DNA of 64,000 nucleotides from a candidate division BRC1 bacterium ADurb.Bin183 (GTDB lineage: Bacteria; Sumerlaeota; Sumerlaeia; MWCT01). The DNA is taken from the NCBI GenBank assembly GCA_002070185.1, contig MWCT01000001.1, positions 267,110 through 331,109 of the forward strand, read 5' to 3'. Of the stretch, positions 1 through 64,000 are shown piece after piece. A model generated the notes under the pieces. It had not been told where the DNA came from, made no database searches, and saw only the letters and a list, made by a program, of their open reading frames with translations. How positions within the stretch are numbered: the first letter of the stretch is position 1; each line of letters opens with the position of its first letter. Both the position numbers and the translations under genes were made by a program.

Positions 1-72
1 AAAAGGTCCGACCGTCACATCGGAATCAATCTGTGCCTCAGGTGAAATGAGCGCCGTTTGATGTTGTTTCAT
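1..72 (-). CDS. Partial CDS (N-terminal 24 codons; continues beyond the window start): hexapeptide-repeat acyltransferase, LpxA-like
   Basis: Reverse complement of 1..72 reads MKQHQTALISPEAQIDSDVTVGPF with no stop, resembling the N-terminal left-handed beta-helix start of LpxA/LpxD-type acyltransferases. Too short for a firm call. Confidence 0.3.
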   Translation of the reverse strand, partial: MKQHQTALISPEAQIDSDVTVGPF

Positions 73-299
73 AAATCGCTCCAAAAACAAAACAAATCGA
101 ATCTCGCGGTTGTGCATTCAAAAAGATGAGAAATCATAAACAAGCCCTTTCATGGCGTAAAGATTTTTTTCAAAAAATCGCTTCATTTGCAGCTATGAGA
201 TTTCCAGCTGGTCAAAAGGGCAAGCCGTAAAAAAAAGTTGACGAATGGCGGAAGCGGATAAATCTTTTCCTAATTTAATTTTTGCAAAGGTTTTATGAA

Positions 300-2219
300 A
301 TGGAAATAAAAATTACCTTTCCGGATGGAAAGGAACAATCATACCCTGCCGGCGTTACACCCCGCCAGATTGCCGAAGGCATCGGTCCAGGTCTTGCGAA
401 AGCCGCGCTGGCTGCGCAGGTGGACGGACTGAATGTGGATTTGGATGTCCCCATTAACAAGGACGCCGCTTTAAGACTGCTCACCTTCAAAGACCCCGAA
501 GGGCGCGATATTTACCGACACTCCAGCTCGCACATCATGGCGCAGGCGGTGCTGCGGCTCTATCCGAAGGCGCTTCTTGCCATCGGTCCCGCCATTGAGG
601 ACGGTTTTTATTATGACATCGAATTCCCCGAACCTATCACGCCGGAGGCGCTGCCCGCTATCGAAAAGGAGATGGAAAAGATAATCAAGGAGGATATCGT
701 ATTTAAGCGGCGCGAGCTGCCCCGCGATGAGGCAATACGATTTTTTGCAGATGCGGGCAATAAGTTCAAAGTTGAACTTATCCGCGAACTTCCCGACGAC
801 GCCGTTGTCTCCATCTATCATCAGGGCGAATTTGCCGACCTCTGCCGCGGTCCCCACATCCCCAGCACAAAACATCTCAAGGCGTTCAAACTGACCGGGC
901 TGGCGGGCGCATATTGGCGAGGCGATGAAAAACGCGAGATGCTCACGCGCATCTACGGCACATCCTTTGCCGACCCAAAGGAGCTCAAGGAGCATCTTGC
1001 CCTTATTGAAGAAGCCAAAAAACGCGATCATCGCGCGCTGGGCAAAGAACTGGACCTCTTCAGCTTTCACGGCGAAGGTCCGGGTTTTCCTTTTTTCCAT
1101 CACAATGGTCTTGTGCTTTACAACCAGCTCATCTCCTTTTGCCGCGCCGAGCTTTATAAACGCGGTTACATGGAAATCAAAACGCCCATCATCCTGAACG
1201 AGGAACTCTGGCATCGCAGCGGGCACTGGGACCACTATCGCGATAACATGTATTTCACCGATATTGATGAAAAGGCTTATGCCGTCAAACCGATGAACTG
1301 TCCGGGCGGGTTGCTGATTTATCGAAGCCGTCTCCATAGCTACCGCGAGTTTCCCATCAAAGTTGCCGAATTCGGGCAAGTGCATCGCCACGAAAAAAGC
1401 GGCGTCCTGCACGGACTTTTCCGCGTCCGCACCTTCACTCAGGATGATGCCCACGTCTTTTGCCTGCCCGAGCAGCTGGAAGATGAAATCGGCAAACTTG
1501 TGGAATTAATCCTTTATTTTTACAAAGTGTTTGGATTTGAAGATGTGCGGATTGAACTCAGCACCCGCCCCGAATCCTCCATCGGCTCCGATGAGATGTG
1601 GGACAGGGCGACCAGAGCGCTCCAGAACACGCTCGAAAAAATGAAAATTGCGCATAAAATAAATCCGGGCGATGGGGCGTTTTACGGTCCGAAGATAGAC
1701 TTCCATATCCGAGACTGTCTGAAACGCACATGGCAATGCGCCACAATACAGGTGGACTTTTCCATGCCTGAACGTTTTGACCTCACCTATGTGGGCGAGG
1801 ATGGAAAAGAGCATCGCCCTGTGATGATTCACCGCGCTATCTTCGGCTCATTGGAGCGATTTCTCGGCATCCTGATTGAGCATTACGCCGGAAATTTCCC
1901 GCTGTGGCTTGCGCCGGTTCAGGCGGCGGTTCTGCCCATTTCAGAAAAACATTTCGGTTGGGCGGAGGAGGTTCGGAAAAAATTGGAAGAGGCGGGCATC
2001 CGCGCCGCAACGAATCTCTCCGATGAAAAAATCACACGCAAGGTGCGCACGGCGGAGATGCAGAAAATCCCCGCGATGCTGATTGTGGGCGATAAAGAGA
2101 TGGAAAGCCGAAGCGCCGCCGTTCGCCGACACGGCGCCGGCGACTTGGGCGCAAAACCGCTTGAGCAGATTATCTCCGATATGTTGAAGGAAATCGCCGA
2201 AAAGCGCATCAAGCCCTGA
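300..2219 (+). CDS. thrS: Threonine--tRNA ligase (ThrRS)
   Basis: Track ORF 282..2219 begins at TTG; the in-frame ATG at 300 gives MEIKITFPDG, a typical ThrRS TGS-domain start. Class II aaRS core and C-terminal anticodon-binding region are recognisable (e.g. FYYDIEF, MNCPGG, HRA..GS.ERF). Confidence 0.9.
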   Translation: MEIKITFPDGKEQSYPAGVTPRQIAEGIGPGLAKAALAAQVDGLNVDLDVPINKDAALRLLTFKDPEGRDIYRHSSSHIMAQAVLRLYPKALLAIGPAIEDGFYYDIEFPEPITPEALPAIEKEMEKIIKEDIVFKRRELPRDEAIRFFADAGNKFKVELIRELPDDAVVSIYHQGEFADLCRGPHIPSTKHLKAFKLTGLAGAYWRGDEKREMLTRIYGTSFADPKELKEHLALIEEAKKRDHRALGKELDLFSFHGEGPGFPFFHHNGLVLYNQLISFCRAELYKRGYMEIKTPIILNEELWHRSGHWDHYRDNMYFTDIDEKAYAVKPMNCPGGLLIYRSRLHSYREFPIKVAEFGQVHRHEKSGVLHGLFRVRTFTQDDAHVFCLPEQLEDEIGKLVELILYFYKVFGFEDVRIELSTRPESSIGSDEMWDRATRALQNTLEKMKIAHKINPGDGAFYGPKIDFHIRDCLKRTWQCATIQVDFSMPERFDLTYVGEDGKEHRPVMIHRAIFGSLERFLGILIEHYAGNFPLWLAPVQAAVLPISEKHFGWAEEVRKKLEEAGIRAATNLSDEKITRKVRTAEMQKIPAMLIVGDKEMESRSAAVRRHGAGDLGAKPLEQIISDMLKEIAEKRIKP

Positions 2220-2375
2220 AAGGAGGGCGCGCCCATGAAGGAGATGAAATGCGCTCAGACTATCATCGGCGCCGCCTCCCCGAAATCGTTGAGCAAGTTT
2301 TTCGCGCCCTCCGAATTTGGAGGCAGGCGCAATCAGGATATTTCGCTCAATACCTTTTGACGGAGAAAAACAAGG

Positions 2376-3221
2376 ATGATAAAAGGCATTTCCTACTGGG
2401 CGTTTGCGCCGGAGACGGACGGCTCTCCCTGCGATATAACAAAAGCCATGCGCAGGGCAAAGACTCTCGGCTTTGACGCCATTGAATTGACGATTGACAA
2501 CGGGGGGCGTCTTTCCCTTTCGACCACGCAAAAGGAGGCGGAAGCCATCCGCCAAGCCGCCGATGAAATCGGCATCGCCCTCAAGACCGTATGCTCGGGC
2601 ATCGCGTGGGAATGCTCGCCCACACATCCGGATGCCGCCGTTCGAGCGCAGGCTGTGAAGAATGCAAAAAAGATGATTCAGATTGCATCATGGCTCGGCG
2701 CTGAGACGCTGCTCTACATTCCGGGCATGGTGTCTGCGCCGTTTGTGGCGGATTTTATTCCGCAACCTTATGATGCGGTGGACGCCCGCGCCCGCAAGGC
2801 GCTCAGGCAAATCCTTCCCCTTGCCGAAAAATGCGGCGTCCGCCTCGGCGTGGAAAATGTCTGGAACCGCTACCTGCTTACCCCGCTCGAAATGCGCGAT
2901 TTTATTGACTCTTTCGATTCGCCCTTTGTGGGCTCCTATTTCGATGTTGCCAACATTATGCTTTATGGACATCCCGAGCACTGGATTAAAATTCTCGGCA
3001 GGCGCATCTTTGCCGTTCATATCAAAGACTTCAAGGTTGAGGTCGGCAATCTAAACGGATTTGTTGATATTTTAACCGGCGACGTGTATTATCCGGCGGT
3101 TATGCAAATGTTCAAAAAGACTGGATATAAGGGAGCTTTCACAGCGGAAGTTTTCGCCTCCCCAAAGCGCGACATGCCCGCCATAGCCATTCAAGCGCTT
3201 AAAAAAATCGAAGAAATGTAA
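2376..3221 (+). CDS. Sugar phosphate isomerase/epimerase (xylose isomerase-like TIM barrel)
   Basis: 281-aa ORF; GFDAIEL, LGVENVWNRYL and HIKD-type segments match AP endonuclease 2 / xylose isomerase-like TIM-barrel proteins. ATG at 2376. Confidence 0.65.
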   Translation: MIKGISYWAFAPETDGSPCDITKAMRRAKTLGFDAIELTIDNGGRLSLSTTQKEAEAIRQAADEIGIALKTVCSGIAWECSPTHPDAAVRAQAVKNAKKMIQIASWLGAETLLYIPGMVSAPFVADFIPQPYDAVDARARKALRQILPLAEKCGVRLGVENVWNRYLLTPLEMRDFIDSFDSPFVGSYFDVANIMLYGHPEHWIKILGRRIFAVHIKDFKVEVGNLNGFVDILTGDVYYPAVMQMFKKTGYKGAFTAEVFASPKRDMPAIAIQALKKIEEM

Positions 3222-3229
3222 TTAGATTA

Positions 3230-4744
3230 TTATAGCACCTTCAGGACAAGAAGCGTTAAATCATCGGGCTGGGGGCTGTCGCCGATGAAGAGGCGGACTT
3301 CCGATTGAATTTTTTCGAGAAGCGCCTGCGCGCTGAGGGCGTGATTCTCGCGGATAACTTTTACCAGCCGCTCCATCCCGAACATCTCCAGCGCCTTTCC
3401 ATGGCGCGCGCCGCCGTCCGGCGCTTCCGGCGCCGCTTCCGTCACGCCGTCCGTATAGAGCACAAGAACATCGCCCGGCTCAAGTTCCGTCTCGTCCTCT
3501 TTCAAGCGAAATCCGAAATCCCCATTTTCCAAAACTCCCAGAACCGGTCCAAGCGGGTTAAGGTATTTGATGGCGGATTGGGAATGTTGGTAAAGTATGG
3601 GGGGATTATGCCCTGCGTTGGTATAGCGCAGCCATCTTTTTTTCGGGTCAAGCACGCCATAAAAAAGTGTGACAAACATACCCGATGAATTATCCGCCAG
3701 CATCTTTTGATTCACATCCTCCATCACCTCGGCAATGTGCCATGGGCGGGCGCATGCCTTGACGAGGGTGCGGGACATCGCCATGAATATAGCCGCGGGA
3801 ATCCCTTTGCCGGAGACGTCCGCTATAACGATTCCCAACCGCGGGTCAACGATAGGGTTATCAGGAGCGGGAGGGGAATCGCCGGCAATAGCATGCTCCC
3901 GATAGCCGTCCGGCGGTGGCGGATTTTCACTCAACGGGATGAAATCATAAAAATCGCCGCCGATTTCCTTTGCGGGCCACATGTCCGCCGCCATGTCGTA
4001 ACCCGGCAAGGCGGGAGGCGAGGCGGGGAGGATGCTCCGCTGAATTTCGCGGGCGATGAGCAGTTCATGGGATTTGACCTCCAATTCAATTCGCAACGCA
4101 TCTTTTTCAGATTCTATCTCCTTTTCTCTGATAAGGTTGCGAATAATGAAGGCGAAGACGCACATGCCCATTGTGTTGACCACTATCATGGGCGGACCCA
4201 CATTGCTGGCGATTTCAAGGGCGTGGTCAAAGGGTTTGAGGATAATGAGCGCCAGTCCGACATGTCCGATTTCCATAACGGCGGCAAAGACAACAGCCCA
4301 AAAAAAACCGATGAATTTTCCCTTATTCAGTTTATAGACCAGACCGGAGATTAACCCGATAAGGATTGTGGCAAGGGCGCAGTTTAGGCGGGTTTCGCCG
4401 CCCAGAAAATAGCGATGGATTCCGCCCACAAGCCCTGCGCCAAAACCAACAATGGGACCCGCGATAAGTCCGGCGATCATAGGTCCCAAATCCCGAAAGT
4501 TCACAATCGCTTTGTTGGGCATGACGATGCCGGTGTATGTGCCGAAGATGGAAAAGAGTCCGAAAATGATGACGGGGATGATATAGGTTTTCCATGTTGG
4601 ACGGCGTTCCCAGATTTCCGGGATGTGGCGGGTGTGCATGGCAAGGTAGCCCACCAAAGAGATGACAAATATTTTCTGGATTAGGTCAGCCAGAAGTTTG
4701 AAAAGAGCCATGCCTGCATTTTGATCACGGAAAATCTCATCCAT
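3230..4744 (-). CDS. Membrane-anchored PP2C-type serine phosphatase (RsbU/SpoIIE-like) with N-terminal 5TM LytS-type domain
   Basis: N-terminal ~190 aa contain several hydrophobic helices (5TMR-LYT-like). C-terminal half carries PP2C motifs GGDFYDF, IADVSGKGIPAA and LYTDGVTEA. Confidence 0.75.
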   Translation of the reverse strand: MDEIFRDQNAGMALFKLLADLIQKIFVISLVGYLAMHTRHIPEIWERRPTWKTYIIPVIIFGLFSIFGTYTGIVMPNKAIVNFRDLGPMIAGLIAGPIVGFGAGLVGGIHRYFLGGETRLNCALATILIGLISGLVYKLNKGKFIGFFWAVVFAAVMEIGHVGLALIILKPFDHALEIASNVGPPMIVVNTMGMCVFAFIIRNLIREKEIESEKDALRIELEVKSHELLIAREIQRSILPASPPALPGYDMAADMWPAKEIGGDFYDFIPLSENPPPPDGYREHAIAGDSPPAPDNPIVDPRLGIVIADVSGKGIPAAIFMAMSRTLVKACARPWHIAEVMEDVNQKMLADNSSGMFVTLFYGVLDPKKRWLRYTNAGHNPPILYQHSQSAIKYLNPLGPVLGVLENGDFGFRLKEDETELEPGDVLVLYTDGVTEAAPEAPDGGARHGKALEMFGMERLVKVIRENHALSAQALLEKIQSEVRLFIGDSPQPDDLTLLVLKVL

Positions 4745-4776
4745 GATGGCGCCTCTTCAATCTTGGCTTCCTCGTT

Positions 4777-5646
4777 TTAGAACGAGGTTTTGAGGTTGGA
4801 AAGGTGCTTCTGGGCGCGGTCAATGTGTTTCTGGTCGCCCACCGACTGGCTGAGCTCAAGAACCTTTTCCCATGTTTCAATCGCTTTTGAGCGCCAAGAG
4901 GGGCGTTTTTCATAAACAATTGCCAGATTGTTATAGGCTGGGAGAAATTCGGGGTCAATCTTGATGGCGTCCAGATAATGCTCCACCGCCTTTTCGTAAT
5001 CGCCCTGCCGCATTAACTCCACCGCTTTGCGGCATAATTCATCCACCAAGTCTTTGGTGGAGCGTCCGGGAACGGCTGAGGGCGCGCCTGAAGCGGGCGG
5101 GGGAGATGGCTCCGCTTTTGGCGGATAGGACGGAGCGACGGCGGTGGGGGACATAGAGTCGGGAGTTAAGACGATTGGCGGCGTGGCGGAGGCGGGTTTT
5201 TTGGGGAGCACCTCCTCTGTAGGTCCCGCTATTTTTACCGGTGTTTTGCGAGTGACGGCGGGTTCATCTTCGCCGAGGTGCTTGATTAAATACTCTTTCA
5301 CCACCAGCGTTCGCCGGAGCAATTCCGCCTCAGAGCCGGTTAGGATGTCAAAAATGCTTTGCAGTTTGGATACAAAAAGGATATCGCTGACGCTGTTGGA
5401 TGGGGAAATGAGAACCACGCGCGCCTTGTTTTTGTTGGCGGTCATCTTGAGCCCGACGAGCACGCCCAGTCCGGCGCTGTCAATGAAGTCCACGTTTGAA
5501 AGGTCAACATAAACCTGATTAATCCCTTTATCAATAAGGGAAACAGCGGCGTTTTTGAGCTGCTCACAATAATCAAGAACCACACGCCCTTGAATATCAA
5601 TATACAGGTTATTGTTGGTTCTATAGATATTGATGTCCATGCGCAC
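4777..5646 (-). CDS. STAS-domain anti-sigma-factor antagonist fused to a C-terminal TPR domain
   Basis: N-terminus has the STAS signature VDLSNVDFIDSAGLGVLVGL, followed by a Pro/Ala-rich linker and a TPR-like C-terminus (YEKAVEHYLDAIKIDPEFLPAYNNLAIVY). Ends 32 nt upstream of the PP2C gene on the same strand. Confidence 0.7.
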   Translation of the reverse strand: MRMDINIYRTNNNLYIDIQGRVVLDYCEQLKNAAVSLIDKGINQVYVDLSNVDFIDSAGLGVLVGLKMTANKNKARVVLISPSNSVSDILFVSKLQSIFDILTGSEAELLRRTLVVKEYLIKHLGEDEPAVTRKTPVKIAGPTEEVLPKKPASATPPIVLTPDSMSPTAVAPSYPPKAEPSPPPASGAPSAVPGRSTKDLVDELCRKAVELMRQGDYEKAVEHYLDAIKIDPEFLPAYNNLAIVYEKRPSWRSKAIETWEKVLELSQSVGDQKHIDRAQKHLSNLKTSF

Positions 5647-5674
5647 CTGCCCTTTCCTTCCCCGAGGGGATGCG

Positions 5675-5848
5675 TCAATCTTTTGCTATGGGCTTTGCCC
5701 GCTCAATAAGAAGTTCTGGAATTCCGTCAGTTATCGGGTATTCCAGCCGGCATGAACCGCACGCAAGGGCATCGTTTTCTTTTTTCCATTCGAGCCGTCC
5801 CTTGCATTTGGGACATGCCAATATTTCCAATAATTCTTTAGAAATCAT
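5675..5848 (-). CDS. Trm112-like small protein (UPF0434/YcaR family), 57 aa
   Basis: Not in the supplied track (under 60 aa). My hand translation of the reverse strand gives MISKELLEILACPKCKGRLEWKKENDALACGSCRLEYPITDGIPELLIERAKPIAKD, with the CPxC...PI.DGIP pattern of Trm112/YcaR proteins. Confidence 0.6.
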   Translation of the reverse strand: MISKELLEILACPKCKGRLEWKKENDALACGSCRLEYPITDGIPELLIERAKPIAKD

Positions 5849-5883
5849 TCAACCCTCCGTTTCAAGACCTTTGCCCGCTCTGA

Positions 5884-7284
5884 CTAAATCCCTTCCTCCC
5901 TTTGCATGTGCATAACGCCCGGGGGAATGGCTCCAGGGGGCGGCGGCGCCGCCTCGCCAAGTCCGGGCGGCGGAGGAACGGGCGCTGCCGCCACGCCGCT
6001 TTCGCTTGGTTTTTCTTCCCAGATGGTATCCAGATCCACGACCACACCCTCAACCATGCGGAGGACGTTGAGAAAGGCGTAGGCGTCCAGAACGCCTTCC
6101 CGTTCTTTTATGGTGTTGATAATCAGCGAATCGAGCTCGTAAGAACGGGAGACGTGGGAGACGTTGTAAAGGAAGTGGGTGATGTTGAAGTTTGAGCCGG
6201 TGAATCTCATTAGGATTGGAATTCCTGTGGCGATGATGTTTTGCGGAGGGGGCGCCTGCGCTCCGAGAGAAGCGGGGCGCGGTCGTCCAATCATGCCGAC
6301 TCTGCCGCCTTCGCCCATTTCGCCGTGCATCATCATCAAGTATTCGGGGTCTTCCGCCATCGCGAAAGGCATCGCTTCCGGCATAGGCGCGTTTTGTTCG
6401 CCCGGTTCAGGTGTTTCGCCGGGTTTGGGCGGTTCTTTGATAATATTCATTTCCTTCAGTTGCACTTCTGTTATGTCCTCAATCTTGTTAGTTTCCGCCA
6501 TTTGGATAATATCGTTGAGGGCGAAGAGTTGTTTATTGAGAGCCAGAAGGTCGTCATTGGGATAGGAAAGACGGAGAAATTCCTGAATCTGTTCGTCGGT
6601 GAATTTAATATCTTTAGGTTTGGCGCTGATGATGAGTTTGTAATGGCATTCGCGATTAATCAAAGGAACAAATTTGCCGTATTTATTGAGCCCCTCAATG
6701 GCGGGTTCATCAATGCCGATTTCCTCAAGGAGTTTGCTATACTGGCGCAAATTCTGGTCGCGGACGTTGGGGTTGTCCACGACCTTCAAAATGGCGCTGA
6801 TACCGCTGAGCGAACTCATAACGTCCCAAAGACGTTCGGGGCGTTTTCGGATATTTTCCGGCAGCTCGCGCGGGAGGTTCCATCCTTTTTCGCCGATAAA
6901 GCTGAGTTTTGTATTTTTTAAAGAATCCTGAAACCCGAGAAGAGTATCAATGCATTTTGTAAATTCCTCTTGGCGTTTTTTGATGGCTTCCGGGCTGGGG
7001 TCAATATAAGTTTTGGGAAGGTCTATTCTTAATTGTTCAATGACATCCTCGAATTCTTTTTTGTTCGTATCAACGCGGGCTTCGACCTTTTTTAATTCCT
7101 CAGGATTTTTTACCTTCGGGATAACCTGCTCATAGTTATCGCGGGAAGATTTCCAGTCATTCATGACAAGGGTGTATTCTGTGGCTTTGCGGGAAAAGAC
7201 CATGAAATGAAGACCGGCAAGAAAAAGAATTGTGGCAATTAAGCCAAACACCTTTTTCTCTCGATTGCGTAATACCATCTTCAT
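5884..7284 (-). CDS. Hypothetical membrane-anchored protein with Pro-rich C-terminus
   Basis: Track ORF starts at TTG 7305; the ATG at 7284 (MKMVLRN...) has an AGGAG upstream. One N-terminal hydrophobic helix, a coiled-coil-like middle and a PPPPG-rich tail. No family recognised. Confidence 0.45.
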   Translation of the reverse strand: MKMVLRNREKKVFGLIATILFLAGLHFMVFSRKATEYTLVMNDWKSSRDNYEQVIPKVKNPEELKKVEARVDTNKKEFEDVIEQLRIDLPKTYIDPSPEAIKKRQEEFTKCIDTLLGFQDSLKNTKLSFIGEKGWNLPRELPENIRKRPERLWDVMSSLSGISAILKVVDNPNVRDQNLRQYSKLLEEIGIDEPAIEGLNKYGKFVPLINRECHYKLIISAKPKDIKFTDEQIQEFLRLSYPNDDLLALNKQLFALNDIIQMAETNKIEDITEVQLKEMNIIKEPPKPGETPEPGEQNAPMPEAMPFAMAEDPEYLMMMHGEMGEGGRVGMIGRPRPASLGAQAPPPQNIIATGIPILMRFTGSNFNITHFLYNVSHVSRSYELDSLIINTIKEREGVLDAYAFLNVLRMVEGVVVDLDTIWEEKPSESGVAAAPVPPPPGLGEAAPPPPGAIPPGVMHMQREEGI

Positions 7285-7495
7285 GGGATGACATCTCCTT
7301 ATCAAAAACCGTCTTTTCTGCGGCGGTTTTCAAAAGTGCAAATATTTTGGCAAACTTCATTCACATATACCAGACGATTGTAAACGCGTTGCCTGCTCCG
7401 TTGTCAATAAAATATTGTTGGGTTCTTGGGTCACCTTGATTTTTCAAAAAAATAGATGTGTCCGTTGGAAGATGAAAAATGGGAGAAGGCGGAGG

Positions 7496-7530
7496 AATCT
7501 GGGCATGGCATGCCGCACGCGCCGACAGCG
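7496..7530. repeat. 35-nt motif, copy A of an imperfect direct repeat (31/35 identical to 11954..11988)
   Basis: aatctgggcatggcatgccgcacgcgccgacagcg versus aatccgggcatggcttgccgcatgcgccggcagcg. Both copies are intergenic and in the same orientation. Confidence 0.6.
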
Positions 7531-7617
7531 TGAATAAAAGCCCCGCCGATGTTTTGTTTGGCTCATCATCGGAGACTCTTTCTTTAAATGGTTTGTTGAT
7601 TTACTCCATGTATTTTA

Positions 7618-8886
7618 TTAATTATTTTGAGACGGTTTTGCGGAGGAAATAAGGAACAGTCTGCCGGTGCCGGCGGGTATAAATAACTGCACGCCCGGAA
7701 GTTTGGGGCTGCTGTCCCGAACGGTGATTTCCTCGCCAGATATCTTATCAATCTCACAAACTTGAGACATGTCGGATCTAAATTCCACTGTGGGCCAGGC
7801 GTTGTAAGCAATATGATAATTGTTTATCAAAACGGCTTGCCTACCGTCGGCATGTTTAAAAACGCCAACAAGATAATCCATATCAGGGTCTTCCTTGGAC
7901 TTTGATATTCGTTTTAAAGGCGTGCTGGTTAGGATGTCTTCAGAATTGCAGCCGGGAGGGATTCGATAGACGTCTGTGCTTGTGAGCTGCATGATGACGG
8001 CGCCGAGGTTTTTCAACTCTCCATTAATTCGCAATGCCTCATCATAGTGGTGAGTCTGGGTTCCATCAATAGCGATAATGGCGCCGCCTTTTGGAAATTC
8101 ATCCCCCGTGGGAGTGAAGTAACAAAAATAAAGAACGCCCTTTGCGCCATAAGCTAAAGAGGTGTATATCTGCCATCTAATTTGCGCTTCTGTGGGGTCG
8201 GTATGAGATCCGTAGGGCATAACGTTGAAAAAATTCCAAAAAGGGATGTTAAACTTAAGAGAGTATTTTCGCATTGTTTCAAGGTTGCTACAATAAAGAT
8301 CCCTGCCATCGCCATCAGGTCTGAAAATGGGGTAATGATCCATGCAAAGGACATCGGGATTCACAATTTTCATAAAATCAGATATATATTTCTCATAGGT
8401 ATTTTTTCCGAGCATACCAGAATTGGCGTAATTCGGATAGAGATTGATGAAGGATAGCTTGCCCGGATAACGTTCCCTATTTTTCTCAACCTTGCGAGCC
8501 AGATTTTTAAAATCAGCAGCAGAAGGCTCGTCTTTCAACAAATACCCCCAACAAGCAGAAGAAGAAGTTGGATAGTCTTCGGCATTTAAACCCCGCGTTC
8601 TAACAAGGGTTTTTAAATTATATTTTTCACAAAGTTCAAGTTGTTTATAGATTTCCTTAGGTGTTCTTGCTTTGACGCCAACCACCAGTGTAAAATTGGC
8701 ATCGGCAATTTCCTTATAACGCACGTCCGCTTTTTCGTCTAAGGGCGGATCTACCCAGAAACCGATTGCAAACCGATCCTGATGAAATCGGGCAATTTCC
8801 TCAGCAAGGGCGGGGTTTAAGAAATTGCAAATATACAGGAAGCATAGTGCAAATGCGATGGCTAATAAAAATAAATTTTTAGTCAA
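7618..8886 (-). CDS. Secreted glycoside hydrolase-like protein (TIM-barrel type, family uncertain)
   Basis: 422-aa ORF with an N-terminal signal peptide (MTKNLFLLAIAFALCFLY...ALA). Composition and motifs (GFWVDPP, LCMDHYP) suggest a GH-like TIM barrel. Visibly more AT-rich than flanking genes. Confidence 0.4.
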   Translation of the reverse strand: MTKNLFLLAIAFALCFLYICNFLNPALAEEIARFHQDRFAIGFWVDPPLDEKADVRYKEIADANFTLVVGVKARTPKEIYKQLELCEKYNLKTLVRTRGLNAEDYPTSSSACWGYLLKDEPSAADFKNLARKVEKNRERYPGKLSFINLYPNYANSGMLGKNTYEKYISDFMKIVNPDVLCMDHYPIFRPDGDGRDLYCSNLETMRKYSLKFNIPFWNFFNVMPYGSHTDPTEAQIRWQIYTSLAYGAKGVLYFCYFTPTGDEFPKGGAIIAIDGTQTHHYDEALRINGELKNLGAVIMQLTSTDVYRIPPGCNSEDILTSTPLKRISKSKEDPDMDYLVGVFKHADGRQAVLINNYHIAYNAWPTVEFRSDMSQVCEIDKISGEEITVRDSSPKLPGVQLFIPAGTGRLFLISSAKPSQNN

Positions 8887-9034
8887 TGGACTTCTCTTTC
8901 ATTTTAGAATTCGACTCATATATTGATCATTTCGTTTGGAAGAGTGAAAGTATGGGGAGCAGATTTAAATTTTCCTAGATTCTGCAAAATAGCGATAAAA
9001 ATAAAAACTTCCAATCGCTCTGAGAATCGCCGGG

Positions 9035-11875
9035 CTATTTCTGTTTCATAATATGAATGATATCCGCAACGTCTATGATATTGTCCTTGTTATCATCGGC
9101 GGCATTTTTTTCTTCAGGTGTGAACGGTTTTTTGCCCAGAATATGCGAAATAATTGCGGGGATTGACGGAATATATTCGTATGCTCCCATATCATAACCA
9201 GAGCCCTGAGGACGCTTTACGCCGAGAATATCATAATCCGGCGCGCCTTCGGATGTCCCCTTGTCAATACAGGGGGAATTCGGCTGAAGCCGCAAATCCC
9301 ATTTTGTTGGGTCATCGCCGGATACATTGACAAACATAGGATTATCAGAAATATTGCCCCCGCCTGATATCCCACCGCTGAAACAACTGTACTTCACCAC
9401 ACCGCCGGAAAATTTAAAGTCTTCAGTATAATTATCCCATACTATACAGTTGGTCACTGTGCCTTTGTTATAAATCCCGCCGCCGTCTATTGCTCTGTTA
9501 TTATAGACTGTGCAATTGGTCACTGCGCCTTTGTTATAAATCCCGCCGCCGCGAGTTTTTGCGTTGTTTCCATAGACTGTGCAGTTGATCACCGTGCCGG
9601 AGTCGTAGTTATAAATCCCGCCGCCGCTATATTTTGCGCTGTTTCCATATATTGTGCAGTTGGTCACCGTGCCGTAGTTAGAAATCCCTCCGCCGTCATC
9701 TGCGTTGTTATTATAGACTATGCAATTGGTCACTGTGCCTTTGTTATAAATCCCGCCGCCGCAGAAGTCTTTGGCTATGACGTGTGTGCTTGATCTATTT
9801 CCATAGATTGTGCAGTTGGTCACCGTGCCTTTTTCGTAGTTATAAATCCCGCCGCCGTAATCTGCTTTGTTTTCATAGACGGTGCAGTTGGTCACCGTGC
9901 CGGAGTCGTAGTTATAAATTCCGCCGCCGCTATATTTTGCGCTGTTTCCATAGACTGTGCAGTCGGTCACCGTGCCTTTTTCGTCGTTATAAATCCCGCC
10001 GCCGATGTCTGTTGAGGTGTTATTATAGACTGTGCAGTTGGTCATCGTGCCGGAGTTATCTATCCCGCCGCCGTTTTTGGTTGCACTGTTTTCATAGACT
10101 GTGCAGTTGGTTACCGTGCCGTAGTTATAAATCCCACCGCCATCAGATACTGCGCTGTTTCCATAGACTGTACAGTTGGTCACCGTGCCTTGCCAGCTAT
10201 CAATCCCGCCGCCAACGTCTGCGTTATTTCCATAGACTGTGCAGTTGGTTACCGTGCCGTATTTGTTACTAATCCCGCCGCCGCTGCCAAATTGGCTTAA
10301 TACTTTGTTTCCATAGATTGTGCAGTTGGTCACTGTGCCAGTATTGTAAATCCCGCCGCCGTAATTTTCAGTTTTGCCTCTTGTAATATGAAAGCCGTCC
10401 AAAAATCCTGAGTTTTGGACGCAACGGCAAGCATCCTCTCCATCTATGATTGTGGGATGCGAGGAAATGTTCCGTTGTGAAAGTTGTGATTCCGTTCCCG
10501 CAAAGCCGCCATAAAGTGTAACGCGAATAGGAATTATTAATGTCTGCCCCTCAGCGTATGTTCCTTCCGCAACCCAGATTTGATAAATATCATCAGAATC
10601 CGCAATCTTATTCAAGGCGGCATTGATGGTTTTCAAAGCCGTCTTCCACGAGAGCCCATTATTGGCGTCGTTTCCGGATTTAGAAACATAAAGAGGACCC
10701 AAAGCTCGAGGCGGTTGAGGCTCATATTCATTGGGAGATTCATAGGCTCCCATGCAGACTTTGCCATCGGCGCCCGGTCGAGGATTGCCCATAATGTCTG
10801 TCTCCGGTGCGTCCTTCGTGCTCCCCGTATCCACACAAGGAGAGCCATTTTGCAATCGAAAATCCCATGTTGATAAATCGCCTGATGTGTTGACGAAAAG
10901 GGGATTCCCCCGTATATTTCCGTCATTTCCATCAGCCTCTTCGAAACAGCTATATTTCACAGATACTCTATTCCAAATATCTCCAAGCGAGTTTTTCCAT
11001 GAGATACAGTTGGTCACCGTGCCTTTGTTATAAATCCCGCCGACGATGTCCGTTGCGCTGTTATTATAGACTGTGCAGTTGGTCACCGTGCCTTTGTTAT
11101 AAATCCCGCCGCCGCCATATTTTGCGTTGTTGCTATAGACTGTGCAGTTAGTCACTGTGCCTTTTTCGTCGTTATGAATCCCGCCACCGTAATTTGCTTT
11201 GTTTTCATAGACTGTGCAATTGGTCAGCGCGCCGGAGTCGTAGTTATAAATCCCGCCGCCGTAACTTGTTGCGCTGTTATTATAGACGGTGCAGTTGGTC
11301 ACCGTGCCGGAAGAATCGTTATAAATCCCGCCGCCGTAACTTGTTGCGCTGTTATTATAGACTGTGCAGTTGGTCACCGTGCCGGAAGAGTTATAAATCC
11401 CGCCGCCGTAACTTGTTGCGCTGTTATTATAGACTGTGCAATTGGTCACCCTGCCGTAATTGTTATAAATCCCGCCGCCTAAGCCATATATCCCTCTTGT
11501 AATATGAAAGCCGTCCAAAACTCCTGAGTTATGGACGCATTGACGGGCATCCTCTCCATCTATGATTGTAGGATGTGCGGAAATGTTCCGTTCTGAAAGT
11601 TGTGATTCCGTTCCCGCAAAGCCGCCATAGAGCGCAACATCTTCACGATTACTAACGGTTTTAGATTCTGCATAGGTCCCTTTTGCGACCCAAACCTCAT
11701 CGCCTTCTTGTGCCTTTTCTGTTGCCTTTACAATTGTTTTTAAGGCGGCATCCCATGAAACTCCCGAATTAGTATCCTTGCCGGTGGTTTTCACATAATA
11801 CCGCGCCGCAAAGGTGGAAGTTGACATAATCACCCAAAATGCAATTACCGGGAAGATGCCTCGAGTAGATTTCAT
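9035..11875 (-). CDS. Secreted right-handed parallel beta-helix repeat protein, internally duplicated, with a dockerin-like C-terminal tail
   Basis: Track ORF 9035..11905; the ATG at 11875 (MKSTRG...) has a GGAG-type RBS. Two homologous ~450-aa modules, each with many GTVTNCTVYNNSA..GGGIYN rungs. C-terminus DDNKDNIIDVADIIHI resembles one dockerin/EF-hand-like Ca-binding loop. Confidence 0.7.
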   Translation of the reverse strand: MKSTRGIFPVIAFWVIMSTSTFAARYYVKTTGKDTNSGVSWDAALKTIVKATEKAQEGDEVWVAKGTYAESKTVSNREDVALYGGFAGTESQLSERNISAHPTIIDGEDARQCVHNSGVLDGFHITRGIYGLGGGIYNNYGRVTNCTVYNNSATSYGGGIYNSSGTVTNCTVYNNSATSYGGGIYNDSSGTVTNCTVYNNSATSYGGGIYNYDSGALTNCTVYENKANYGGGIHNDEKGTVTNCTVYSNNAKYGGGGIYNKGTVTNCTVYNNSATDIVGGIYNKGTVTNCISWKNSLGDIWNRVSVKYSCFEEADGNDGNIRGNPLFVNTSGDLSTWDFRLQNGSPCVDTGSTKDAPETDIMGNPRPGADGKVCMGAYESPNEYEPQPPRALGPLYVSKSGNDANNGLSWKTALKTINAALNKIADSDDIYQIWVAEGTYAEGQTLIIPIRVTLYGGFAGTESQLSQRNISSHPTIIDGEDACRCVQNSGFLDGFHITRGKTENYGGGIYNTGTVTNCTIYGNKVLSQFGSGGGISNKYGTVTNCTVYGNNADVGGGIDSWQGTVTNCTVYGNSAVSDGGGIYNYGTVTNCTVYENSATKNGGGIDNSGTMTNCTVYNNTSTDIGGGIYNDEKGTVTDCTVYGNSAKYSGGGIYNYDSGTVTNCTVYENKADYGGGIYNYEKGTVTNCTIYGNRSSTHVIAKDFCGGGIYNKGTVTNCIVYNNNADDGGGISNYGTVTNCTIYGNSAKYSGGGIYNYDSGTVINCTVYGNNAKTRGGGIYNKGAVTNCTVYNNRAIDGGGIYNKGTVTNCIVWDNYTEDFKFSGGVVKYSCFSGGISGGGNISDNPMFVNVSGDDPTKWDLRLQPNSPCIDKGTSEGAPDYDILGVKRPQGSGYDMGAYEYIPSIPAIISHILGKKPFTPEEKNAADDNKDNIIDVADIIHIMKQK
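9400..10350 (-). repeat. Degenerate tandem coding repeats (~70-75 nt period) encoding beta-helix rungs, C-terminal module
   Basis: Recurring near-identical stretches such as tgtgcagttggtcaccgtgcc...tataaatcccgccgcc appear roughly every 70-80 nt. Confidence 0.7.
10990..11480 (-). repeat. Degenerate tandem coding repeats encoding beta-helix rungs, N-terminal module
   Basis: Same repeat family as 9400..10350; several units are near-identical at the DNA level (e.g. gctgttattatagactgtgcagttggtcaccgtgccggaag). Confidence 0.7.
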
Positions 11876-11953
11876 TTTTATCCCCTCTCCAAATGTTCGA
11901 TACATTCAAATTCTCGACAAATAGAGAAACCAATTGCAATAAATATTTAGGGA

Positions 11954-11988
11954 AATCCGGGCATGGCTTGCCGCATGCGCCGGCAGCG
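11954..11988. repeat. 35-nt motif, copy B of an imperfect direct repeat (see 7496..7530)
   Basis: 31/35 identity to copy A, same orientation, intergenic between the stop of the GT39-like gene and the start of the beta-helix gene. Confidence 0.6.
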
Positions 11989-12107
11989 CCGATTATTCTC
12001 TTTTATAAATCTCAACAATTTTGAGGAATCAGGGTAGGGCGAGAGGGCTTGGGGTTTTAAGACGCTCTGGACACGATGACTTATCTGCCGTTGGCAAAGG
12101 CAAAAGT

Positions 12108-14078
12108 TTACTCCATTGTTTTCATTTCTATTTGTTCAACCCATATGGAAAGTTCGCGGGTATCCGCATCAAGAGGGTCGAGGCGCTGGGGCGATTGGGT
12201 GCGGCTGGAAAGGATGCGCGCCTCATTGACTCCGCTGAAAAGGGCTTCCGGCTCGATTTCCCATGCGATGTCCTGCCAACCTTGATGAAGCGTTCGGGAT
12301 GTGAGCAGGGTATCATTCACCATCAGATTCAGTTGGAGGGCGGGGTTCATTGCCTGATTGTAAGGGAAAACGCGGACGGACACCGCGAGCGGCTGCGCGT
12401 TTTCCAGAGTAAAAAAGAAAAAGCCTTCTTTGCCGTCCATGGCTCGGAGGGCTTTCCCCTCCCAGATTTCGCGCCCGCTCCAGCCCATGCCAAGATAGGG
12501 GCATTTTTCCTTTCCGGGAAAGATGATAAGATGGGGATTCGAATTGCCCAGAGGCGCGGTTTCAATGCGGGCGGAGTGTTTCTGCCAGATGGAGAGTCCC
12601 CAGAATTGAGGCGCTTCTTTATGCATGCCATTTTCTAAAATCTGCCGGTATCGAAGATTCGGGATATGCGCCGTTTCGATATAGGAGGGCAGAACAATTA
12701 AATGATTTCCGCGGCTGCGCAAAATATTCTCGAGCGTTTTTGTATCATCAAAATCAGTTTTTATGACCGTGTTTGTGCCGCAAAAAATGTTTTGATAGTA
12801 AGGAGCGACAAGAAAGTCTGCCTCCGTTCCCACAACCACAATTTTGTTTTTATGCTCCTCGCGGGCAAGTCTTTGGAAAAACCCGCGCCAGTCTGCGCGG
12901 TTGACGGGATACGCAAGGATATAGTAAAGCCCCGCCCCGAGACATAATGCGCCCAAAAATAAAGCCGCCGATGTCGCGGCGGCGGGCGCTGGCTTTTTGA
13001 AAAAGCGCCGAACAATGACTCCTGTAATCCACCCAAGCGTTTCGATTCCCATAGCGGCAAGCGCAAGAGCCGCCGGCAACGCCGCAAGGACATATCGCAC
13101 CTCCATCCAGTGATTGATGGCGTAATAAAACCCGAACATCCCTGCGAAAAAAACCGTGAATAAAAAAAAGCAAAAAAGGGCGGCGGGTCTTTTGTCGCGT
13201 CTGATAATCCAGCCTGCCAGACCAATCGCCATCAATGCCAAAAGCGCCCAGCCGCTCCCCGCAACGTATTGCCACCAATCATAGCCCAGCGCAAAAATAT
13301 CCAGATAAAGGCGCGCCCGTTCCCATGAGGCGGCGTCAAAGGGGGCGTAGTATTGAGTCTGAATGGCGCCGGCGCCCCGCTGCATGAGCGGAATCATGCT
13401 TAAAAGCGTCAAGAGAAGGAGGGCGGCGGGAAAAAGCCATTGCCGTTTTTGGGCGAACATCTCCCGCGGTTTATAAGGATGTTCTTTTTTCATAAGAAAC
13501 CAGCCCGCGCCAAAAAGAAGAGCCGCAAAGCAGACCAGCCCTGTCCAGTAAAGCGACCAGAGGCAAATCGCCATCGTGAAAATCAAAAAAGACATCTGGC
13601 GCGGACGGGGCGGCGCTGGCGATTTTGCCACACTCCAGAATGCGCCAAGGAACAGGCTTTCGGAAAAAAGCATCAAGGCATAGGGGCGCCCCTCTTGAGA
13701 ATATCGCGCCATCAAAGGGTTGCCAAGCGCCAGAATCAAGACGATAAGCCCGAGGGCGCTTCCGCCCATTTTCCATGCCCACCACCCCAGCGCCGCAACC
13801 GCCGCCGAACCGATGATGCAGGCATGCAAACGCGCGCGCGCCTCCGATGTTGGGGCATCCTTTTTCATAAAAAACCACTGAATGTAATAATCCAGCGGAG
13901 GTTTGTCGCTTGGGGATTGAGACCATATTTTGCCAAACCGCCCGCTTGTTGTCCGCATTTGAAGAATCTCATCCTGCCAAAAGGAGGCGCGGTCAATATG
14001 GGGCAAACGCGTAAAAAACGCTGCGATAAAACCGAGCAGAAGATAAACTATGAAAACCGGTTTTTTAACGGGAAACAT
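12108..14078 (-). CDS. Membrane glycosyltransferase, GT39/GT83-like (ArnT/PMT family) with C-terminal extracytoplasmic domain
   Basis: 656 aa, many TM helices in the first ~450 aa, an early DE motif in the first loop (FWQDEIL) and a soluble C-terminal domain. Typical of ArnT/PMT-type glycosyltransferases. Confidence 0.55.
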   Translation of the reverse strand: MFPVKKPVFIVYLLLGFIAAFFTRLPHIDRASFWQDEILQMRTTSGRFGKIWSQSPSDKPPLDYYIQWFFMKKDAPTSEARARLHACIIGSAAVAALGWWAWKMGGSALGLIVLILALGNPLMARYSQEGRPYALMLFSESLFLGAFWSVAKSPAPPRPRQMSFLIFTMAICLWSLYWTGLVCFAALLFGAGWFLMKKEHPYKPREMFAQKRQWLFPAALLLLTLLSMIPLMQRGAGAIQTQYYAPFDAASWERARLYLDIFALGYDWWQYVAGSGWALLALMAIGLAGWIIRRDKRPAALFCFFLFTVFFAGMFGFYYAINHWMEVRYVLAALPAALALAAMGIETLGWITGVIVRRFFKKPAPAAATSAALFLGALCLGAGLYYILAYPVNRADWRGFFQRLAREEHKNKIVVVGTEADFLVAPYYQNIFCGTNTVIKTDFDDTKTLENILRSRGNHLIVLPSYIETAHIPNLRYRQILENGMHKEAPQFWGLSIWQKHSARIETAPLGNSNPHLIIFPGKEKCPYLGMGWSGREIWEGKALRAMDGKEGFFFFTLENAQPLAVSVRVFPYNQAMNPALQLNLMVNDTLLTSRTLHQGWQDIAWEIEPEALFSGVNEARILSSRTQSPQRLDPLDADTRELSIWVEQIEMKTME

Positions 14079-14243
14079 ATTTTTTAATTCCTGTTAACAC
14101 TTATGGTTCAAACGAAAAATATAGTTGCAGCGGCGTCCGGCAATATACAAGAATTTTTGCAATTCGTGACGCCGATATTTTATCGGCATATTTTTTGCCT
14201 TGATATATCGCAGTTATATTTCACGGGCGGAGAAAGGCGTTTG

Positions 14244-15185
14244 GCGATGTCTCTTTGGACAAAGAGGAACAAAGGCTGGCTGATAATTGTTCCATTTGGG
14301 ACACTTTTTATCTTTGCCCTGATGCTTTCCCGTCCGATTTTATCCGACGAATCTACAACAGGCGTGAAAACCGTCCAAATACAGGATAAATCCGCGCCCT
14401 CGTCTCCGCAGCCCGAGAAAATCCGCGCCACTATCCGCCGTCTTGGAGATGTGGGAATGCGGCGCTCCATGCTTCATAAACGCCGCAATTCCCTGATGAA
14501 GGAAATGGGAAAAGCCAGAAGAGGCGCTAACTTTGACAAGCCCGGTCTTCGGCAATTCTTTTTCAAAAGAGGGTTCGAAAAAAAGGCGTCAGATTTGCAT
14601 CTTGTCCTCGAAGAAGAGCGGGAACTATCCATCGAACAACGCCTCCTCCTTCGAAAACTTCTCGAAAATAAAACCCTGACAAATGATTTAATTAATGAAG
14701 AAATAGCATCTATTGAAAAGGCGGGAAAACCATCGGCGGGCGATAAAAAAACCGCTGCGCAGGATAATAAATTCCGAGCCGCCAGACGCATCGAATCCCT
14801 CAGACAGATTCGCGAAGCCCTTGATTATCTGGAAAAAAATCCGCGCCAGCCCGCGCCGGCGGAAAAAATCTCAAAGACCGAAGAAACGGCGCAGACTGCC
14901 GGCGCCCCTCAGCCGCGTTCGCCGCGTCCCCGCAGCCGTATGAGGGCGCGCCCTGAAACCGGCGATGAAAAGGAATGGGCGCAAAATTTTGTCGGACAAA
15001 AAATGCGGCGTCTCCAAAATCAGATGCAGGAGCTCCGCATCAATTTGGAACGCTCCCAACGGGAAATGGAAGACCTGAAACGAATCATCAAAACGCTTCG
15101 CGAGCGCCGTCCGGAAATCTTTGAGGAGATTGAAAAAGAGGGACGGGAGCAAAAAATAAATCCCGAAAGCGAAAAGAAGAATTAA
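14244..15185 (+). CDS. Hypothetical membrane-anchored coiled-coil protein
   Basis: Track ORF starts at 14103, only 25 nt from the divergent gene start. The internal ATG at 14244 (MSLWTKRNKGWLIIVPFGTLFIFALML) gives one TM helix followed by a charged, coiled-coil-like sequence. Confidence 0.4.
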   Translation, partial: AMSLWTKRNKGWLIIVPFGTLFIFALMLSRPILSDESTTGVKTVQIQDKSAPSSPQPEKIRATIRRLGDVGMRRSMLHKRRNSLMKEMGKARRGANFDKPGLRQFFFKRGFEKKASDLHLVLEEERELSIEQRLLLRKLLENKTLTNDLINEEIASIEKAGKPSAGDKKTAAQDNKFRAARRIESLRQIREALDYLEKNPRQPAPAEKISKTEETAQTAGAPQPRSPRPRSRMRARPETGDEKEWAQNFVGQKMRRLQNQMQELRINLERSQREMEDLKRIIKTLRERRPEIFEEIEKEGREQKINPESEKKN

Positions 15186-17785
15186 CGTCCGCGAATTTTT
15201 TTCCCATAGGGCGTGACTGTCATGCCCAAATTCTCAATCTTTTCGATGCGCGCGACCACATCTTTAAAACCGGCGTCCACACGGAAAATCTGCTTGTATA
15301 GTTTGAGCGCTTTTTGGTGCTCCAGTTCCTTTTCGAATTGAATGGCGGTGTCCAGAAAATAGGACTTAATCTCTTCCTGATGGGGGTTATCCGATAAAGA
15401 GAGTTTGATTTCGCCCAGCGTCTCCTCGGCAAGGTCGAGCATCCCGCGCCGGGCAAGACAGTAAGCGAGTTTCGCCTTGCAGATATCGGGCTGAGGGGCG
15501 AGCTGCGCGGCTCGCTGGTAATGTTTGACCGCTTCCGTAAAATCCTCAAAAAAGCAAAGCAAGTCGCCCGCCTCCTCGCGGAGTTCGGAATTGTCCGGTT
15601 CGGCTTCGAGCCTTTGAATCGCTTCGTCCAACTTGCGCTTTTTTTCGCTGCTGAGGGCTTTTTCGAGGAGTTTGGTATTATCTTTGTCGGCGGGCGCCAG
15701 CGCCTTTGCCTTGTCGAAAAGCTCCATAGCATCGGGGAAGCGTTTGCAATCCAGATAAAGTTTGCCGAGCTTAGTCAGGAGTTTTGGATTTTCCGGAGAA
15801 CGTGCAATCATGCGCTGTCCGGCGATAAGCGCCTCCGCCTGATTGCCGACGGCGCAAAGGGCGTCAAAGAAGATGTCCAATCGGTCGGCAATCAATTCCT
15901 CGTTGCGCTCAAAACATATGCGCCAGTGGCGGACGAGCGTCTCCCAGTCTTTTTCTTCCAACGCAAGTTCGCCGAATTTTTTATGGGCGGGGAGGTAGTC
16001 GGGGTCAATGCGGAAGATTTTTTCGCAGCAGGATTTCATAACCGACCGCGGTTCGAGGACGCGGGAAGAGGCGCGTTCATAGATGGCAAGCGCCTTGTCC
16101 AATTCTTTATCCTTCAAGCACATATCGGCAAGGTAATCAAGGAGCAAAAAGTTTTGCTCATACTTTGATGCCAGATTTTCGATGAATGCTCGGATCTCCT
16201 CCTTCATCTCCGGATGGAAATAAAGGAAGGTGTCAATCTCGCTTGTCACGCGTTCAAAATAGGAATTGACCATGAGACGCTCAATCAGGTCGTAACGGAG
16301 TTTTGTGTTTTTAGGGTCGGCGTCAATTTTATCGCGCAGGTCTTTTATCTGGGCGTTCACGATAGCGCCCTCAATCTTGCGTGCAAGAATCTGCAGCTCG
16401 TCCTTTTTTTCCTGCGGGGCGATTTTAATAGCCTCGGCGAGTTCCTCCCGCGCGCGGTCATATTCCTTGTGGTCATAGTAGAGCTGGGCGAGCAGCTGCG
16501 GGAACTGGTATTCTTCCGGATAGCGTTCCCGCGCCTTGTTGAGATGCTCGATGGCGCCCTCGTAATTTTCTTTCTGGATGAGCAGCTGTGCGTATTCCTT
16601 GAGGATGAGGGGGGACATTTCGCCCTGCCGCAGCAGGTGTTCGATGTGTTTTTCGACCATGGCAACGTTCAACGTTTCAAGGTGATACTGGAGGAGCATA
16701 CGGCGCAGGTCTTTGTTATCGGATTCAAGGGAAAGCAGCCGTTCGTAATATTCCGCGCCTTCGCCTTTTTTGCCGAGTTCCCAGCAAAGGTCGCCGATAT
16801 CGCGGAGGAGTTGGGTATCGTCGGGCGATGCTTGCAGGATGCGGCGATACTCAAAGAGCGTTTTGGCGCAGGGCGCTTCCTCCACGCGGGCGGCTTGGGC
16901 GAGGAGTTCGCGCACGCGGCTGGTGTTTCCCACTTTCAGATAAAGGCGCTCGAGCCGGAGAATCTCATCCAGCGAGTTGAAGTCTGTGCGCGCCTCAATC
17001 AGCGGGATGGCAAGATCCACCTGCTCTGTTTTAAGGTAAAGGTCAGAAAGGCGCAAGGAAAGCGACAGGTCATCCGGATGGCGCGTCTGCAGGTCTTGAT
17101 AAAATGAAATAGCCTCCTCGGGTCTGCCGCTTTTTTCAAACCCTTCGGCAAGAAGATAAAGCGAATCATCGGAAAGGGGGATCGCCTTCATCAACGGAAT
17201 CAAAACGGCGCGGGCGGAGGAGAGGCGTCCGCTTCTGTGGAGGCATTGCCCTTGCGCCTCAATGAGTTGCGGGTCAGCCGGTTTTAAGAGCAGCGCCTTG
17301 TGAATAAAAAAAGAGGCGGCGCGATACCATTTCATACGCATGCCAAAAAAGCCCAGCCCGCCGAAAATTTTGAACAGCAGCGCCTCAAAAGAAAAGATTA
17401 AAAAAGGAGACGCAAAGGCGATAATCAGCGCGACCGGGATGGAGATAACCGCCGTGACCGCGTTTTCCAGCAGGGCGCCCGCCAGCGCCGCCGCTTGAAT
17501 CGAAAGGTTCAAAAAACACAGATACAAAAGCGTTGAGGGGCGTTTGGCGCGTTTGGAATCCATCGTGAGCAGATAGGCAATAATAGAAAAAAATGCCGTG
17601 GCTCCAAAGCCGATAAAAGTATACAGACCGATGACATCCGTCTCCAAATCTCCGATATATTCCCTGATGATGGACAGATGGTCGTATGAGTTCCAATAGG
17701 CGAAATAAAAAAGCGCGAGCGCAACTCCGAGAACAAGAAGCAGCGCCGCAAGCATAATGCTGAAAAAATTCCGCGTTCGATTCAT
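15182..17785 (-). CDS. TPR-repeat protein with N-terminal multi-TM domain
   Basis: 867 aa; N-terminal ~140 aa hydrophobic, the remainder built from many TPR-like helical repeats. Its stop overlaps the stop of the convergent upstream gene by 4 nt. Confidence 0.6.
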   Translation of the reverse strand: MNRTRNFFSIMLAALLLVLGVALALFYFAYWNSYDHLSIIREYIGDLETDVIGLYTFIGFGATAFFSIIAYLLTMDSKRAKRPSTLLYLCFLNLSIQAAALAGALLENAVTAVISIPVALIIAFASPFLIFSFEALLFKIFGGLGFFGMRMKWYRAASFFIHKALLLKPADPQLIEAQGQCLHRSGRLSSARAVLIPLMKAIPLSDDSLYLLAEGFEKSGRPEEAISFYQDLQTRHPDDLSLSLRLSDLYLKTEQVDLAIPLIEARTDFNSLDEILRLERLYLKVGNTSRVRELLAQAARVEEAPCAKTLFEYRRILQASPDDTQLLRDIGDLCWELGKKGEGAEYYERLLSLESDNKDLRRMLLQYHLETLNVAMVEKHIEHLLRQGEMSPLILKEYAQLLIQKENYEGAIEHLNKARERYPEEYQFPQLLAQLYYDHKEYDRAREELAEAIKIAPQEKKDELQILARKIEGAIVNAQIKDLRDKIDADPKNTKLRYDLIERLMVNSYFERVTSEIDTFLYFHPEMKEEIRAFIENLASKYEQNFLLLDYLADMCLKDKELDKALAIYERASSRVLEPRSVMKSCCEKIFRIDPDYLPAHKKFGELALEEKDWETLVRHWRICFERNEELIADRLDIFFDALCAVGNQAEALIAGQRMIARSPENPKLLTKLGKLYLDCKRFPDAMELFDKAKALAPADKDNTKLLEKALSSEKKRKLDEAIQRLEAEPDNSELREEAGDLLCFFEDFTEAVKHYQRAAQLAPQPDICKAKLAYCLARRGMLDLAEETLGEIKLSLSDNPHQEEIKSYFLDTAIQFEKELEHQKALKLYKQIFRVDAGFKDVVARIEKIENLGMTVTPYGKKIRGR

Positions 17786-17862
17786 ATTCTCATTCAGTTA
17801 TTCACATAATATAAAATAATGAATCAGAAGCGCGGATTAAAAATCAACATGAATTCAAAAGT

Positions 17863-18678
17863 TTATTTGATGTGCGGGGCGATCATCTCGTCAACGCGGA
17901 TGAAACTATAGCCGCGTTTTTCGAGTTCCTTGAGCAGCGCATCAAGCCGCACAAAGAATTTATCCTTGCGCCCCGGTCCCGCCCCGATGTGAATCAGCAG
18001 GAAAAATCCGTTCAGTCCGTTCGGGTCTTTTTCCTCCTTTTCCAGAATCTTTCCGTAAATGAAATCGGAAGAGCGGAAGTTGCTGTCCTCCTCCCCCGTG
18101 TAGTCTGCATTTGAATAGGAGCCGGGGGAATAGTTGAAAAGCACCAGCCCCATCTCATTGCTCCAGCGGGAGATGTCTTCGTTATACCATTCATAGGGCG
18201 GAATCCAATATTTATTGACCTTTGGGTTTACGCCGTATTTTTCCAGATATTTAAAGCTGGATTTGACGTCTTCGGTGAATTCCTCTTTGGTGACGAGCGT
18301 TTTATTGACGTCCTCCCATGGGCAATATAGCGGGTGCTTATCCGAGTGCGTGCCGAGGTAATGCCCCTCGTTCACGATGCGGCGGATGATGGGGTCAAAT
18401 TCACGCATGCGGAAAAAGTCTCCCGTAAAAAAGAAAGAGCCTTTGATGCCGTGTTTTTTGAGCACATTGAGGATGTGCTCGCCGCCTTCGCCGAATGAGC
18501 CGCCTGTGAAAACAAGGGAGATTTTCTTTTCATCTGTTGGACCGCGCTCAATGCCGCCGCGCACCCATGTCAGTTTGCCGCCGCCCAAAAGGGAGGCGCA
18601 TCCTGTTTCGGAGAATAAAAGCCCCAGCGCCATCAGTTTAATCATAATCCCGTCGCCTTCCAAAATGGAATAAAGCAT
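17863..18678 (-). CDS. Polysaccharide deacetylase-like (CE4/NodB-homology) lipoprotein
   Basis: Lipoprotein-like signal (LLFSETGCAS). NodB-type motifs HSDKH and PPYEWY are present, but motif 1 is divergent (SLVFTGGS rather than TFDDG). Confidence 0.5.
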   Translation of the reverse strand: MLYSILEGDGIMIKLMALGLLFSETGCASLLGGGKLTWVRGGIERGPTDEKKISLVFTGGSFGEGGEHILNVLKKHGIKGSFFFTGDFFRMREFDPIIRRIVNEGHYLGTHSDKHPLYCPWEDVNKTLVTKEEFTEDVKSSFKYLEKYGVNPKVNKYWIPPYEWYNEDISRWSNEMGLVLFNYSPGSYSNADYTGEEDSNFRSSDFIYGKILEKEEKDPNGLNGFFLLIHIGAGPGRKDKFFVRLDALLKELEKRGYSFIRVDEMIAPHIK

Positions 18679-18745
18679 GTTAGTGTCTCTCCAGTATATT
18701 GAATGTTTAAATAAACCCAGCTCGCAGCGGATTCAAGAAAAATTT

Positions 18746-20794
18746 TTATTCCGCAACGCCCTGCCAGTCATCCGTTCGGAAAGGCGATGCGGGCAGTCCG
18801 GCTCCGTTATAAAGATTGCATGATGGATTGCCAGCCCAGCCGAATCGGACGGCGGCTGGATGGGCGACTTTTTCGCTGCGGACAAAAACGCTTTCGCCCT
18901 CTATGCGCGCATCAGCCCAGTAGAATTTTTTATCCGCGCCCGCGATGGCAAAGCCGGTGAGAGGTTCGCCGTTTTTTGAGACCAAGCCGCCATCGGCATA
19001 GTCAAAAAAAACACGCGCGCCGCCGTTTTCAATTTTTAGAGAGTCTTTTTTGTAAATCGGACCCGAATGCGTTATCTTTTCGCCGTAGGCGATTTTTCGC
19101 GCGGCAAGGGCAAGGCGGCGCCCCACCTCTTGCTTGTTGCGGGGATGGATGTCCGCCGCATCGCCGATATCAATCGCCACCGCCATGCCTGTGTTCGGTT
19201 CCGCAAGCGCCATCGTCTGCGCCTCGCGCAGCTCAGCCCAAGCGTCCTCCGCCGGTTCGGGCAGCGCCGCGCCGAAATTGGCAAGCTGCACGAAAAGGAA
19301 AGGGAAATCGCCCGCGCCCCACTTTCCCCGCCAGTCGCGGATGAGGAGCGGAAAGAGCGTGCGATATTGGCGCGCGCGCCCCGCATTGCTTTCGCCCTGA
19401 TACCAGATGACGCCCCTTATCCCATAGGGAAGAATCGGAGAAATCATGCCGTTGAAAAGAACGGCTGGATGCCCGCTATAATTTGGCGGGAGCGGGCGGG
19501 GCGGAAGAACTTTCAAATCCAGCGAAGGTTTGTAATGCCACTCGCCCGCAAGCGATATGCGCGCATTTCCGCCCGCTGTTGGACAATGGATATGCAAATC
19601 TTCCGGCTTGGCGGTAAAACCGCCCGGTCCGCCTGTATCAAGGACGCGGATGGCGATGGTGTTTTCGCCCTCGCGCGCAAGAGCGGCTGGGATTTCATAT
19701 CTTCTATTTTCAAAAAAGATTTCTTTTGCGCCGACCAATTCGCCGTTGAAATATGTTTTATCCTCATCGTCAATCGCGCCGAGGTTGATGACGAGGTGTT
19801 TGCCCGCCCATTCGCGCGGGAGGCTGACCTTTTTATAGAACCAGACCACGCCGTCAAAATTCGGCAGACCGGCGGGTTCCCATTGCGAAGGCAGTTGCAT
19901 AGTCTGCCAATCGGAAACATCCAGTGTTGGTTTTGCCCATACAGGGACGCCGCTGCTCATGCCCGCATCGCACTTTTCAATCTCATCCTTCCATGCCGCC
20001 ATATTTGTTTCGTAAACCCTTTTTGCCGTTTCCATGTCCGGCGGCAACCCGCCGATTTTTTCCAAATCAGATGCAAATTCGGGAATAACGCGGAGGGAAT
20101 CGGCGCTAATCCATGATTCAATCGGCGTTCCGCCAAAGGAGCTGTGGATGAGCCCCACCGGCACGCCGTATCGTTTGTGAATCTCGCGCCCAAAAAAATA
20201 TGCGGCGGCGGAAAATGACGGCGATGTTTTGGGGCTGCATTCGACCCACCCGTCGGTGTTTGCATCCGGCTGCGGCGTGAAACTTATTTGATGAGGGATG
20301 GTAATCAATCGAATTTGCGGATAGTCGGACTCGGCGATTTCGCGCTCATAATCGAGAACCTTCCCCCACTCGTCTCCGATATGCATCTCCATATTGGATT
20401 GACCCGAGCAAGCCCAGACCTCGCCCGCGAGCACGTTTTTGAATGCGATGATTTTGATGCTGTCCGAGATATTCAAAGTCCACGGACCGCCTGCGCTTAA
20501 CGGACCGATGGCGACGCTCCATCTGCCGTCGCTTCCCGCCTTGCCCGACCAAGTTTTCCCATCCAGAATAATTACAACCTTTTCCCCCGGCGCGTCCCAT
20601 CCCCAGATTTGGATTATTTTATCCCGCTGAAGAACCATGTTGTCGCTGAAGATGGCGGGCAGGCGTAGTTCGCCGGCTGCGGGCGTCTCGCGAACGGTTT
20701 TGATTCTGCCGCATTGGAAAAAAAGAAAACAGCAAACCGGAATCATTAACATTCGCGCAAGGCAGGTCAGCGTGTTGAAAAGTGTGCGATTCAT
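18746..20794 (-). CDS. Sialate O-acetylesterase family protein (SASA-like)
   Basis: Hallmark segments DNMVLQRD and GEVWACSGQSNME of sialic acid-specific 9-O-acetylesterases; N-terminal signal sequence. Confidence 0.7.
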   Translation of the reverse strand: MNRTLFNTLTCLARMLMIPVCCFLFFQCGRIKTVRETPAAGELRLPAIFSDNMVLQRDKIIQIWGWDAPGEKVVIILDGKTWSGKAGSDGRWSVAIGPLSAGGPWTLNISDSIKIIAFKNVLAGEVWACSGQSNMEMHIGDEWGKVLDYEREIAESDYPQIRLITIPHQISFTPQPDANTDGWVECSPKTSPSFSAAAYFFGREIHKRYGVPVGLIHSSFGGTPIESWISADSLRVIPEFASDLEKIGGLPPDMETAKRVYETNMAAWKDEIEKCDAGMSSGVPVWAKPTLDVSDWQTMQLPSQWEPAGLPNFDGVVWFYKKVSLPREWAGKHLVINLGAIDDEDKTYFNGELVGAKEIFFENRRYEIPAALAREGENTIAIRVLDTGGPGGFTAKPEDLHIHCPTAGGNARISLAGEWHYKPSLDLKVLPPRPLPPNYSGHPAVLFNGMISPILPYGIRGVIWYQGESNAGRARQYRTLFPLLIRDWRGKWGAGDFPFLFVQLANFGAALPEPAEDAWAELREAQTMALAEPNTGMAVAIDIGDAADIHPRNKQEVGRRLALAARKIAYGEKITHSGPIYKKDSLKIENGGARVFFDYADGGLVSKNGEPLTGFAIAGADKKFYWADARIEGESVFVRSEKVAHPAAVRFGWAGNPSCNLYNGAGLPASPFRTDDWQGVAE

Positions 20795-20809
20795 AAAAGT
20801 TCCTTTCGA

Positions 20810-22813
20810 TTATTCAATAAGCCCTTCCGATTTATGCCTGAGCAGCCGAAGCCGCCGACAGGCAAGGATATCGGCGGGCTCAATTGCGAGAATCTTCCGC
20901 AATGTTTGGTAACACTCGTCGTAGCGTCCCATGAATGCGTAAGCGGAGGCGGCGCCGTTCATGGCGATAAGCAGCTGCCTGCCTTTCAGCCGATTGGCGG
21001 ATTTGTGGAAAAAATCGAGGGCGGTTTCCAATCGCGGCGGCACGCGTTTCAGATTAATTAGTCCGATATAGTAATACATGACATAACGGACTTCGCCTAA
21101 TGTTCCGCTATATCGCAGCCCCTCCATAAGAAATTCTTCCGCGCGGTCAAGGTCGGGCTCCAACATCTCCACGCAAAGCCCGCTGTAGTTGTAATAATTC
21201 TGAAGAGTTTGCGGGTCCTCTTTCATGGCAAGTTCAAGGGTTTTAATCGCCTGCGCCTCATAATAGCGCGCCAGTTCAAGATAATGAGCCGCCTTTTTGA
21301 AATCGCCCCGTTCGCGCCAGATGTTTCCATTCACAATATTCTCCCGCCGCGCTAAGCTATATTCGGCGCCCAAGGCGGAATAGCGCCCCGCGCTGCGCGG
21401 GTTCAGCCGCAACTCCGCCTCCCAGAGGGCAACGCCGGAACGCCAATTCAAATTTCTCATATAAGTTCTAATGGAATAAAATATCATGAGAAAACAAAAA
21501 ACGCCGAACGCCCATTTCCGCCATTTCATTTTTTGATGGGCGCGGGCATAGAAAATACCCGCTGCCAAAGAAACCGAAACCGATGGAAGGTAAAGGAATC
21601 GCTCGGCGATGAAGTCCCCAAATGGCATAATATTGGAAAATGGAAACATGACAATGGGGAAAAATATCAAGGGATAGGCGAGCGCGCTTTTGTTTTTAAC
21701 GGCGCGGTATGCCAGCGCCGCGTAGAGGAAGCCCACGGCGACGCCGGCAAGCGCCCAGCCGTTCAAAAAACCGCCCGGCTGCTGCGCCCAGAACGGACCC
21801 CAAATGCGAACCGGAAAATTGTAATCTGGGCTCATAGCCACAGGCAGCGTTAAAAGACGCCAGTATGCCAGCGACCCCGCGCTCATCGCCGCCAGACGCT
21901 GCGCCGTTGTCTCTTTCCAGAAATACCACCCATCCGGATTAATGCCGATGACGCCCAAAACTTTGAGGCGTATGATGAGATACAGGATAAATACTGCGGT
22001 AAAGGGGAGAAGGCGGATGATGGCGTTTTTTGCGAACAAAAGGAAATTTTCCCTCTCCCCGCCATCATCTTTTTGGCGCAACCAAAAAAACCAATCCGTT
22101 AAAAGAATCGCCGGCGGGAGCGTGACTGCGGTTTCTTTGGACATTAAGGAAGCCGCAAAAAAAAACCAAGATAGAATGCGCAAAGGCGCAAACAGCCGTT
22201 TTTCCTTTCGCGCCCCGATATGCGCAACCAGCGAGAGTAAAAAGAAAAAGGCGCAAAGCGATTCGGCGCGTCCCACCAGCGAGGCAACCGCCTCCACATG
22301 AACAGGATGCGCCGAAAAAATCAACGCCGCGGCAAAGGCGGCTCGCTCGCTTCCTAAAAGCCGCCGCGCCAGAAACAAAAGCGCCAGAACAGTCCCGATA
22401 TGGATTAAGATGTTGGTGAGGTGAAAGAAGGGCGTTTCCGCGCGGTCGTTGAAATTCATATCCGCAAATTCACTCGGGCGCAGGCTGCGGCACCAATCAA
22501 GAAGATAGGTCAGGGACACAATCGGACGATATAGCGAAAGATTCGGGCGATGCGGCGGATAAGGCTCGGCAAAAAGTTTTAAAATCTTTGCCGGATTCTG
22601 AATGGAGGCGTTGCCGACAATATATTCCATATCGTCATATGTGAAACGATTGGGCAATGTATTGATGAAGAGAAGGAGGTTGAAAATGATGAGGGCGTAA
22701 ATCTGCCGGCGCGTTGTTTTGAAAAAATAAAGCGGCGCCTCGCCTTCTTGCGGAGTTTGAGACGGCTTGGAAGGCGCGTTCGGCTGGATTATTACTTTGC
22801 CGGAAGGCTTCAT
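20810..22813 (-). CDS. TMTC-like membrane glycosyltransferase (GT39-related, DUF1736-type) with C-terminal TPR repeats
   Basis: N-terminal multi-TM domain with the FTYDDMEYIVGN motif typical of TMTC/PMT_2-like O-mannosyltransferase-type proteins; TPR repeats in the C-terminal ~250 aa. Confidence 0.6.
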   Translation of the reverse strand: MKPSGKVIIQPNAPSKPSQTPQEGEAPLYFFKTTRRQIYALIIFNLLLFINTLPNRFTYDDMEYIVGNASIQNPAKILKLFAEPYPPHRPNLSLYRPIVSLTYLLDWCRSLRPSEFADMNFNDRAETPFFHLTNILIHIGTVLALLFLARRLLGSERAAFAAALIFSAHPVHVEAVASLVGRAESLCAFFFLLSLVAHIGARKEKRLFAPLRILSWFFFAASLMSKETAVTLPPAILLTDWFFWLRQKDDGGERENFLLFAKNAIIRLLPFTAVFILYLIIRLKVLGVIGINPDGWYFWKETTAQRLAAMSAGSLAYWRLLTLPVAMSPDYNFPVRIWGPFWAQQPGGFLNGWALAGVAVGFLYAALAYRAVKNKSALAYPLIFFPIVMFPFSNIMPFGDFIAERFLYLPSVSVSLAAGIFYARAHQKMKWRKWAFGVFCFLMIFYSIRTYMRNLNWRSGVALWEAELRLNPRSAGRYSALGAEYSLARRENIVNGNIWRERGDFKKAAHYLELARYYEAQAIKTLELAMKEDPQTLQNYYNYSGLCVEMLEPDLDRAEEFLMEGLRYSGTLGEVRYVMYYYIGLINLKRVPPRLETALDFFHKSANRLKGRQLLIAMNGAASAYAFMGRYDECYQTLRKILAIEPADILACRRLRLLRHKSEGLIE

Positions 22814-22900
22814 ATTAAAAAATTCCCATTGCGCGGGATTCGGGCGTTTATTAAGAAAATTTTTCCAATATCATTTTGACGCATTACAAAGAGAATTAAA

Positions 22901-23299
22901 TTGAATTTTGGCAAAAGAAATCAAGAAGAAACAAAAAGGCGGGCAATCCTCCCGGCAATCATCTTGGCTGCGCTGTGCGGTTTTTTGCTCTGGAGAGGCA
23001 ATAACTATTTTATCATCCCTTTATTTTTGTGCCTTTATTTTTTGGCGGGAATCGCCATTCATCCCGCGCTTCTGAAGCCGGCTGATGCCCTTGCGCGCAG
23101 AGTATCAAACGCGCTTCTTTGGCTTGCCACGCGGTTGGTTCTTATTTTAATTTATTATCTTATTATCACGCCGATTGCCCTCTGGTTCCGCCTCCGCGGA
23201 CGAGACCGATTGCGGCTGAAATTTCCATCGGGCGAAGCCTCCTTCTGGCGAAGGCGTCCGCCGGAGGAACAGGAGCCGAAGCTGGAAAAGCAGTATTGA
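22901..23299 (+). CDS. Small membrane protein, SxtJ-like family (hypothetical)
   Basis: 132 aa with two hydrophobic helices; LLWRG...PALLKP...LWLATRLVLILIYYLIITPIALWFRLRGRD resembles the SxtJ-type small membrane protein pattern. Called from memory only. Confidence 0.4.
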   Translation: MNFGKRNQEETKRRAILPAIILAALCGFLLWRGNNYFIIPLFLCLYFLAGIAIHPALLKPADALARRVSNALLWLATRLVLILIYYLIITPIALWFRLRGRDRLRLKFPSGEASFWRRRPPEEQEPKLEKQY

Positions 23300-23353
23300 A
23301 ATCGGGGGAAAAAAGAAAAATGTATAAGGATAAAAGACGGGAAGAGCGGGTGA

Positions 23354-24379
<1,026 letters not shown>

Positions 24380-24507
24380 AATAAATTTTTCCCGCCCGCA
24401 AAGAGTCCATCGTTTTTGCCTTTAATATTCCGGTGCAGACGGGGGGCACAGGCGGCAGATGAACGGCGATTCGGAGCGCGATGCAACGTCCGCATCAAAT
24501 CGGCGGG

Positions 24508-25785
24508 TCATCCCTTCCTGATGTTCTTTATATGATAACGCAATGAATCAAACGATAGCGCGCCTTCGCGCAGGATGGTATAGGGTTCTTTGATGACGGA
24601 AAGGACTGTGGAGACTAGCTCGCAACGCATCTCTCCAGCATCAAGGATGATGTCCACTTTTCCGCCAAAGTATTCCTTCACCTGTTCGGCGGTGCGGGCG
24701 GGCGGTTGACCTGATGGATTGGCGCTGGTGACTGCGAGCGGGCGCGCCGCCATGTTAATGACGCCCAGCGCAACTGTGCAATCGGGGATGCGGATGCCGA
24801 TAGTATCGCCGTTGGAAACGGCGGAAAGCATAGTCTCAGGTTTGGAGAAGATGACCGTCAGCGCTCCAGGCCAGAGTTCATCCAGCATTTCTTCCACATC
24901 TTTTGGAATTTTGCGGACAAGGCGGCTGAGCGTTTTCATGCTGTCAATCAGCAAGGGGATGGGCTTGCTCTCTTTGCGCCCCTTGATGTCGTAAAGTTTA
25001 TGAACGGCTTTTTCGTTGGTTGAATCGCAGGCAAGACCATAGACGGTGTCTGTGGGGATGGCGACAATCTTTCCTTCCAAAATGGCATCCGCCACGCGTT
25101 CGATTGCCTCAAAGGAGGGGTTATCGGGATCAACGCGGAGGATTTGTCTGCTTTTAGGCGCGGGCGATGCGGCGGGGATATTGGGTCTTTTTGAGATAAT
25201 AGACGCAGGCGCGGGCTTTGGCTGCGGCGCAACTGGAGCGGCTTTGGGTTTCTCTTGCACTTTTGCGGGCGCGGGATTCAGCGCCAGATGAGGGAAACGG
25301 CTCATCAACTCCTGCTGATCCGTCTCGATTTTATCCATGCGGTTTTTGCGGAACGCCACCAGACGCTTGCGGAGTTCGCAATCATGGAGGGCAATAATCT
25401 CCGCCGCCAAAAGCAACGCATTTTGGACGCTATTGATTCCCACGGCGGCGACCGGGATGCCGGGCGGCATCTGCACGATGGAATAAAGGGCGTCCTGTCC
25501 GCGCAATGCGTCCGCCTCGACGGGAACGCCAATGACGGGCAGAAGCGTCTGCGCCGACACAACGCCGGGCAAGGCGGCAGCCATTCCGGCGACGGCGACA
25601 AATACCTGAACGCCCGCCTCTTCCGCTTCCTTTATCCAGCGCATGACGGCTTCCGGCGTTCGATGCGCCGATGCGATGCGCGCGGCACAGCGCAGATTCA
25701 ATTCCGCAACAGCCTCCAGCGCTTTTTCCACCAGATGCCAGTCCGATTTGCTCCCAATGATAATACCGATAGCAGGCTCGCCCAT
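24508..25785 (-). CDS. Fusion protein: N-terminal PurE-like (N5-CAIR mutase family) domain and C-terminal YrdC/TsaC-like (threonylcarbamoyl-AMP synthase family) domain
   Basis: Residues ~1-160 carry PurE signatures (IGIIIGSKSDW, SAHRTPE, AGMAAALPGV). A Pro/Ala-rich linker follows, then a YrdC domain (IVAIPTDTVYGLACD...RIPDCTVALGVINMAARPLAVTSANPSGQP). Confidence 0.75.
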   Translation of the reverse strand: MGEPAIGIIIGSKSDWHLVEKALEAVAELNLRCAARIASAHRTPEAVMRWIKEAEEAGVQVFVAVAGMAAALPGVVSAQTLLPVIGVPVEADALRGQDALYSIVQMPPGIPVAAVGINSVQNALLLAAEIIALHDCELRKRLVAFRKNRMDKIETDQQELMSRFPHLALNPAPAKVQEKPKAAPVAPQPKPAPASIISKRPNIPAASPAPKSRQILRVDPDNPSFEAIERVADAILEGKIVAIPTDTVYGLACDSTNEKAVHKLYDIKGRKESKPIPLLIDSMKTLSRLVRKIPKDVEEMLDELWPGALTVIFSKPETMLSAVSNGDTIGIRIPDCTVALGVINMAARPLAVTSANPSGQPPARTAEQVKEYFGGKVDIILDAGEMRCELVSTVLSVIKEPYTILREGALSFDSLRYHIKNIRKG

Positions 25786-26140
25786 TGTTTCCCCTCATTA
25801 AATAAAGATGGCAGTTAATCAATACTCAAATAACTGCGGACGTGTTTATGAAATTTTTTAAAAGAGCATCGTTGAAAACGCGGAAGAAATCTACCATGGA
25901 ATCGTGCAAAATTTTATATGTATCCGCGCATGTCAAAATATACCCTTATTCTTCAAAGTTATATTTTTTCTTATATTGGCTTCAACGGCGGATGCAAGGA
26001 TATTCTAAATTCATCCCACCCCAAAATTTTTTGAAGATGTTAAAGCAACTGATTCTGAATTAAGAATCTGTTTGACGATGATTGCCCCGCCAAAGTAAGT
26101 GGAATCCTCTTATGTTTTTTGATTAAAAAGGAGTCCCGAC

Positions 26141-27544
26141 GTGCAAAATAAAAACCTTGTTCTGGGTCCGACTTTTGAGGAGATGCTCAATCCTTCGAAG
26201 ATAGAACCGGATATACGCAAACGGGCGCTCAAGGCGCTGACGGAAGACCCGCTCGACCCGATAAATCTTTTCAATATCACATGGAAAAATGCGGAGAATC
26301 AGATTAATTATCAGGTTCTGCCAAAGGAACTCACCGGCGTGGAGGCGCCCATCGTGGTTCTTTATGCGAAGGATTTTCCTACCGGCAGCCATAAGGTCGG
26401 CGCGGCGTATTCCGTTTTGGTGGACCTGGAGCTCCTGGGCGAGGTTGACCCGGCGCGCCACACGCTTGTTTGGCCCAGCACGGGCAATTATGGCATCGGC
26501 GGGGCATGGGTTGGCTGCCGCATGAAGTTCGACTCCATCGTCATCCTGCCTTTGGGCATGAGCGCCGAGCGTTTTGAGAAGATAAAATGTTACGGCGCAA
26601 GGTTGATTCAGACGCCCGGCTGCGAGTCCAACGTCAAAGAGATTTACGATAAATGCCACGAGTTGCGGCGCAGCAGCCCCAATATCCGCATTCTGAATCA
26701 GTTTGAGGTTTGGGGAAATTACCGCTTTCACTATTATGTTACAGGCAATACAATTGTTGAGCTTGCCGATGAGCTGAAAAAGCGGGGCATCGGAAACGGG
26801 CGTATCGCCGCCTTTTGCTCCGCTATGGGCTCCGCCGGCACCATCGCCGCGGGCGACCGTCTGAAACAGGTCTGGCAAGACCACAAGATTGTGGGGTTGG
26901 AACCGATTCAATGCCCAACGCTATTTAATAACGGTTACGGCGCGCATGATATTCAGGGAATCGGCGACAAACATGTCACGTGGATTCACAACGTCAAGAA
27001 CATGGACGCCATCATGTGCCTTGATGATGTCGAGTGCAAAAAGGGTTTGCAGCTTCTCACAGAAGAGGCGGGCTTGAACGCTTTAACGCGCCGCTTTGGC
27101 GTCGGCAGCGAGGACGCCTGCATGATGTCCCAAATCTTCGGCATCAGCGGCGTTTGCAATGTGCTGGGCGCCATCAAGACGGCAAAATTCTACGGGCTCG
27201 GAAAGAACGACCCCATCGTCACCATCTGCACGGATTCGTTGGATCGCTACCATTCCGTCATGGAGCAGATGACCGAGCAATACGGCAAAATGGATGAGGC
27301 GGAAGCCGCCACGCGCGTTGTCTCGATTTTTCATGGACAAAAAACCGACTGGATTTCCGAAGGCACCCGCGACGCGCGCGAACGCTGGCATAATCTCAAA
27401 TATTACACATGGGTGGAGCAGCAGGGGAAAACGGTTGAGGAACTCAACGCCCAGCGCACGGCTGAATACTGGATAGAAAAACAGCGGCATATTGCAAAAG
27501 ACGATAAGATGATTTTAGAAGCAAGAAAAAATAGTAGGGAGTAA
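26141..27544 (+). CDS. PLP-dependent enzyme, tryptophan synthase beta-like fold type II (function unknown)
   Basis: GTG start with AAGGAG RBS. The segment PTGSHKVGAAYS resembles the PLP-lysine region of the TrpB/threonine synthase/cysteine synthase superfamily. 467 aa; ends 3 nt before argC. Confidence 0.55.
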   Translation: MQNKNLVLGPTFEEMLNPSKIEPDIRKRALKALTEDPLDPINLFNITWKNAENQINYQVLPKELTGVEAPIVVLYAKDFPTGSHKVGAAYSVLVDLELLGEVDPARHTLVWPSTGNYGIGGAWVGCRMKFDSIVILPLGMSAERFEKIKCYGARLIQTPGCESNVKEIYDKCHELRRSSPNIRILNQFEVWGNYRFHYYVTGNTIVELADELKKRGIGNGRIAAFCSAMGSAGTIAAGDRLKQVWQDHKIVGLEPIQCPTLFNNGYGAHDIQGIGDKHVTWIHNVKNMDAIMCLDDVECKKGLQLLTEEAGLNALTRRFGVGSEDACMMSQIFGISGVCNVLGAIKTAKFYGLGKNDPIVTICTDSLDRYHSVMEQMTEQYGKMDEAEAATRVVSIFHGQKTDWISEGTRDARERWHNLKYYTWVEQQGKTVEELNAQRTAEYWIEKQRHIAKDDKMILEARKNSRE

Positions 27545-27547
27545 AAT

Positions 27548-28579
27548 ATGAGCGCATTGAAAGTTGCCATCATTGGAGCAAAAGGATACGCCGCCCGCGA
27601 ATTGATTGCCATTCTTTTGCGGCATCCCAAAGTCGAACTTGTGGCGTTGGCGGATAAATTGGATCAACCGGAGCCGCTTCTGGATTGTTTCCCCGAATTT
27701 CGAGGGCGCACCAATCTGAATTTCACGCCGGCGGACATCCCGAGTCTTATCAGCGGCGCGGAGACGTTTTTCCTCGCCTTGCCGCACAAGGCGGCGCAGG
27801 ATTATGCCGTTCCATTATGCGCCGCGGGCAAGACGGTCATTGACCTGAGCGCCGATTTCCGTTTTGAGGATTTGAGCGTTTATGAAAAAACCTACGCCAT
27901 CAAACACATCGCCGCCGAGCTCAATAAACAGGCGGTTTATGGGATGCCGGAGCTCAACCGAGAAAAAATCAAAAAAGGGCGCATCATCGGCAACCCCGGC
28001 TGCTATCCCACCAGCGTCATCCTTGCATGCGCGCCGCTCATGCAAACTGACTGGATTGACCGCGCCTCCATCATCGCAGATTCCAAATCGGGCGTTTCCG
28101 GAGCGGGCAGAGCCGCAACGCCGGTCACGCATTACGTCTCCTGCAACGAAAGCATCCGCGCCTATTCCATCGCCGCCCACCGCCACACGCCGGAAATCGA
28201 AGAGAAACTCTCGCTTTTAGCGGGCGAGCCGATTGCCGTCCAATTCACTCCTCATCTGACTCCGATGGACAGAGGCATCCTCAGCACGATTTACATCAAT
28301 ATGAAAAAGGATGTCGGCGAGCCGGAGATTCGCTCCCTTTATGAAAAATTTTACCGCGGCGAACCGTTCACGCGCGTCCTGCCTGAAGGGCAGACTCCCG
28401 CCACTAAAACAGTCGCCTGCACCAATTATTGCGACATCGGTATGAAACTGGATAAGCGCACGGGACGCCTCATCCTTGTAAGCGCCATTGACAATCTTTT
28501 AAAAGGCGCATCCGGTCAAGCCGTCCAATGTTTGAACATCCTTTATGATTTTGAAGAAACCGCGGGTCTTTTGGTGTAG
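27548..28579 (+). CDS. argC: N-acetyl-gamma-glutamyl-phosphate reductase
   Basis: N-terminal Rossmann motif VAIIGAKGYAAREL and catalytic-cysteine region GNPGCYPTSVILA; typical ArgC length of 343 aa. Confidence 0.85.
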   Translation: MSALKVAIIGAKGYAARELIAILLRHPKVELVALADKLDQPEPLLDCFPEFRGRTNLNFTPADIPSLISGAETFFLALPHKAAQDYAVPLCAAGKTVIDLSADFRFEDLSVYEKTYAIKHIAAELNKQAVYGMPELNREKIKKGRIIGNPGCYPTSVILACAPLMQTDWIDRASIIADSKSGVSGAGRAATPVTHYVSCNESIRAYSIAAHRHTPEIEEKLSLLAGEPIAVQFTPHLTPMDRGILSTIYINMKKDVGEPEIRSLYEKFYRGEPFTRVLPEGQTPATKTVACTNYCDIGMKLDKRTGRLILVSAIDNLLKGASGQAVQCLNILYDFEETAGLLV

Positions 28580-28594
28580 AAAGGAAAAGATTCG

Positions 28595-29788
28595 ATGGAA
28601 GAGATAAAAGTTCCAAAGGGGTTTTCCGCCGCGGGCGCTATCTGCGGCATCAAAAAAAGCGGCAAAAAAGATTTTGCCCTTATCGTTTCAGATTCGCCCT
28701 GTCAGGCGGCGGGGTTTTTCACGCAGAATGCCTTTGCCGCCGCGCCGGTTGAACTCTGCCGACAGCATCTGAAAAAATCCTCCGGCATCCGCGCCATCGC
28801 AATCAATAGCGGATGCGCCAATGCCTGCACGGGAAAAAAGGGGCTTGCCGACGCCCGCGAAATGGCGCGCCTTGTTTCAAAAGCTGTGGGGTGCAAAACA
28901 GAAAATGTTCTCGTTGCCTCCACCGGCGTCATCGGTCCCTATCTGCCTATGGAAAAAATCTCCGCAGGCGTCAACATGACAGCGCAAGGGCTTAGCCCAA
29001 ATGGATTTCGAGACGCCGCCGAGTCTATCATGACCACCGACACAAAGATGAAAATCGCCTCGCTTGACCTTGAAATCGGCGGGCGCACCATCGCTTTTTT
29101 AGGCATAGCAAAAGGCTCGGGCATGATTCATCCGCAAATGGCGACCATGCTCGCTTTTATCACAACGGACGCCGCCATCTCCGGCGCGGCTCTCCGCAAG
29201 GCGGGCAAGCGCGCTGTCGCCCTCTCTTTCAATTGCGTGACTGTGGATGGCGACACCAGCACGAACGACACTCTTCTTATTCTTGCCAACGGACGGGCGG
29301 GCAACAAAACCATCGCCTCATCGGGCAGGGATTATGAAATTTTCCAATCTGCTTTGACGGATATTTGTCAGGCGCTCGCCCGCATGATTGCCGAAGATGG
29401 CGAAGGCGCCACTCGAGTTATCCGCATCAACGTAGCCGGCGCCCGCAACGAAAAAGATGCCCAACGCGCCGCTAAAGCTGTGGCAACTTCCAATCTGGTC
29501 AAGACCGCCATCTTTGGGCGTGACGCAAACTGGGGGCGAATCATCTGCGCCGTCGGCAACTCTGGCGCGGCTTTTATTCCCGATAAAATAACCGTTCACA
29601 TGGGCGACGTGCTTCTTTTTGCCAAAGGCGCGCCGCAGGTCAAATCGGAAGAAGATTTGCGCCGCGTTATGGAAAATAGGGAAGTGCCAATTGCCATTGA
29701 CCTCAAAAACGGCGCGGCTTCCGCCATGTGCTGGACGTGCGACCTCACCTATGATTATATTAAAATCAACGCCGATTATCGGACGTGA
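28595..29788 (+). CDS. argJ: Bifunctional glutamate N-acetyltransferase / amino-acid acetyltransferase
   Basis: ArgJ-like N-terminus (VPKGFSAAGAICGIKKSGKKDFALI) and a C-terminal region with the self-cleavage-site type sequence (ATMLAFITTDA); 397 aa. Confidence 0.85.
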   Translation: MEEIKVPKGFSAAGAICGIKKSGKKDFALIVSDSPCQAAGFFTQNAFAAAPVELCRQHLKKSSGIRAIAINSGCANACTGKKGLADAREMARLVSKAVGCKTENVLVASTGVIGPYLPMEKISAGVNMTAQGLSPNGFRDAAESIMTTDTKMKIASLDLEIGGRTIAFLGIAKGSGMIHPQMATMLAFITTDAAISGAALRKAGKRAVALSFNCVTVDGDTSTNDTLLILANGRAGNKTIASSGRDYEIFQSALTDICQALARMIAEDGEGATRVIRINVAGARNEKDAQRAAKAVATSNLVKTAIFGRDANWGRIICAVGNSGAAFIPDKITVHMGDVLLFAKGAPQVKSEEDLRRVMENREVPIAIDLKNGAASAMCWTCDLTYDYIKINADYRT

Positions 29789-29996
29789 TGAACGTTTATT
29801 AGGTCTTATTCATGCGGCGACAATTTGGCTTTAATGCAGCTGTCCTGATTTTGGGATGCGCGTTTTGCGCCTCCTGATAACTGGGCATCTGCTGATGCGA
29901 AAATAAAGCGGCTTGCCGAATACGGCAACTTATATTTTTGAATCATTCCTTTGTTGTCTTGACTCCCATCGGGCGTTGTTTTATCACCTTTTCATC

Positions 29997-31283
29997 ATGG
30001 TGGATAACGTTCAAAGAGACCGCGCCGAGCGCAAGAATTCGTGGCTTTATGGACTCATGGTGTTGATTTTGGTGTTTGGTCTTGCCGTGCTTATATATCT
30101 TGAACGGCAGATAGTTTCCGACCGCCGCATCGCCTTTGAAAATGCCGCCACTCTTTTAAGTCGGGAACTCGTGCTGAAAAATCCGGATAATGTCCGCATC
30201 TCTTCCGACGGGCTTAAAACGCTTGCGGCAACAATCCGCAAAAATCCTTTCATCAAAGATATCTATGTTTCAAAAATAATTGCCGGACGCGGCGAGCATA
30301 TCGTTTTCCCCTTTCATTACGAAACGCTTCTGCCGCCTCGGAAAAAAAACTTAAAACGCCTCATTCGGGCGCCGCTTGAGGAAAATGGAAATGTTTGGGG
30401 CTATCTTTATATTGAACCGAATAATAACATCATTGTAAGCGTGCGGGCGGCAGCGGCGGCTTTTTCCCTGCTGCTAATACTCTCGCTTGTCTCCTTTTAC
30501 AGGCGCGTCCACACGCAGGAGCGGGTCATCACGGAAACCTCATTCGCCCTTGATGAACGCCGGCGCGAATTAATCCGTCTGGAACGCCTTGCCCTTGCAG
30601 GAATGCTCACTGCCAACATCCTCCACGATATTAAAAAACCTGTTTTGAACATCAAGCAGGAGGCGCAGGACATGGAGCGCCAGCCCGATGAAAAAACGGC
30701 GCGGGCGGCGGCGCGAAGCATTCAGGAACAGGTGGAACTTTTTTTCAACATCCTGCGGGATTTGGGGTTGGAACGGTTTGTGAAGGCGCGCGAGGGCGGC
30801 GAGGAGTTTGTGGATGTGAATGAAATTTTGGAACGCGCCTGCCGCCTTGTGCGCTATGAATGCGGAAGCTCGGAAGTGGTTTTTGATTTGGCGGAAAAAC
30901 TACCCGCCCTGTTAGCCCGCCCGACCAGACTGATTCAACTATTTTCCAATTTGATTCTGAATGCATTTCAGGCGATGAAAGGAAGCGGGAAACTCGCCAT
31001 ACGCACAGCATTTCAAGACGGCGCGATTCATGTTGAAATAACCGACACGGGTCCCGGCATTCCGCCCGAGTTGATAAAAAAGATTTTCAATCCGTTTTTC
31101 AGCACGCGGGGCGGAGAAACCGGCGGAGAGGAAGGCTCCGGACTCGGGCTCTTTATCTCCAAAAATATTGTGGATGACATGAAGGGCGAATTGCGCGTTG
31201 AAAGCGCTCCCGGCAAAGGCGCAAAGTTTGCGGTTGTTCTGCCCGTTCATTCTCAAAACGAAAAGGAAGCGCAAAAAATATAA
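29997..31283 (+). CDS. Sensor histidine kinase
   Basis: Track ORF starts at TTG 29913; ATG at 29997. N-terminal TM helix, H-box (LAGMLTANILHDIKKP) and HATPase_c motifs (ITDTGPGIPPELIKKIFNPFFSTR, GSGLGLFISKNIV). Confidence 0.75.
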   Translation: MVDNVQRDRAERKNSWLYGLMVLILVFGLAVLIYLERQIVSDRRIAFENAATLLSRELVLKNPDNVRISSDGLKTLAATIRKNPFIKDIYVSKIIAGRGEHIVFPFHYETLLPPRKKNLKRLIRAPLEENGNVWGYLYIEPNNNIIVSVRAAAAAFSLLLILSLVSFYRRVHTQERVITETSFALDERRRELIRLERLALAGMLTANILHDIKKPVLNIKQEAQDMERQPDEKTARAAARSIQEQVELFFNILRDLGLERFVKAREGGEEFVDVNEILERACRLVRYECGSSEVVFDLAEKLPALLARPTRLIQLFSNLILNAFQAMKGSGKLAIRTAFQDGAIHVEITDTGPGIPPELIKKIFNPFFSTRGGETGGEEGSGLGLFISKNIVDDMKGELRVESAPGKGAKFAVVLPVHSQNEKEAQKI

Positions 31284-31285
31284 AT

Positions 31286-32704
31286 ATGAAAGACAAACCC
31301 GCCATATTGCTTGTTGAGGATGATGAAGCGTATGCTCGCCGGCTTGGGCGGAATCTTGAAATGGACGGCTTTGAGGTGGAGATTGCCTTTGGCGGTAAAG
31401 CCGCGCTCGAAACCCTTGCCCGCGCCTCTTTTGACCTTATCATCACCGACGTCAAAATGCCCGACCTCAACGGTATGGATTTGATCGAGATTATCCGCCG
31501 CGAAGGTCATCCCGGCGTGGAGCCGGACGTCCCCATCGTGGCGTTATCCTCAGTCAATTCTGTGGATACCGCAGTCGCCTGCATGAAACTCGGCGCCGCC
31601 GATTACATCACAAAGGAATCGGAACGTCCGGAAATAGTCCTTCGTCTGAAAAAGGCGCTCGAACAGGAACGTCTGCGGACGGAAAACCGATACCTGCGCG
31701 ACCAGCTGGCGCAGTCCAATGAGTTCAACGAATTTATCGGCGAGAGCGAAGCCATCCAGCGCATCAAACAGGAGATTGCCGACCTATCGCGTCAGGCGGT
31801 CTCGGTGATTCTTATGGGCGAAACGGGCGTGGGCAAGGAGCTCGTGGCGCGGGCGCTGCACCATTTGCGTGGCGCACACGCCGGTCCGTTTGTGGATGTG
31901 AACTGCGCCGCTCTGCCGGATGACAGCTTGATTCAATCTGAATTATTCGGGCACGAAAAAGGGGCGTTCACGGGAGCGGACGCCATGCGCAAAGGCAAAT
32001 TTGAATTGGCGGAAAACGGCAGTCTTTTTCTGGATGAAATCTCCGAACTGTCGCGCAACTCTCAAGGCAAACTCTTAAAGGTTTTAGAAAATCGGACATT
32101 CACCCGCCTTGGCGGCACAAGGGAAATCAAAGTCAATTGCCGGTTCCTCTTTGCCACAAACAAGGATTTATTTCAGGAAACGCGCTCGGGTCGTTTTCGA
32201 GAAGACCTTTATTATCGTGTGAATATTTATCCTATTGTCATCCCTCCGCTTCGGGAACGCCGCGAAGATATCGCCCCGCTGGCGCGGTTTTTCCTCTCGT
32301 TTTTTTGCCGCCGTTATAATAAGCCCGTCAAAAAATTGGAGCCGCGCGCCTTCGACCGGCTCATGTCCCATCCTTGGCTCGGCAACGTGCGCGAATTGCG
32401 AAATATCATAGAGCGGCTTGTGATTCGCGCGCCGGGGGAGGAAATCACGGCGGCGGATCTGGTTTCTTGCGGATTGGCGCTCGAGCCCGGGCGCAGCGGA
32501 ACGGTCATCTTGCCGCCGCAGGGCGTGCACTTAGACCAGCTGGAGGAGGACTTGACTCGTCAGGCGCTGGAGCGCGCCGGATGGAATCAGAAAAAAGCCG
32601 CCGACCTGCTCGGCATCTCCGTTGACCGCATGAACAGCCGCGTCCGCAAATACGGACTCACTCATCCCTCATGGCTGAAACACAAACCGTCTTTGAATGA
32701 TTGA
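31286..32704 (+). CDS. Sigma-54-dependent response regulator (NtrC/AtoC family)
   Basis: REC domain (ILLVEDDE...[14 protein letters not shown]), AAA+ sigma-54 activator motifs ([30 protein letters not shown]) and a C-terminal Fis-type HTH. Starts 3 nt after the kinase stop. Confidence 0.85.
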
Positions 32705-32712
32705 TATATCCT

Positions 32713-34020
32713 TTATCCGCCCAGCAGCGGAGAGTATTTGGCGGAGAGGCACAAGCCCGCAACAGCGGCTGTTTGGAAACAGGCAAGGTTCGCCGCCAAA
32801 AGCGCGCGCGGTCCCAACGCCACCAAATCCTTCCGCCGCTCCGGCGCCAGCGCCGCCGTCCCGCCCACGAATATCGCCATCGCCGCCACGTGCGCAAATC
32901 CGCATAATCCATAAGCGGCAATCACCGCAGCGCGCCGGCTTAAGCCCGCCTTTATAGCATCGCCCAGTTGAATATAGGCGGGCACCTCTGTTGCGACGGC
33001 GCGCAAACCCCAGAGGCGCGCCACAGTTTCCGATTCCGCCGCGTTCAACCCGCACATCCGCACAATCGGATAACATAACCAGCTCAACATCCGTTCAATC
33101 GAAAGCCCCTGCACGCCCAGACGCGTCCCGCCATAACCGATAACGGCGTTGACAAGCGAGAGAATGCCGAGGAACGCAATCAAAAGCCCGCAGATGCCGA
33201 TGATTAATTTCACGCCTTCCATAGCCCCTTGAAGCGCGGCGTCCATGATGCTTGCCGGCGGCGCGCCCTCCGATGTGAAAATATCGCGCCCGACGCGGAC
33301 GCTTTTGCCCAGCGTCAGCGGTTGTTCCTCCTCTGGATATAGCACCTTTGCCATCACAGCCGCCGCCGGCGCGGAGAGCAGCGAGGCGGAAATAAGATGC
33401 GCCGCAATGTTGGGCATCTGTTCCTTGAGTATCAGCGTATAAAATCCCAGCACAGACGAAGCCAGCGTCGCCATTCCCGCCGTCAAAAGCAGATGCAGCT
33501 CGGACATGGTCATCTTTTGCAAATAGGGGCGAACGCCAAAAACTGATTCAATCCCCGTAAAAATATTATTTGCCGTGACCAGCGATTCCGCGCCGGATGT
33601 TTTTAACAAACGGCTGAAAACCCATGCGAAGAATCCCACCACCCGAGGCATAATGCCCACATAATATAGAATGGACATCACCGAAGCCACAAAGATGATA
33701 ATCGGAAATCCCTGAAAAAAAAGGAAAAAGCCGAGCGATTGCTCGCCGCTGCTGCCGGTCTGTCCGGGCGGCACGGCAAGAGCGCCGAAAATCAGCTCCG
33801 CCCCTTTTCGCCCATGCGAAAGCGTCTTATCCACAAGGATGTTGATTTTTTGAAAAGCAAAACTTCCCGCGCTCGACTGCAGAAAAAAGGAGGCGATGAC
33901 AATCTGCAACGCAATGCCCATCAGCGCCGTTCTCCATGGAAACTTCCGACGATTGCGCGAAAATACCCACGCCAGCCCAACCAAGAAAATGACGCCCCAC
34001 AAACTTGCCAGACGCTCCAT
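32713..34020 (-). CDS. Nucleoside transporter, NupC/CNT family
   Basis: 435-aa polytopic membrane protein whose length and hydrophobicity pattern resemble concentrative nucleoside transporters. Confidence 0.55.
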   Translation of the reverse strand: MERLASLWGVIFLVGLAWVFSRNRRKFPWRTALMGIALQIVIASFFLQSSAGSFAFQKINILVDKTLSHGRKGAELIFGALAVPPGQTGSSGEQSLGFFLFFQGFPIIIFVASVMSILYYVGIMPRVVGFFAWVFSRLLKTSGAESLVTANNIFTGIESVFGVRPYLQKMTMSELHLLLTAGMATLASSVLGFYTLILKEQMPNIAAHLISASLLSAPAAAVMAKVLYPEEEQPLTLGKSVRVGRDIFTSEGAPPASIMDAALQGAMEGVKLIIGICGLLIAFLGILSLVNAVIGYGGTRLGVQGLSIERMLSWLCYPIVRMCGLNAAESETVARLWGLRAVATEVPAYIQLGDAIKAGLSRRAAVIAAYGLCGFAHVAAMAIFVGGTAALAPERRKDLVALGPRALLAANLACFQTAAVAGLCLSAKYSPLLGG

Positions 34021-34138
34021 GCGGATACCTCCACGAAAAGGTTTTTATGAAACAGTTTTTTTCCAGATTCAGTTAATAACGCAATCAGATATGTCCGTAG
34101 AAAATCAAGAACGTTATGAGCGGCAGACTCAAAAAGAA

Positions 34139-34174
34139 ATCGCGGCGTGCCGGGTGGAAGAGCGTCGCCGCGAT
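34139..34174 (+). promoter_or_regulatory. Perfect 9-bp inverted repeat with 18-nt loop in a divergent intergenic region (candidate operator or RNA hairpin)
   Basis: atcgcggcg (34139..34147) pairs with cgccgcgat (34166..34174). Lies between the divergent NupC-like gene start (34020) and the phosphoesterase gene start (34458). Confidence 0.2.
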
Positions 34175-34457
34175 TCGGGAAAAGAAAGGGTTGAGCCTTG
34201 CTTTTTTTGGCGAAAGAAAGAGTGCGGCATCGCTGATATTTCCCGCGCCCCCTCTTATAATCTCAGATTAACTCCTGATATGTTTGTCGAGAAAAATCAA
34301 AAAAGGTTTACTTAATCGAAAAAATTATTCGGCTTCTTTGGGGAAACATGTTGAATTGTAATTTTTCGCAGTTGTAGAAGAATAATAAATTCTGGATATT
34401 CCGTTTTAAGCATGCAAACCCACCGCCAAACCGAGTGCATGCGGAAAGGATCAAACA

Positions 34458-36638
34458 ATGAAGGAAAAATTGAACATCAGACTCATTATCATTGCCGCTT
34501 ATTTCATCGCCGCGGCTCTTATGCTGCCGGCGCAGCCGCCCGTCGGGGAGTTTTCGTTTCTCCATGTGAGCGACTCGCATATTTCTTATAGCTTTGAAAT
34601 GCCGCAACAATGGGACAACCTGCGCAGCTATGCCTGCATCAGCACCATCAAAAACCTTGGCAACGTTGAAATGCCCGCTTATAAAACGACCGCCCCCGCG
34701 CCTTCTTTCATCATCCATACCGGAGATGTGTCCGAGTTCGGTTTTGCGGGCGTAACGCAGCAAATTGTGAAAGAATATTTCAAGGGGTTCAAAGGCGAGT
34801 TTTATTACGTTCCGGGCAATCATGACAACACGTGGGTCAGCGATATGGCGTATATGCGCAAAAAATACGGCGGAATGAATTATTCCTTTGATTACGGCGG
34901 TTGCCATTTTATCGGACTTTCCAGCGCCACATTGCAAGACCCGGTTCCCTCCTTCGGCAGAGAGGTTATCCTTTTTGTGCAAAACGATTTAAAAAAAGTG
35001 AATCCTCAAACGCCTGTGTTTGTCTATTTTCATCATCCGTTGGATAGCAACGAATTTTGTTCTCCTTACGATCCCGCCCGCCTTGTAGATTGCCTGCGCG
35101 GACACAATATCGCATTGATTCTGGACGGGCACGGACATCAGGCTGTGAAGCATAATTTCTGGGGACTGGACGGCATAGAGGGCGGCTCCCCCTTTGCCGC
35201 CGGCAAGGCGCGGACGGAAGGCTTTAATATTGTGTATGTGAAAAACAACGAACTTTATGCGGCTTATAAATTATGCTCGGAAACAAGCGCTACAAAGGCG
35301 CTTGTTCAGAAAAAAATCTTTCCCTCTGAGCCATATCCGGAGATAATTGTCCGCTCCCCTTCCGAAGATTTGATAGTCGGCGATGGATATCTGCCCCTTG
35401 ATATCGAATATCATGCCCATGCCGCGCCCGCCGTTAAAGCCTCCTTCATTTTGGATGACGATACAACCGGAGAGCTGAACATAAAAAATTCCCGCATCCA
35501 CGGCAATGTCGCCGTCGGTTCTTTATGCAACGGCGTTCACAATATGCGGGTTAATATTACGGATGCCGCCGAAAAAAAGTTTGAGAAGAGTCTGCAGTTT
35601 ATTGTTGATAAACCGCTCGCGCCAAAAATGGGGCAGGGGAAATGGCGTTTTCGGATGAACGGGGCGTCAAAAGCCGCGCCGCTTCTTCTTGGCGGCGTGG
35701 TTTATGCCGGCTCGAATGACGGCTTTTTTTACGCGGTGAACGCCGAAACGGGTGAATTGAAATGGTCGTTTGATGCCGGCGCGGAAATCCTTGCCTCCGC
35801 CGCCGCATGGCAGAATCTGATTCTCTTCGGCGCGGGCGATGGAAAGTTCTATGCCCTTACCCCCGCAAAAGAAGTGAAATGGACTTATGATGTCGGTGTC
35901 GCCATTTATTCATCCCCGGTTGTGGATGAAAACGGTACGGTTTATTTTGGAACAAACGACGCCCGTCTTATCGCCCTTGATGCCGCATCGGGAAAACCTG
36001 TCTGGACTAACAGCGACGCTCGGCTATGCGTGGAATCCCAACCCTTTGTTCGGGGCGACCGCGTATATTTCGGCGCGTGGGATGGTTACCTTTATTGCCT
36101 GAACCGCAAGGACGGCAAGATGATTTGGAAAAAGCCGGGACCCAAAAACCAAAGCCGCGTCAACACCTACTACGCCCCTGCCGATAACGGTCCCGCCGCG
36201 ACCGATGCCGCAATATATCTGACAGACCGCGGTTATATTGCCGGACAATACGCGCTTGACGGTTCATACGTCAAAACTCTGGACGAAAAATGCTCCGCGC
36301 TTGCGCTTTCGGCTGATGGAAAAGCCCTTTATCTGCGCAGACTGAGCGAGCCAGTCAAAAAAATCAATGCCGACACAGGCGCCGATATCTGGGAATCTAA
36401 AGTTACCGCCGGGCGCATCCCCGTCTCGCCGATGGAAAAGGACGGCGTCCTTTATGTGTGCACCAATTCCGGACGCCTTTATGCCCTTGACGCACAATCC
36501 GGCGCGGTGCGATGGGAATATCAGGTAACGCCCAAGTTGTATGTTATGTCCGGAGTTGCCGTTGCCGGCGATAAAATCGTCTATACCACAGACATGGATG
36601 GCGTGATAACCGCCATCGAGCCTTGGCGCGAGAAATAA
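34458..36638 (+). CDS. Secreted metallophosphoesterase fused to a PQQ-like beta-propeller domain
   Basis: Signal peptide; calcineurin-like phosphoesterase motifs (LHVSDSH, HTGDVSE, GNHDNTW, GHGH); C-terminal repeated PQQ/BamB-like blades (e.g. VVYAGSNDGFFYAVNAETGELKW). Confidence 0.65.
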   Translation: MKEKLNIRLIIIAAYFIAAALMLPAQPPVGEFSFLHVSDSHISYSFEMPQQWDNLRSYACISTIKNLGNVEMPAYKTTAPAPSFIIHTGDVSEFGFAGVTQQIVKEYFKGFKGEFYYVPGNHDNTWVSDMAYMRKKYGGMNYSFDYGGCHFIGLSSATLQDPVPSFGREVILFVQNDLKKVNPQTPVFVYFHHPLDSNEFCSPYDPARLVDCLRGHNIALILDGHGHQAVKHNFWGLDGIEGGSPFAAGKARTEGFNIVYVKNNELYAAYKLCSETSATKALVQKKIFPSEPYPEIIVRSPSEDLIVGDGYLPLDIEYHAHAAPAVKASFILDDDTTGELNIKNSRIHGNVAVGSLCNGVHNMRVNITDAAEKKFEKSLQFIVDKPLAPKMGQGKWRFRMNGASKAAPLLLGGVVYAGSNDGFFYAVNAETGELKWSFDAGAEILASAAAWQNLILFGAGDGKFYALTPAKEVKWTYDVGVAIYSSPVVDENGTVYFGTNDARLIALDAASGKPVWTNSDARLCVESQPFVRGDRVYFGAWDGYLYCLNRKDGKMIWKKPGPKNQSRVNTYYAPADNGPAATDAAIYLTDRGYIAGQYALDGSYVKTLDEKCSALALSADGKALYLRRLSEPVKKINADTGADIWESKVTAGRIPVSPMEKDGVLYVCTNSGRLYALDAQSGAVRWEYQVTPKLYVMSGVAVAGDKIVYTTDMDGVITAIEPWREK

Positions 36639-36649
36639 GGAGAAAAACC

Positions 36650-37969
36650 ATGAGCCAGCCACAAACGCCCGGCTTGCTTGCGCAACCCAAAAAGCGCATC
36701 GAGTCCATAGACGCCTTTCGCGGTTTTACTATCCTTGCCATGTTATTCGTCATTCAGGTAGCGGGATACCGCAACCTCCCTCTCACCTTTCCGCATTTCA
36801 ATAGCGCACCTGTCTCCACATTCAAACATGCGGGGGAAGATGGCGACGCGCGGGAGTGGGCATTCTGGGAGGGCAAAAAACACTCCGCCATTTATCGCAA
36901 TGCAAAAATCGAATCTAAGATTTCCAATACCGTTTATAACGTTGCCCTTTTGGATGAAAAAGGCAATATTGAAAAAACATACGAAAAAGCAAAAGTTGTC
37001 CACGCCAAACCCCTTGCCAAAGGCGACGCCATCATCGCGATAAATCGCCCCGGCGCGGCGCAGCCGGAGTTCCGCGGCATAGGCAACGGCTGCACATTCA
37101 CAGACCTTGTCGCCCCGTTTTTTGTTTTTATTGTGGGGCTGTGCATCCCTTTGAGCAAACAGCGGCGCGGGATGGCTTGGTGGAAACATGTGGGGACGCG
37201 CACGCTGCTTTTGATTCTTGCGGGCGTTATCTATATCTCGCTCATCTTAAAAACCTCCTACTGGTGGGGCATTCTGCAAGCCATCGGTGTCTCCTATTTC
37301 ATGGGCGCGGCATTTATGCGTTTGCCTGCAAAGGGGCGTTGGGTTGCCATCGCCGCCATCGCCGCCTTCCATGCCTTTATGTCATGGAAATTTAATTGGT
37401 GGCTGGAACTGGGCGACAAGAGCCGTCCTTTTTTAACCATCGGCAACCTTTCGGGCGATCCGCTCCGTCCGCTGACCGTCCACTGCACGCCGTGGGCTTC
37501 CATCTCTTACGGACTTTGCACTATAGCAGGCACGCTTCTGGGCGATGCCATCGTCACACGCGACCGGAGAAAAATCATTCGGCAGAGCCTGATTGTGGGA
37601 ATTGTTTTTTCCGCGGCGGGCTATCTGCTTCATCTTTATCAAGCGCCGATGAACAAGGATTATGTCTCGCCTTCCTATTCCATTTTCACCTCCGGCATCG
37701 GCGCGCTCACGTTTTTGCTTTTTTACGCAATCATAGACATTGGCGGGTTCAAGGCGTGGGCGTTTCCGCTGAATGTGTTCGGCGCGAACGCCCTCCTTGC
37801 ATACTTCATGCAGCCGGTGGTGCGGATATTTATCCGCGCGCTGGGCTTCCTTGAATTCTTCGGCAATCAAGCCGGATGGAGCGGCGTCTATGCCGGACTC
37901 CTCTGGACGGCTCTCCTTTGGTGTGTTGTCCTTTGGTGCAACAAAAAAGAAATTTATTGGAAATTATGA
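36650..37969 (+). CDS. Membrane acyltransferase-like protein, HGSNAT/DUF1624-like
   Basis: ATG at 36650 with AGGAG RBS. IESIDAFRGFTILAMLFV is typical of the heparan-alpha-glucosaminide N-acetyltransferase catalytic (DUF1624) family. There is an unusual ~110-aa hydrophilic insertion between TM1 and TM2, then ~9 TM helices. Confidence 0.5.
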   Translation: MSQPQTPGLLAQPKKRIESIDAFRGFTILAMLFVIQVAGYRNLPLTFPHFNSAPVSTFKHAGEDGDAREWAFWEGKKHSAIYRNAKIESKISNTVYNVALLDEKGNIEKTYEKAKVVHAKPLAKGDAIIAINRPGAAQPEFRGIGNGCTFTDLVAPFFVFIVGLCIPLSKQRRGMAWWKHVGTRTLLLILAGVIYISLILKTSYWWGILQAIGVSYFMGAAFMRLPAKGRWVAIAAIAAFHAFMSWKFNWWLELGDKSRPFLTIGNLSGDPLRPLTVHCTPWASISYGLCTIAGTLLGDAIVTRDRRKIIRQSLIVGIVFSAAGYLLHLYQAPMNKDYVSPSYSIFTSGIGALTFLLFYAIIDIGGFKAWAFPLNVFGANALLAYFMQPVVRIFIRALGFLEFFGNQAGWSGVYAGLLWTALLWCVVLWCNKKEIYWKL

Positions 37970-40900
37970 ACAAGCCGCTTATCCATTTTTTGTTGGCAAC
38001 CAATTTTCTTTTATTGCTTTTTTTTGAATCGAATGCGGCGGTGCTGGTTAAACTGGAGCCGGCGGGAGAAGGCAAAGGCGCGGAGGCGCGCACCCTGCTC
38101 ATGCGCAAGGGGGCGGCGCATGTTCGCTCTTTTTCGCATATTGGCTGGGAATCGTGGTCGCCGCCAAAGGGGATGTCCGATGAAACCTTCGCGGATGCCA
38201 TCGCCCATCTTCCCGGTGTAAAAAAAGTTCAAAAGCCCGTTCGCATTCAATTATTTGATGTGTTCCCCAACGACCCGGCATTTTTCAAATGGCAGTGGGC
38301 GCTCTATAACGAGAACAAGCCGGAATACGATTTAGATGCTCCCGCCGCATGGGACATCGCAACCGGCTCGCCGGATATTGTTGTCGCCGTTATTGACACC
38401 GGCATTGACCCCACCCACCCCGACCTCATCCCCAACATCTGGACGAACCCGCTTGAAATTCCGAATAACGATACGGATGACGACGGCAACGGTTTTATAG
38501 ATGACGACATGGGTTGGGATTTTGCCAACAACAACAATCTCCCTTATGACAATCTGGGGCATGGGACGCACGTCTCCGGCATCATCGGCGCGGCGGGAAA
38601 TAATGGCATCGGAATTTGCGGCGTCAACTGGAACGTCTCGCTCCTCACAATCAAGACGTTCGAAGGGCGCGAGGCGACCGATGAACAGATTTTGCCCGCT
38701 TTTGATTACATCCTTGGTCTGGGTCAAAAGGTTCATGTGATTAACGCCAGCTGGGGCGGTTCAACTCCTTCGCTGGCGATGCGCGACGCCATCGCCGAAT
38801 GCGGCAGACGCGGCATCCTTTTAATTGCGGCGGCGGGCAACGAAAAGGTCAATACGACGGAAAATCCAATGTATCCCGGTGCCTTTGACCTCCCCAACAT
38901 AATCACAGTCGGAGGCTCCACAAAGGATGGATTCAAATATACAAACACAAATTTTGGACCTTTTGTGCATATATGCGCGCCCGGTGATATGATTTACAGC
39001 GCCTATCCCCAGCCCACGCTTTATGGGACTCTCAGCGGCACGTCAATGGCGGCGCCCCATGCGGCAGGCGCTGCGGCGCTTCTCCTTTCCGAACGCGGCA
39101 GCCTTTCCCCTGAATATATACGAAATCTTTTCATCGGCAGCGCAAAGCCGGTTGCGTATCTTTCGGATATTTCCCTCTCGCAGGGTTTGCTCAATCTCCC
39201 CGCCCTGTTTGCGGAAGATGGCTCTCCGCCGCAGCCGGCGGCAAACGCCCGCATAGACGGAGTCGGGCTGACAACGGCAACGTTCTCTTTTGAGCTGCCC
39301 CTTGATGACGCTCCGGAGGAACTGGCGCGCATTGTGGAGTGGCGATACTCGACCGCGCCCATCAGCGAAGAAAATTGGTGGAACGCCGTCCGCATCCCCG
39401 CCATTCTCCCGCAGGGGGCGCCGCAGGGAAGATGGCAAACGATTAACGCGGACAGACTCGAGCCGGATACCCTTTATTATTTTGCCGCGCGCAGTCTTGA
39501 TGAAGGCGGGAATGTTTCGCCTGTTTCCATCCCTTTGACCGCGCGCACCGCGCCCGCTGAGCTTATTTGGCTGGAGGATTTTGAAAACGGCGCGCCCGAT
39601 TGGCAATTGATGCCGGGATTTTGGGATGTTGCCACATCGCCCAGCCTTGCCGCCAACGGCAGCAGATTTTTGTTTCATCCTGAACGAATGGGCGAATATC
39701 CGCTGATTGATGACGCTGTTTCGCCGCTGATTGATCTGACCGTTTGCGCGGCTCCCTATCTTTTTTTCCGGCATCAAAATGAATTTTTTGGTTTTCAACG
39801 TTTGACCAATGAAGGCTTGGTTGAAGTTCGAGCGGAGGGGGCTGCCAACTGGGAGAGTATTGCATCGTATAAAATGTTTTATTATCCGTGGCGGACGGAC
39901 TGCCTTTCTCTGGGCAAATGGCGCGGACGGCGCATTCATGTGCGGTTTCGTTTCAGACATGTTTTTTCCTCCGGCGATTTGAATGATGAAATTGGATGGT
40001 GGATTGACGACGTCCGCATCCTTGACGCCCGCCCCTCAATTTTTGCGGATTGGAAAAGCGCGGGAGAGATACCGCCTTTTGAGCCGCCCGATTATTGCGC
40101 CGCGGGCGGATGTCTTGAAATGCAGGTCAACTCATCGAACACATACGGGTTTTGGTATAAGGAAGGCGCAATTGAGTATGCCGAGCCCAACACCCTTTAC
40201 CGCGCGCGGTTCGGCATTCGCAGCGACCAGCCCGACCCCGCGCGCACGCCCACATTCCGCATCCGCCACAACGCTTCCAACTTTATGCAGGGCGACTCCC
40301 TTACCATTAACAGCAACGATGCAGGCGAATCTTCCTGCGGCGCCGCCTTCAAGGATTACGACCTTTATTTTCAACCGCAGGGCGATGCCCTTGCGCCCGG
40401 CGTTAACGGCGCGCTCTCCTTTGATGTGATGAACGTTGCCAATCTGACGGACGCCGAATCGGCAAAACTTGTTTTAGGTTATGTTGAAGTCGAGCGATTC
40501 CCCATAGAATCTTTGGGTGAGCCGCTGAGCCGCCATCTTTACACATTTGATAGCGGGCATGAAATGTGGACGCCTTCGCCGGCGCTCGGCGCTTTTGACG
40601 CCCCTGATTTCAGCTGGGAAGAGAGCGGCGGATTTTTAATAATGCGCAGCGCGGGCAATACCAATTGCTACGGTTTTTGGCAAAATAGCCAAACCGAATT
40701 GAGCCTGCGGCGGGATGCGCTATATCAATTGCGCGCGCGAGCCGGCGGAGCGGGCGATCCCGCAAAAGCCGTAGCGGCGCCGACCATGCGGATTCGCGCG
40801 TATGACCATCCGAATAATCACGCCGTCGCCGTGTTTCAATCGCCCGTCTGGCGAAAATATGAGCAGCCGAGTTCGGAGGGAACCGCCGTTTATGTCTTGA

Positions 40901-41049
40901 ATGATTATTACGCTTTTTTCCACAACCGGCAGGGCGCAGGCGAGCATCTGGGGATAGCCGTTGAACTCATCAACCTTGACGCGCTTGCGCCATCGGATGC
41001 CGCTATCGGCGTTGATGAAGTTGAAATAATCGCCTTTCCGCTTCCCTAA
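37966..41049 (+). CDS. Secreted subtilisin-like serine protease (peptidase S8) with large C-terminal extension
   Basis: ATG at 37966 overlaps the upstream stop (ATGA). Signal peptide MNKPLIHFLLATNFLLLLFF; catalytic triad motifs VAVIDTGID, HGTHVSGIIG and GTSMAAPHAAG. About 650 aa of extra C-terminal beta-rich domains. Confidence 0.85.
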   Translation: MNKPLIHFLLATNFLLLLFFESNAAVLVKLEPAGEGKGAEARTLLMRKGAAHVRSFSHIGWESWSPPKGMSDETFADAIAHLPGVKKVQKPVRIQLFDVFPNDPAFFKWQWALYNENKPEYDLDAPAAWDIATGSPDIVVAVIDTGIDPTHPDLIPNIWTNPLEIPNNDTDDDGNGFIDDDMGWDFANNNNLPYDNLGHGTHVSGIIGAAGNNGIGICGVNWNVSLLTIKTFEGREATDEQILPAFDYILGLGQKVHVINASWGGSTPSLAMRDAIAECGRRGILLIAAAGNEKVNTTENPMYPGAFDLPNIITVGGSTKDGFKYTNTNFGPFVHICAPGDMIYSAYPQPTLYGTLSGTSMAAPHAAGAAALLLSERGSLSPEYIRNLFIGSAKPVAYLSDISLSQGLLNLPALFAEDGSPPQPAANARIDGVGLTTATFSFELPLDDAPEELARIVEWRYSTAPISEENWWNAVRIPAILPQGAPQGRWQTINADRLEPDTLYYFAARSLDEGGNVSPVSIPLTARTAPAELIWLEDFENGAPDWQLMPGFWDVATSPSLAANGSRFLFHPERMGEYPLIDDAVSPLIDLTVCAAPYLFFRHQNEFFGFQRLTNEGLVEVRAEGAANWESIASYKMFYYPWRTDCLSLGKWRGRRIHVRFRFRHVFSSGDLNDEIGWWIDDVRILDARPSIFADWKSAGEIPPFEPPDYCAAGGCLEMQVNSSNTYGFWYKEGAIEYAEPNTLYRARFGIRSDQPDPARTPTFRIRHNASNFMQGDSLTINSNDAGESSCGAAFKDYDLYFQPQGDALAPGVNGALSFDVMNVANLTDAESAKLVLGYVEVERFPIESLGEPLSRHLYTFDSGHEMWTPSPALGAFDAPDFSWEESGGFLIMRSAGNTNCYGFWQNSQTELSLRRDALYQLRARAGGAGDPAKAVAAPTMRIRAYDHPNNHAVAVFQSPVWRKYEQPSSEGTAVYVLNDYYAFFHNRQGAGEHLGIAVELINLDALAPSDAAIGVDEVEIIAFPLP

Positions 41050-41100
41050 TAAACCGCGTTATTTGGCGCCAATCTATTAAAAATTCTTTAAAATGTTTTT

Positions 41101-44100
41101 TTATTTTTTTGCGCCGGCAAGGGAAAGAGCCATCGCTTTTATGGCGCGCAGGTCGAGTTTGCCCGTTCCTAAAATCGGCAGGGCTTCCACGCGGAAAAAG
41201 TCGCTCCATTTGGGAATCCAGAGCGGCGGCAGCCCCATATTCTGAATCTCCTCCGCTGCCCGCCGCGCTTTCTCCTCCCGTGCGGCATATAAAACAACGA
41301 GCCGTTCGCCTTTTTTTTCATCGGGAACACCGGTTACCGCAAAAATCATGTCGGTTGCGCCGATGGCGTTGTGGAGCGTCTCTTCGATCCGAATGTGCGG
41401 CGCCATCTCGCCGCCAATCTTGGAAAATCGCGAAAGCCTGTCTGTGATGGTGATGAACCCTTCTTCGTCAATCTGCGCAATATCCCCTGTAACATACCAC
41501 CCATCTTTCATAACCTCTGCGGTTTTTTCCGGCAGATGGTAATATCCGTGCATGATATTATGCCCGCGAACATGCAGCATTCCGGGTTCATTGACGCCGA
41601 GCGGCGCGCCGGTTTCCGGGTCAACAACGCGCACCGTCACGCCGGGTGCGGGATGCCCGACCGTTCCATATTTCACGCCTTTTTGATAAAAGGACGGTTG
41701 GCGGAAATCGGGTGTGTTGAGGCAGACGATGGGGGAGCATTCCGTTGCGCCGTAGCCTTCTATCGGGCGGATGCCGAATCGTTTTTCAAACGCCTCTGAG
41801 ACGTTGGCGCGCAGCTTTTCCGCGCCGGTCAGCGCCATGCGGAGCGAACCGAATTGCTCCGGCTGGACGCGCCGCGTGTATATGTTCAAAATGGTGGGCG
41901 TTGCGAAAAGATGCGTGATTTTATGTTTCTGCACAAGCTCTCCTATCTCGCGCCCATGAAGCGGGTTCGGGTGGTATATCACCCGAAACCCTGTCAGCAT
42001 CGGCAGCCAGAGCGCCACTGTGTTTCCGAACGAGTGGAAAAATGGAAGAATGCCCAGCAGGCATCCATCAGGCGGAAAATCCACCATGTGATAAGCCGAT
42101 GCGACATTTGCCCAGATGTTCCAATGCGTGAGTTCCACGCCTTTGGGCGCGCCGGTGCTGCCGCTGGAAAAAATAATCGTGGCAACATCGTCCATTGATG
42201 CGGATTTTTTTCTGCCAAGCAGTTTATCAAACGAGTTGGTTTTTTGCCGGATAAAAATATGAAAAAAGGCTTTGGATGTATCCCAGAATGAGATTTCGTT
42301 TCGAATATCTTCAAGGTAAACAATATCGCATTTTGCGGGGAGGGCGATTTTGATTTTTTTCATGAACAAACGCGATGTGATAATAAGGCGGATGCCCGCA
42401 TTGGCGCAGATTTCCTCGATAACGGCAGCGGCGGCGGTGTAGTTCAGATTGATGGGGATGCGCCCCGACCATGTTGCGGCAAGATTCGTTGCTGCCGCGC
42501 CTGCGGACGGCGGAAGCAAGATGCCGATATTTTCATCGTCCTGCCATTTGCGGCGGAGTTTCCTCCCCAGTGCAATCGTCCCCGCCAGCATCTTATACTG
42601 GGCAAACGAACCATTGCGCAGAGTGTTGACCGCTTCCAGATGCAAAGGCAGCGCGCGCTCTTTACGTATGGCAAAGGCGTCCACCATCAAATCCATAATC
42701 GCGACGCGCAATTGCGGATGTTTTGTATCGGCGGGCATCGGCTTTCCGAAGACAACGCACAAAACCGGCTTTTTTGCCCGAGGATTAAAAAAGATGGGTT
42801 TTCGGCGACCGCCCGGCAGCGCAAAGATTGTTTCATAAGCGCCGTCAATCGCCGCAGGGATAATCGGCTCTTGGATTCCCCGCATGATATGCTCAAAACC
42901 GCGGCGGAATGGCAGCATCATTCCCAACCGCGTCATCTGACCTTCTGGGAAGATGCAGACCAGCCCGCCTTGGCGGATCTCCTCGCGAGCCTCCCGCAGC
43001 GCCTTTATCAAATCCCTAACGGAGCCCAGCCCTTTTATGGGAATTGTGTTCGTTATTCGGGCAAAGGGATAGATAAACCATTTGCGGTATAGGTCTTCCG
43101 TCATAATAAAACGTACAGGGCGCTCGATGACGACGCTTAATAAGAGGGCGTCTATATAGGACTGATGATTCGATGTTATGAGCGCGCCGCCTTTGGCGGG
43201 GATATTCTCCGCGCCCTTCACGTTCACACGGTAAATCATTTTGAAAAGAACAACCGCAAGGAAACGCAAAGGGATGCGCGGGAATTTGACGCAAATGACA
43301 ATCCCTGTCAAAAGCATGAGAACCCCGCCCGCAAAAAACACATCCCCCGGAGAAGCGGTCGCCTGAACTATTAACCCCCTTGCGCCCGCCCCCGCCATCA
43401 TCCCAATGGAGGTGAACACATTAGAAACCGACCAGACGCCGCCGCGTTTATCGGGGCGAGTTTCCTGAATCACAAACGCCTGCAGAGGCACAATGAAAAA
43501 ACCGCAGACCAGACCGACAAGCCCCATCATCGCAGGGACAATGTATCGAATATGCTGCAACTGTTCCGAGCTCATGCGGCTCAATTCCGCAAAATTTGGC
43601 GTCAGCCGCCACACCAGCATCGAGGCGGAAAACATCGCCAGCGCGCCGAACGGCACAAGTCCCAACTCGATCCGATTCTTTGAAACCATCCCGGCAAGAA
43701 CGCACCCCGCCCCCATGCCCACCACAATCGGAAGCAACGCCAGCCCTGTCTGAGACGGAGATAAACCCAACACCTGCACCGCAATCAGCAACGCCGCTCC
43801 CTGCATCATCACGCCCGCCATCCACCAGACGCTCATGCCCACCACGCCCCACAAAATTCCCGTGTTGGAAAGAATTTCACGTCCATATAGGGAGACCATC
43901 GGAACGGGATTGATTTCGAATCGCTGCGCGGGATTGCCGACCGGCGTGGGCGCCATTTGAAGGGCAAGCAAAGCTCCCCCTCCCGCAAGCCCAACAAGAA
44001 TCAATCCATTAATCCAAAGCGATTGATTAAAACATTGAAAAAGCGACGGTCCAAGAATCGTACCCAAAATGATGGCAAGAAACGTCCCGCCCTGAAGGAT

Positions 44101-44574
44101 GCCATTCCCCCATGCCGTTTGCTCCTCCGGCAGAATCTCCGGCAGGATGCCGTATTTGGACGGGCTGAAAAGAGCGGATTGGAATCCCATGAAAAAGAGA
44201 ACAATAATAGCTCCGGAAATATAACCCAGCGCAAACATCGCCATCCCCGCCGCCATCACAATAATTTCCAGAATCTTTGTCCATAGGGTTACGCGGCTTT
44301 TGGCAAAACGATCGGAAAGCCAACCGGCAATGGTTGCGCTTACAATAAAAGGCAGAATAAACGCACCCTCCGCGATGGATGTCCATGTATTTCCCAGCGC
44401 GGTGGCATCTGATGGCGATTGCGGAAACCGCTCGTTGGCGTGTTTCAGAATCAGCATCATCACAATAAATTTGAAAATGTTGTCGCTCAGCGCGCCTTGA
44501 AACATCACGCCAATGAGCGCCCAGAAGGAGCGCAGGCTTCTTGGTTGAGGGAAGGGTTGTTTCGCGTCATTCAT
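41101..44574 (-). CDS. Tripartite fusion: MFS lysophospholipid transporter (LplT-like), 1-acyl-glycerol-3-phosphate acyltransferase-like (PlsC-type) domain and acyl-ACP/acyl-CoA synthetase (AMP-binding) domain; Aas-like
   Basis: Track ORF extends to 44715; probable start is ATG at 44574 (MNDAKQPF). N-terminal ~420 aa is a 12-TM MFS domain; the middle has the acyltransferase NHxxxxD motif (SNHQSYIDALL); the C-terminus has the AMP-binding signature IFSSGSTGAPKGV. Confidence 0.75.
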   Translation of the reverse strand: MNDAKQPFPQPRSLRSFWALIGVMFQGALSDNIFKFIVMMLILKHANERFPQSPSDATALGNTWTSIAEGAFILPFIVSATIAGWLSDRFAKSRVTLWTKILEIIVMAAGMAMFALGYISGAIIVLFFMGFQSALFSPSKYGILPEILPEEQTAWGNGILQGGTFLAIILGTILGPSLFQCFNQSLWINGLILVGLAGGGALLALQMAPTPVGNPAQRFEINPVPMVSLYGREILSNTGILWGVVGMSVWWMAGVMMQGAALLIAVQVLGLSPSQTGLALLPIVVGMGAGCVLAGMVSKNRIELGLVPFGALAMFSASMLVWRLTPNFAELSRMSSEQLQHIRYIVPAMMGLVGLVCGFFIVPLQAFVIQETRPDKRGGVWSVSNVFTSIGMMAGAGARGLIVQATASPGDVFFAGGVLMLLTGIVICVKFPRIPLRFLAVVLFKMIYRVNVKGAENIPAKGGALITSNHQSYIDALLLSVVIERPVRFIMTEDLYRKWFIYPFARITNTIPIKGLGSVRDLIKALREAREEIRQGGLVCIFPEGQMTRLGMMLPFRRGFEHIMRGIQEPIIPAAIDGAYETIFALPGGRRKPIFFNPRAKKPVLCVVFGKPMPADTKHPQLRVAIMDLMVDAFAIRKERALPLHLEAVNTLRNGSFAQYKMLAGTIALGRKLRRKWQDDENIGILLPPSAGAAATNLAATWSGRIPINLNYTAAAAVIEEICANAGIRLIITSRLFMKKIKIALPAKCDIVYLEDIRNEISFWDTSKAFFHIFIRQKTNSFDKLLGRKKSASMDDVATIIFSSGSTGAPKGVELTHWNIWANVASAYHMVDFPPDGCLLGILPFFHSFGNTVALWLPMLTGFRVIYHPNPLHGREIGELVQKHKITHLFATPTILNIYTRRVQPEQFGSLRMALTGAEKLRANVSEAFEKRFGIRPIEGYGATECSPIVCLNTPDFRQPSFYQKGVKYGTVGHPAPGVTVRVVDPETGAPLGVNEPGMLHVRGHNIMHGYYHLPEKTAEVMKDGWYVTGDIAQIDEEGFITITDRLSRFSKIGGEMAPHIRIEETLHNAIGATDMIFAVTGVPDEKKGERLVVLYAAREEKARRAAEEIQNMGLPPLWIPKWSDFFRVEALPILGTGKLDLRAIKAMALSLAGAKK

Positions 44575-44608
44575 TGGCGAAAAATCATGCTGAAACAAAC
44601 CTCGCGGT

Positions 44609-47110
44609 TCAAGGAAATATTTCAATCGCCGCAGTTCCCAGAATGTCGTCGCCGTTGAAGCGGAAGAAAATTTCCGATAGCCCCGTTTTTTCTGGCATGG
44701 CGAGCTCGAAATCAAAAAGGGCGCAGTCGCCCGCCCCCACGGTTCGCTCCAGCGGGATATTATGAAGAATGTTCGTCTGATTGTTCCGGCGAATTTCCAA
44801 AATCAATTTCCGCCCGCTGTCCCATGCATCCCAGCCGTCGTTGCGCACGGCAATCTGAACGCGCCTTATCTCTCCTACCTTTGCCCGCGGCGGCAAGGTA
44901 TCAAAGAGGCAGGAGGCAAACCCCTGATTTTTTCCGCCGAGGCGCAGCCGCGTCAAATAAGAGAACATCGCCGCATCGCAAATAACGTAATTAAGGTCCG
45001 GACGTTCTTCAATCAATCGGCGGTTGAGCGCCTGATAATAGGGGATGTCTTTGAGCACGCTGCGGAAAATAAGAAAGCGTGTTTCTCCCGCCTTTGCCCG
45101 CGCGTGAATTTTTACGGCATCCTTCGCCGTATTGCCGGAAAGGTCTTCGCACATCACATAGACCGGCATATTCTCAACAAGATGAAGCGGGGCATATTCA
45201 AATTCCATCTGCTGCACAACGCCCCCGCGTGAAAAGGGGAGGAACATCCGAACCGAATTTGGCGTGATAGTTCCCGCCCTTCCATTAATCAGAAATCCCG
45301 TAAAGTTGTAACCGAATTTTTGATAATAATATCGGCAATGCGATTGCCAAAGAGCGTCCGCGGCGGGCGCGCCGGAGGGCTCCCTTGGCGGCAGCAGCTG
45401 CGTGACATTCACATACCCCGCGCCGGAGTCGCCGGAAATAAAAACGTCCTGCGCTGTGCGTGTGCGATAGGCATATTCAAAAAACTGCCGCGCACGCTCG
45501 GAAAGATTGGGATTGACCGCCCAAGACATTTTCAGACTGCCGCGTTCGGGGGCGTCCCATCGGCTAAAGAGCGAGTTGACCGTCCACGCCGCCGCATCGT
45601 AATCGCCCACATAATGCAATAGATATGTTTTTGCCGCAGGGGCGCCCTTTTCATCAAGGAGACCTTGCCTCCGCAGCTCCTCCTCCATAGGCGGCAGCGG
45701 CTGCGCGTATCGGCTCGGCAGCGGCAGATGCTGGAAGACGGAGGCATTTGCCAGCGCCGAAAGATGCAGCGCATCGGCGTCAATATAGGCATTATAGGCG
45801 GAAAGAATCCGCACCGTTTCCCACTCCGTCTCCACGCCGCCGCGGCGTCCGCCCGCGCCTTTGGAGTCCGTGTATTTGAATGCCCAAGGCGTGAACCCGC
45901 CCACATGAATAAACGCGCGGTGATTGCTCAGACGGAGCGATTCGGCGAGGATTTCTTGCAGGATTTTGAAATCCGACCCAAGAGGTTGGCAGGGATCATC
46001 AATCGGCGTTTCATCCGCCCAGACGGATAAATCCCAGAAGAAGCCTTTATGCGAAATAAAATAATCATGATTCGTCAGCGTGTGATTTTGAAAATCGTGC
46101 CCCGGCGCCGGATTTTTTATCCAGAAAGAGTCAATATAATAGCCCTGATAAAGCGGATTGCACAAACCCGTTTTGAGATATTTTTCCATCGCCCAAATGT
46201 AGGCGTCGCACTTTTTCGACCCGGTGGAAGTGCGGTTTGTGTCCGGAATCATGCTCCTGCCTGTAAATTTGTTGCAAAGGTCGAGCCGCACGGGCAGGTT
46301 TATTTTGCCGGAAATTAACCGCTGATAGAGCGAATCGGGCGAAGGGTTTTTGGGAATGGGCAAGAGATTTTCCGCGCCCGCCGCTGTGGAGGCAACGTTG
46401 GACGTGGCGGGAACATCCGGATCCCAAAGAACAACGCCGTTTATTTCATCGGCAAAAATTTTCACAAGCGACTCAATATCGCCAACCGGTTTCAATGTTA
46501 TTTTTTCCAGCCAGCAGCCGGGCTCCCGCATGCGGCGCAGCCAGTATTCATCCACATTTTCTTTTGCAAGCTCGCTCTGAACAAAATAAACATAAAGGCG
46601 CGGATGGCGCCGGTTCGCGATTCCTTGCAACGCCGCCGCGAGATGCGCGTGTTCAAAAGCCCGCCACGCAGGCAGGGCGCGCGTGTAGCGCAAATCGTAT
46701 GTGTATAAAACACCGGCGGCTTGTTCGATGGGATGAATCCGAAACGGCGCGCGCCGCGCGCTCCACCCGCTCCAGCCCGCTGCAGAGCGCGCCCTTGCCC
46801 ACGTAAAAAGAGTTGTATGCTCGGGAAATTTTTGAGAGGATGTGAAAAAGAATTTTTCGCTTTGCATCTCGCCGGAGTCCCAGATAATTTCCGATTCCGG
46901 ACTCTCGCCGGATGTGATGCGGAGATGAAAAGCCTCGTGCGACTCGCCGCGCCATTCGATGCGCGGGGGATTGGCTGTCGAGATTCCCGCTGGCAACGCC
47001 ACAATGGGAGGCAGCGGTGGCTGAGCAGCGCAAATGGAATTTTCTGCCATAAAAAATCCTTTTCCAAAAAGTATGAGTAGAATTAGTATATACATATCCG
47101 CGCCTGTCAA
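44609..47110 (-). CDS. Hypothetical secreted protein (833 aa), possibly glycoside-hydrolase-like
   Basis: Long ORF with an N-terminal hydrophobic signal-like segment (MYILILLILFGKGFF). No confident family; the YVGDYDAAAW / GDSGAGYVN segments weakly recall GxGYxYP-type putative glycosidases. Confidence 0.4.
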   Translation of the reverse strand: MTGADMYILILLILFGKGFFMAENSICAAQPPLPPIVALPAGISTANPPRIEWRGESHEAFHLRITSGESPESEIIWDSGEMQSEKFFFTSSQKFPEHTTLFTWARARSAAGWSGWSARRAPFRIHPIEQAAGVLYTYDLRYTRALPAWRAFEHAHLAAALQGIANRRHPRLYVYFVQSELAKENVDEYWLRRMREPGCWLEKITLKPVGDIESLVKIFADEINGVVLWDPDVPATSNVASTAAGAENLLPIPKNPSPDSLYQRLISGKINLPVRLDLCNKFTGRSMIPDTNRTSTGSKKCDAYIWAMEKYLKTGLCNPLYQGYYIDSFWIKNPAPGHDFQNHTLTNHDYFISHKGFFWDLSVWADETPIDDPCQPLGSDFKILQEILAESLRLSNHRAFIHVGGFTPWAFKYTDSKGAGGRRGGVETEWETVRILSAYNAYIDADALHLSALANASVFQHLPLPSRYAQPLPPMEEELRRQGLLDEKGAPAAKTYLLHYVGDYDAAAWTVNSLFSRWDAPERGSLKMSWAVNPNLSERARQFFEYAYRTRTAQDVFISGDSGAGYVNVTQLLPPREPSGAPAADALWQSHCRYYYQKFGYNFTGFLINGRAGTITPNSVRMFLPFSRGGVVQQMEFEYAPLHLVENMPVYVMCEDLSGNTAKDAVKIHARAKAGETRFLIFRSVLKDIPYYQALNRRLIEERPDLNYVICDAAMFSYLTRLRLGGKNQGFASCLFDTLPPRAKVGEIRRVQIAVRNDGWDAWDSGRKLILEIRRNNQTNILHNIPLERTVGAGDCALFDFELAMPEKTGLSEIFFRFNGDDILGTAAIEIFP

Positions 47111-47208
47111 TTTTTTTATGCGAACTTTTTAATTTGACACATAACCCAAAATTAAAACATTATATATATTTGTGTATAAAAAGAAGTTTTTTGAAGGGTG
47201 AATTTTTT

Positions 47209-47757
47209 ATGCGCAATCCATTTTGTATAAAAATCGTATTTGTTCTCGCTTTATTGATGTTATTCTCTTTTGGTTTTGCACAGACGGAGTCCGATAAACC
47301 AACGCCTAAAATCTTCAGCACATGGAACGGTTTCATGGAGCCCGACCGCTGCGCCTCCGCATGGGCAATCAAAAAATTTGCCGAAAAGGATGCCGTGTTC
47401 AAAATCTACCCTGTGCAAACGACCGCCATGGATGGTGTCTCTTTTGATGTCCCACTGCCCGGCATCTATGCAAGGCAGCGCAATAAAACCATCATGGAGG
47501 CTATCCTTTCCCATCACAAGGTTGAGGACGCCGCCGCATGGCGCGTCGCCTCCATCATCAGGGACATCGAGCTCAATCGTTGGGATAGCCGCGCCACGCC
47601 GGAAGCCGCGGGAGTTGAAGCCGTTATCAATGGGCTGAATAAAATTTCCCGCGATGAAATGGATTGTCTTGAAAAAAGCATGTTAATATTTGATGCCTTA
47701 TACGCCTCATTCCAAAAGGAGGAAAAACCCGTTTCAGCGGAAAAATCCAAACGATGA
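47209..47757 (+). CDS. Small exported protein, possibly chromate-resistance-exported-protein-like (Chrome_Resist family)
   Basis: ATG at 47209 with RBS GAAGGGTG. Signal peptide; the segment WNGFMEPDRCASAWAIKKFAEKDAVFKIYP resembles the conserved core of that family as I recall it. Confidence 0.35.
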   Translation: MRNPFCIKIVFVLALLMLFSFGFAQTESDKPTPKIFSTWNGFMEPDRCASAWAIKKFAEKDAVFKIYPVQTTAMDGVSFDVPLPGIYARQRNKTIMEAILSHHKVEDAAAWRVASIIRDIELNRWDSRATPEAAGVEAVINGLNKISRDEMDCLEKSMLIFDALYASFQKEEKPVSAEKSKR

Positions 47758-48671
47758 AAATAATTTACCGGTTCATACTCCTTTGCCTTTTTGTTATCAT
47801 AGGCAGCCGCATCCAAGCCGATGAGGTCATCCTTTATTCCTCCTTTGAATCGGGCAATTGGGATATTTGGATGATTCACCCCGATAAAAGCAACGCACGA
47901 ATTTTAATCAATTCGCCGCTGGATGAAAAGGCTCCCGCGCTTTCGCCCGACGGCGCATATATCGCCTATCATGATAACAGAGGGAGCGTTCGTATTGCCG
48001 GTCTTGACGGCTCATCGAGCGATGTCCTTGCGCAGTCGCCGGGGCTGAACAGCTATCCCTGTTGGACGCCCGACGGCGCGGGGATTGTGTATTGTTCCCG
48101 CCCATCGCCGACAAAGGAAGCGGCAGGCATTTTTTATAACAAGATTCAGCCGGTCGCCGCCGCAACTCCTATAACGCTGGTTGAGCCGATGGAATCGAAT
48201 AATTTCCCCGCGCTTTCGCCGGACGGCAAGCGCCTTGTTTTTTCGCGTTTTCTGGCGCAGGAAAAACCGCTGAAGCTCCCGCGCGAGCCTCTTATTGAGG
48301 AACTCTACATCCTTGATATAACCAGCGGCAAAATATCGCAGATAACCAACCTGAAAAAAAATAGCGCGCACCCTCGATGGGCGCCCGACGGCGCAAAAAT
48401 AGTTTTCTCATCAAACGCCGCAGGCAGCTATGACCTGTGGCTTGTTGATATTGGAGAAAAAATATCGGAGCCGCGGCGGCTTACTGAGGATCCGGGATTT
48501 GAAGGCTTTCCCGCATGGTCACCCGACGGGGAGAAAATCGTCTTTATCTCGTCGCGCACTGGAAATATGGAACTGTGGATTCTGGATGTTTCAAGCGGAG
48601 GCTGGACGCAGCTCACTAATTCGGAAAAGAAAAGAGATTCGATGGAGCCCTGCTGGGGCAGGCTCCCTTAA
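47754..48671 (+). CDS. TolB-like WD40 (PD40) beta-propeller protein, secreted
   Basis: Start overlaps the upstream stop (ATGA). Repeated PD40 blades: ALSPDGAYIAY, PCWTPDGAGIVYCS, PALSPDGKRLVFSR, PRWAPDGAKIVFSS, PAWSPDGEKIVFISSR. Confidence 0.7.
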   Translation: MKIIYRFILLCLFVIIGSRIQADEVILYSSFESGNWDIWMIHPDKSNARILINSPLDEKAPALSPDGAYIAYHDNRGSVRIAGLDGSSSDVLAQSPGLNSYPCWTPDGAGIVYCSRPSPTKEAAGIFYNKIQPVAAATPITLVEPMESNNFPALSPDGKRLVFSRFLAQEKPLKLPREPLIEELYILDITSGKISQITNLKKNSAHPRWAPDGAKIVFSSNAAGSYDLWLVDIGEKISEPRRLTEDPGFEGFPAWSPDGEKIVFISSRTGNMELWILDVSSGGWTQLTNSEKKRDSMEPCWGRLP

Positions 48672-48695
48672 ATATAGCGGTTTGGAGGGTTTATC

Positions 48696-49865
48696 ATGAG
48701 GCGGCAAATTATTATTTTTACTCTCATTTTCGCCGCTGCGCTTTTGCAGACGGCGGGCGCTTTGGCGCAAATCGAAGCGGAGCCATCGGGATTTTTATCG
48801 AATGTTCAAGTTAGCTCCGATGAACTAAACATCGCCGCAAATGAAAAAACTCGCATCGAATTCAGATTAACACAATCCGCCAAAGTCACGCTCGTGATTT
48901 ACAACGCCGGACATGTTCCTGTTCGGACGCTGGCAACAGACCTGCCATGCGCGGCGGGAGTGAATGCGCTCGAATGGAACGGACGCGATGACGCCGGCGC
49001 GCCGGTTCCCGATGAGGCGTATTATTTTACCATCTCTGCGGTGGGCTCTCGGCAGCAGGTCGCCTCATTTGATCCCGCGCTCACATCCGGCGGCGAACGC
49101 ATCAAGTTCGGCGACGACAACCTGAAGTTTGACGCCGAGGCAGGCGGGATTGTTTATGAGCTCCCGTATGCCGCGCGAGTTCAAATCCGCATCGGCGTTA
49201 CAAACGGTCCTCTTTTGAAAACCCTTGTGCAATGGGCGCCAAGAAAAAAGGGGCGCCATTGCGAGCCGTGGGATCGCAAAGACGCCAGCGGTAGTATCAC
49301 GTTGACTGAGTTGAAAAATTTACGCATTCTGGGACGCGCCATGGCGCTGCCCGAAAAAAGCATCATCGTCAAAGGCGGCGGCGCGGCAAGCGCATCAACC
49401 GAACCCGTTACGCAGGACACGGCATTGCGCAGAACCGCCGTGGATGCCTCTCTGGCAAAAAGGGCGCGCCCCATCGAACCCGCCGCATGGACGCCTTTCG
49501 GCAAAAACACAGACCCTGTTTTTTCGCTCTCGCTGAAATCGGATAAGAACGCCGTTGATACTAAATCCGCGCCCCCATCATCCGAAAAAGGCGTCGCCGT
49601 TCGCGGAGAAACGGCATTCGAAATCGCCCTTGATGACGCCGCGCGCATGGCTCTTATGGAGCAGCGCTTTGAGATAGTATTTTTCGTTGATTATTCCCTT
49701 ATAGGAGAAGTGGAGCAGGGCTACTCGCCCTATACTTGGGTTTGGGACTCGACATCTGTTGCGGATGGACAGCATGTGATAACATTCAACGTTTCCGGTA
49801 TGAACGATCAGATAGGCGCCCAGTCTCTGATTGTTGATGTGCAAAACGGCATCGCTGAAAAGTGA
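48696..49865 (+). CDS. Secreted protein with FlgD-Ig-like beta-sandwich domain(s)
   Basis: Signal peptide; VTLVIYNAGHVPVRTLA...LEWNGRDDAGAPVPDEAYYFTISA resembles the FlgD immunoglobulin-like domain pattern. Confidence 0.4.
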   Translation: MRRQIIIFTLIFAAALLQTAGALAQIEAEPSGFLSNVQVSSDELNIAANEKTRIEFRLTQSAKVTLVIYNAGHVPVRTLATDLPCAAGVNALEWNGRDDAGAPVPDEAYYFTISAVGSRQQVASFDPALTSGGERIKFGDDNLKFDAEAGGIVYELPYAARVQIRIGVTNGPLLKTLVQWAPRKKGRHCEPWDRKDASGSITLTELKNLRILGRAMALPEKSIIVKGGGAASASTEPVTQDTALRRTAVDASLAKRARPIEPAAWTPFGKNTDPVFSLSLKSDKNAVDTKSAPPSSEKGVAVRGETAFEIALDDAARMALMEQRFEIVFFVDYSLIGEVEQGYSPYTWVWDSTSVADGQHVITFNVSGMNDQIGAQSLIVDVQNGIAEK

Positions 49866-49868
49866 GGT

Positions 49869-50420
49869 TTGGTTATGAAACAAAAACGCATCTTCATTTT
49901 ATGCGCCATGAGTTTGGGAATTCTTGCGCCGCTTTTTGCGGGCGATATCGGACTGCGGGGCGAGCTCAACGGCATCGGCGCAGAGTTTTCGCTGCATGTT
50001 TACCTCCAAAACGTTTATGATATTCATGGGCTTGCCTTTGATTTGGTCTATACCACGACGAGCCTTCAATTGAAAGACAGAGACGGCAATCTCGGCAATG
50101 GGGCGCAGCCTGTTATTCAGGAGTGGGGCGTCTTGAGCGAGGGCAATAAAGCGACCGTTCTTATGGAAGGCGCGCTGGAGATGGAACGCGCCGGACGCCT
50201 TGTTATGGGGGCAACGCGAACAGGCTCTCTTGCCGGCGTGGACATTGCCGGACAGAATTCCATCTTAAGCGTGGCAATGATTCTCTTGAAAAATCCGCCG
50301 ACTGCGCCTGTTCTTCAAAATATATATGCGGAGGATCACTGGGGCAATCCCATAGAGTTGAACATTCTGCCGACAGAACTTTATAATCTGCCGCCTATGA
50401 GCCTTTGGCTTTTGCGATAA
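49869..50420 (+). CDS. Small secreted protein, possible cohesin-like beta-sandwich
   Basis: 183 aa with signal peptide. The segment EFSLHVYLQNVYDIHGLAFDLVYTTTSLQL loosely fits the cohesin-domain pattern (V.V......I....F.L.YD...L). Weak, recognition only. Confidence 0.3.
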   Translation: MVMKQKRIFILCAMSLGILAPLFAGDIGLRGELNGIGAEFSLHVYLQNVYDIHGLAFDLVYTTTSLQLKDRDGNLGNGAQPVIQEWGVLSEGNKATVLMEGALEMERAGRLVMGATRTGSLAGVDIAGQNSILSVAMILLKNPPTAPVLQNIYAEDHWGNPIELNILPTELYNLPPMSLWLLR

Positions 50421-50441
50421 ATCATAAAAGGGTGGTTCGCC

Positions 50442-51449
50442 ATGAAATTGAAAAGTTTTTTATTGTTTCTTGTGTTTTTGCCGCTTGTGGGATGCAAGGA
50501 CGGAGCAAAGGGAAATTATGTTACCGCCTATACCGCCCACGACCAGATTTATTCCGAGCCGGTTTTTCAACTTTTCACGGAAAAGACCGGCATCGAGGTG
50601 CGGGCGGTTTATGACACGGAGGCGGTCAAGACCGCCGGTCTGGTGGCGCGTCTGATGGCGGAGGAAAAATCCCCGCAGTGCGACGTCTTTTGGAATAATG
50701 AAATCATTCGCACCATCGCCCTTAAAAAGAAAGGGATGCTGCAGCGTTACCAATCGCCGGAGGCGGCGATGTATCCGTCCGAATATCGCGACTCGGATGG
50801 TTTTTGGACCGGGTTTGGCGGCAGGGCGCGCGTGTTTATCTACAACAAGAATTTGATTAAGGATACTTCGGAGCTGCCCAATTCTATCTTTGCGCTCAAA
50901 GACCCCGCTTGGAAAGGGAAAACTGCCATCGGCAAGCCGCTCTTCGGCACAACGGCAACACATGCCGCTTTCCTTTTTGCCAAAATGGGTTCCTCCAATG
51001 CGAAACAATTTTTATTGGATATGAAAAAAAATGAAGTCATCGTAACAGCGGGCAACGCTATGGTCAGGGACATGGTCGCGCACGGGCGCGTGCCGTTGGG
51101 GCTGACGGACACCGATGATGTAAACGGCGCCATCGAGGACGGTTTTCCTGTGGATATGATTTACCCCGATTCTGACGCCGATAAAACGCTGGTTATTCCA
51201 AACACCGTTTCGCTTATCAAAGGCGCGCCGCATCCCGAAAACGGCAAACGGCTGATAGATTTTCTCCTCTCCCGAGAGACGGAGGAATTTCTAAATAGAA
51301 ATCGCGCGGCGCAGATTCCGCTTCGCACAGACGCAACATCCAATGCCCGCATTCCGGCGCTTAAAGACATCCCCTATGAGCATGTGGACTGGGAAAAGGT
51401 TGCGGACGCTCTGGATGAAAGCACGGAGTTTATTCAAAAAGAGTTTTAA
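50442..51449 (+). CDS. ABC transporter periplasmic substrate-binding lipoprotein (FbpA/iron(III)-type family)
   Basis: Lipoprotein signal (LVGCKDG); length and pattern typical of a type-2 periplasmic binding protein of the Fe3+/thiamine/polyamine cluster. Confidence 0.6.
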   Translation: MKLKSFLLFLVFLPLVGCKDGAKGNYVTAYTAHDQIYSEPVFQLFTEKTGIEVRAVYDTEAVKTAGLVARLMAEEKSPQCDVFWNNEIIRTIALKKKGMLQRYQSPEAAMYPSEYRDSDGFWTGFGGRARVFIYNKNLIKDTSELPNSIFALKDPAWKGKTAIGKPLFGTTATHAAFLFAKMGSSNAKQFLLDMKKNEVIVTAGNAMVRDMVAHGRVPLGLTDTDDVNGAIEDGFPVDMIYPDSDADKTLVIPNTVSLIKGAPHPENGKRLIDFLLSRETEEFLNRNRAAQIPLRTDATSNARIPALKDIPYEHVDWEKVADALDESTEFIQKEF

Positions 51450-53113
51450 TGAAAGAACAGATTACAATGCCCATGATTAGATGCGGCACAAAATGCGGCA
51501 AAGCCGAAAAAGGTTTTACCCGCTGGCAGCTGCGTGAGGCGGTTTTTCTTATTTTTGCCGTTCCTTTTTTACTGCCGCTTTTTGACCTTTTTATGGCATG
51601 GGGAGATATGGGGGCGCTGTGGAAAAGCCCCGCGGGCGGCGTTCGCCTTTTCAAAATTATGGGAAATAGCGCGCTTTTGAGTCTTTGCTGCGGGTTGGTT
51701 GCGGTGTGTCTGGGATGTCCAGCAGGAATTCTGGCGGCTGTATCGGGAGAAAGAATCCGCCTTGCCATCGGCGCGTCCAGTCTCATGCTCTTTGTCATTC
51801 CGTCCAACGTGCTTGTTGTGGGTCTTCTCACGCTTGCTTATTATATTCCGGCGCTGGATGTGTTTTTATATTCATTTATCGGCGCGGCGTTGATTCAGGG
51901 CTGGGCGCTGAGTCCGCTTGTCTTTTTCCCCGTTTACATGGCAACGCGCTCTTTCCCTCGCGAGTGGAACGATATGGGGCTGCTCGATTCCGGGCGCAGC
52001 GGCTTGATGCTGCGATTATGGTTTCCGCTGGCAGCCGTCCCCGCCTTGATGGGGGGCGGTCTGGCGATTCTTTTGAGTTATGGGGATTTTGTGATACCGG
52101 ATATTTTATTTTCGCGCAATCCACGATTCGGGATGGTTTTTTCAACGGAGATTCAGGCGGCGTTTGCGGGATTTTTTGATCTGGAGCGGGCGCGCAGGTT
52201 GGGCGCGCTTTTTATTCCTTTTCCGATTGCAATTGCCGCAGGGCTCCTTTTTTTGTTGCCCAGATTTCATGAGACGAGGGGGTTGGATGCTCATACGGTC
52301 GCGGAAGCCGCCGCCCCAAAGCCGCATCGGGAACGTTTTGATTTTGTAAAATTTGCCGTTTCGATTTTTCCTTTTATGTCATCTTTGCTGTTGATGATTT
52401 CGCTCGCGGCTCTGGCTTGGATGCTTCTGCGGGATGCCTCCGCATGGAAGGCGGTGTGGCGCTCCGCAAGCGATGAATTGTTTGGGTCGCTGATTGTCTG
52501 CGGGCTTTGCGCCGCGTTCATACTCTTTGCTGGAATTTTGATGAGTTCGCTTTTATTGATGAGACGCAACGGGAGGCGGGGCGCGCCATCGCCCGGTCTT
52601 GCCGTCTTCGGTTTTTCCGCCTTGCTTTCTTATTTTCTACCCGGCTCAATTGCAGGGGTTTTTCTGCTTAGAATCTTCAGCGTCCCGCATTTTGCCGATT
52701 TGAGAAGCACGGTCATTCCGCTTATTGCGCTTTATTTTTTGAGGGGGGCGGGGCTTGCGCTGCCGATTATTTTGATTTCCGCCGCGGCGGTTCCAGAGGA
52801 AAGGATTGCGCTTGCGCAAACGGACGGCTGCAGGTTTTGGGGACGGATTCGCCATGTGCTGGCTCCTTCGTGTTGGCGTTTTTGGCTTGCCGCGTTCATG
52901 TTGGTGTTCCCCGTTCTGATGGGCGAAACCGCAGGCGCCATGATTGTAAGCCCGCCGGGTTACACGCCGCTTTCTGTCCGCATCCAGACGGTGATGCATT
53001 ACGGACCGGGCGCTTATGTTTCAGTTTTGTGTTTGATGAGCGCCGCCTCCGCGCTGTCGGTTGTGGCGGCGGCGGGATATGTTTTTCGTAAAGGATTATT
53101 TATCACCGAATAA
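51449..53113 (+). CDS. ABC transporter permease with two fused permease domains (FbpB-like)
   Basis: 554 aa, ~12 TM helices in two homologous halves, as in iron(III) ABC permeases. Start overlaps the binding-protein stop by 1 nt (TAATG). No ATPase gene is adjacent on either side. Confidence 0.65.
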   Translation: MKEQITMPMIRCGTKCGKAEKGFTRWQLREAVFLIFAVPFLLPLFDLFMAWGDMGALWKSPAGGVRLFKIMGNSALLSLCCGLVAVCLGCPAGILAAVSGERIRLAIGASSLMLFVIPSNVLVVGLLTLAYYIPALDVFLYSFIGAALIQGWALSPLVFFPVYMATRSFPREWNDMGLLDSGRSGLMLRLWFPLAAVPALMGGGLAILLSYGDFVIPDILFSRNPRFGMVFSTEIQAAFAGFFDLERARRLGALFIPFPIAIAAGLLFLLPRFHETRGLDAHTVAEAAAPKPHRERFDFVKFAVSIFPFMSSLLLMISLAALAWMLLRDASAWKAVWRSASDELFGSLIVCGLCAAFILFAGILMSSLLLMRRNGRRGAPSPGLAVFGFSALLSYFLPGSIAGVFLLRIFSVPHFADLRSTVIPLIALYFLRGAGLALPIILISAAAVPEERIALAQTDGCRFWGRIRHVLAPSCWRFWLAAFMLVFPVLMGETAGAMIVSPPGYTPLSVRIQTVMHYGPGAYVSVLCLMSAASALSVVAAAGYVFRKGLFITE

Positions 53114-53132
53114 ACGAATTCGAGGGGAGCTT

Positions 53133-56100
53133 ATGAAAACCAAGTTGTTCCTTTCTGTGTATATGCTTTTTTTCTGCGCTTTGTTCCTGTCGGTTTATGC
53201 GCTGCCGCCGGATATAGACCAAACCGACCGCGTGGACGGCAAGGATTTAATCCGCTTTTCCCGCGCATGGCAGAAAAAAACGGGCGAGGAGGGATGGAAC
53301 GAGCGCGCCGACCTTGATTATTCGGGGCTTATTGACGAGGAGGATTATAAAATTCTCCAGCTTTATTTCGGATTGCAGGGGCGCGTCCGCCGTGTCTGGA
53401 TTTCGCAGGGAACGCCCAACACCATCATGCGTTTTGCCGATGATGGCGAACTCATCGGCAGTTTTAGCGGCGCGGGCAATCCCCGTTTGTTCGCCCTGTT
53501 CCCGGGCGACGGTTCCCTCTGGTCTCTCAATACATCGCAGGGCAAATTGTTTCATTATGATAGCAACGGACGGCTTCTTTCCACCGTGAGCGGCTTCAAT
53601 ACTCCAGCGGCGCTTTCCGTGAATGAAAAAACCGGACAGTGCTGGGTTGCCAACACTGTCAGAAAAAATGTCGTCCTTATTTCGCCGGATGTCCCCGCTG
53701 ACTATAATATCGCTTCGCAAACAGGATTTCATAAAACCATCGGCGGCTTCAATGAGCCCGTCTCCGTTTCTGTGGATTCGACGGACGGTTCCTGCTGGGT
53801 TGCCGACGCCAAAGTAAGCCAAATCATCAAACTGGACGCAAACGGAGATAAAGAGCTTTTGCGGATTGGCGGCTTTCCCAACGCCAGCCTTGTCATCGTA
53901 AATCCCGTTGACGGCGCCGTCTGGGTTGAAACAAATGATTACTTCATTAGACAAACCGTCAAATGTCTTACCAGCGGCGTCAGAATAAAAGCATTCGATT
54001 CAGGGGCGCTTCTTTGCGTCAGCCGCAATGATGGCTCCGTTCTTGTTCAAGGAACAACGTATAGCGAGGTCTGCCGCATCAGCGCAAATGGCGAAGAGAT
54101 TTTCCGCGTTGGAGGCTTCGGCTGGATTATAGCTGCCTTTGCCGATCCGGTCAGCGGCTGCTTCTGGCTGCTGGATCAAGAAAAAAATGAAGTGGTGAAA
54201 CTCTCCGCAGGCGGGGCGACGCTCCTGCGTATAGGCGGCGTTTTTGGGCAGCTTTCATCTGGCGCGATAGATGACGGCGAACCGACTTTTTCATCCTATC
54301 CCCGCGCCGCTGTTCAGGCGTCGCCGCTAAAAGGCGGCGTCCCTCTCAAAGTCTTTTTTGCCGCTCAAATAGAAAATGCGGGCGGCGCGATTTTAAATTA
54401 TCAGTGGGATTTTGACGGCGACGGTCTCTTTGACTGGATGTCTCAGACAACCGGCGATGTTAGCCACACATATGAAACACCGGGCATCTATAATCCCATT
54501 TTCCGCGCGGTGAATGAAAAGGGGCTCGCGGCGGTCAACACGTCCCTCCTCATAACAGCGGGGGAGCCGGAGATTCGCCTGGACGCAAGCCCCGCAAGCG
54601 GCGCGGCGCCTCTAAAGATCGCATTGAATACAATTCTGCTGAACATTCCCAGAACTGCTGTTCATGCCATTTTGTATGATTTGGATGGCGACGGCAATTT
54701 TGATGCGCTTTACGAAGGCAAAGATATATTGAAAGGCTTAAGTGTTTCTCACACATACCGCAAAATTGGCGACTTCTATCCGATGGCTAAAGTTGTCTTG
54801 CAGGAGGGCGGCGAGGTTTGCGCGTCCGCAACCGTGGAGGTTCATTCTCCCGCCCCAACCGTCAAGGCATCCGCCAAACCCGCGCAGGGCTACATGCCGC
54901 TTTCTGTGGAGCTTTCCGCGCAGGCAAAAGATGATGACGGCAGCGTTGTTTTATATGAATGGGATTTTGATAATGACGGCATATTCGACTGGCGCAGCAC
55001 AACGCAATCCAACGTCTTGAATGTGTATCGCCAAAAAGGCAATTTCACGGCATTGGTGCGCGTGACTGATAATGACGGCTTACAGGCGTCCGACGTTGTC
55101 CCGATTCGGGTCTTAAACAAACCGCCGGATGTGACGGCGGATGCCGAACCGCGCAAGGGAAACGTCCCGCTGTTGGTCAATCTCAAGGGACAGGCGACCG
55201 ATGCCGATGGGAGCGTTGTCCTGTATGAATGGTCGCCGAAGGGCGACGGCAATTTCATCTGGCAATCCCCCTCCGCCGGTCTGACCTCATATACCTATAC
55301 TGAGCCGGGGATTTATCATGCAACCTTTCGCGCCACAGATGACGAAGGCTCCAGCGCCACAAAAACCGTTGCCATTGAAGTGCGGAATGCGGGCAAGCCT
55401 TTTGCTTTGCCGGATGCCGCGCCCCGCAGCGGCGCCGCCCCGCTCAATGTCAATTTCACCGCCGCCGGTTCCGATGACGATGGCTCGATTGTCCTTTATG
55501 AATGGTTTTTTGAACTGCCCTACGAGCGCCTTGACCAGTTGTGGAAACGCCCCCTTGCCGATGATTATTCCTCGCCGGATTCTTATTGCGGCATCGCCTA
55601 CAACAAAGCGACCGGACATCTCATCTTTGCCTCTAACGGGGGCAAAAATTTTCCCGCTGGATTTTACATCATTGACCCGGCAACCGGTCGGACCATCGGC
55701 AAACTTTCGGAAAACGGTGTCTCATTTATGTCATTATCCTCTGCGCCGAGACGCAAGGCAATAGGCATTGCGCCCAGCGGGAAGATTTTCCATCAGGACG
55801 GCAACGGCGATATTGTGATGTGGGCGAACGAGGGCGCCAAGCCTGTCGTTGTTTATGACGACACGGAAAATGATGAATTCTCGCACACCATTGATGTTAT
55901 CGAACCGGCGGGCGTCGTGTATGTTTATACCTGCCGGTATGCGACGAAAGAGATAAAGATTTTTCGGCTCGATGGCGCGCTTCTTACGCATGTGAATACC
56001 GTTTCATGCAGCCCCGCCGGAAACACCGTCGGCACCGGCATCGCAGTTTCCGCCGATGGAAAGACTTTATACACCTCGTATAAATCTCTTGTTCTTTCGA

Positions 56101-59100
56101 AATGGGTCAGCCCGACCGGACCTTTGGGAACTTACACCCGCGACGCAACTTTTGCCCCGACTCAAACCGCGCCGGAATCCATCGCGCTGGGTTATGCGGA
56201 GTCTTTTCCGGAAAAGCCGACCGCGCTTCTTGGAACTCTGCATGATTCCCCGGCTGATAAGATATTCTTCTTTGATGCCGCCGGCGTAGAGTCGAGAAGT
56301 CCCGCCTTGATTGAAGGCGCGGGTTACCGTTCTTACGCATCGGATATTGATGTGGATTGGGAGAATCGCCGTATTTTTTACGGTTTTGGTGTGAACGGAA
56401 TCGGCTGCATTCATTTTTCGCCCGGCGCTTACTGGTCGTCTCCAACCCCCGGCACAATCGCGCACCAATATAACGTCTGGGGCGTTTATCATCCCATGCT
56501 CCGCGTGAGGGATAATTCCGGCTTCACGGACGAAACCGCTCTGGAGATTAACGTTCTTTCCCCTCCGTCTGCGAAAATTATTTTCCCTGAAAATAATGTG
56601 ATATCTTATCGCAACAACCTCATATTCCGCGGTTCGGGCGAGGACAAGGACGGACAGATTGTCAAATATGAATGGGACTTTGACGGCGACGGGACTTGGG
56701 ACTGGGCATCGGATAAAGAGGAGAATGCGACGTGGGCGGATGCCGATTTTGCCGAACACAACGCCTTTTTTCGCGTGACCGATTCGGACGGGCTGCAGGA
56801 TACTGTCTCGACTCATTACAAGATTGTTTCCAGCGCGCCAAAAGTTGCCGCTCAGGCGGAGCCCGCCCGAGGCAACGTCCCTGTAACCGTCACGTTCAAT
56901 GGAACCGCAACAGACGCCGATGGATGGATTCTTGATTATATGTGGGACTTTGATGGCGACGGGATTTTTGACTGGTTCAATGGAGAGCCGCGCGGCGCGG
57001 TGATTGCATGCACAAGCGAATCGCCCAATTCAAAGGCGGATAAGCTCATTGACGGCAGCCTTGCCACCAACAACTATTGGTTGAGCGCCGCTAACCCCGC
57101 CTTTCCCATTGATATCACCTTCAAACTCAAAGGCGACACCAGCCAGCAGATAGACCGAATCATACTCAGCACGAAAAACCCCATATCCGCCAACTATCGA
57201 GTAAAGGACTTTGAAGCGCATATAACCGATGAGGAAACCGCTGAAAATTTCGTCCCTTGGATTCGCGGAACAATGAACAGCGTTGCAGAAGAACAGACCT
57301 TTACATCTATCACATTAAGCGCAAAATATGTCAAACTGCGCATCCTTTCCGTCGAGAAAGGAACATCTTATGCGTCGCTGGGCGAATTTGAGGTTTATGC
57401 AGGCAAGAGAAATGTTCTCACCAATCCGGGCGCAAAAGCGACTTACATTTTCAATACACCCGGAATATACAATGCCGAACTTCGCGTCATTGATAACGAC
57501 GGTTTCGCCGGCAGCGATGTGATTCCTATCCAAGTCAATGCCAGCAATTCCCCAGCGGCGTCCATTATCGCCATGGAGCCTTCGCCGGGATGGCGAACCG
57601 AACCCATCCTTTTCATGGGTATCGGCGAGGACGCCAACGGTCAGGTGGTTAAATATGAATGGGATTTGGAGGGCGACGGGACTTACGATTTGGAGCAGAC
57701 CAAATCCGGCAGCGTTGTTTCATGGACAAGCCAATATAACACCACCACCTACGCCGCGAAAAATATTATTGACGGTCTGGCGGAGAATAGCAAGGGCTGG
57801 CGTTCCAACAGCGTCAACTTCCCGCAGGAACTTGTCATGCAGCTTGCCGATGCCGAAGGGGGCTCGCCGGTCAATCTGGCGTGTGTCGCCATCAATGTTG
57901 CGATAGGAAATCCCAATAACAATTGCGCAAAGGATTTCACTGTTTCCGTTTCCTCAACCGCCGCCGACTCCGGCTTTTCAGATGTCGGTTCATTTCAGGC
58001 GATGCGGAGCAAGGGATATCAGATTTTCACTTTTGCGCCCGCGCCGGCTCGCTGGCTGAAAATCTCCGTCACATCAAATTACGGCGGCGGATTCGTGGAG
58101 ATTGCTGAAATCTGCGCAGCGGGCAAGCCGCCTGCGCGCAACCAGCTCGCGCCCGGCGGCGCCTTTGCCCAGTATAATTTCAGCGGAAATTACAAGCCGA
58201 CCTTTCGCGTTACAGATAATGATGGTTTGATGGATTGGGCATCGCAAAAACTCGTCATCAATTCCGAGTCGCAAAAACTCGGCAGCGTCTGGGTGGCGGT
58301 TACAGGGGCGCATACGGTGAAACGGCTATCGCCTATGGGCGATGAACTCTGGTCGTTTGAATCGCTCCGTTTTCCATGGTCTGTCGCCGCCAATGTCAAC
58401 ACAAAGGATTGCTGGATTGCCAATACGCAGGGGCATAATGTTGTTAAACTCGATCCGCAGGGGGCGGAGAAGCTCCGCATTGCCGGATACAACAACCTTA
58501 AAAAAGTCGAGGTGAATCCGGTGAACGGCGTCTGCTGGGTCAGCGACACTTCCAATCATCAAGTGGTGCGATTGAGCGCGGATGGGACTCAGGAGGCGCG
58601 CATCAGCGGGTTTAGCGGTCCCACCGGGCTATCGGTATATCAGGCGGATGGCTCCTGTTGGGTGGCGGATGTGTATAATAATGGGCGCGTTGTCAAACTT
58701 GCGGCGAACACCCCTGATGGGTATGATATCAGCACGCAGACGGGTTTTCATATTTTCCGCACGGGATTCAGGGAGCCGCAAGCCCTCGCGGTCAATCAGA
58801 TGGATGGAACGTGTGTTGTGGCGGATAATAAGAACAATCAGGTCGTCCTTTTAAATGAGGAGGCAAGTGAGGAAATATGGCGCATCAGCGGCATCGGCAG
58901 CCCCATCGGCATCAGCGTCAATCCCCGAGATGGCAATATCTGGGTTGCCGACCAGTCAAGCCACCGCGTTGTGCGGCTTGCTCCCGACGGAAATGAAGTG
59001 TTTCGCGTCAGCGGTTTTAATCATCCAGGCGCTATCAGCGTTAATAACCTTGATGGAACATGCTGGGTGGCGGACACGGATAACAATCGGGTGGTAAAAC

Positions 59101-62100
59101 TTGCGCCTAATGGAAATATCATTTTGACCCAAACCGGAAACACCCAGCCGCGCGGCATTTATGTGGATTCAGGCGAGGGGGCGTTCAACCCCGCGCCGAC
59201 ATTCAAGGCAATTGCCGGAGCCTCCGCGCTGGAAGGAGCCGTGCCTCTTGTCGTCTCGTTCACCGCCGCATCGCAGGGCGGCGGAAATATCATACGTTAC
59301 GAGTGGGATTTTGAAGGCGACGGCGTTTTCGATTACAGCTCCCCAGCCACCGGCGATGTGGAACATGTGTATGAAGATTTCGGCATCTTCAATGCTGTGT
59401 TGAGAATAACCGATGAAAATCATCAGGTGGCTTATGATTATCACTTGATTCTCAAAGCACAGGGCATAAGGGCGACCGCAATCGCCATCCCCACTGAGGG
59501 TTTTGCTCCCCTGAGCGTGGTTTTTTCCCATGCGGGATTTTCGCAAAACCCAATAACAAAATATGAATGGGATTTCAACGGCGATGGAAAAATTGACAGA
59601 CAGACATCCGATGCCGCCGCCAAACTTACATATACCTATAATCGGGCGGGGACATGGACGGCGTTTCTGACTGTGACAGACTCAGCTGGCAAAACCGCCC
59701 AAACTGCCGTTGTGTTGAACATCGCTCCAAACCCGCCTGACGTGCACAATGCGTTGGTGTCAACGCGAATCGTTTTGGGACGGACGCTTGTCAGTTTTGA
59801 CGCCACAAGGGCGTTTGACTATGATGGCAGCATTGTCCTTTATGAATGGGACTATGACGGCGACGGCATTTATGATTGGCATTCAAAAACGCCTCTTATT
59901 GCGGAATATGTTTATCCCGCGCCCGGAATATACCGCCCCATATTCCGCGCCACAGATAATGACGGGTTGTCTTCAACTAAACAATTTGAATTAACCATTC
60001 CTAATTCCGCGCCAGTTGCTAAAGCCAATGCAGAGCCAGCCATCGGACGCGCCCCGCTCACCGTTCAATTCTCCGGCGATTGCGCCGATTATGATGGCAG
60101 CATCGCCCTTTATGAATGGGATTTCAACGGCGACGAGATTTACGATTGGTCGTCCAATCTGACGGCGACAGTCAGCCATTCCTACAACACGCCGGCGGAA
60201 TACACGGCAACGCTTCGCGTCACGGATAATCTGGGCGCGACCGCAACCAGCAGCGTTCCCATTTCTGTCAAGAATACAAACGACCCCATTGTGGCGCTCA
60301 ACGGCGCGCCGCTGGAAGGCGTCTTTCCGCTGCTTGTGAATTTTAACGCCGTTCCCCAAAACCCCGCAAATCCCATCGTGCGCTATGAATGGGATTTCGG
60401 CGAGGCAAAATGGACAGAGGCGGACGGCTATTTGCGACAGATGCTCTGGCTCGGCGCGTTCAAGGCAACAGGCGGCAATGATGTGACAAGCCACATGCCT
60501 GATATTGAAAAAGGCAACCCCTCTGATAAAGACACCTTTGCCGGTCGTGTCTGGTCGAAAACAAATTCATCCTCAAGCGGCATTTTCAATCTTGTGCCAA
60601 AATTCGGCGGCAAAAAGAATTTCGCTTATAGTCTTGTTTATCTTTACTCGAAAGAGGCGCAGCGCGTCCGATTTAGTTACGGCGCCAAAGACTCTGCTCG
60701 ATTCTGGATTAATGAAAGCCTTGTGGAAACAAGGGTTTTTTCCGGCTCATTTGCCTTTGACCAATTTCAGTTTGAGGCGGACCTAAAGGCGGGATGGAAC
60801 AAGGTTCTTGTTGCTGTTTCCCATGAAACGAGTTCATGGGCATTCGCCTGTCGAATCACCGACCTTGCCAACGCGCCGATTCGTTTTTTGCATTCCGTTG
60901 TGGAGCCTTATTCGGCTTCGCCCTTTGTGCAAAACGGCGCCGCCACCGCCTCGTTTGGTTATCGGCATCCGGGGGTGTATAATGTCAAAGTAACAGCTTA
61001 TGATTCTGCGGCAAAGCAGGCTTCCGCTGAACTGTCTGTCAGGGTTTTGAATAACCCCATACCGGTTGCCCTGCCAAGGGTGCATCCCCTGAGCGGACCT
61101 GCCCCTCTTTCGTGCCGATTCGAAACAAATGCAAAGGTTTCGACGGGTGTGATTTACTATTATACATGGGATCTTGGGGACGGTCGAACTTTTGACGACT
61201 GCGGCAATATTCCGCGAAATTTCAGCCATACGTATTATTTCCCCGGAGTTTATCGCGCGACGCTTTTTGTTAAGGATGACGCCGGTATAATCGGGCAGGG
61301 CAGCGTTGATATCACCGTTTTTGATGCCGAAAAAATCACTGCAGAAATAGAGGCGTCGCCTATTTCCGGCAAAGCGCCGCTCGACGTTCAATTCATCGGG
61401 CGAGTCAAAAGCATTTCTGGCATGGTTCGGCTCTTTGAATGGGATTTCAATGGCGATGGTATTTATGACCTTAACGGACCTGACGCCGCTGAACCGCTAT
61501 TCAAATTCACAACACCCGGACAATACACCGTGAAACTGCGCGTTACGGACGACCGCGGCAATAAAGCAACCGCGGAAAAGACGATTTATGCGGGCGTGTC
61601 CGCCGGACCTCAAATTCAAATCACGGCGAATCCCGAAAGCGGCGCCGCCTCGTGTATAATCGCATTTGAGGCGGATGTGAAACCGGGCGATAATTCAGAT
61701 ATTAACATCGAATGGGATTTTGACGGAAATGGAACTTATGATGAAATTACCTCGCTTGGAGCGGACGGAAAATCCGCAACTTCCCATATCTACACGCTGC
61801 CCGGGTTGTATAATGTCCGGGCTCGCGCCAAAGACGGACTGGGGCGCATCGGCGAAACCGCCCTTTCGCTGCCCATCGCCTTTTCTATCAACGCATGGCG
61901 CAGCGCCGAGGTTTTGTCCCCGCTTCTCAATCAGACTATGAGCGTGCAGTCTGTCATCGGCTCGCCTGCGCGGATAACGGTCTGGATTGAAAATGCAAAA
62001 GGCGAGGTTGTGAAATATCTGGCGCAGGATGCAGATCGCGCCGCCGGATACTACTCCGATGTCTGGGACGGATGCGACAGCGGCGGGAATTATGCGCCTC

Positions 62101-62831
62101 ATGGGACGTATTATTTTTATCTGCGTTATTCCGCGGGCGATATAACGGGGCTCATTGACCACGAAAAACCCATGACTCCGATAAAAGGTTATGAGTATGG
62201 CGACAACCCCACATTCACCTATCCCTCGCGCTTCCATGCTCTTGAAGACCGCCCCTTCTATCTTTCATACACCATGAATGAGTTTTCCGATGTGTTCTCC
62301 TTTATCAGCGATGTAGGCGCACGCAATCCCATTGACCCGTGGGTTGCGCCGCTTTCCATAAAGGAGGCGCGCCCTGCCGGTAATTATATTGATATCTGGG
62401 ACGGCACAAACGGACGAAAAAGATTCATTCCGACCCTATCTGAAGCAGCCGTTATCGGCGTCTGGTCATGGAAGCTTCCGGATAATGCCGTCCTTCTTTC
62501 GATGCGCCCGCAAATCTCCGGCGTCACCAAAGACCCCGATTATCTTTACCCTCTGCCCAGCCCCTATAAAGATACGGATGGATTGACCATACAATATACA
62601 ATCTCGTGCCCTGCGTATGTCCAGATTGATATCGAGTCGGATGACGGCGCGCTTGTGAAACGCATAGAGCAGACGCACGATACCGCCGGAGCAAAAAGCG
62701 CATTTTGGGACGGGTTTAATACAGATGGGACGCCGCCATTGCCCGGTGTCTATAAAATTCATTTATCAGCGCTCGATAGCTACGGCAATGAGTCGCTGCA
62801 TGTTTATGATCTCTTCAGGATTCAGTATTAG
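53133..62831 (+). CDS. Giant secreted multidomain surface protein (3232 aa): dockerin-like N-terminus, NHL-type beta-propellers, ~13 PKD domains, two discoidin (F5/8 type C)-like domains, a lectin-like domain and C-terminal FlgD-Ig-like domains
   Basis: ATG at 53133 with GAGGGGA RBS and signal peptide MKTKLFLSVYMLFFCALFLSVYA. Ca-binding-loop-like DIDQTDRVDGKD...DLDYSGLIDEEDY; NHL blades (DGSCWVAD..N.VVKL); recurrent YEWDFDGDG PKD cores; KLIDGSLATNNYW and NIIDGLAENSKGWRS discoidin-type starts. Confidence 0.8.
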   Translation: MKTKLFLSVYMLFFCALFLSVYALPPDIDQTDRVDGKDLIRFSRAWQKKTGEEGWNERADLDYSGLIDEEDYKILQLYFGLQGRVRRVWISQGTPNTIMRFADDGELIGSFSGAGNPRLFALFPGDGSLWSLNTSQGKLFHYDSNGRLLSTVSGFNTPAALSVNEKTGQCWVANTVRKNVVLISPDVPADYNIASQTGFHKTIGGFNEPVSVSVDSTDGSCWVADAKVSQIIKLDANGDKELLRIGGFPNASLVIVNPVDGAVWVETNDYFIRQTVKCLTSGVRIKAFDSGALLCVSRNDGSVLVQGTTYSEVCRISANGEEIFRVGGFGWIIAAFADPVSGCFWLLDQEKNEVVKLSAGGATLLRIGGVFGQLSSGAIDDGEPTFSSYPRAAVQASPLKGGVPLKVFFAAQIENAGGAILNYQWDFDGDGLFDWMSQTTGDVSHTYETPGIYNPIFRAVNEKGLAAVNTSLLITAGEPEIRLDASPASGAAPLKIALNTILLNIPRTAVHAILYDLDGDGNFDALYEGKDILKGLSVSHTYRKIGDFYPMAKVVLQEGGEVCASATVEVHSPAPTVKASAKPAQGYMPLSVELSAQAKDDDGSVVLYEWDFDNDGIFDWRSTTQSNVLNVYRQKGNFTALVRVTDNDGLQASDVVPIRVLNKPPDVTADAEPRKGNVPLLVNLKGQATDADGSVVLYEWSPKGDGNFIWQSPSAGLTSYTYTEPGIYHATFRATDDEGSSATKTVAIEVRNAGKPFALPDAAPRSGAAPLNVNFTAAGSDDDGSIVLYEWFFELPYERLDQLWKRPLADDYSSPDSYCGIAYNKATGHLIFASNGGKNFPAGFYIIDPATGRTIGKLSENGVSFMSLSSAPRRKAIGIAPSGKIFHQDGNGDIVMWANEGAKPVVVYDDTENDEFSHTIDVIEPAGVVYVYTCRYATKEIKIFRLDGALLTHVNTVSCSPAGNTVGTGIAVSADGKTLYTSYKSLVLSKWVSPTGPLGTYTRDATFAPTQTAPESIALGYAESFPEKPTALLGTLHDSPADKIFFFDAAGVESRSPALIEGAGYRSYASDIDVDWENRRIFYGFGVNGIGCIHFSPGAYWSSPTPGTIAHQYNVWGVYHPMLRVRDNSGFTDETALEINVLSPPSAKIIFPENNVISYRNNLIFRGSGEDKDGQIVKYEWDFDGDGTWDWASDKEENATWADADFAEHNAFFRVTDSDGLQDTVSTHYKIVSSAPKVAAQAEPARGNVPVTVTFNGTATDADGWILDYMWDFDGDGIFDWFNGEPRGAVIACTSESPNSKADKLIDGSLATNNYWLSAANPAFPIDITFKLKGDTSQQIDRIILSTKNPISANYRVKDFEAHITDEETAENFVPWIRGTMNSVAEEQTFTSITLSAKYVKLRILSVEKGTSYASLGEFEVYAGKRNVLTNPGAKATYIFNTPGIYNAELRVIDNDGFAGSDVIPIQVNASNSPAASIIAMEPSPGWRTEPILFMGIGEDANGQVVKYEWDLEGDGTYDLEQTKSGSVVSWTSQYNTTTYAAKNIIDGLAENSKGWRSNSVNFPQELVMQLADAEGGSPVNLACVAINVAIGNPNNNCAKDFTVSVSSTAADSGFSDVGSFQAMRSKGYQIFTFAPAPARWLKISVTSNYGGGFVEIAEICAAGKPPARNQLAPGGAFAQYNFSGNYKPTFRVTDNDGLMDWASQKLVINSESQKLGSVWVAVTGAHTVKRLSPMGDELWSFESLRFPWSVAANVNTKDCWIANTQGHNVVKLDPQGAEKLRIAGYNNLKKVEVNPVNGVCWVSDTSNHQVVRLSADGTQEARISGFSGPTGLSVYQADGSCWVADVYNNGRVVKLAANTPDGYDISTQTGFHIFRTGFREPQALAVNQMDGTCVVADNKNNQVVLLNEEASEEIWRISGIGSPIGISVNPRDGNIWVADQSSHRVVRLAPDGNEVFRVSGFNHPGAISVNNLDGTCWVADTDNNRVVKLAPNGNIILTQTGNTQPRGIYVDSGEGAFNPAPTFKAIAGASALEGAVPLVVSFTAASQGGGNIIRYEWDFEGDGVFDYSSPATGDVEHVYEDFGIFNAVLRITDENHQVAYDYHLILKAQGIRATAIAIPTEGFAPLSVVFSHAGFSQNPITKYEWDFNGDGKIDRQTSDAAAKLTYTYNRAGTWTAFLTVTDSAGKTAQTAVVLNIAPNPPDVHNALVSTRIVLGRTLVSFDATRAFDYDGSIVLYEWDYDGDGIYDWHSKTPLIAEYVYPAPGIYRPIFRATDNDGLSSTKQFELTIPNSAPVAKANAEPAIGRAPLTVQFSGDCADYDGSIALYEWDFNGDEIYDWSSNLTATVSHSYNTPAEYTATLRVTDNLGATATSSVPISVKNTNDPIVALNGAPLEGVFPLLVNFNAVPQNPANPIVRYEWDFGEAKWTEADGYLRQMLWLGAFKATGGNDVTSHMPDIEKGNPSDKDTFAGRVWSKTNSSSSGIFNLVPKFGGKKNFAYSLVYLYSKEAQRVRFSYGAKDSARFWINESLVETRVFSGSFAFDQFQFEADLKAGWNKVLVAVSHETSSWAFACRITDLANAPIRFLHSVVEPYSASPFVQNGAATASFGYRHPGVYNVKVTAYDSAAKQASAELSVRVLNNPIPVALPRVHPLSGPAPLSCRFETNAKVSTGVIYYYTWDLGDGRTFDDCGNIPRNFSHTYYFPGVYRATLFVKDDAGIIGQGSVDITVFDAEKITAEIEASPISGKAPLDVQFIGRVKSISGMVRLFEWDFNGDGIYDLNGPDAAEPLFKFTTPGQYTVKLRVTDDRGNKATAEKTIYAGVSAGPQIQITANPESGAASCIIAFEADVKPGDNSDINIEWDFDGNGTYDEITSLGADGKSATSHIYTLPGLYNVRARAKDGLGRIGETALSLPIAFSINAWRSAEVLSPLLNQTMSVQSVIGSPARITVWIENAKGEVVKYLAQDADRAAGYYSDVWDGCDSGGNYAPHGTYYFYLRYSAGDITGLIDHEKPMTPIKGYEYGDNPTFTYPSRFHALEDRPFYLSYTMNEFSDVFSFISDVGARNPIDPWVAPLSIKEARPAGNYIDIWDGTNGRKRFIPTLSEAAVIGVWSWKLPDNAVLLSMRPQISGVTKDPDYLYPLPSPYKDTDGLTIQYTISCPAYVQIDIESDDGALVKRIEQTHDTAGAKSAFWDGFNTDGTPPLPGVYKIHLSALDSYGNESLHVYDLFRIQY

Positions 62832-62858
62832 GAGAAACCGCCTAAAAGGAGGCATTCG

Positions 62859-64000
62859 ATGATTCGTTGGAGTTTTTATCAAGCGCTATGTGCGGCGATG
62901 GCGGTCTTGTTGTTGCTTGCCATCGCGCCGCGCGCATTTTCCGTGGACCATCCGTGGGACACTTGGCATGTCTATTTCCCGAGCGTACCGGATATTCCCG
63001 AGCCGGATAACGACAGGGATGATGACAAGCAAGAGGATGCCGACCCTATTCTTTCGGCGGAGGGCAATTATGTTTATCCCCACACAGATTTGTGGATAAA
63101 AGGACGCAATCCCGCGCTCAAAATTCGCCGTGTCTATGACTCTATGTATGCCTGGTATTTGGGACCCTTTGGCTATGGATGGAGTTTTATCTACGACATC
63201 ACATTCACCAAAGTTTACCGACCTATGATGGCGGGCGGCGGCAGAGCGGCAGAGGAGTCGGATAAACAGCCGGATACAAAAACAGCCTCTTTCTGGGGCG
63301 GGCTGGGCGGTGTCATCATACGTATGCCGGAGGGCAAATCTATCTTTTTCAAATGGAATGGCGGCGTCTTCGAACCTCCTGCGGGCTCCAAATACACCCT
63401 CGACAACGAACTGGTTCTTAAACACAAGGATGGAATTTATTACAAATTTCAGGGCAGCGATGATGTTCGCAAGGTCAGCTTCATCGGCAACGCCTATGGC
63501 GAGGCTTTGACGCTCACCTATGACAACAGCGGAAAACTGATAAAAGTTGCCGACCGTTTCAACCGCTTTATCAACATCTCCTATAATCTGAATAATAAAA
63601 TTTCCTCCGTCACGGATTTCACCGGACGCTCCTGCTCTTATGACTATGATGATGAGGGCAACCTTATCGCCTACACCAATCCCTGCGGCTATAAAACGTT
63701 CTATGCCTATAACGCCGAGCATAGAATAATCAGCGTCTCCAACCAATCCGGACAGGTCTGGCTCTCCAATACATACAATCAGTGGGGCAAGGTCATCCAG
63801 CAAATCCACCTCGGCGGTGTTTACACCTTTGAATATGATACCATGAACAAACGGACAACCGTCACGTATCCCAACGGCGGACAGTGGATAAAAAAATGGG
63901 ATGATTCCCGGCGCAATGTGGAAAGCACAGACCCGTATGGTTTCAAGACAATTCGGGAGTGGGATGATTTTTCCAATGCCGCAATTATCACAAATAAAAG
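62859..64000 (+). CDS. RHS/YD-repeat protein, 5' part (runs off the window end)
   Basis: Not in the supplied track because it has no stop in the window. ATG at 62859 follows AAAGGAGG. Hand translation gives MIRWSFYQALCAAMAVLLLLAIAPRAFS then YD-repeat units (YDYDDEGNLIAYTNPCGYKTFYAYNAEHRIISV, YTFEYDTMNKRTTVTYPNGG), open to nt 64000. Confidence 0.65.
   Translation, partial: MIRWSFYQALCAAMAVLLLLAIAPRAFSVDHPWDTWHVYFPSVPDIPEPDNDRDDDKQEDADPILSAEGNYVYPHTDLWIKGRNPALKIRRVYDSMYAWYLGPFGYGWSFIYDITFTKVYRPMMAGGGRAAEESDKQPDTKTASFWGGLGGVIIRMPEGKSIFFKWNGGVFEPPAGSKYTLDNELVLKHKDGIYYKFQGSDDVRKVSFIGNAYGEALTLTYDNSGKLIKVADRFNRFINISYNLNNKISSVTDFTGRSCSYDYDDEGNLIAYTNPCGYKTFYAYNAEHRIISVSNQSGQVWLSNTYNQWGKVIQQIHLGGVYTFEYDTMNKRTTVTYPNGGQWIKKWDDSRRNVESTDPYGFKTIREWDDFSNAAIITNK

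Follow-up and report, generated by a model that had tools for sequence, protein, structure and literature searches.

A predicted Sec-exported RHS capsule with an orphan C-terminal tip, encoded beside a giant adhesin-like protein in a Candidatus Sumerlaeota bacterium

An RHS protein is usually taken, automatically, for a polymorphic toxin with accompanying immunity. The DUF6531 domain is the N-terminal plug of the single-chain Rhs cocoons and, in the cocoons of the Tc toxins, the C-terminal cargo is freed by an aspartyl autoprotease. The T6SS single-chain Rhs effectors, namely RhsA (P. protegens), Rhs1/Tre23 (P. laumondii), Tse5 (P. aeruginosa) and the S. bongori Rhs core (PDB 7Q97, 7PQ5, 8CP6, 8QJB-D), are the best sequence and fold matches of the RHS protein described here, which shares with them a DUF6531 plug, a single-chain YD cocoon, a core with a PxxxxDPxG end and a tip of ~140 residues. 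Cleavage is needed for toxicity in the studied Rhs toxins, and D-to-N or D-to-A changes at the first catalytic Asp abolish it in RhsA and Tse5 (PMC8765631, PMC10684867). The tip of Tse5 is a membrane pore-former of ~16 kDa (PMC10684867).

Other described systems resemble the present locus in part. WapA of the WapA/WapI pair, the Sec-dependent RHS toxin of Bacillus subtilis, likewise has a signal peptide, RHS repeats, a C-terminal tip and T6SS-independent secretion. The bacterial teneurin-like proteins (TLPs; PMC13018210, PDB 9IFO/9PT5) are also Sec-targeted YD shells and have a C-terminal domain of ~15 kDa. They are defined by a single polypeptide that combines an FN-plug, an NHL propeller and a YD shell, their C-terminal domains are polymorphic and come with immunity proteins, and they are associated with N-terminal adhesion domains; the C-terminal domain of BiTLP is hydrophobic and permeabilises membranes only if exported (PMC13018210). 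In the Tc (ABC) toxin complexes (TcA + TcB-TcC; PDB 4O9X, 4IGL), as here, a very large partner is encoded beside the RHS cocoon. The glycine-zipper toxins, examples of which include EsxX, the ionophoric CTs of CdiA and Tse4 (PMC12744356, PMC11630599, PMC12169545), carry at the C-terminus of a delivery protein a small, Gly/Ala-rich, hydrophobic small-xxx-small segment like the one reported below, and have dedicated immunity proteins.

We report the analysis of an RHS gene whose host is a Candidatus Sumerlaeota (BRC1) bacterium. The RHS identity of the gene is already annotated in NCBI; its C-terminal tip is previously unseen. A Prokka-type annotation of the same protein reads 'tRNA nuclease WapA precursor', a label that we rejected as an unsupported, automatic name transfer, there being no tRNase domain and no WapI-like gene downstream.

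The RHS gene and its giant neighbour

The window, by which we mean the whole stretch of 64,000 nucleotides analysed, holds on its plus strand the 5' part of the RHS gene (62859..64000), that is, its first 380 codons, which run stop-free from an ATG at 62859 to the window's end. The full gene was read from the public contig L002 (NCBI GCA_022704465.1), which shows 0 mismatches to the window over an overlap of 20,868 nt; it was reached by look-up of the giant protein encoded upstream, the exact protein being present on public contigs, while a metagenome scan gave 1.1 kb alone (L001). The complete gene is an uninterrupted frame of 1,257 codons (L002 19727-23500), ending at window-equivalent position 66632. 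The first-pass annotation had called an RHS/YD-repeat gene directly 3' of a giant gene, a call borne out by the frame, the spacer and the Pfam and NCBIfam matches, and it correctly placed any toxin and immunity parts outside the window, in a region seen only on the identical contig L002. It had also named two outcomes that would speak against it, a downstream sequence lacking an RHS core or tip and an interrupted frame; the gene is in fact intact, with core and tip.

The giant gene lies on the plus strand at 53133..62831 (ORF from 53061) and encodes 3,232 aa from an ATG at 53133 to a TAG at 62829-62831. The RHS start 27 nt past this stop had thus been given exactly. The spacer (62832..62858, plus strand) holds the Shine-Dalgarno sequence AAGGAGG at 62846-62852, 6 nt upstream of the RHS ATG, and has no terminator-like hairpin; a promoter/terminator scan likewise found no terminator there and was otherwise uninformative. 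The giant protein carries a signal peptide and a weak dockerin-like match at its N-terminus, together with 11 or more PKD domains, two NHL/SGL propeller regions, two discoidin (F5/8-type-C) domains and C-terminal FlgD_ig domains. With PKD, NHL, discoidin and FlgD_ig domains, its earlier description as 'adhesin-like' is a fair one. A cohesin identity for the 181-aa protein encoded upstream was considered and rejected, as it has no Pfam or PDB support.

The arrangement recurs in a second lineage (L003/L004), in which a collinear, 45% identical giant gene of 3,230 aa lies directly upstream of an orthologue, P0156, itself collinear with the RHS protein at 44% identity. In L003 the spacer is 31 nt and contains AAGGAG. 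The flanks of this second locus are unlike those of the source locus on both sides: other genes lie downstream, and the 276 nt upstream hold no ORF. In L003 the ABC permease is not immediately upstream. The strain variant L011 has an identical 27-nt spacer and, in more distant relatives (L010, L008 and L005), the RHS gene likewise follows the gene of a large, Ig-rich secreted protein, which in L010 overlaps the RHS start by 4 nt. By gene order and identity, the giant gene and the RHS gene are a conserved two-gene unit, as seen in two lineages and in looser analogues. Co-expression, which the first-pass annotation had suggested from the gap, is plausible on sequence grounds, given the 27-nt distance, the ribosome-binding site, the lack of a terminator-like site and the retention of the pair in a lineage at 44-45% identity.

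No species-representative genome of GTDB contains the exact 45-mer, and a scan of these genomes with two N-terminal peptide patterns only confirmed no relatives and gave no further loci. A word-index homologue search returned no match for the 380-aa fragment or the tip alignment; these negatives are uninformative, since the method also missed the 97%-identical P0001. The Sumerlaeota genome paper has no content on secretion or RHS.

Plug, shell and route of export

The RHS protein begins with a predicted Sec signal peptide (residues 1-28; 62859..62942, plus strand), read from the sequence as MIRWSFYQALCAAMAVLLLLAIAPRAFS followed by VD, and the conserved motif VDHPWDTWH stands directly after it. 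An equivalent signal peptide in the orthologue P0156 ends in STYAGA and is followed by FDNPWDTHH. The DUF6531 domain occupies residues 62-116 (63042..63206, plus strand), starts with DADPILSAEG and is matched in Pfam at E 2e-10, or E 1e-9 in the full-length protein. The first YD/RHS repeats of the shell start at about residue 202 (63462..64000, plus strand), where Pfam RHS_repeat, TIGR01643 and an RHS_core stretch (202-358) match, and the shell runs on outside the window to residue ~1035. For the 380-aa window fragment, the RHS and DUF6531 family matches are far above chance as judged by profile scores, with Pfam RHS_repeat at E 8e-15 and 55 bits (cutoff 22) and NCBIfam YD_repeat_2x at E 5e-13; in the full protein RHS_repeat reaches E 1e-74 over 14 stretches and TIGR01643 E 2e-53 over 10. 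The RHS-associated core domain TIGR03696 follows at residues 1036-1118 (68.1 bits against a cutoff of 32.5; E 7e-19). It is closed by NPQLFRDPSGY, a core end of the PxxxxDPxG type such as the first-pass annotation had proposed to look for downstream, and then comes the tip of 138 residues. Among 117 homologues the last position of this motif is Y in 19 and L in 40.

The full-length AF2 model has a mean pLDDT of 79.4 and a pTM of 0.75 and is confident over model residues 6-1028, which include the DUF6531 region; its shell is a continuous beta-hairpin spiral. In Foldseek, single-chain Rhs cocoons rank first against the model (E 1e-69 to 1e-66) and the target-normalised TM reaches 0.75 with the S. 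bongori Rhs core, whereas similarity to the Tc complexes is lower (query-normalised TM up to 0.48). As modelled, the RHS protein is a closed, single-chain beta-cocoon with an N-terminal plug. Unlike the Tc complexes, it is one chain without a TcB beta-propeller, its tip is strongly acidic and its giant neighbour has no TcA domains. It also differs from the TLPs, in that the plug is DUF6531, the NHL and adhesion domains are on the separate upstream giant protein and the tip is conserved.

There is no Pfam match to PAAR or VgrG in the RHS protein, and none of the called genes around the RHS gene in L002 and L003 is a T6SS gene. Because the N-terminus is a predicted signal peptide, and PAAR, VgrG and T6SS neighbours are lacking, we predict that the protein is Sec-exported and T6SS-independent. 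This sets it apart from the T6SS Rhs effectors, which have PAAR, prePAAR or a VgrG-binding region in place of a Sec signal peptide. From WapA it differs in having no wall-binding repeats, no nuclease domain and no WapI-like gene.

The autoprotease dyad, the tip and the downstream region

The dyad region of the RHS protein reads E1084-PIP-x27-D1115-PSG and does not match the canonical DPxG-x18/19-DPxG: the first catalytic Asp is replaced by Glu and the spacer is 27 residues, against 18-19 in the T6SS effectors. Of the 117 homologues, 114 have D at the first position, and E occurs only in the protein's own cluster and in two degenerate sequences. P0156 shares the x27 spacer and keeps the first Asp (QEDPVM); in the RHS protein itself the second Asp (D1115) and the PxxxxDPxGY site are intact. 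By analogy with the substitutions in RhsA and Tse5, replacement of the catalytic Asp by Glu may stop cleavage altogether, and this counts against reading the protein as a toxin capsule. With this Glu and the 27-residue spacer, the tip may be released slowly, conditionally or not at all in this species.

The tip is Cys- and Gly-rich and consists of an acidic linker, two CX3CX3C motifs, predicted to be helical, and a Gly/Ala zipper, G1205-x3-G1209-x3-G1213-x3-G1217, whose small-xxx-small pattern is kept in P0156 (residue 1209 is Ala there). All 8 Cys of the tip are conserved between the two proteins. Its net charge is about -14, and its peak Kyte-Doolittle value of 1.5 is borderline. No match to the tip was found in Pfam, NCBIfam, PADLOC or the PDB; the C-terminal toxin domain anticipated by the first-pass annotation is therefore not recognisable in these collections, and PADLOC gave no match to a defence system. 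An exhaustive phmmer search of 1.84e9 representatives found the tip in two protein clusters only, its own and that of P0156; a third hit, P0157, was rejected as a low-complexity match to a repetitive Ig-type protein. By homology search, then, the tip is an orphan family. A comparison by hhalign with the CX3C-flanked hydrophobic tip of the relative P0035 gave no homology (probability 0.4%). The tip-only AF2 model (pLDDT 45.8) is too low in confidence for a fold search, and in the full-length model the tip has a pLDDT <50, too low to place it inside the shell.

A comparison of C-termini across strains, in which a variable toxin had been expected, instead found the tip invariant. Among members of the 90% cluster, 0-4 of the 138 tip residues differ between strain variants, and variants that are 97% identical overall retain the tip with all 8 Cys and the glycine zipper. 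The P0156 tip is homologous, at 39-41% identity against 44% for the whole protein; dN/dS is 0.21 in the tip and 0.15 in the shell, and GC content is flat over the core/tip junction. These values indicate a tip that diverges at the shell's rate, under purifying selection, and in being non-polymorphic and without an adjacent immunity gene or nearby T6SS genes the locus again departs from the T6SS effectors. From its composition, the tip is probably a membrane-active peptide, and a membrane toxin would be consistent with its glycine zipper and hydrophobic core. Small, hydrophobic tips that act on membranes have precedents inside Rhs/YD shells in Tse5-CT (PMC10684867) and in the C-terminal domain of BiTLP (PMC13018210), and depolarising toxins with glycine zippers have been described (PMC12744356, PMC11630599). 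The tip has no detectable sequence homology to the glycine-zipper toxins and differs from them in its two flanking CX3CX3C motifs and long acidic linker.

In L002 the RHS stop is at 23500 and the next gene, a GAF-GGDEF-EAL gene at 23580-25484, is convergent. Downstream of the RHS gene there is no immunity-type ORF, the sole plus-strand ORF being one of 38 aa which overlaps the GAF-GGDEF-EAL gene. Nor is there a same-strand immunity-type ORF after the orthologous gene in L003/L004, where the genes are convergent and unrelated to those of L002. The immunity gene that the first-pass annotation expected is thus not adjacent in either lineage. The same method is able to detect such ORFs, since in the relatives L005 and L008 immunity-type ORFs are found directly downstream of the RHS gene; P0035 and P0037 are each followed directly by small multi-TM ORFs. 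Orphan tip or immunity cassettes are absent from the 64-kb window and the examined loci. A self-made membrane toxin normally requires an immunity protein, and the lack of an adjacent gene for one counts against such a toxin here.

Possible roles of the gene pair

We favour, with a probability of roughly 0.55, a Sec-exported, T6SS-independent Rhs capsule that acts together with the giant surface protein and whose tip is probably a membrane-active peptide. The two genes would be co-transcribed, the giant protein would be displayed at the surface as the target-binding partner of the capsule, and the tip would be the cargo, acting on membranes as a pore-forming or depolarising peptide in the manner of Tse5-CT, the BiTLP C-terminal domain or the glycine-zipper toxins. 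The locus would therefore resemble an Rhs toxin capsule in its working but, because there is no adjacent immunity ORF and the tip does not vary, does not have the layout of a classical polymorphic toxin/immunity cassette.

It is nevertheless conceivable, if unlikely, that this is a classical Rhs polymorphic toxin whose immunity gene lies elsewhere in the genome, or whose producer is protected by a missing receptor, and that the strains are too few to show replacement of the tip. All structural hallmarks of Rhs toxins are present, only two lineages with the tip are known, and the small multi-TM ORFs beside P0035 and P0037 are as expected of membrane-toxin immunity proteins. This account sits poorly with the convergent next gene in both lineages and their unrelated downstream regions, with a tip that diverges in step with the shell under purifying selection, and with the lack of both orphan cassettes and a GC break at the core/tip junction. 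The absence of an immunity gene and the non-polymorphic tip would also suit a non-toxic, teneurin-like structural or adhesion protein, its capsule uncleaved because Glu replaces the catalytic Asp, which serves cell-cell or cell-substrate attachment together with the giant adhesin and whose Cys-rich tip is structural or metal-binding. Such a role seems quite unlikely to us: E1084 does stand where 114 of 117 homologues have the Asp whose substitution stops cleavage in RhsA and Tse5 (PMC8765631, PMC10684867), the partner's PKD, NHL and discoidin domains are typical of adhesion and teneurins are uncleaved YD shells (PMC8765631), yet P0156 keeps the Asp together with the same tip, so that loss of the dyad is not a family feature. 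Furthermore, neither the second Asp nor the PxxxxDPxGY site is altered, Glu may keep some activity, and a hydrophobic core with a glycine zipper is closer to toxins than to adhesion modules.

We consider it very unlikely that the adjacency is incidental, the RHS gene acting alone or with the more distant TolB-like, FlgD_ig and ABC-transporter genes, which also accompany an RHS gene in an Omnitrophota MAG. In L008 two genes (PD40 and FlgD_ig) do lie between the giant gene and the RHS gene, and its set of ChrB_C, PD40, FlgD_ig, SBP and permease has counterparts among the genes of the window at 21-50% identity. The pair is, against this, directly adjoining in two lineages at 44-45% identity, with spacers of 27 and 31 nt, L003 lacks the ABC permease immediately upstream and in L010 the two genes overlap. 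A bolder extension of the favoured capsule reading, which we regard as speculative and rather improbable, is that the giant protein, with its PKD, NHL and discoidin domains, forms together with the Sec-exported Rhs capsule a previously undescribed two-component delivery system of Sumerlaeota, independent of T6SS and free of immunity genes, to which Omnitrophota and other uncultured phyla have looser counterparts. The adhesin would dock on a foreign cell or surface and the capsule would deliver a fixed, non-polymorphic, disulfide-stapled glycine-zipper peptide; no immunity gene would be needed because the target, belonging for example to another domain of life or another envelope type, would be absent from the producer.

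The usual template fails at this locus in three respects: no immunity gene adjoins, the tip does not vary and the Asp dyad is not intact. Found instead are a conserved partnership with a surface protein of ~3,200 residues and an orphan Cys/Gly-rich tip. Were the pair not a functional unit, this would be one more RHS gene in a metagenome-assembled genome. Sumerlaeota are a poorly known phylum, common in anaerobic digesters; should the two genes indeed function as a unit, they would give this phylum a simple, Sec-dependent route for the use of an Rhs capsule, and the tip would add a new family of small membrane-active peptides.

The RHS gene beyond the window

The RHS/YD-repeat gene runs from an ATG at 62859 to the end of the window without a stop (380 codons), and its start lies 27 nt beyond the stop of the giant PKD/NHL/discoidin ORF (62829-62831), as the first-pass annotation had described. 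Pfam RHS_repeat (E 8e-15) and TIGR01643 (E 5e-13) both match this fragment, as does DUF6531 at residues 62-116 (Pfam, E 2e-10); the reading frame, the spacer and these matches together establish that the description was real. The spacer holds an AAGGAGG 6 nt 5' of the ATG. Public calls differ as to the start, M1 (62859; MIRW…, 1,257 aa) or M14 (62898; MAVLL…, 1,244 aa), and we favour M1 as the probable start because of this AAGGAGG and because the MIRW codons are kept in the strain variant locus L011.

Species-representative genomes lack an exact match to a 45-mer taken from the end of the window, which is present on a 906,613-bp ENA metagenome contig. The rest of the gene was reached through an exact-sequence look-up of the giant protein, which led to the public contig L002 (NCBI GCA_022704465.1, contig JAKJGI010000001.1), identical to window 43133-64000 (0 mismatches in 20,868 nt). 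There the gene is one intact, uninterrupted 1,257-codon ORF (19727-23500; window-equivalent 62859-66632). Exact copies of the protein are encoded on 23 public contigs, with the annotation 'RHS repeat-associated core domain-containing protein [Candidatus Sumerlaeota bacterium]', while the older BRC1 bin ADurb.Bin183 labels it 'tRNA nuclease WapA precursor'.

A putative Sec signal peptide, read from the sequence (residues 1-28, …LLLLAIAPRAFS/VD, where '/' is the signal-peptide site), precedes DUF6531, 14 RHS-repeat stretches (Pfam RHS_repeat, E 1e-74) and the RHS repeat-associated core domain TIGR03696 (residues 1036-1118; 68 bits, E 7e-19); everything C-terminal of the core end constitutes the tip (residues 1120-1257). 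Directly after the signal-peptide site stands VDHPWDTWH (window 62943-62969, residues 29-37), with counterparts in P0156, the orthologue of a second lineage (FDNPWDTHH, residues 28-36), and in P0035, from a more distant relative (HDPWSHG, residues 32-38), and a looser version, AWDDH, in the Omnitrophota protein P0037; the motif may mark Sec-exported DUF6531-RHS proteins for sorting or anchoring. The N-terminal plug region contains a lineage-specific insertion, the Gly/charged loop MAGGGRAAEESDKQPDTKTASFW (window 63228-63296, residues 124-146), which is missing from P0156, variable among 97% strains and of low AlphaFold2 confidence (model residues 67-89).

AlphaFold2, given 30 homologues as input, models residues 58-1257 of a 97%-identical variant as a continuous beta-hairpin spiral, with a mean pLDDT of 79.4. 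By Foldseek this model lies nearest to T6SS effectors with single-chain Rhs cocoons (E 1e-69 to 1e-66; TM, target-normalised, up to 0.75) and farther from a bacterial teneurin-like protein, teneurins and TcB-TcC. The anticipated core end motif is present and reads …GRFMQE-EPIP-(27 residues)-DPSGY. The autoprotease dyad of the literature is DPxG-x18/19-DPxG, and dyad Asp residues are needed for C-terminal cleavage in RhsA (each of D1324N and D1346N; PMC8765631), Tse5 (each of D1141A and D1164A; PMC10684867) and Rhs1 (D1338N; PMC8636562); since Asp loss blocks cleavage, toxicity also depends on each Asp. Here the first Asp, present in 114 of 117 aligned homologues, is replaced by Glu (E1084, codon GAG), directly after which the model's confidence drops sharply, and the dyad spacer is 27 residues long against 17-23 in 40 other homologues scored by pattern. 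P0156 retains the Asp and shares the 27-residue spacer.

The C-terminal tip

Of the C-terminal toxin expected by the first-pass annotation, the C-terminal part itself exists, as a tip of 138 residues, and its identity as a toxin gains no support from Pfam, NCBIfam, PADLOC or PDB sequences, none of which it matches. phmmer, run exhaustively against 1.84 billion cluster representatives, returned only the tip's own cluster and P0156 (E 5.5e-20), a third match being discarded as a low-complexity artefact. P0156, an orthologue of 1,245 residues, is collinear over its whole length, signal peptide and tip included, at 44% identity overall (39-41% in the tip), and the lineages known with this tip number two. 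The expected variation between strains did not materialise, as 0-4 of the 138 tip positions differ inside the 90% cluster. Compared with L011, the repeat shell has 59 synonymous and 32 non-synonymous changes (dN/dS 0.15) and the tip has 5 and 4 (dN/dS 0.21), there is no GC shift at the core/tip junction, and no orphan tip or immunity cassettes occur in the 64-kb window or the loci examined. Judged by these sequence comparisons, the tip is an orphan and non-polymorphic.

Nor is there an immunity ORF 3' of the gene, where one had been predicted: in L002 a convergent GAF-GGDEF-EAL gene ends 80 nt past the RHS stop, and the sole + strand ORF after that stop has 38 codons and overlaps this gene. 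The approach is able to detect immunity-type genes, since it found multi-TM ORFs of 127 and 136 residues directly 3' of P0035 and P0037 on the same strand.

The tip comprises a short segment past the cleavage motif (residues 1120-1135), an acidic linker (~1136-1162), a first CX3CX3C (C1163/C1167/C1171), C1195 C-terminal of it in the conserved stretch ECIEGAADFAAGG, a Gly/Ala-rich segment (1198-1236) holding G1205-x3-G1209-x3-G1213-x3-G1217 and C1214, and a second CX3CX3C (C1243/C1247/C1251). Acidic residues predominate (D+E = 25, K+R = 11) and the highest 19-residue Kyte-Doolittle mean is 1.5. The CX3CX3C pair brackets a Gly/Ala-rich hydrophobic stretch (L002 23213-23479, residues 1163-1251), outside the window. 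P0156 retains all eight tip cysteines and the small-xxx-small register. A low-confidence tip-only model gives one helix per CX3CX3C (tip residues 37-67 and 105-134), an arrangement with which a disulfide-stapled hairpin would be compatible. By pattern, the Cys spacing and composition resemble those of Cys-stapled hairpin peptides, the sactipeptide thuricin CD among them; a radical-SAM gene is absent nearby. Small hydrophobic membrane-active tips in YD shells have precedents in the pore former Tse5-CT (PMC10684867) and in the BiTLP C-terminal domain, toxic only if exported (PMC13018210), and glycine-zipper depolarising toxins occur in T7SS and CDI systems (PMC12744356, PMC11630599). From these precedents we infer that the tip may act on membranes.

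Pairing with the giant gene

The giant ORF (3,232 aa from ATG 53133, + strand) encodes at least 11 PKD domains, NHL/SGL propeller regions, two discoidin domains and C-terminal FlgD_ig domains. A mechanical ORF list starts it at TTG 53061, the public call at ATG 53133, where a signal peptide begins (MKTKLFLSVYMLFFCALFLSVYA/LPPD). Its N-terminus (window 53133-53522) has a weak Dockerin_1 match (E 0.037). A 181-aa secreted protein at window 49869-50420 matches no family and looks cohesin-like by eye, an identity that Pfam and PDB do not support.

In the second-lineage loci L003 (JGI 3300010353) and L004 (GCA_029568655.1) the RHS orthologue, with AAGGAG 5' of its start, lies 31 nt 3' of a 3,230-residue gene that is 45% identical to the giant gene and collinear with it. 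Their 3' flank carries a 43-aa ORF, a 412-aa ORF, a transglutaminase-core gene and an IS200-type transposase, all convergent and unrelated to the L002 downstream genes, and no ORF is present in the 276 nt 5' of the giant gene of L003, unlike in the window, where an ABC permease stops 19 nt 5' of the giant gene. Since both flanks differ, the conserved unit is exactly the giant and RHS genes, which, with the short spacer and no terminator-like site in its 27 nt, supports the inference that the two are co-transcribed and functionally coupled. The Y1 transposase gene (L003/L004 16433-17413) sits ~2.7 kb 3' of the RHS orthologue, consistent with a rearranged 3' flank in that lineage.

Looser analogues of the pair appear in more distant relatives: in L010 a 2,032-aa fn3/GEVED/CARDB gene runs 4 nt into the start of an RHS gene, L005 has a beta-helix/FlgD_ig protein 5' of an RHS gene, and the Omnitrophota locus L008 (1-24221) carries a 2,498-aa Ig/FlgD_ig gene with genes for TolB-like PD40, FlgD_ig, RHS (P0037, 31% identity), SBP, permease and ChrB_C. 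The L008 genes have matches among the window genes (47335-53113 plus RHS) with identities of 21-50%, not in the same order: ChrB_C (47335-47757, 34%), PD40/TolB-like (47754-48671, 27%), FlgD_ig (48696-49865, 374-389 aa, 30% over full length), SBP (50442-51449, 50%) and permease (51449-53113, 21%). The genes 5' of the giant gene may form, with RHS, a larger conserved or horizontally transferred island.

Proposed mechanism and classification

In the scheme that we propose, the giant and RHS proteins would both be exported by Sec, the RHS protein having no PAAR or VgrG match and its called neighbours including no T6SS gene. The giant protein would bind targets at the surface via its PKD, NHL and discoidin modules, while the tip would sit inside the Rhs capsule, which DUF6531 and the core domain close off, until contact freed it to insert into a membrane. 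The scheme is weakest on three points: an immunity function is missing, the dyad has a Glu, and the tip carries an acidic charge.

A classical toxin/immunity system with its immunity gene elsewhere seems rather unlikely; two features that define polymorphic toxin/immunity cassettes, a variable tip and an adjacent immunity gene, are lacking here. The Glu might suit a teneurin-like, uncleaved role in adhesion, which we consider improbable, P0156 retaining the Asp together with its homologous tip. That the adjacency to the giant gene is incidental we consider very unlikely, given its recurrence in the second lineage. By the features that define each, the protein falls outside T6SS Rhs effectors, WapA, Tc BC components and teneurin-like proteins, and it is a structural member of the Rhs/YD cocoon family in which one defining feature, the Asp dyad, is incomplete. 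Public records already label the gene as RHS; new here are a tip that is both orphan and conserved, the lack of an immunity gene, and a partnership with the giant gene that is itself conserved.
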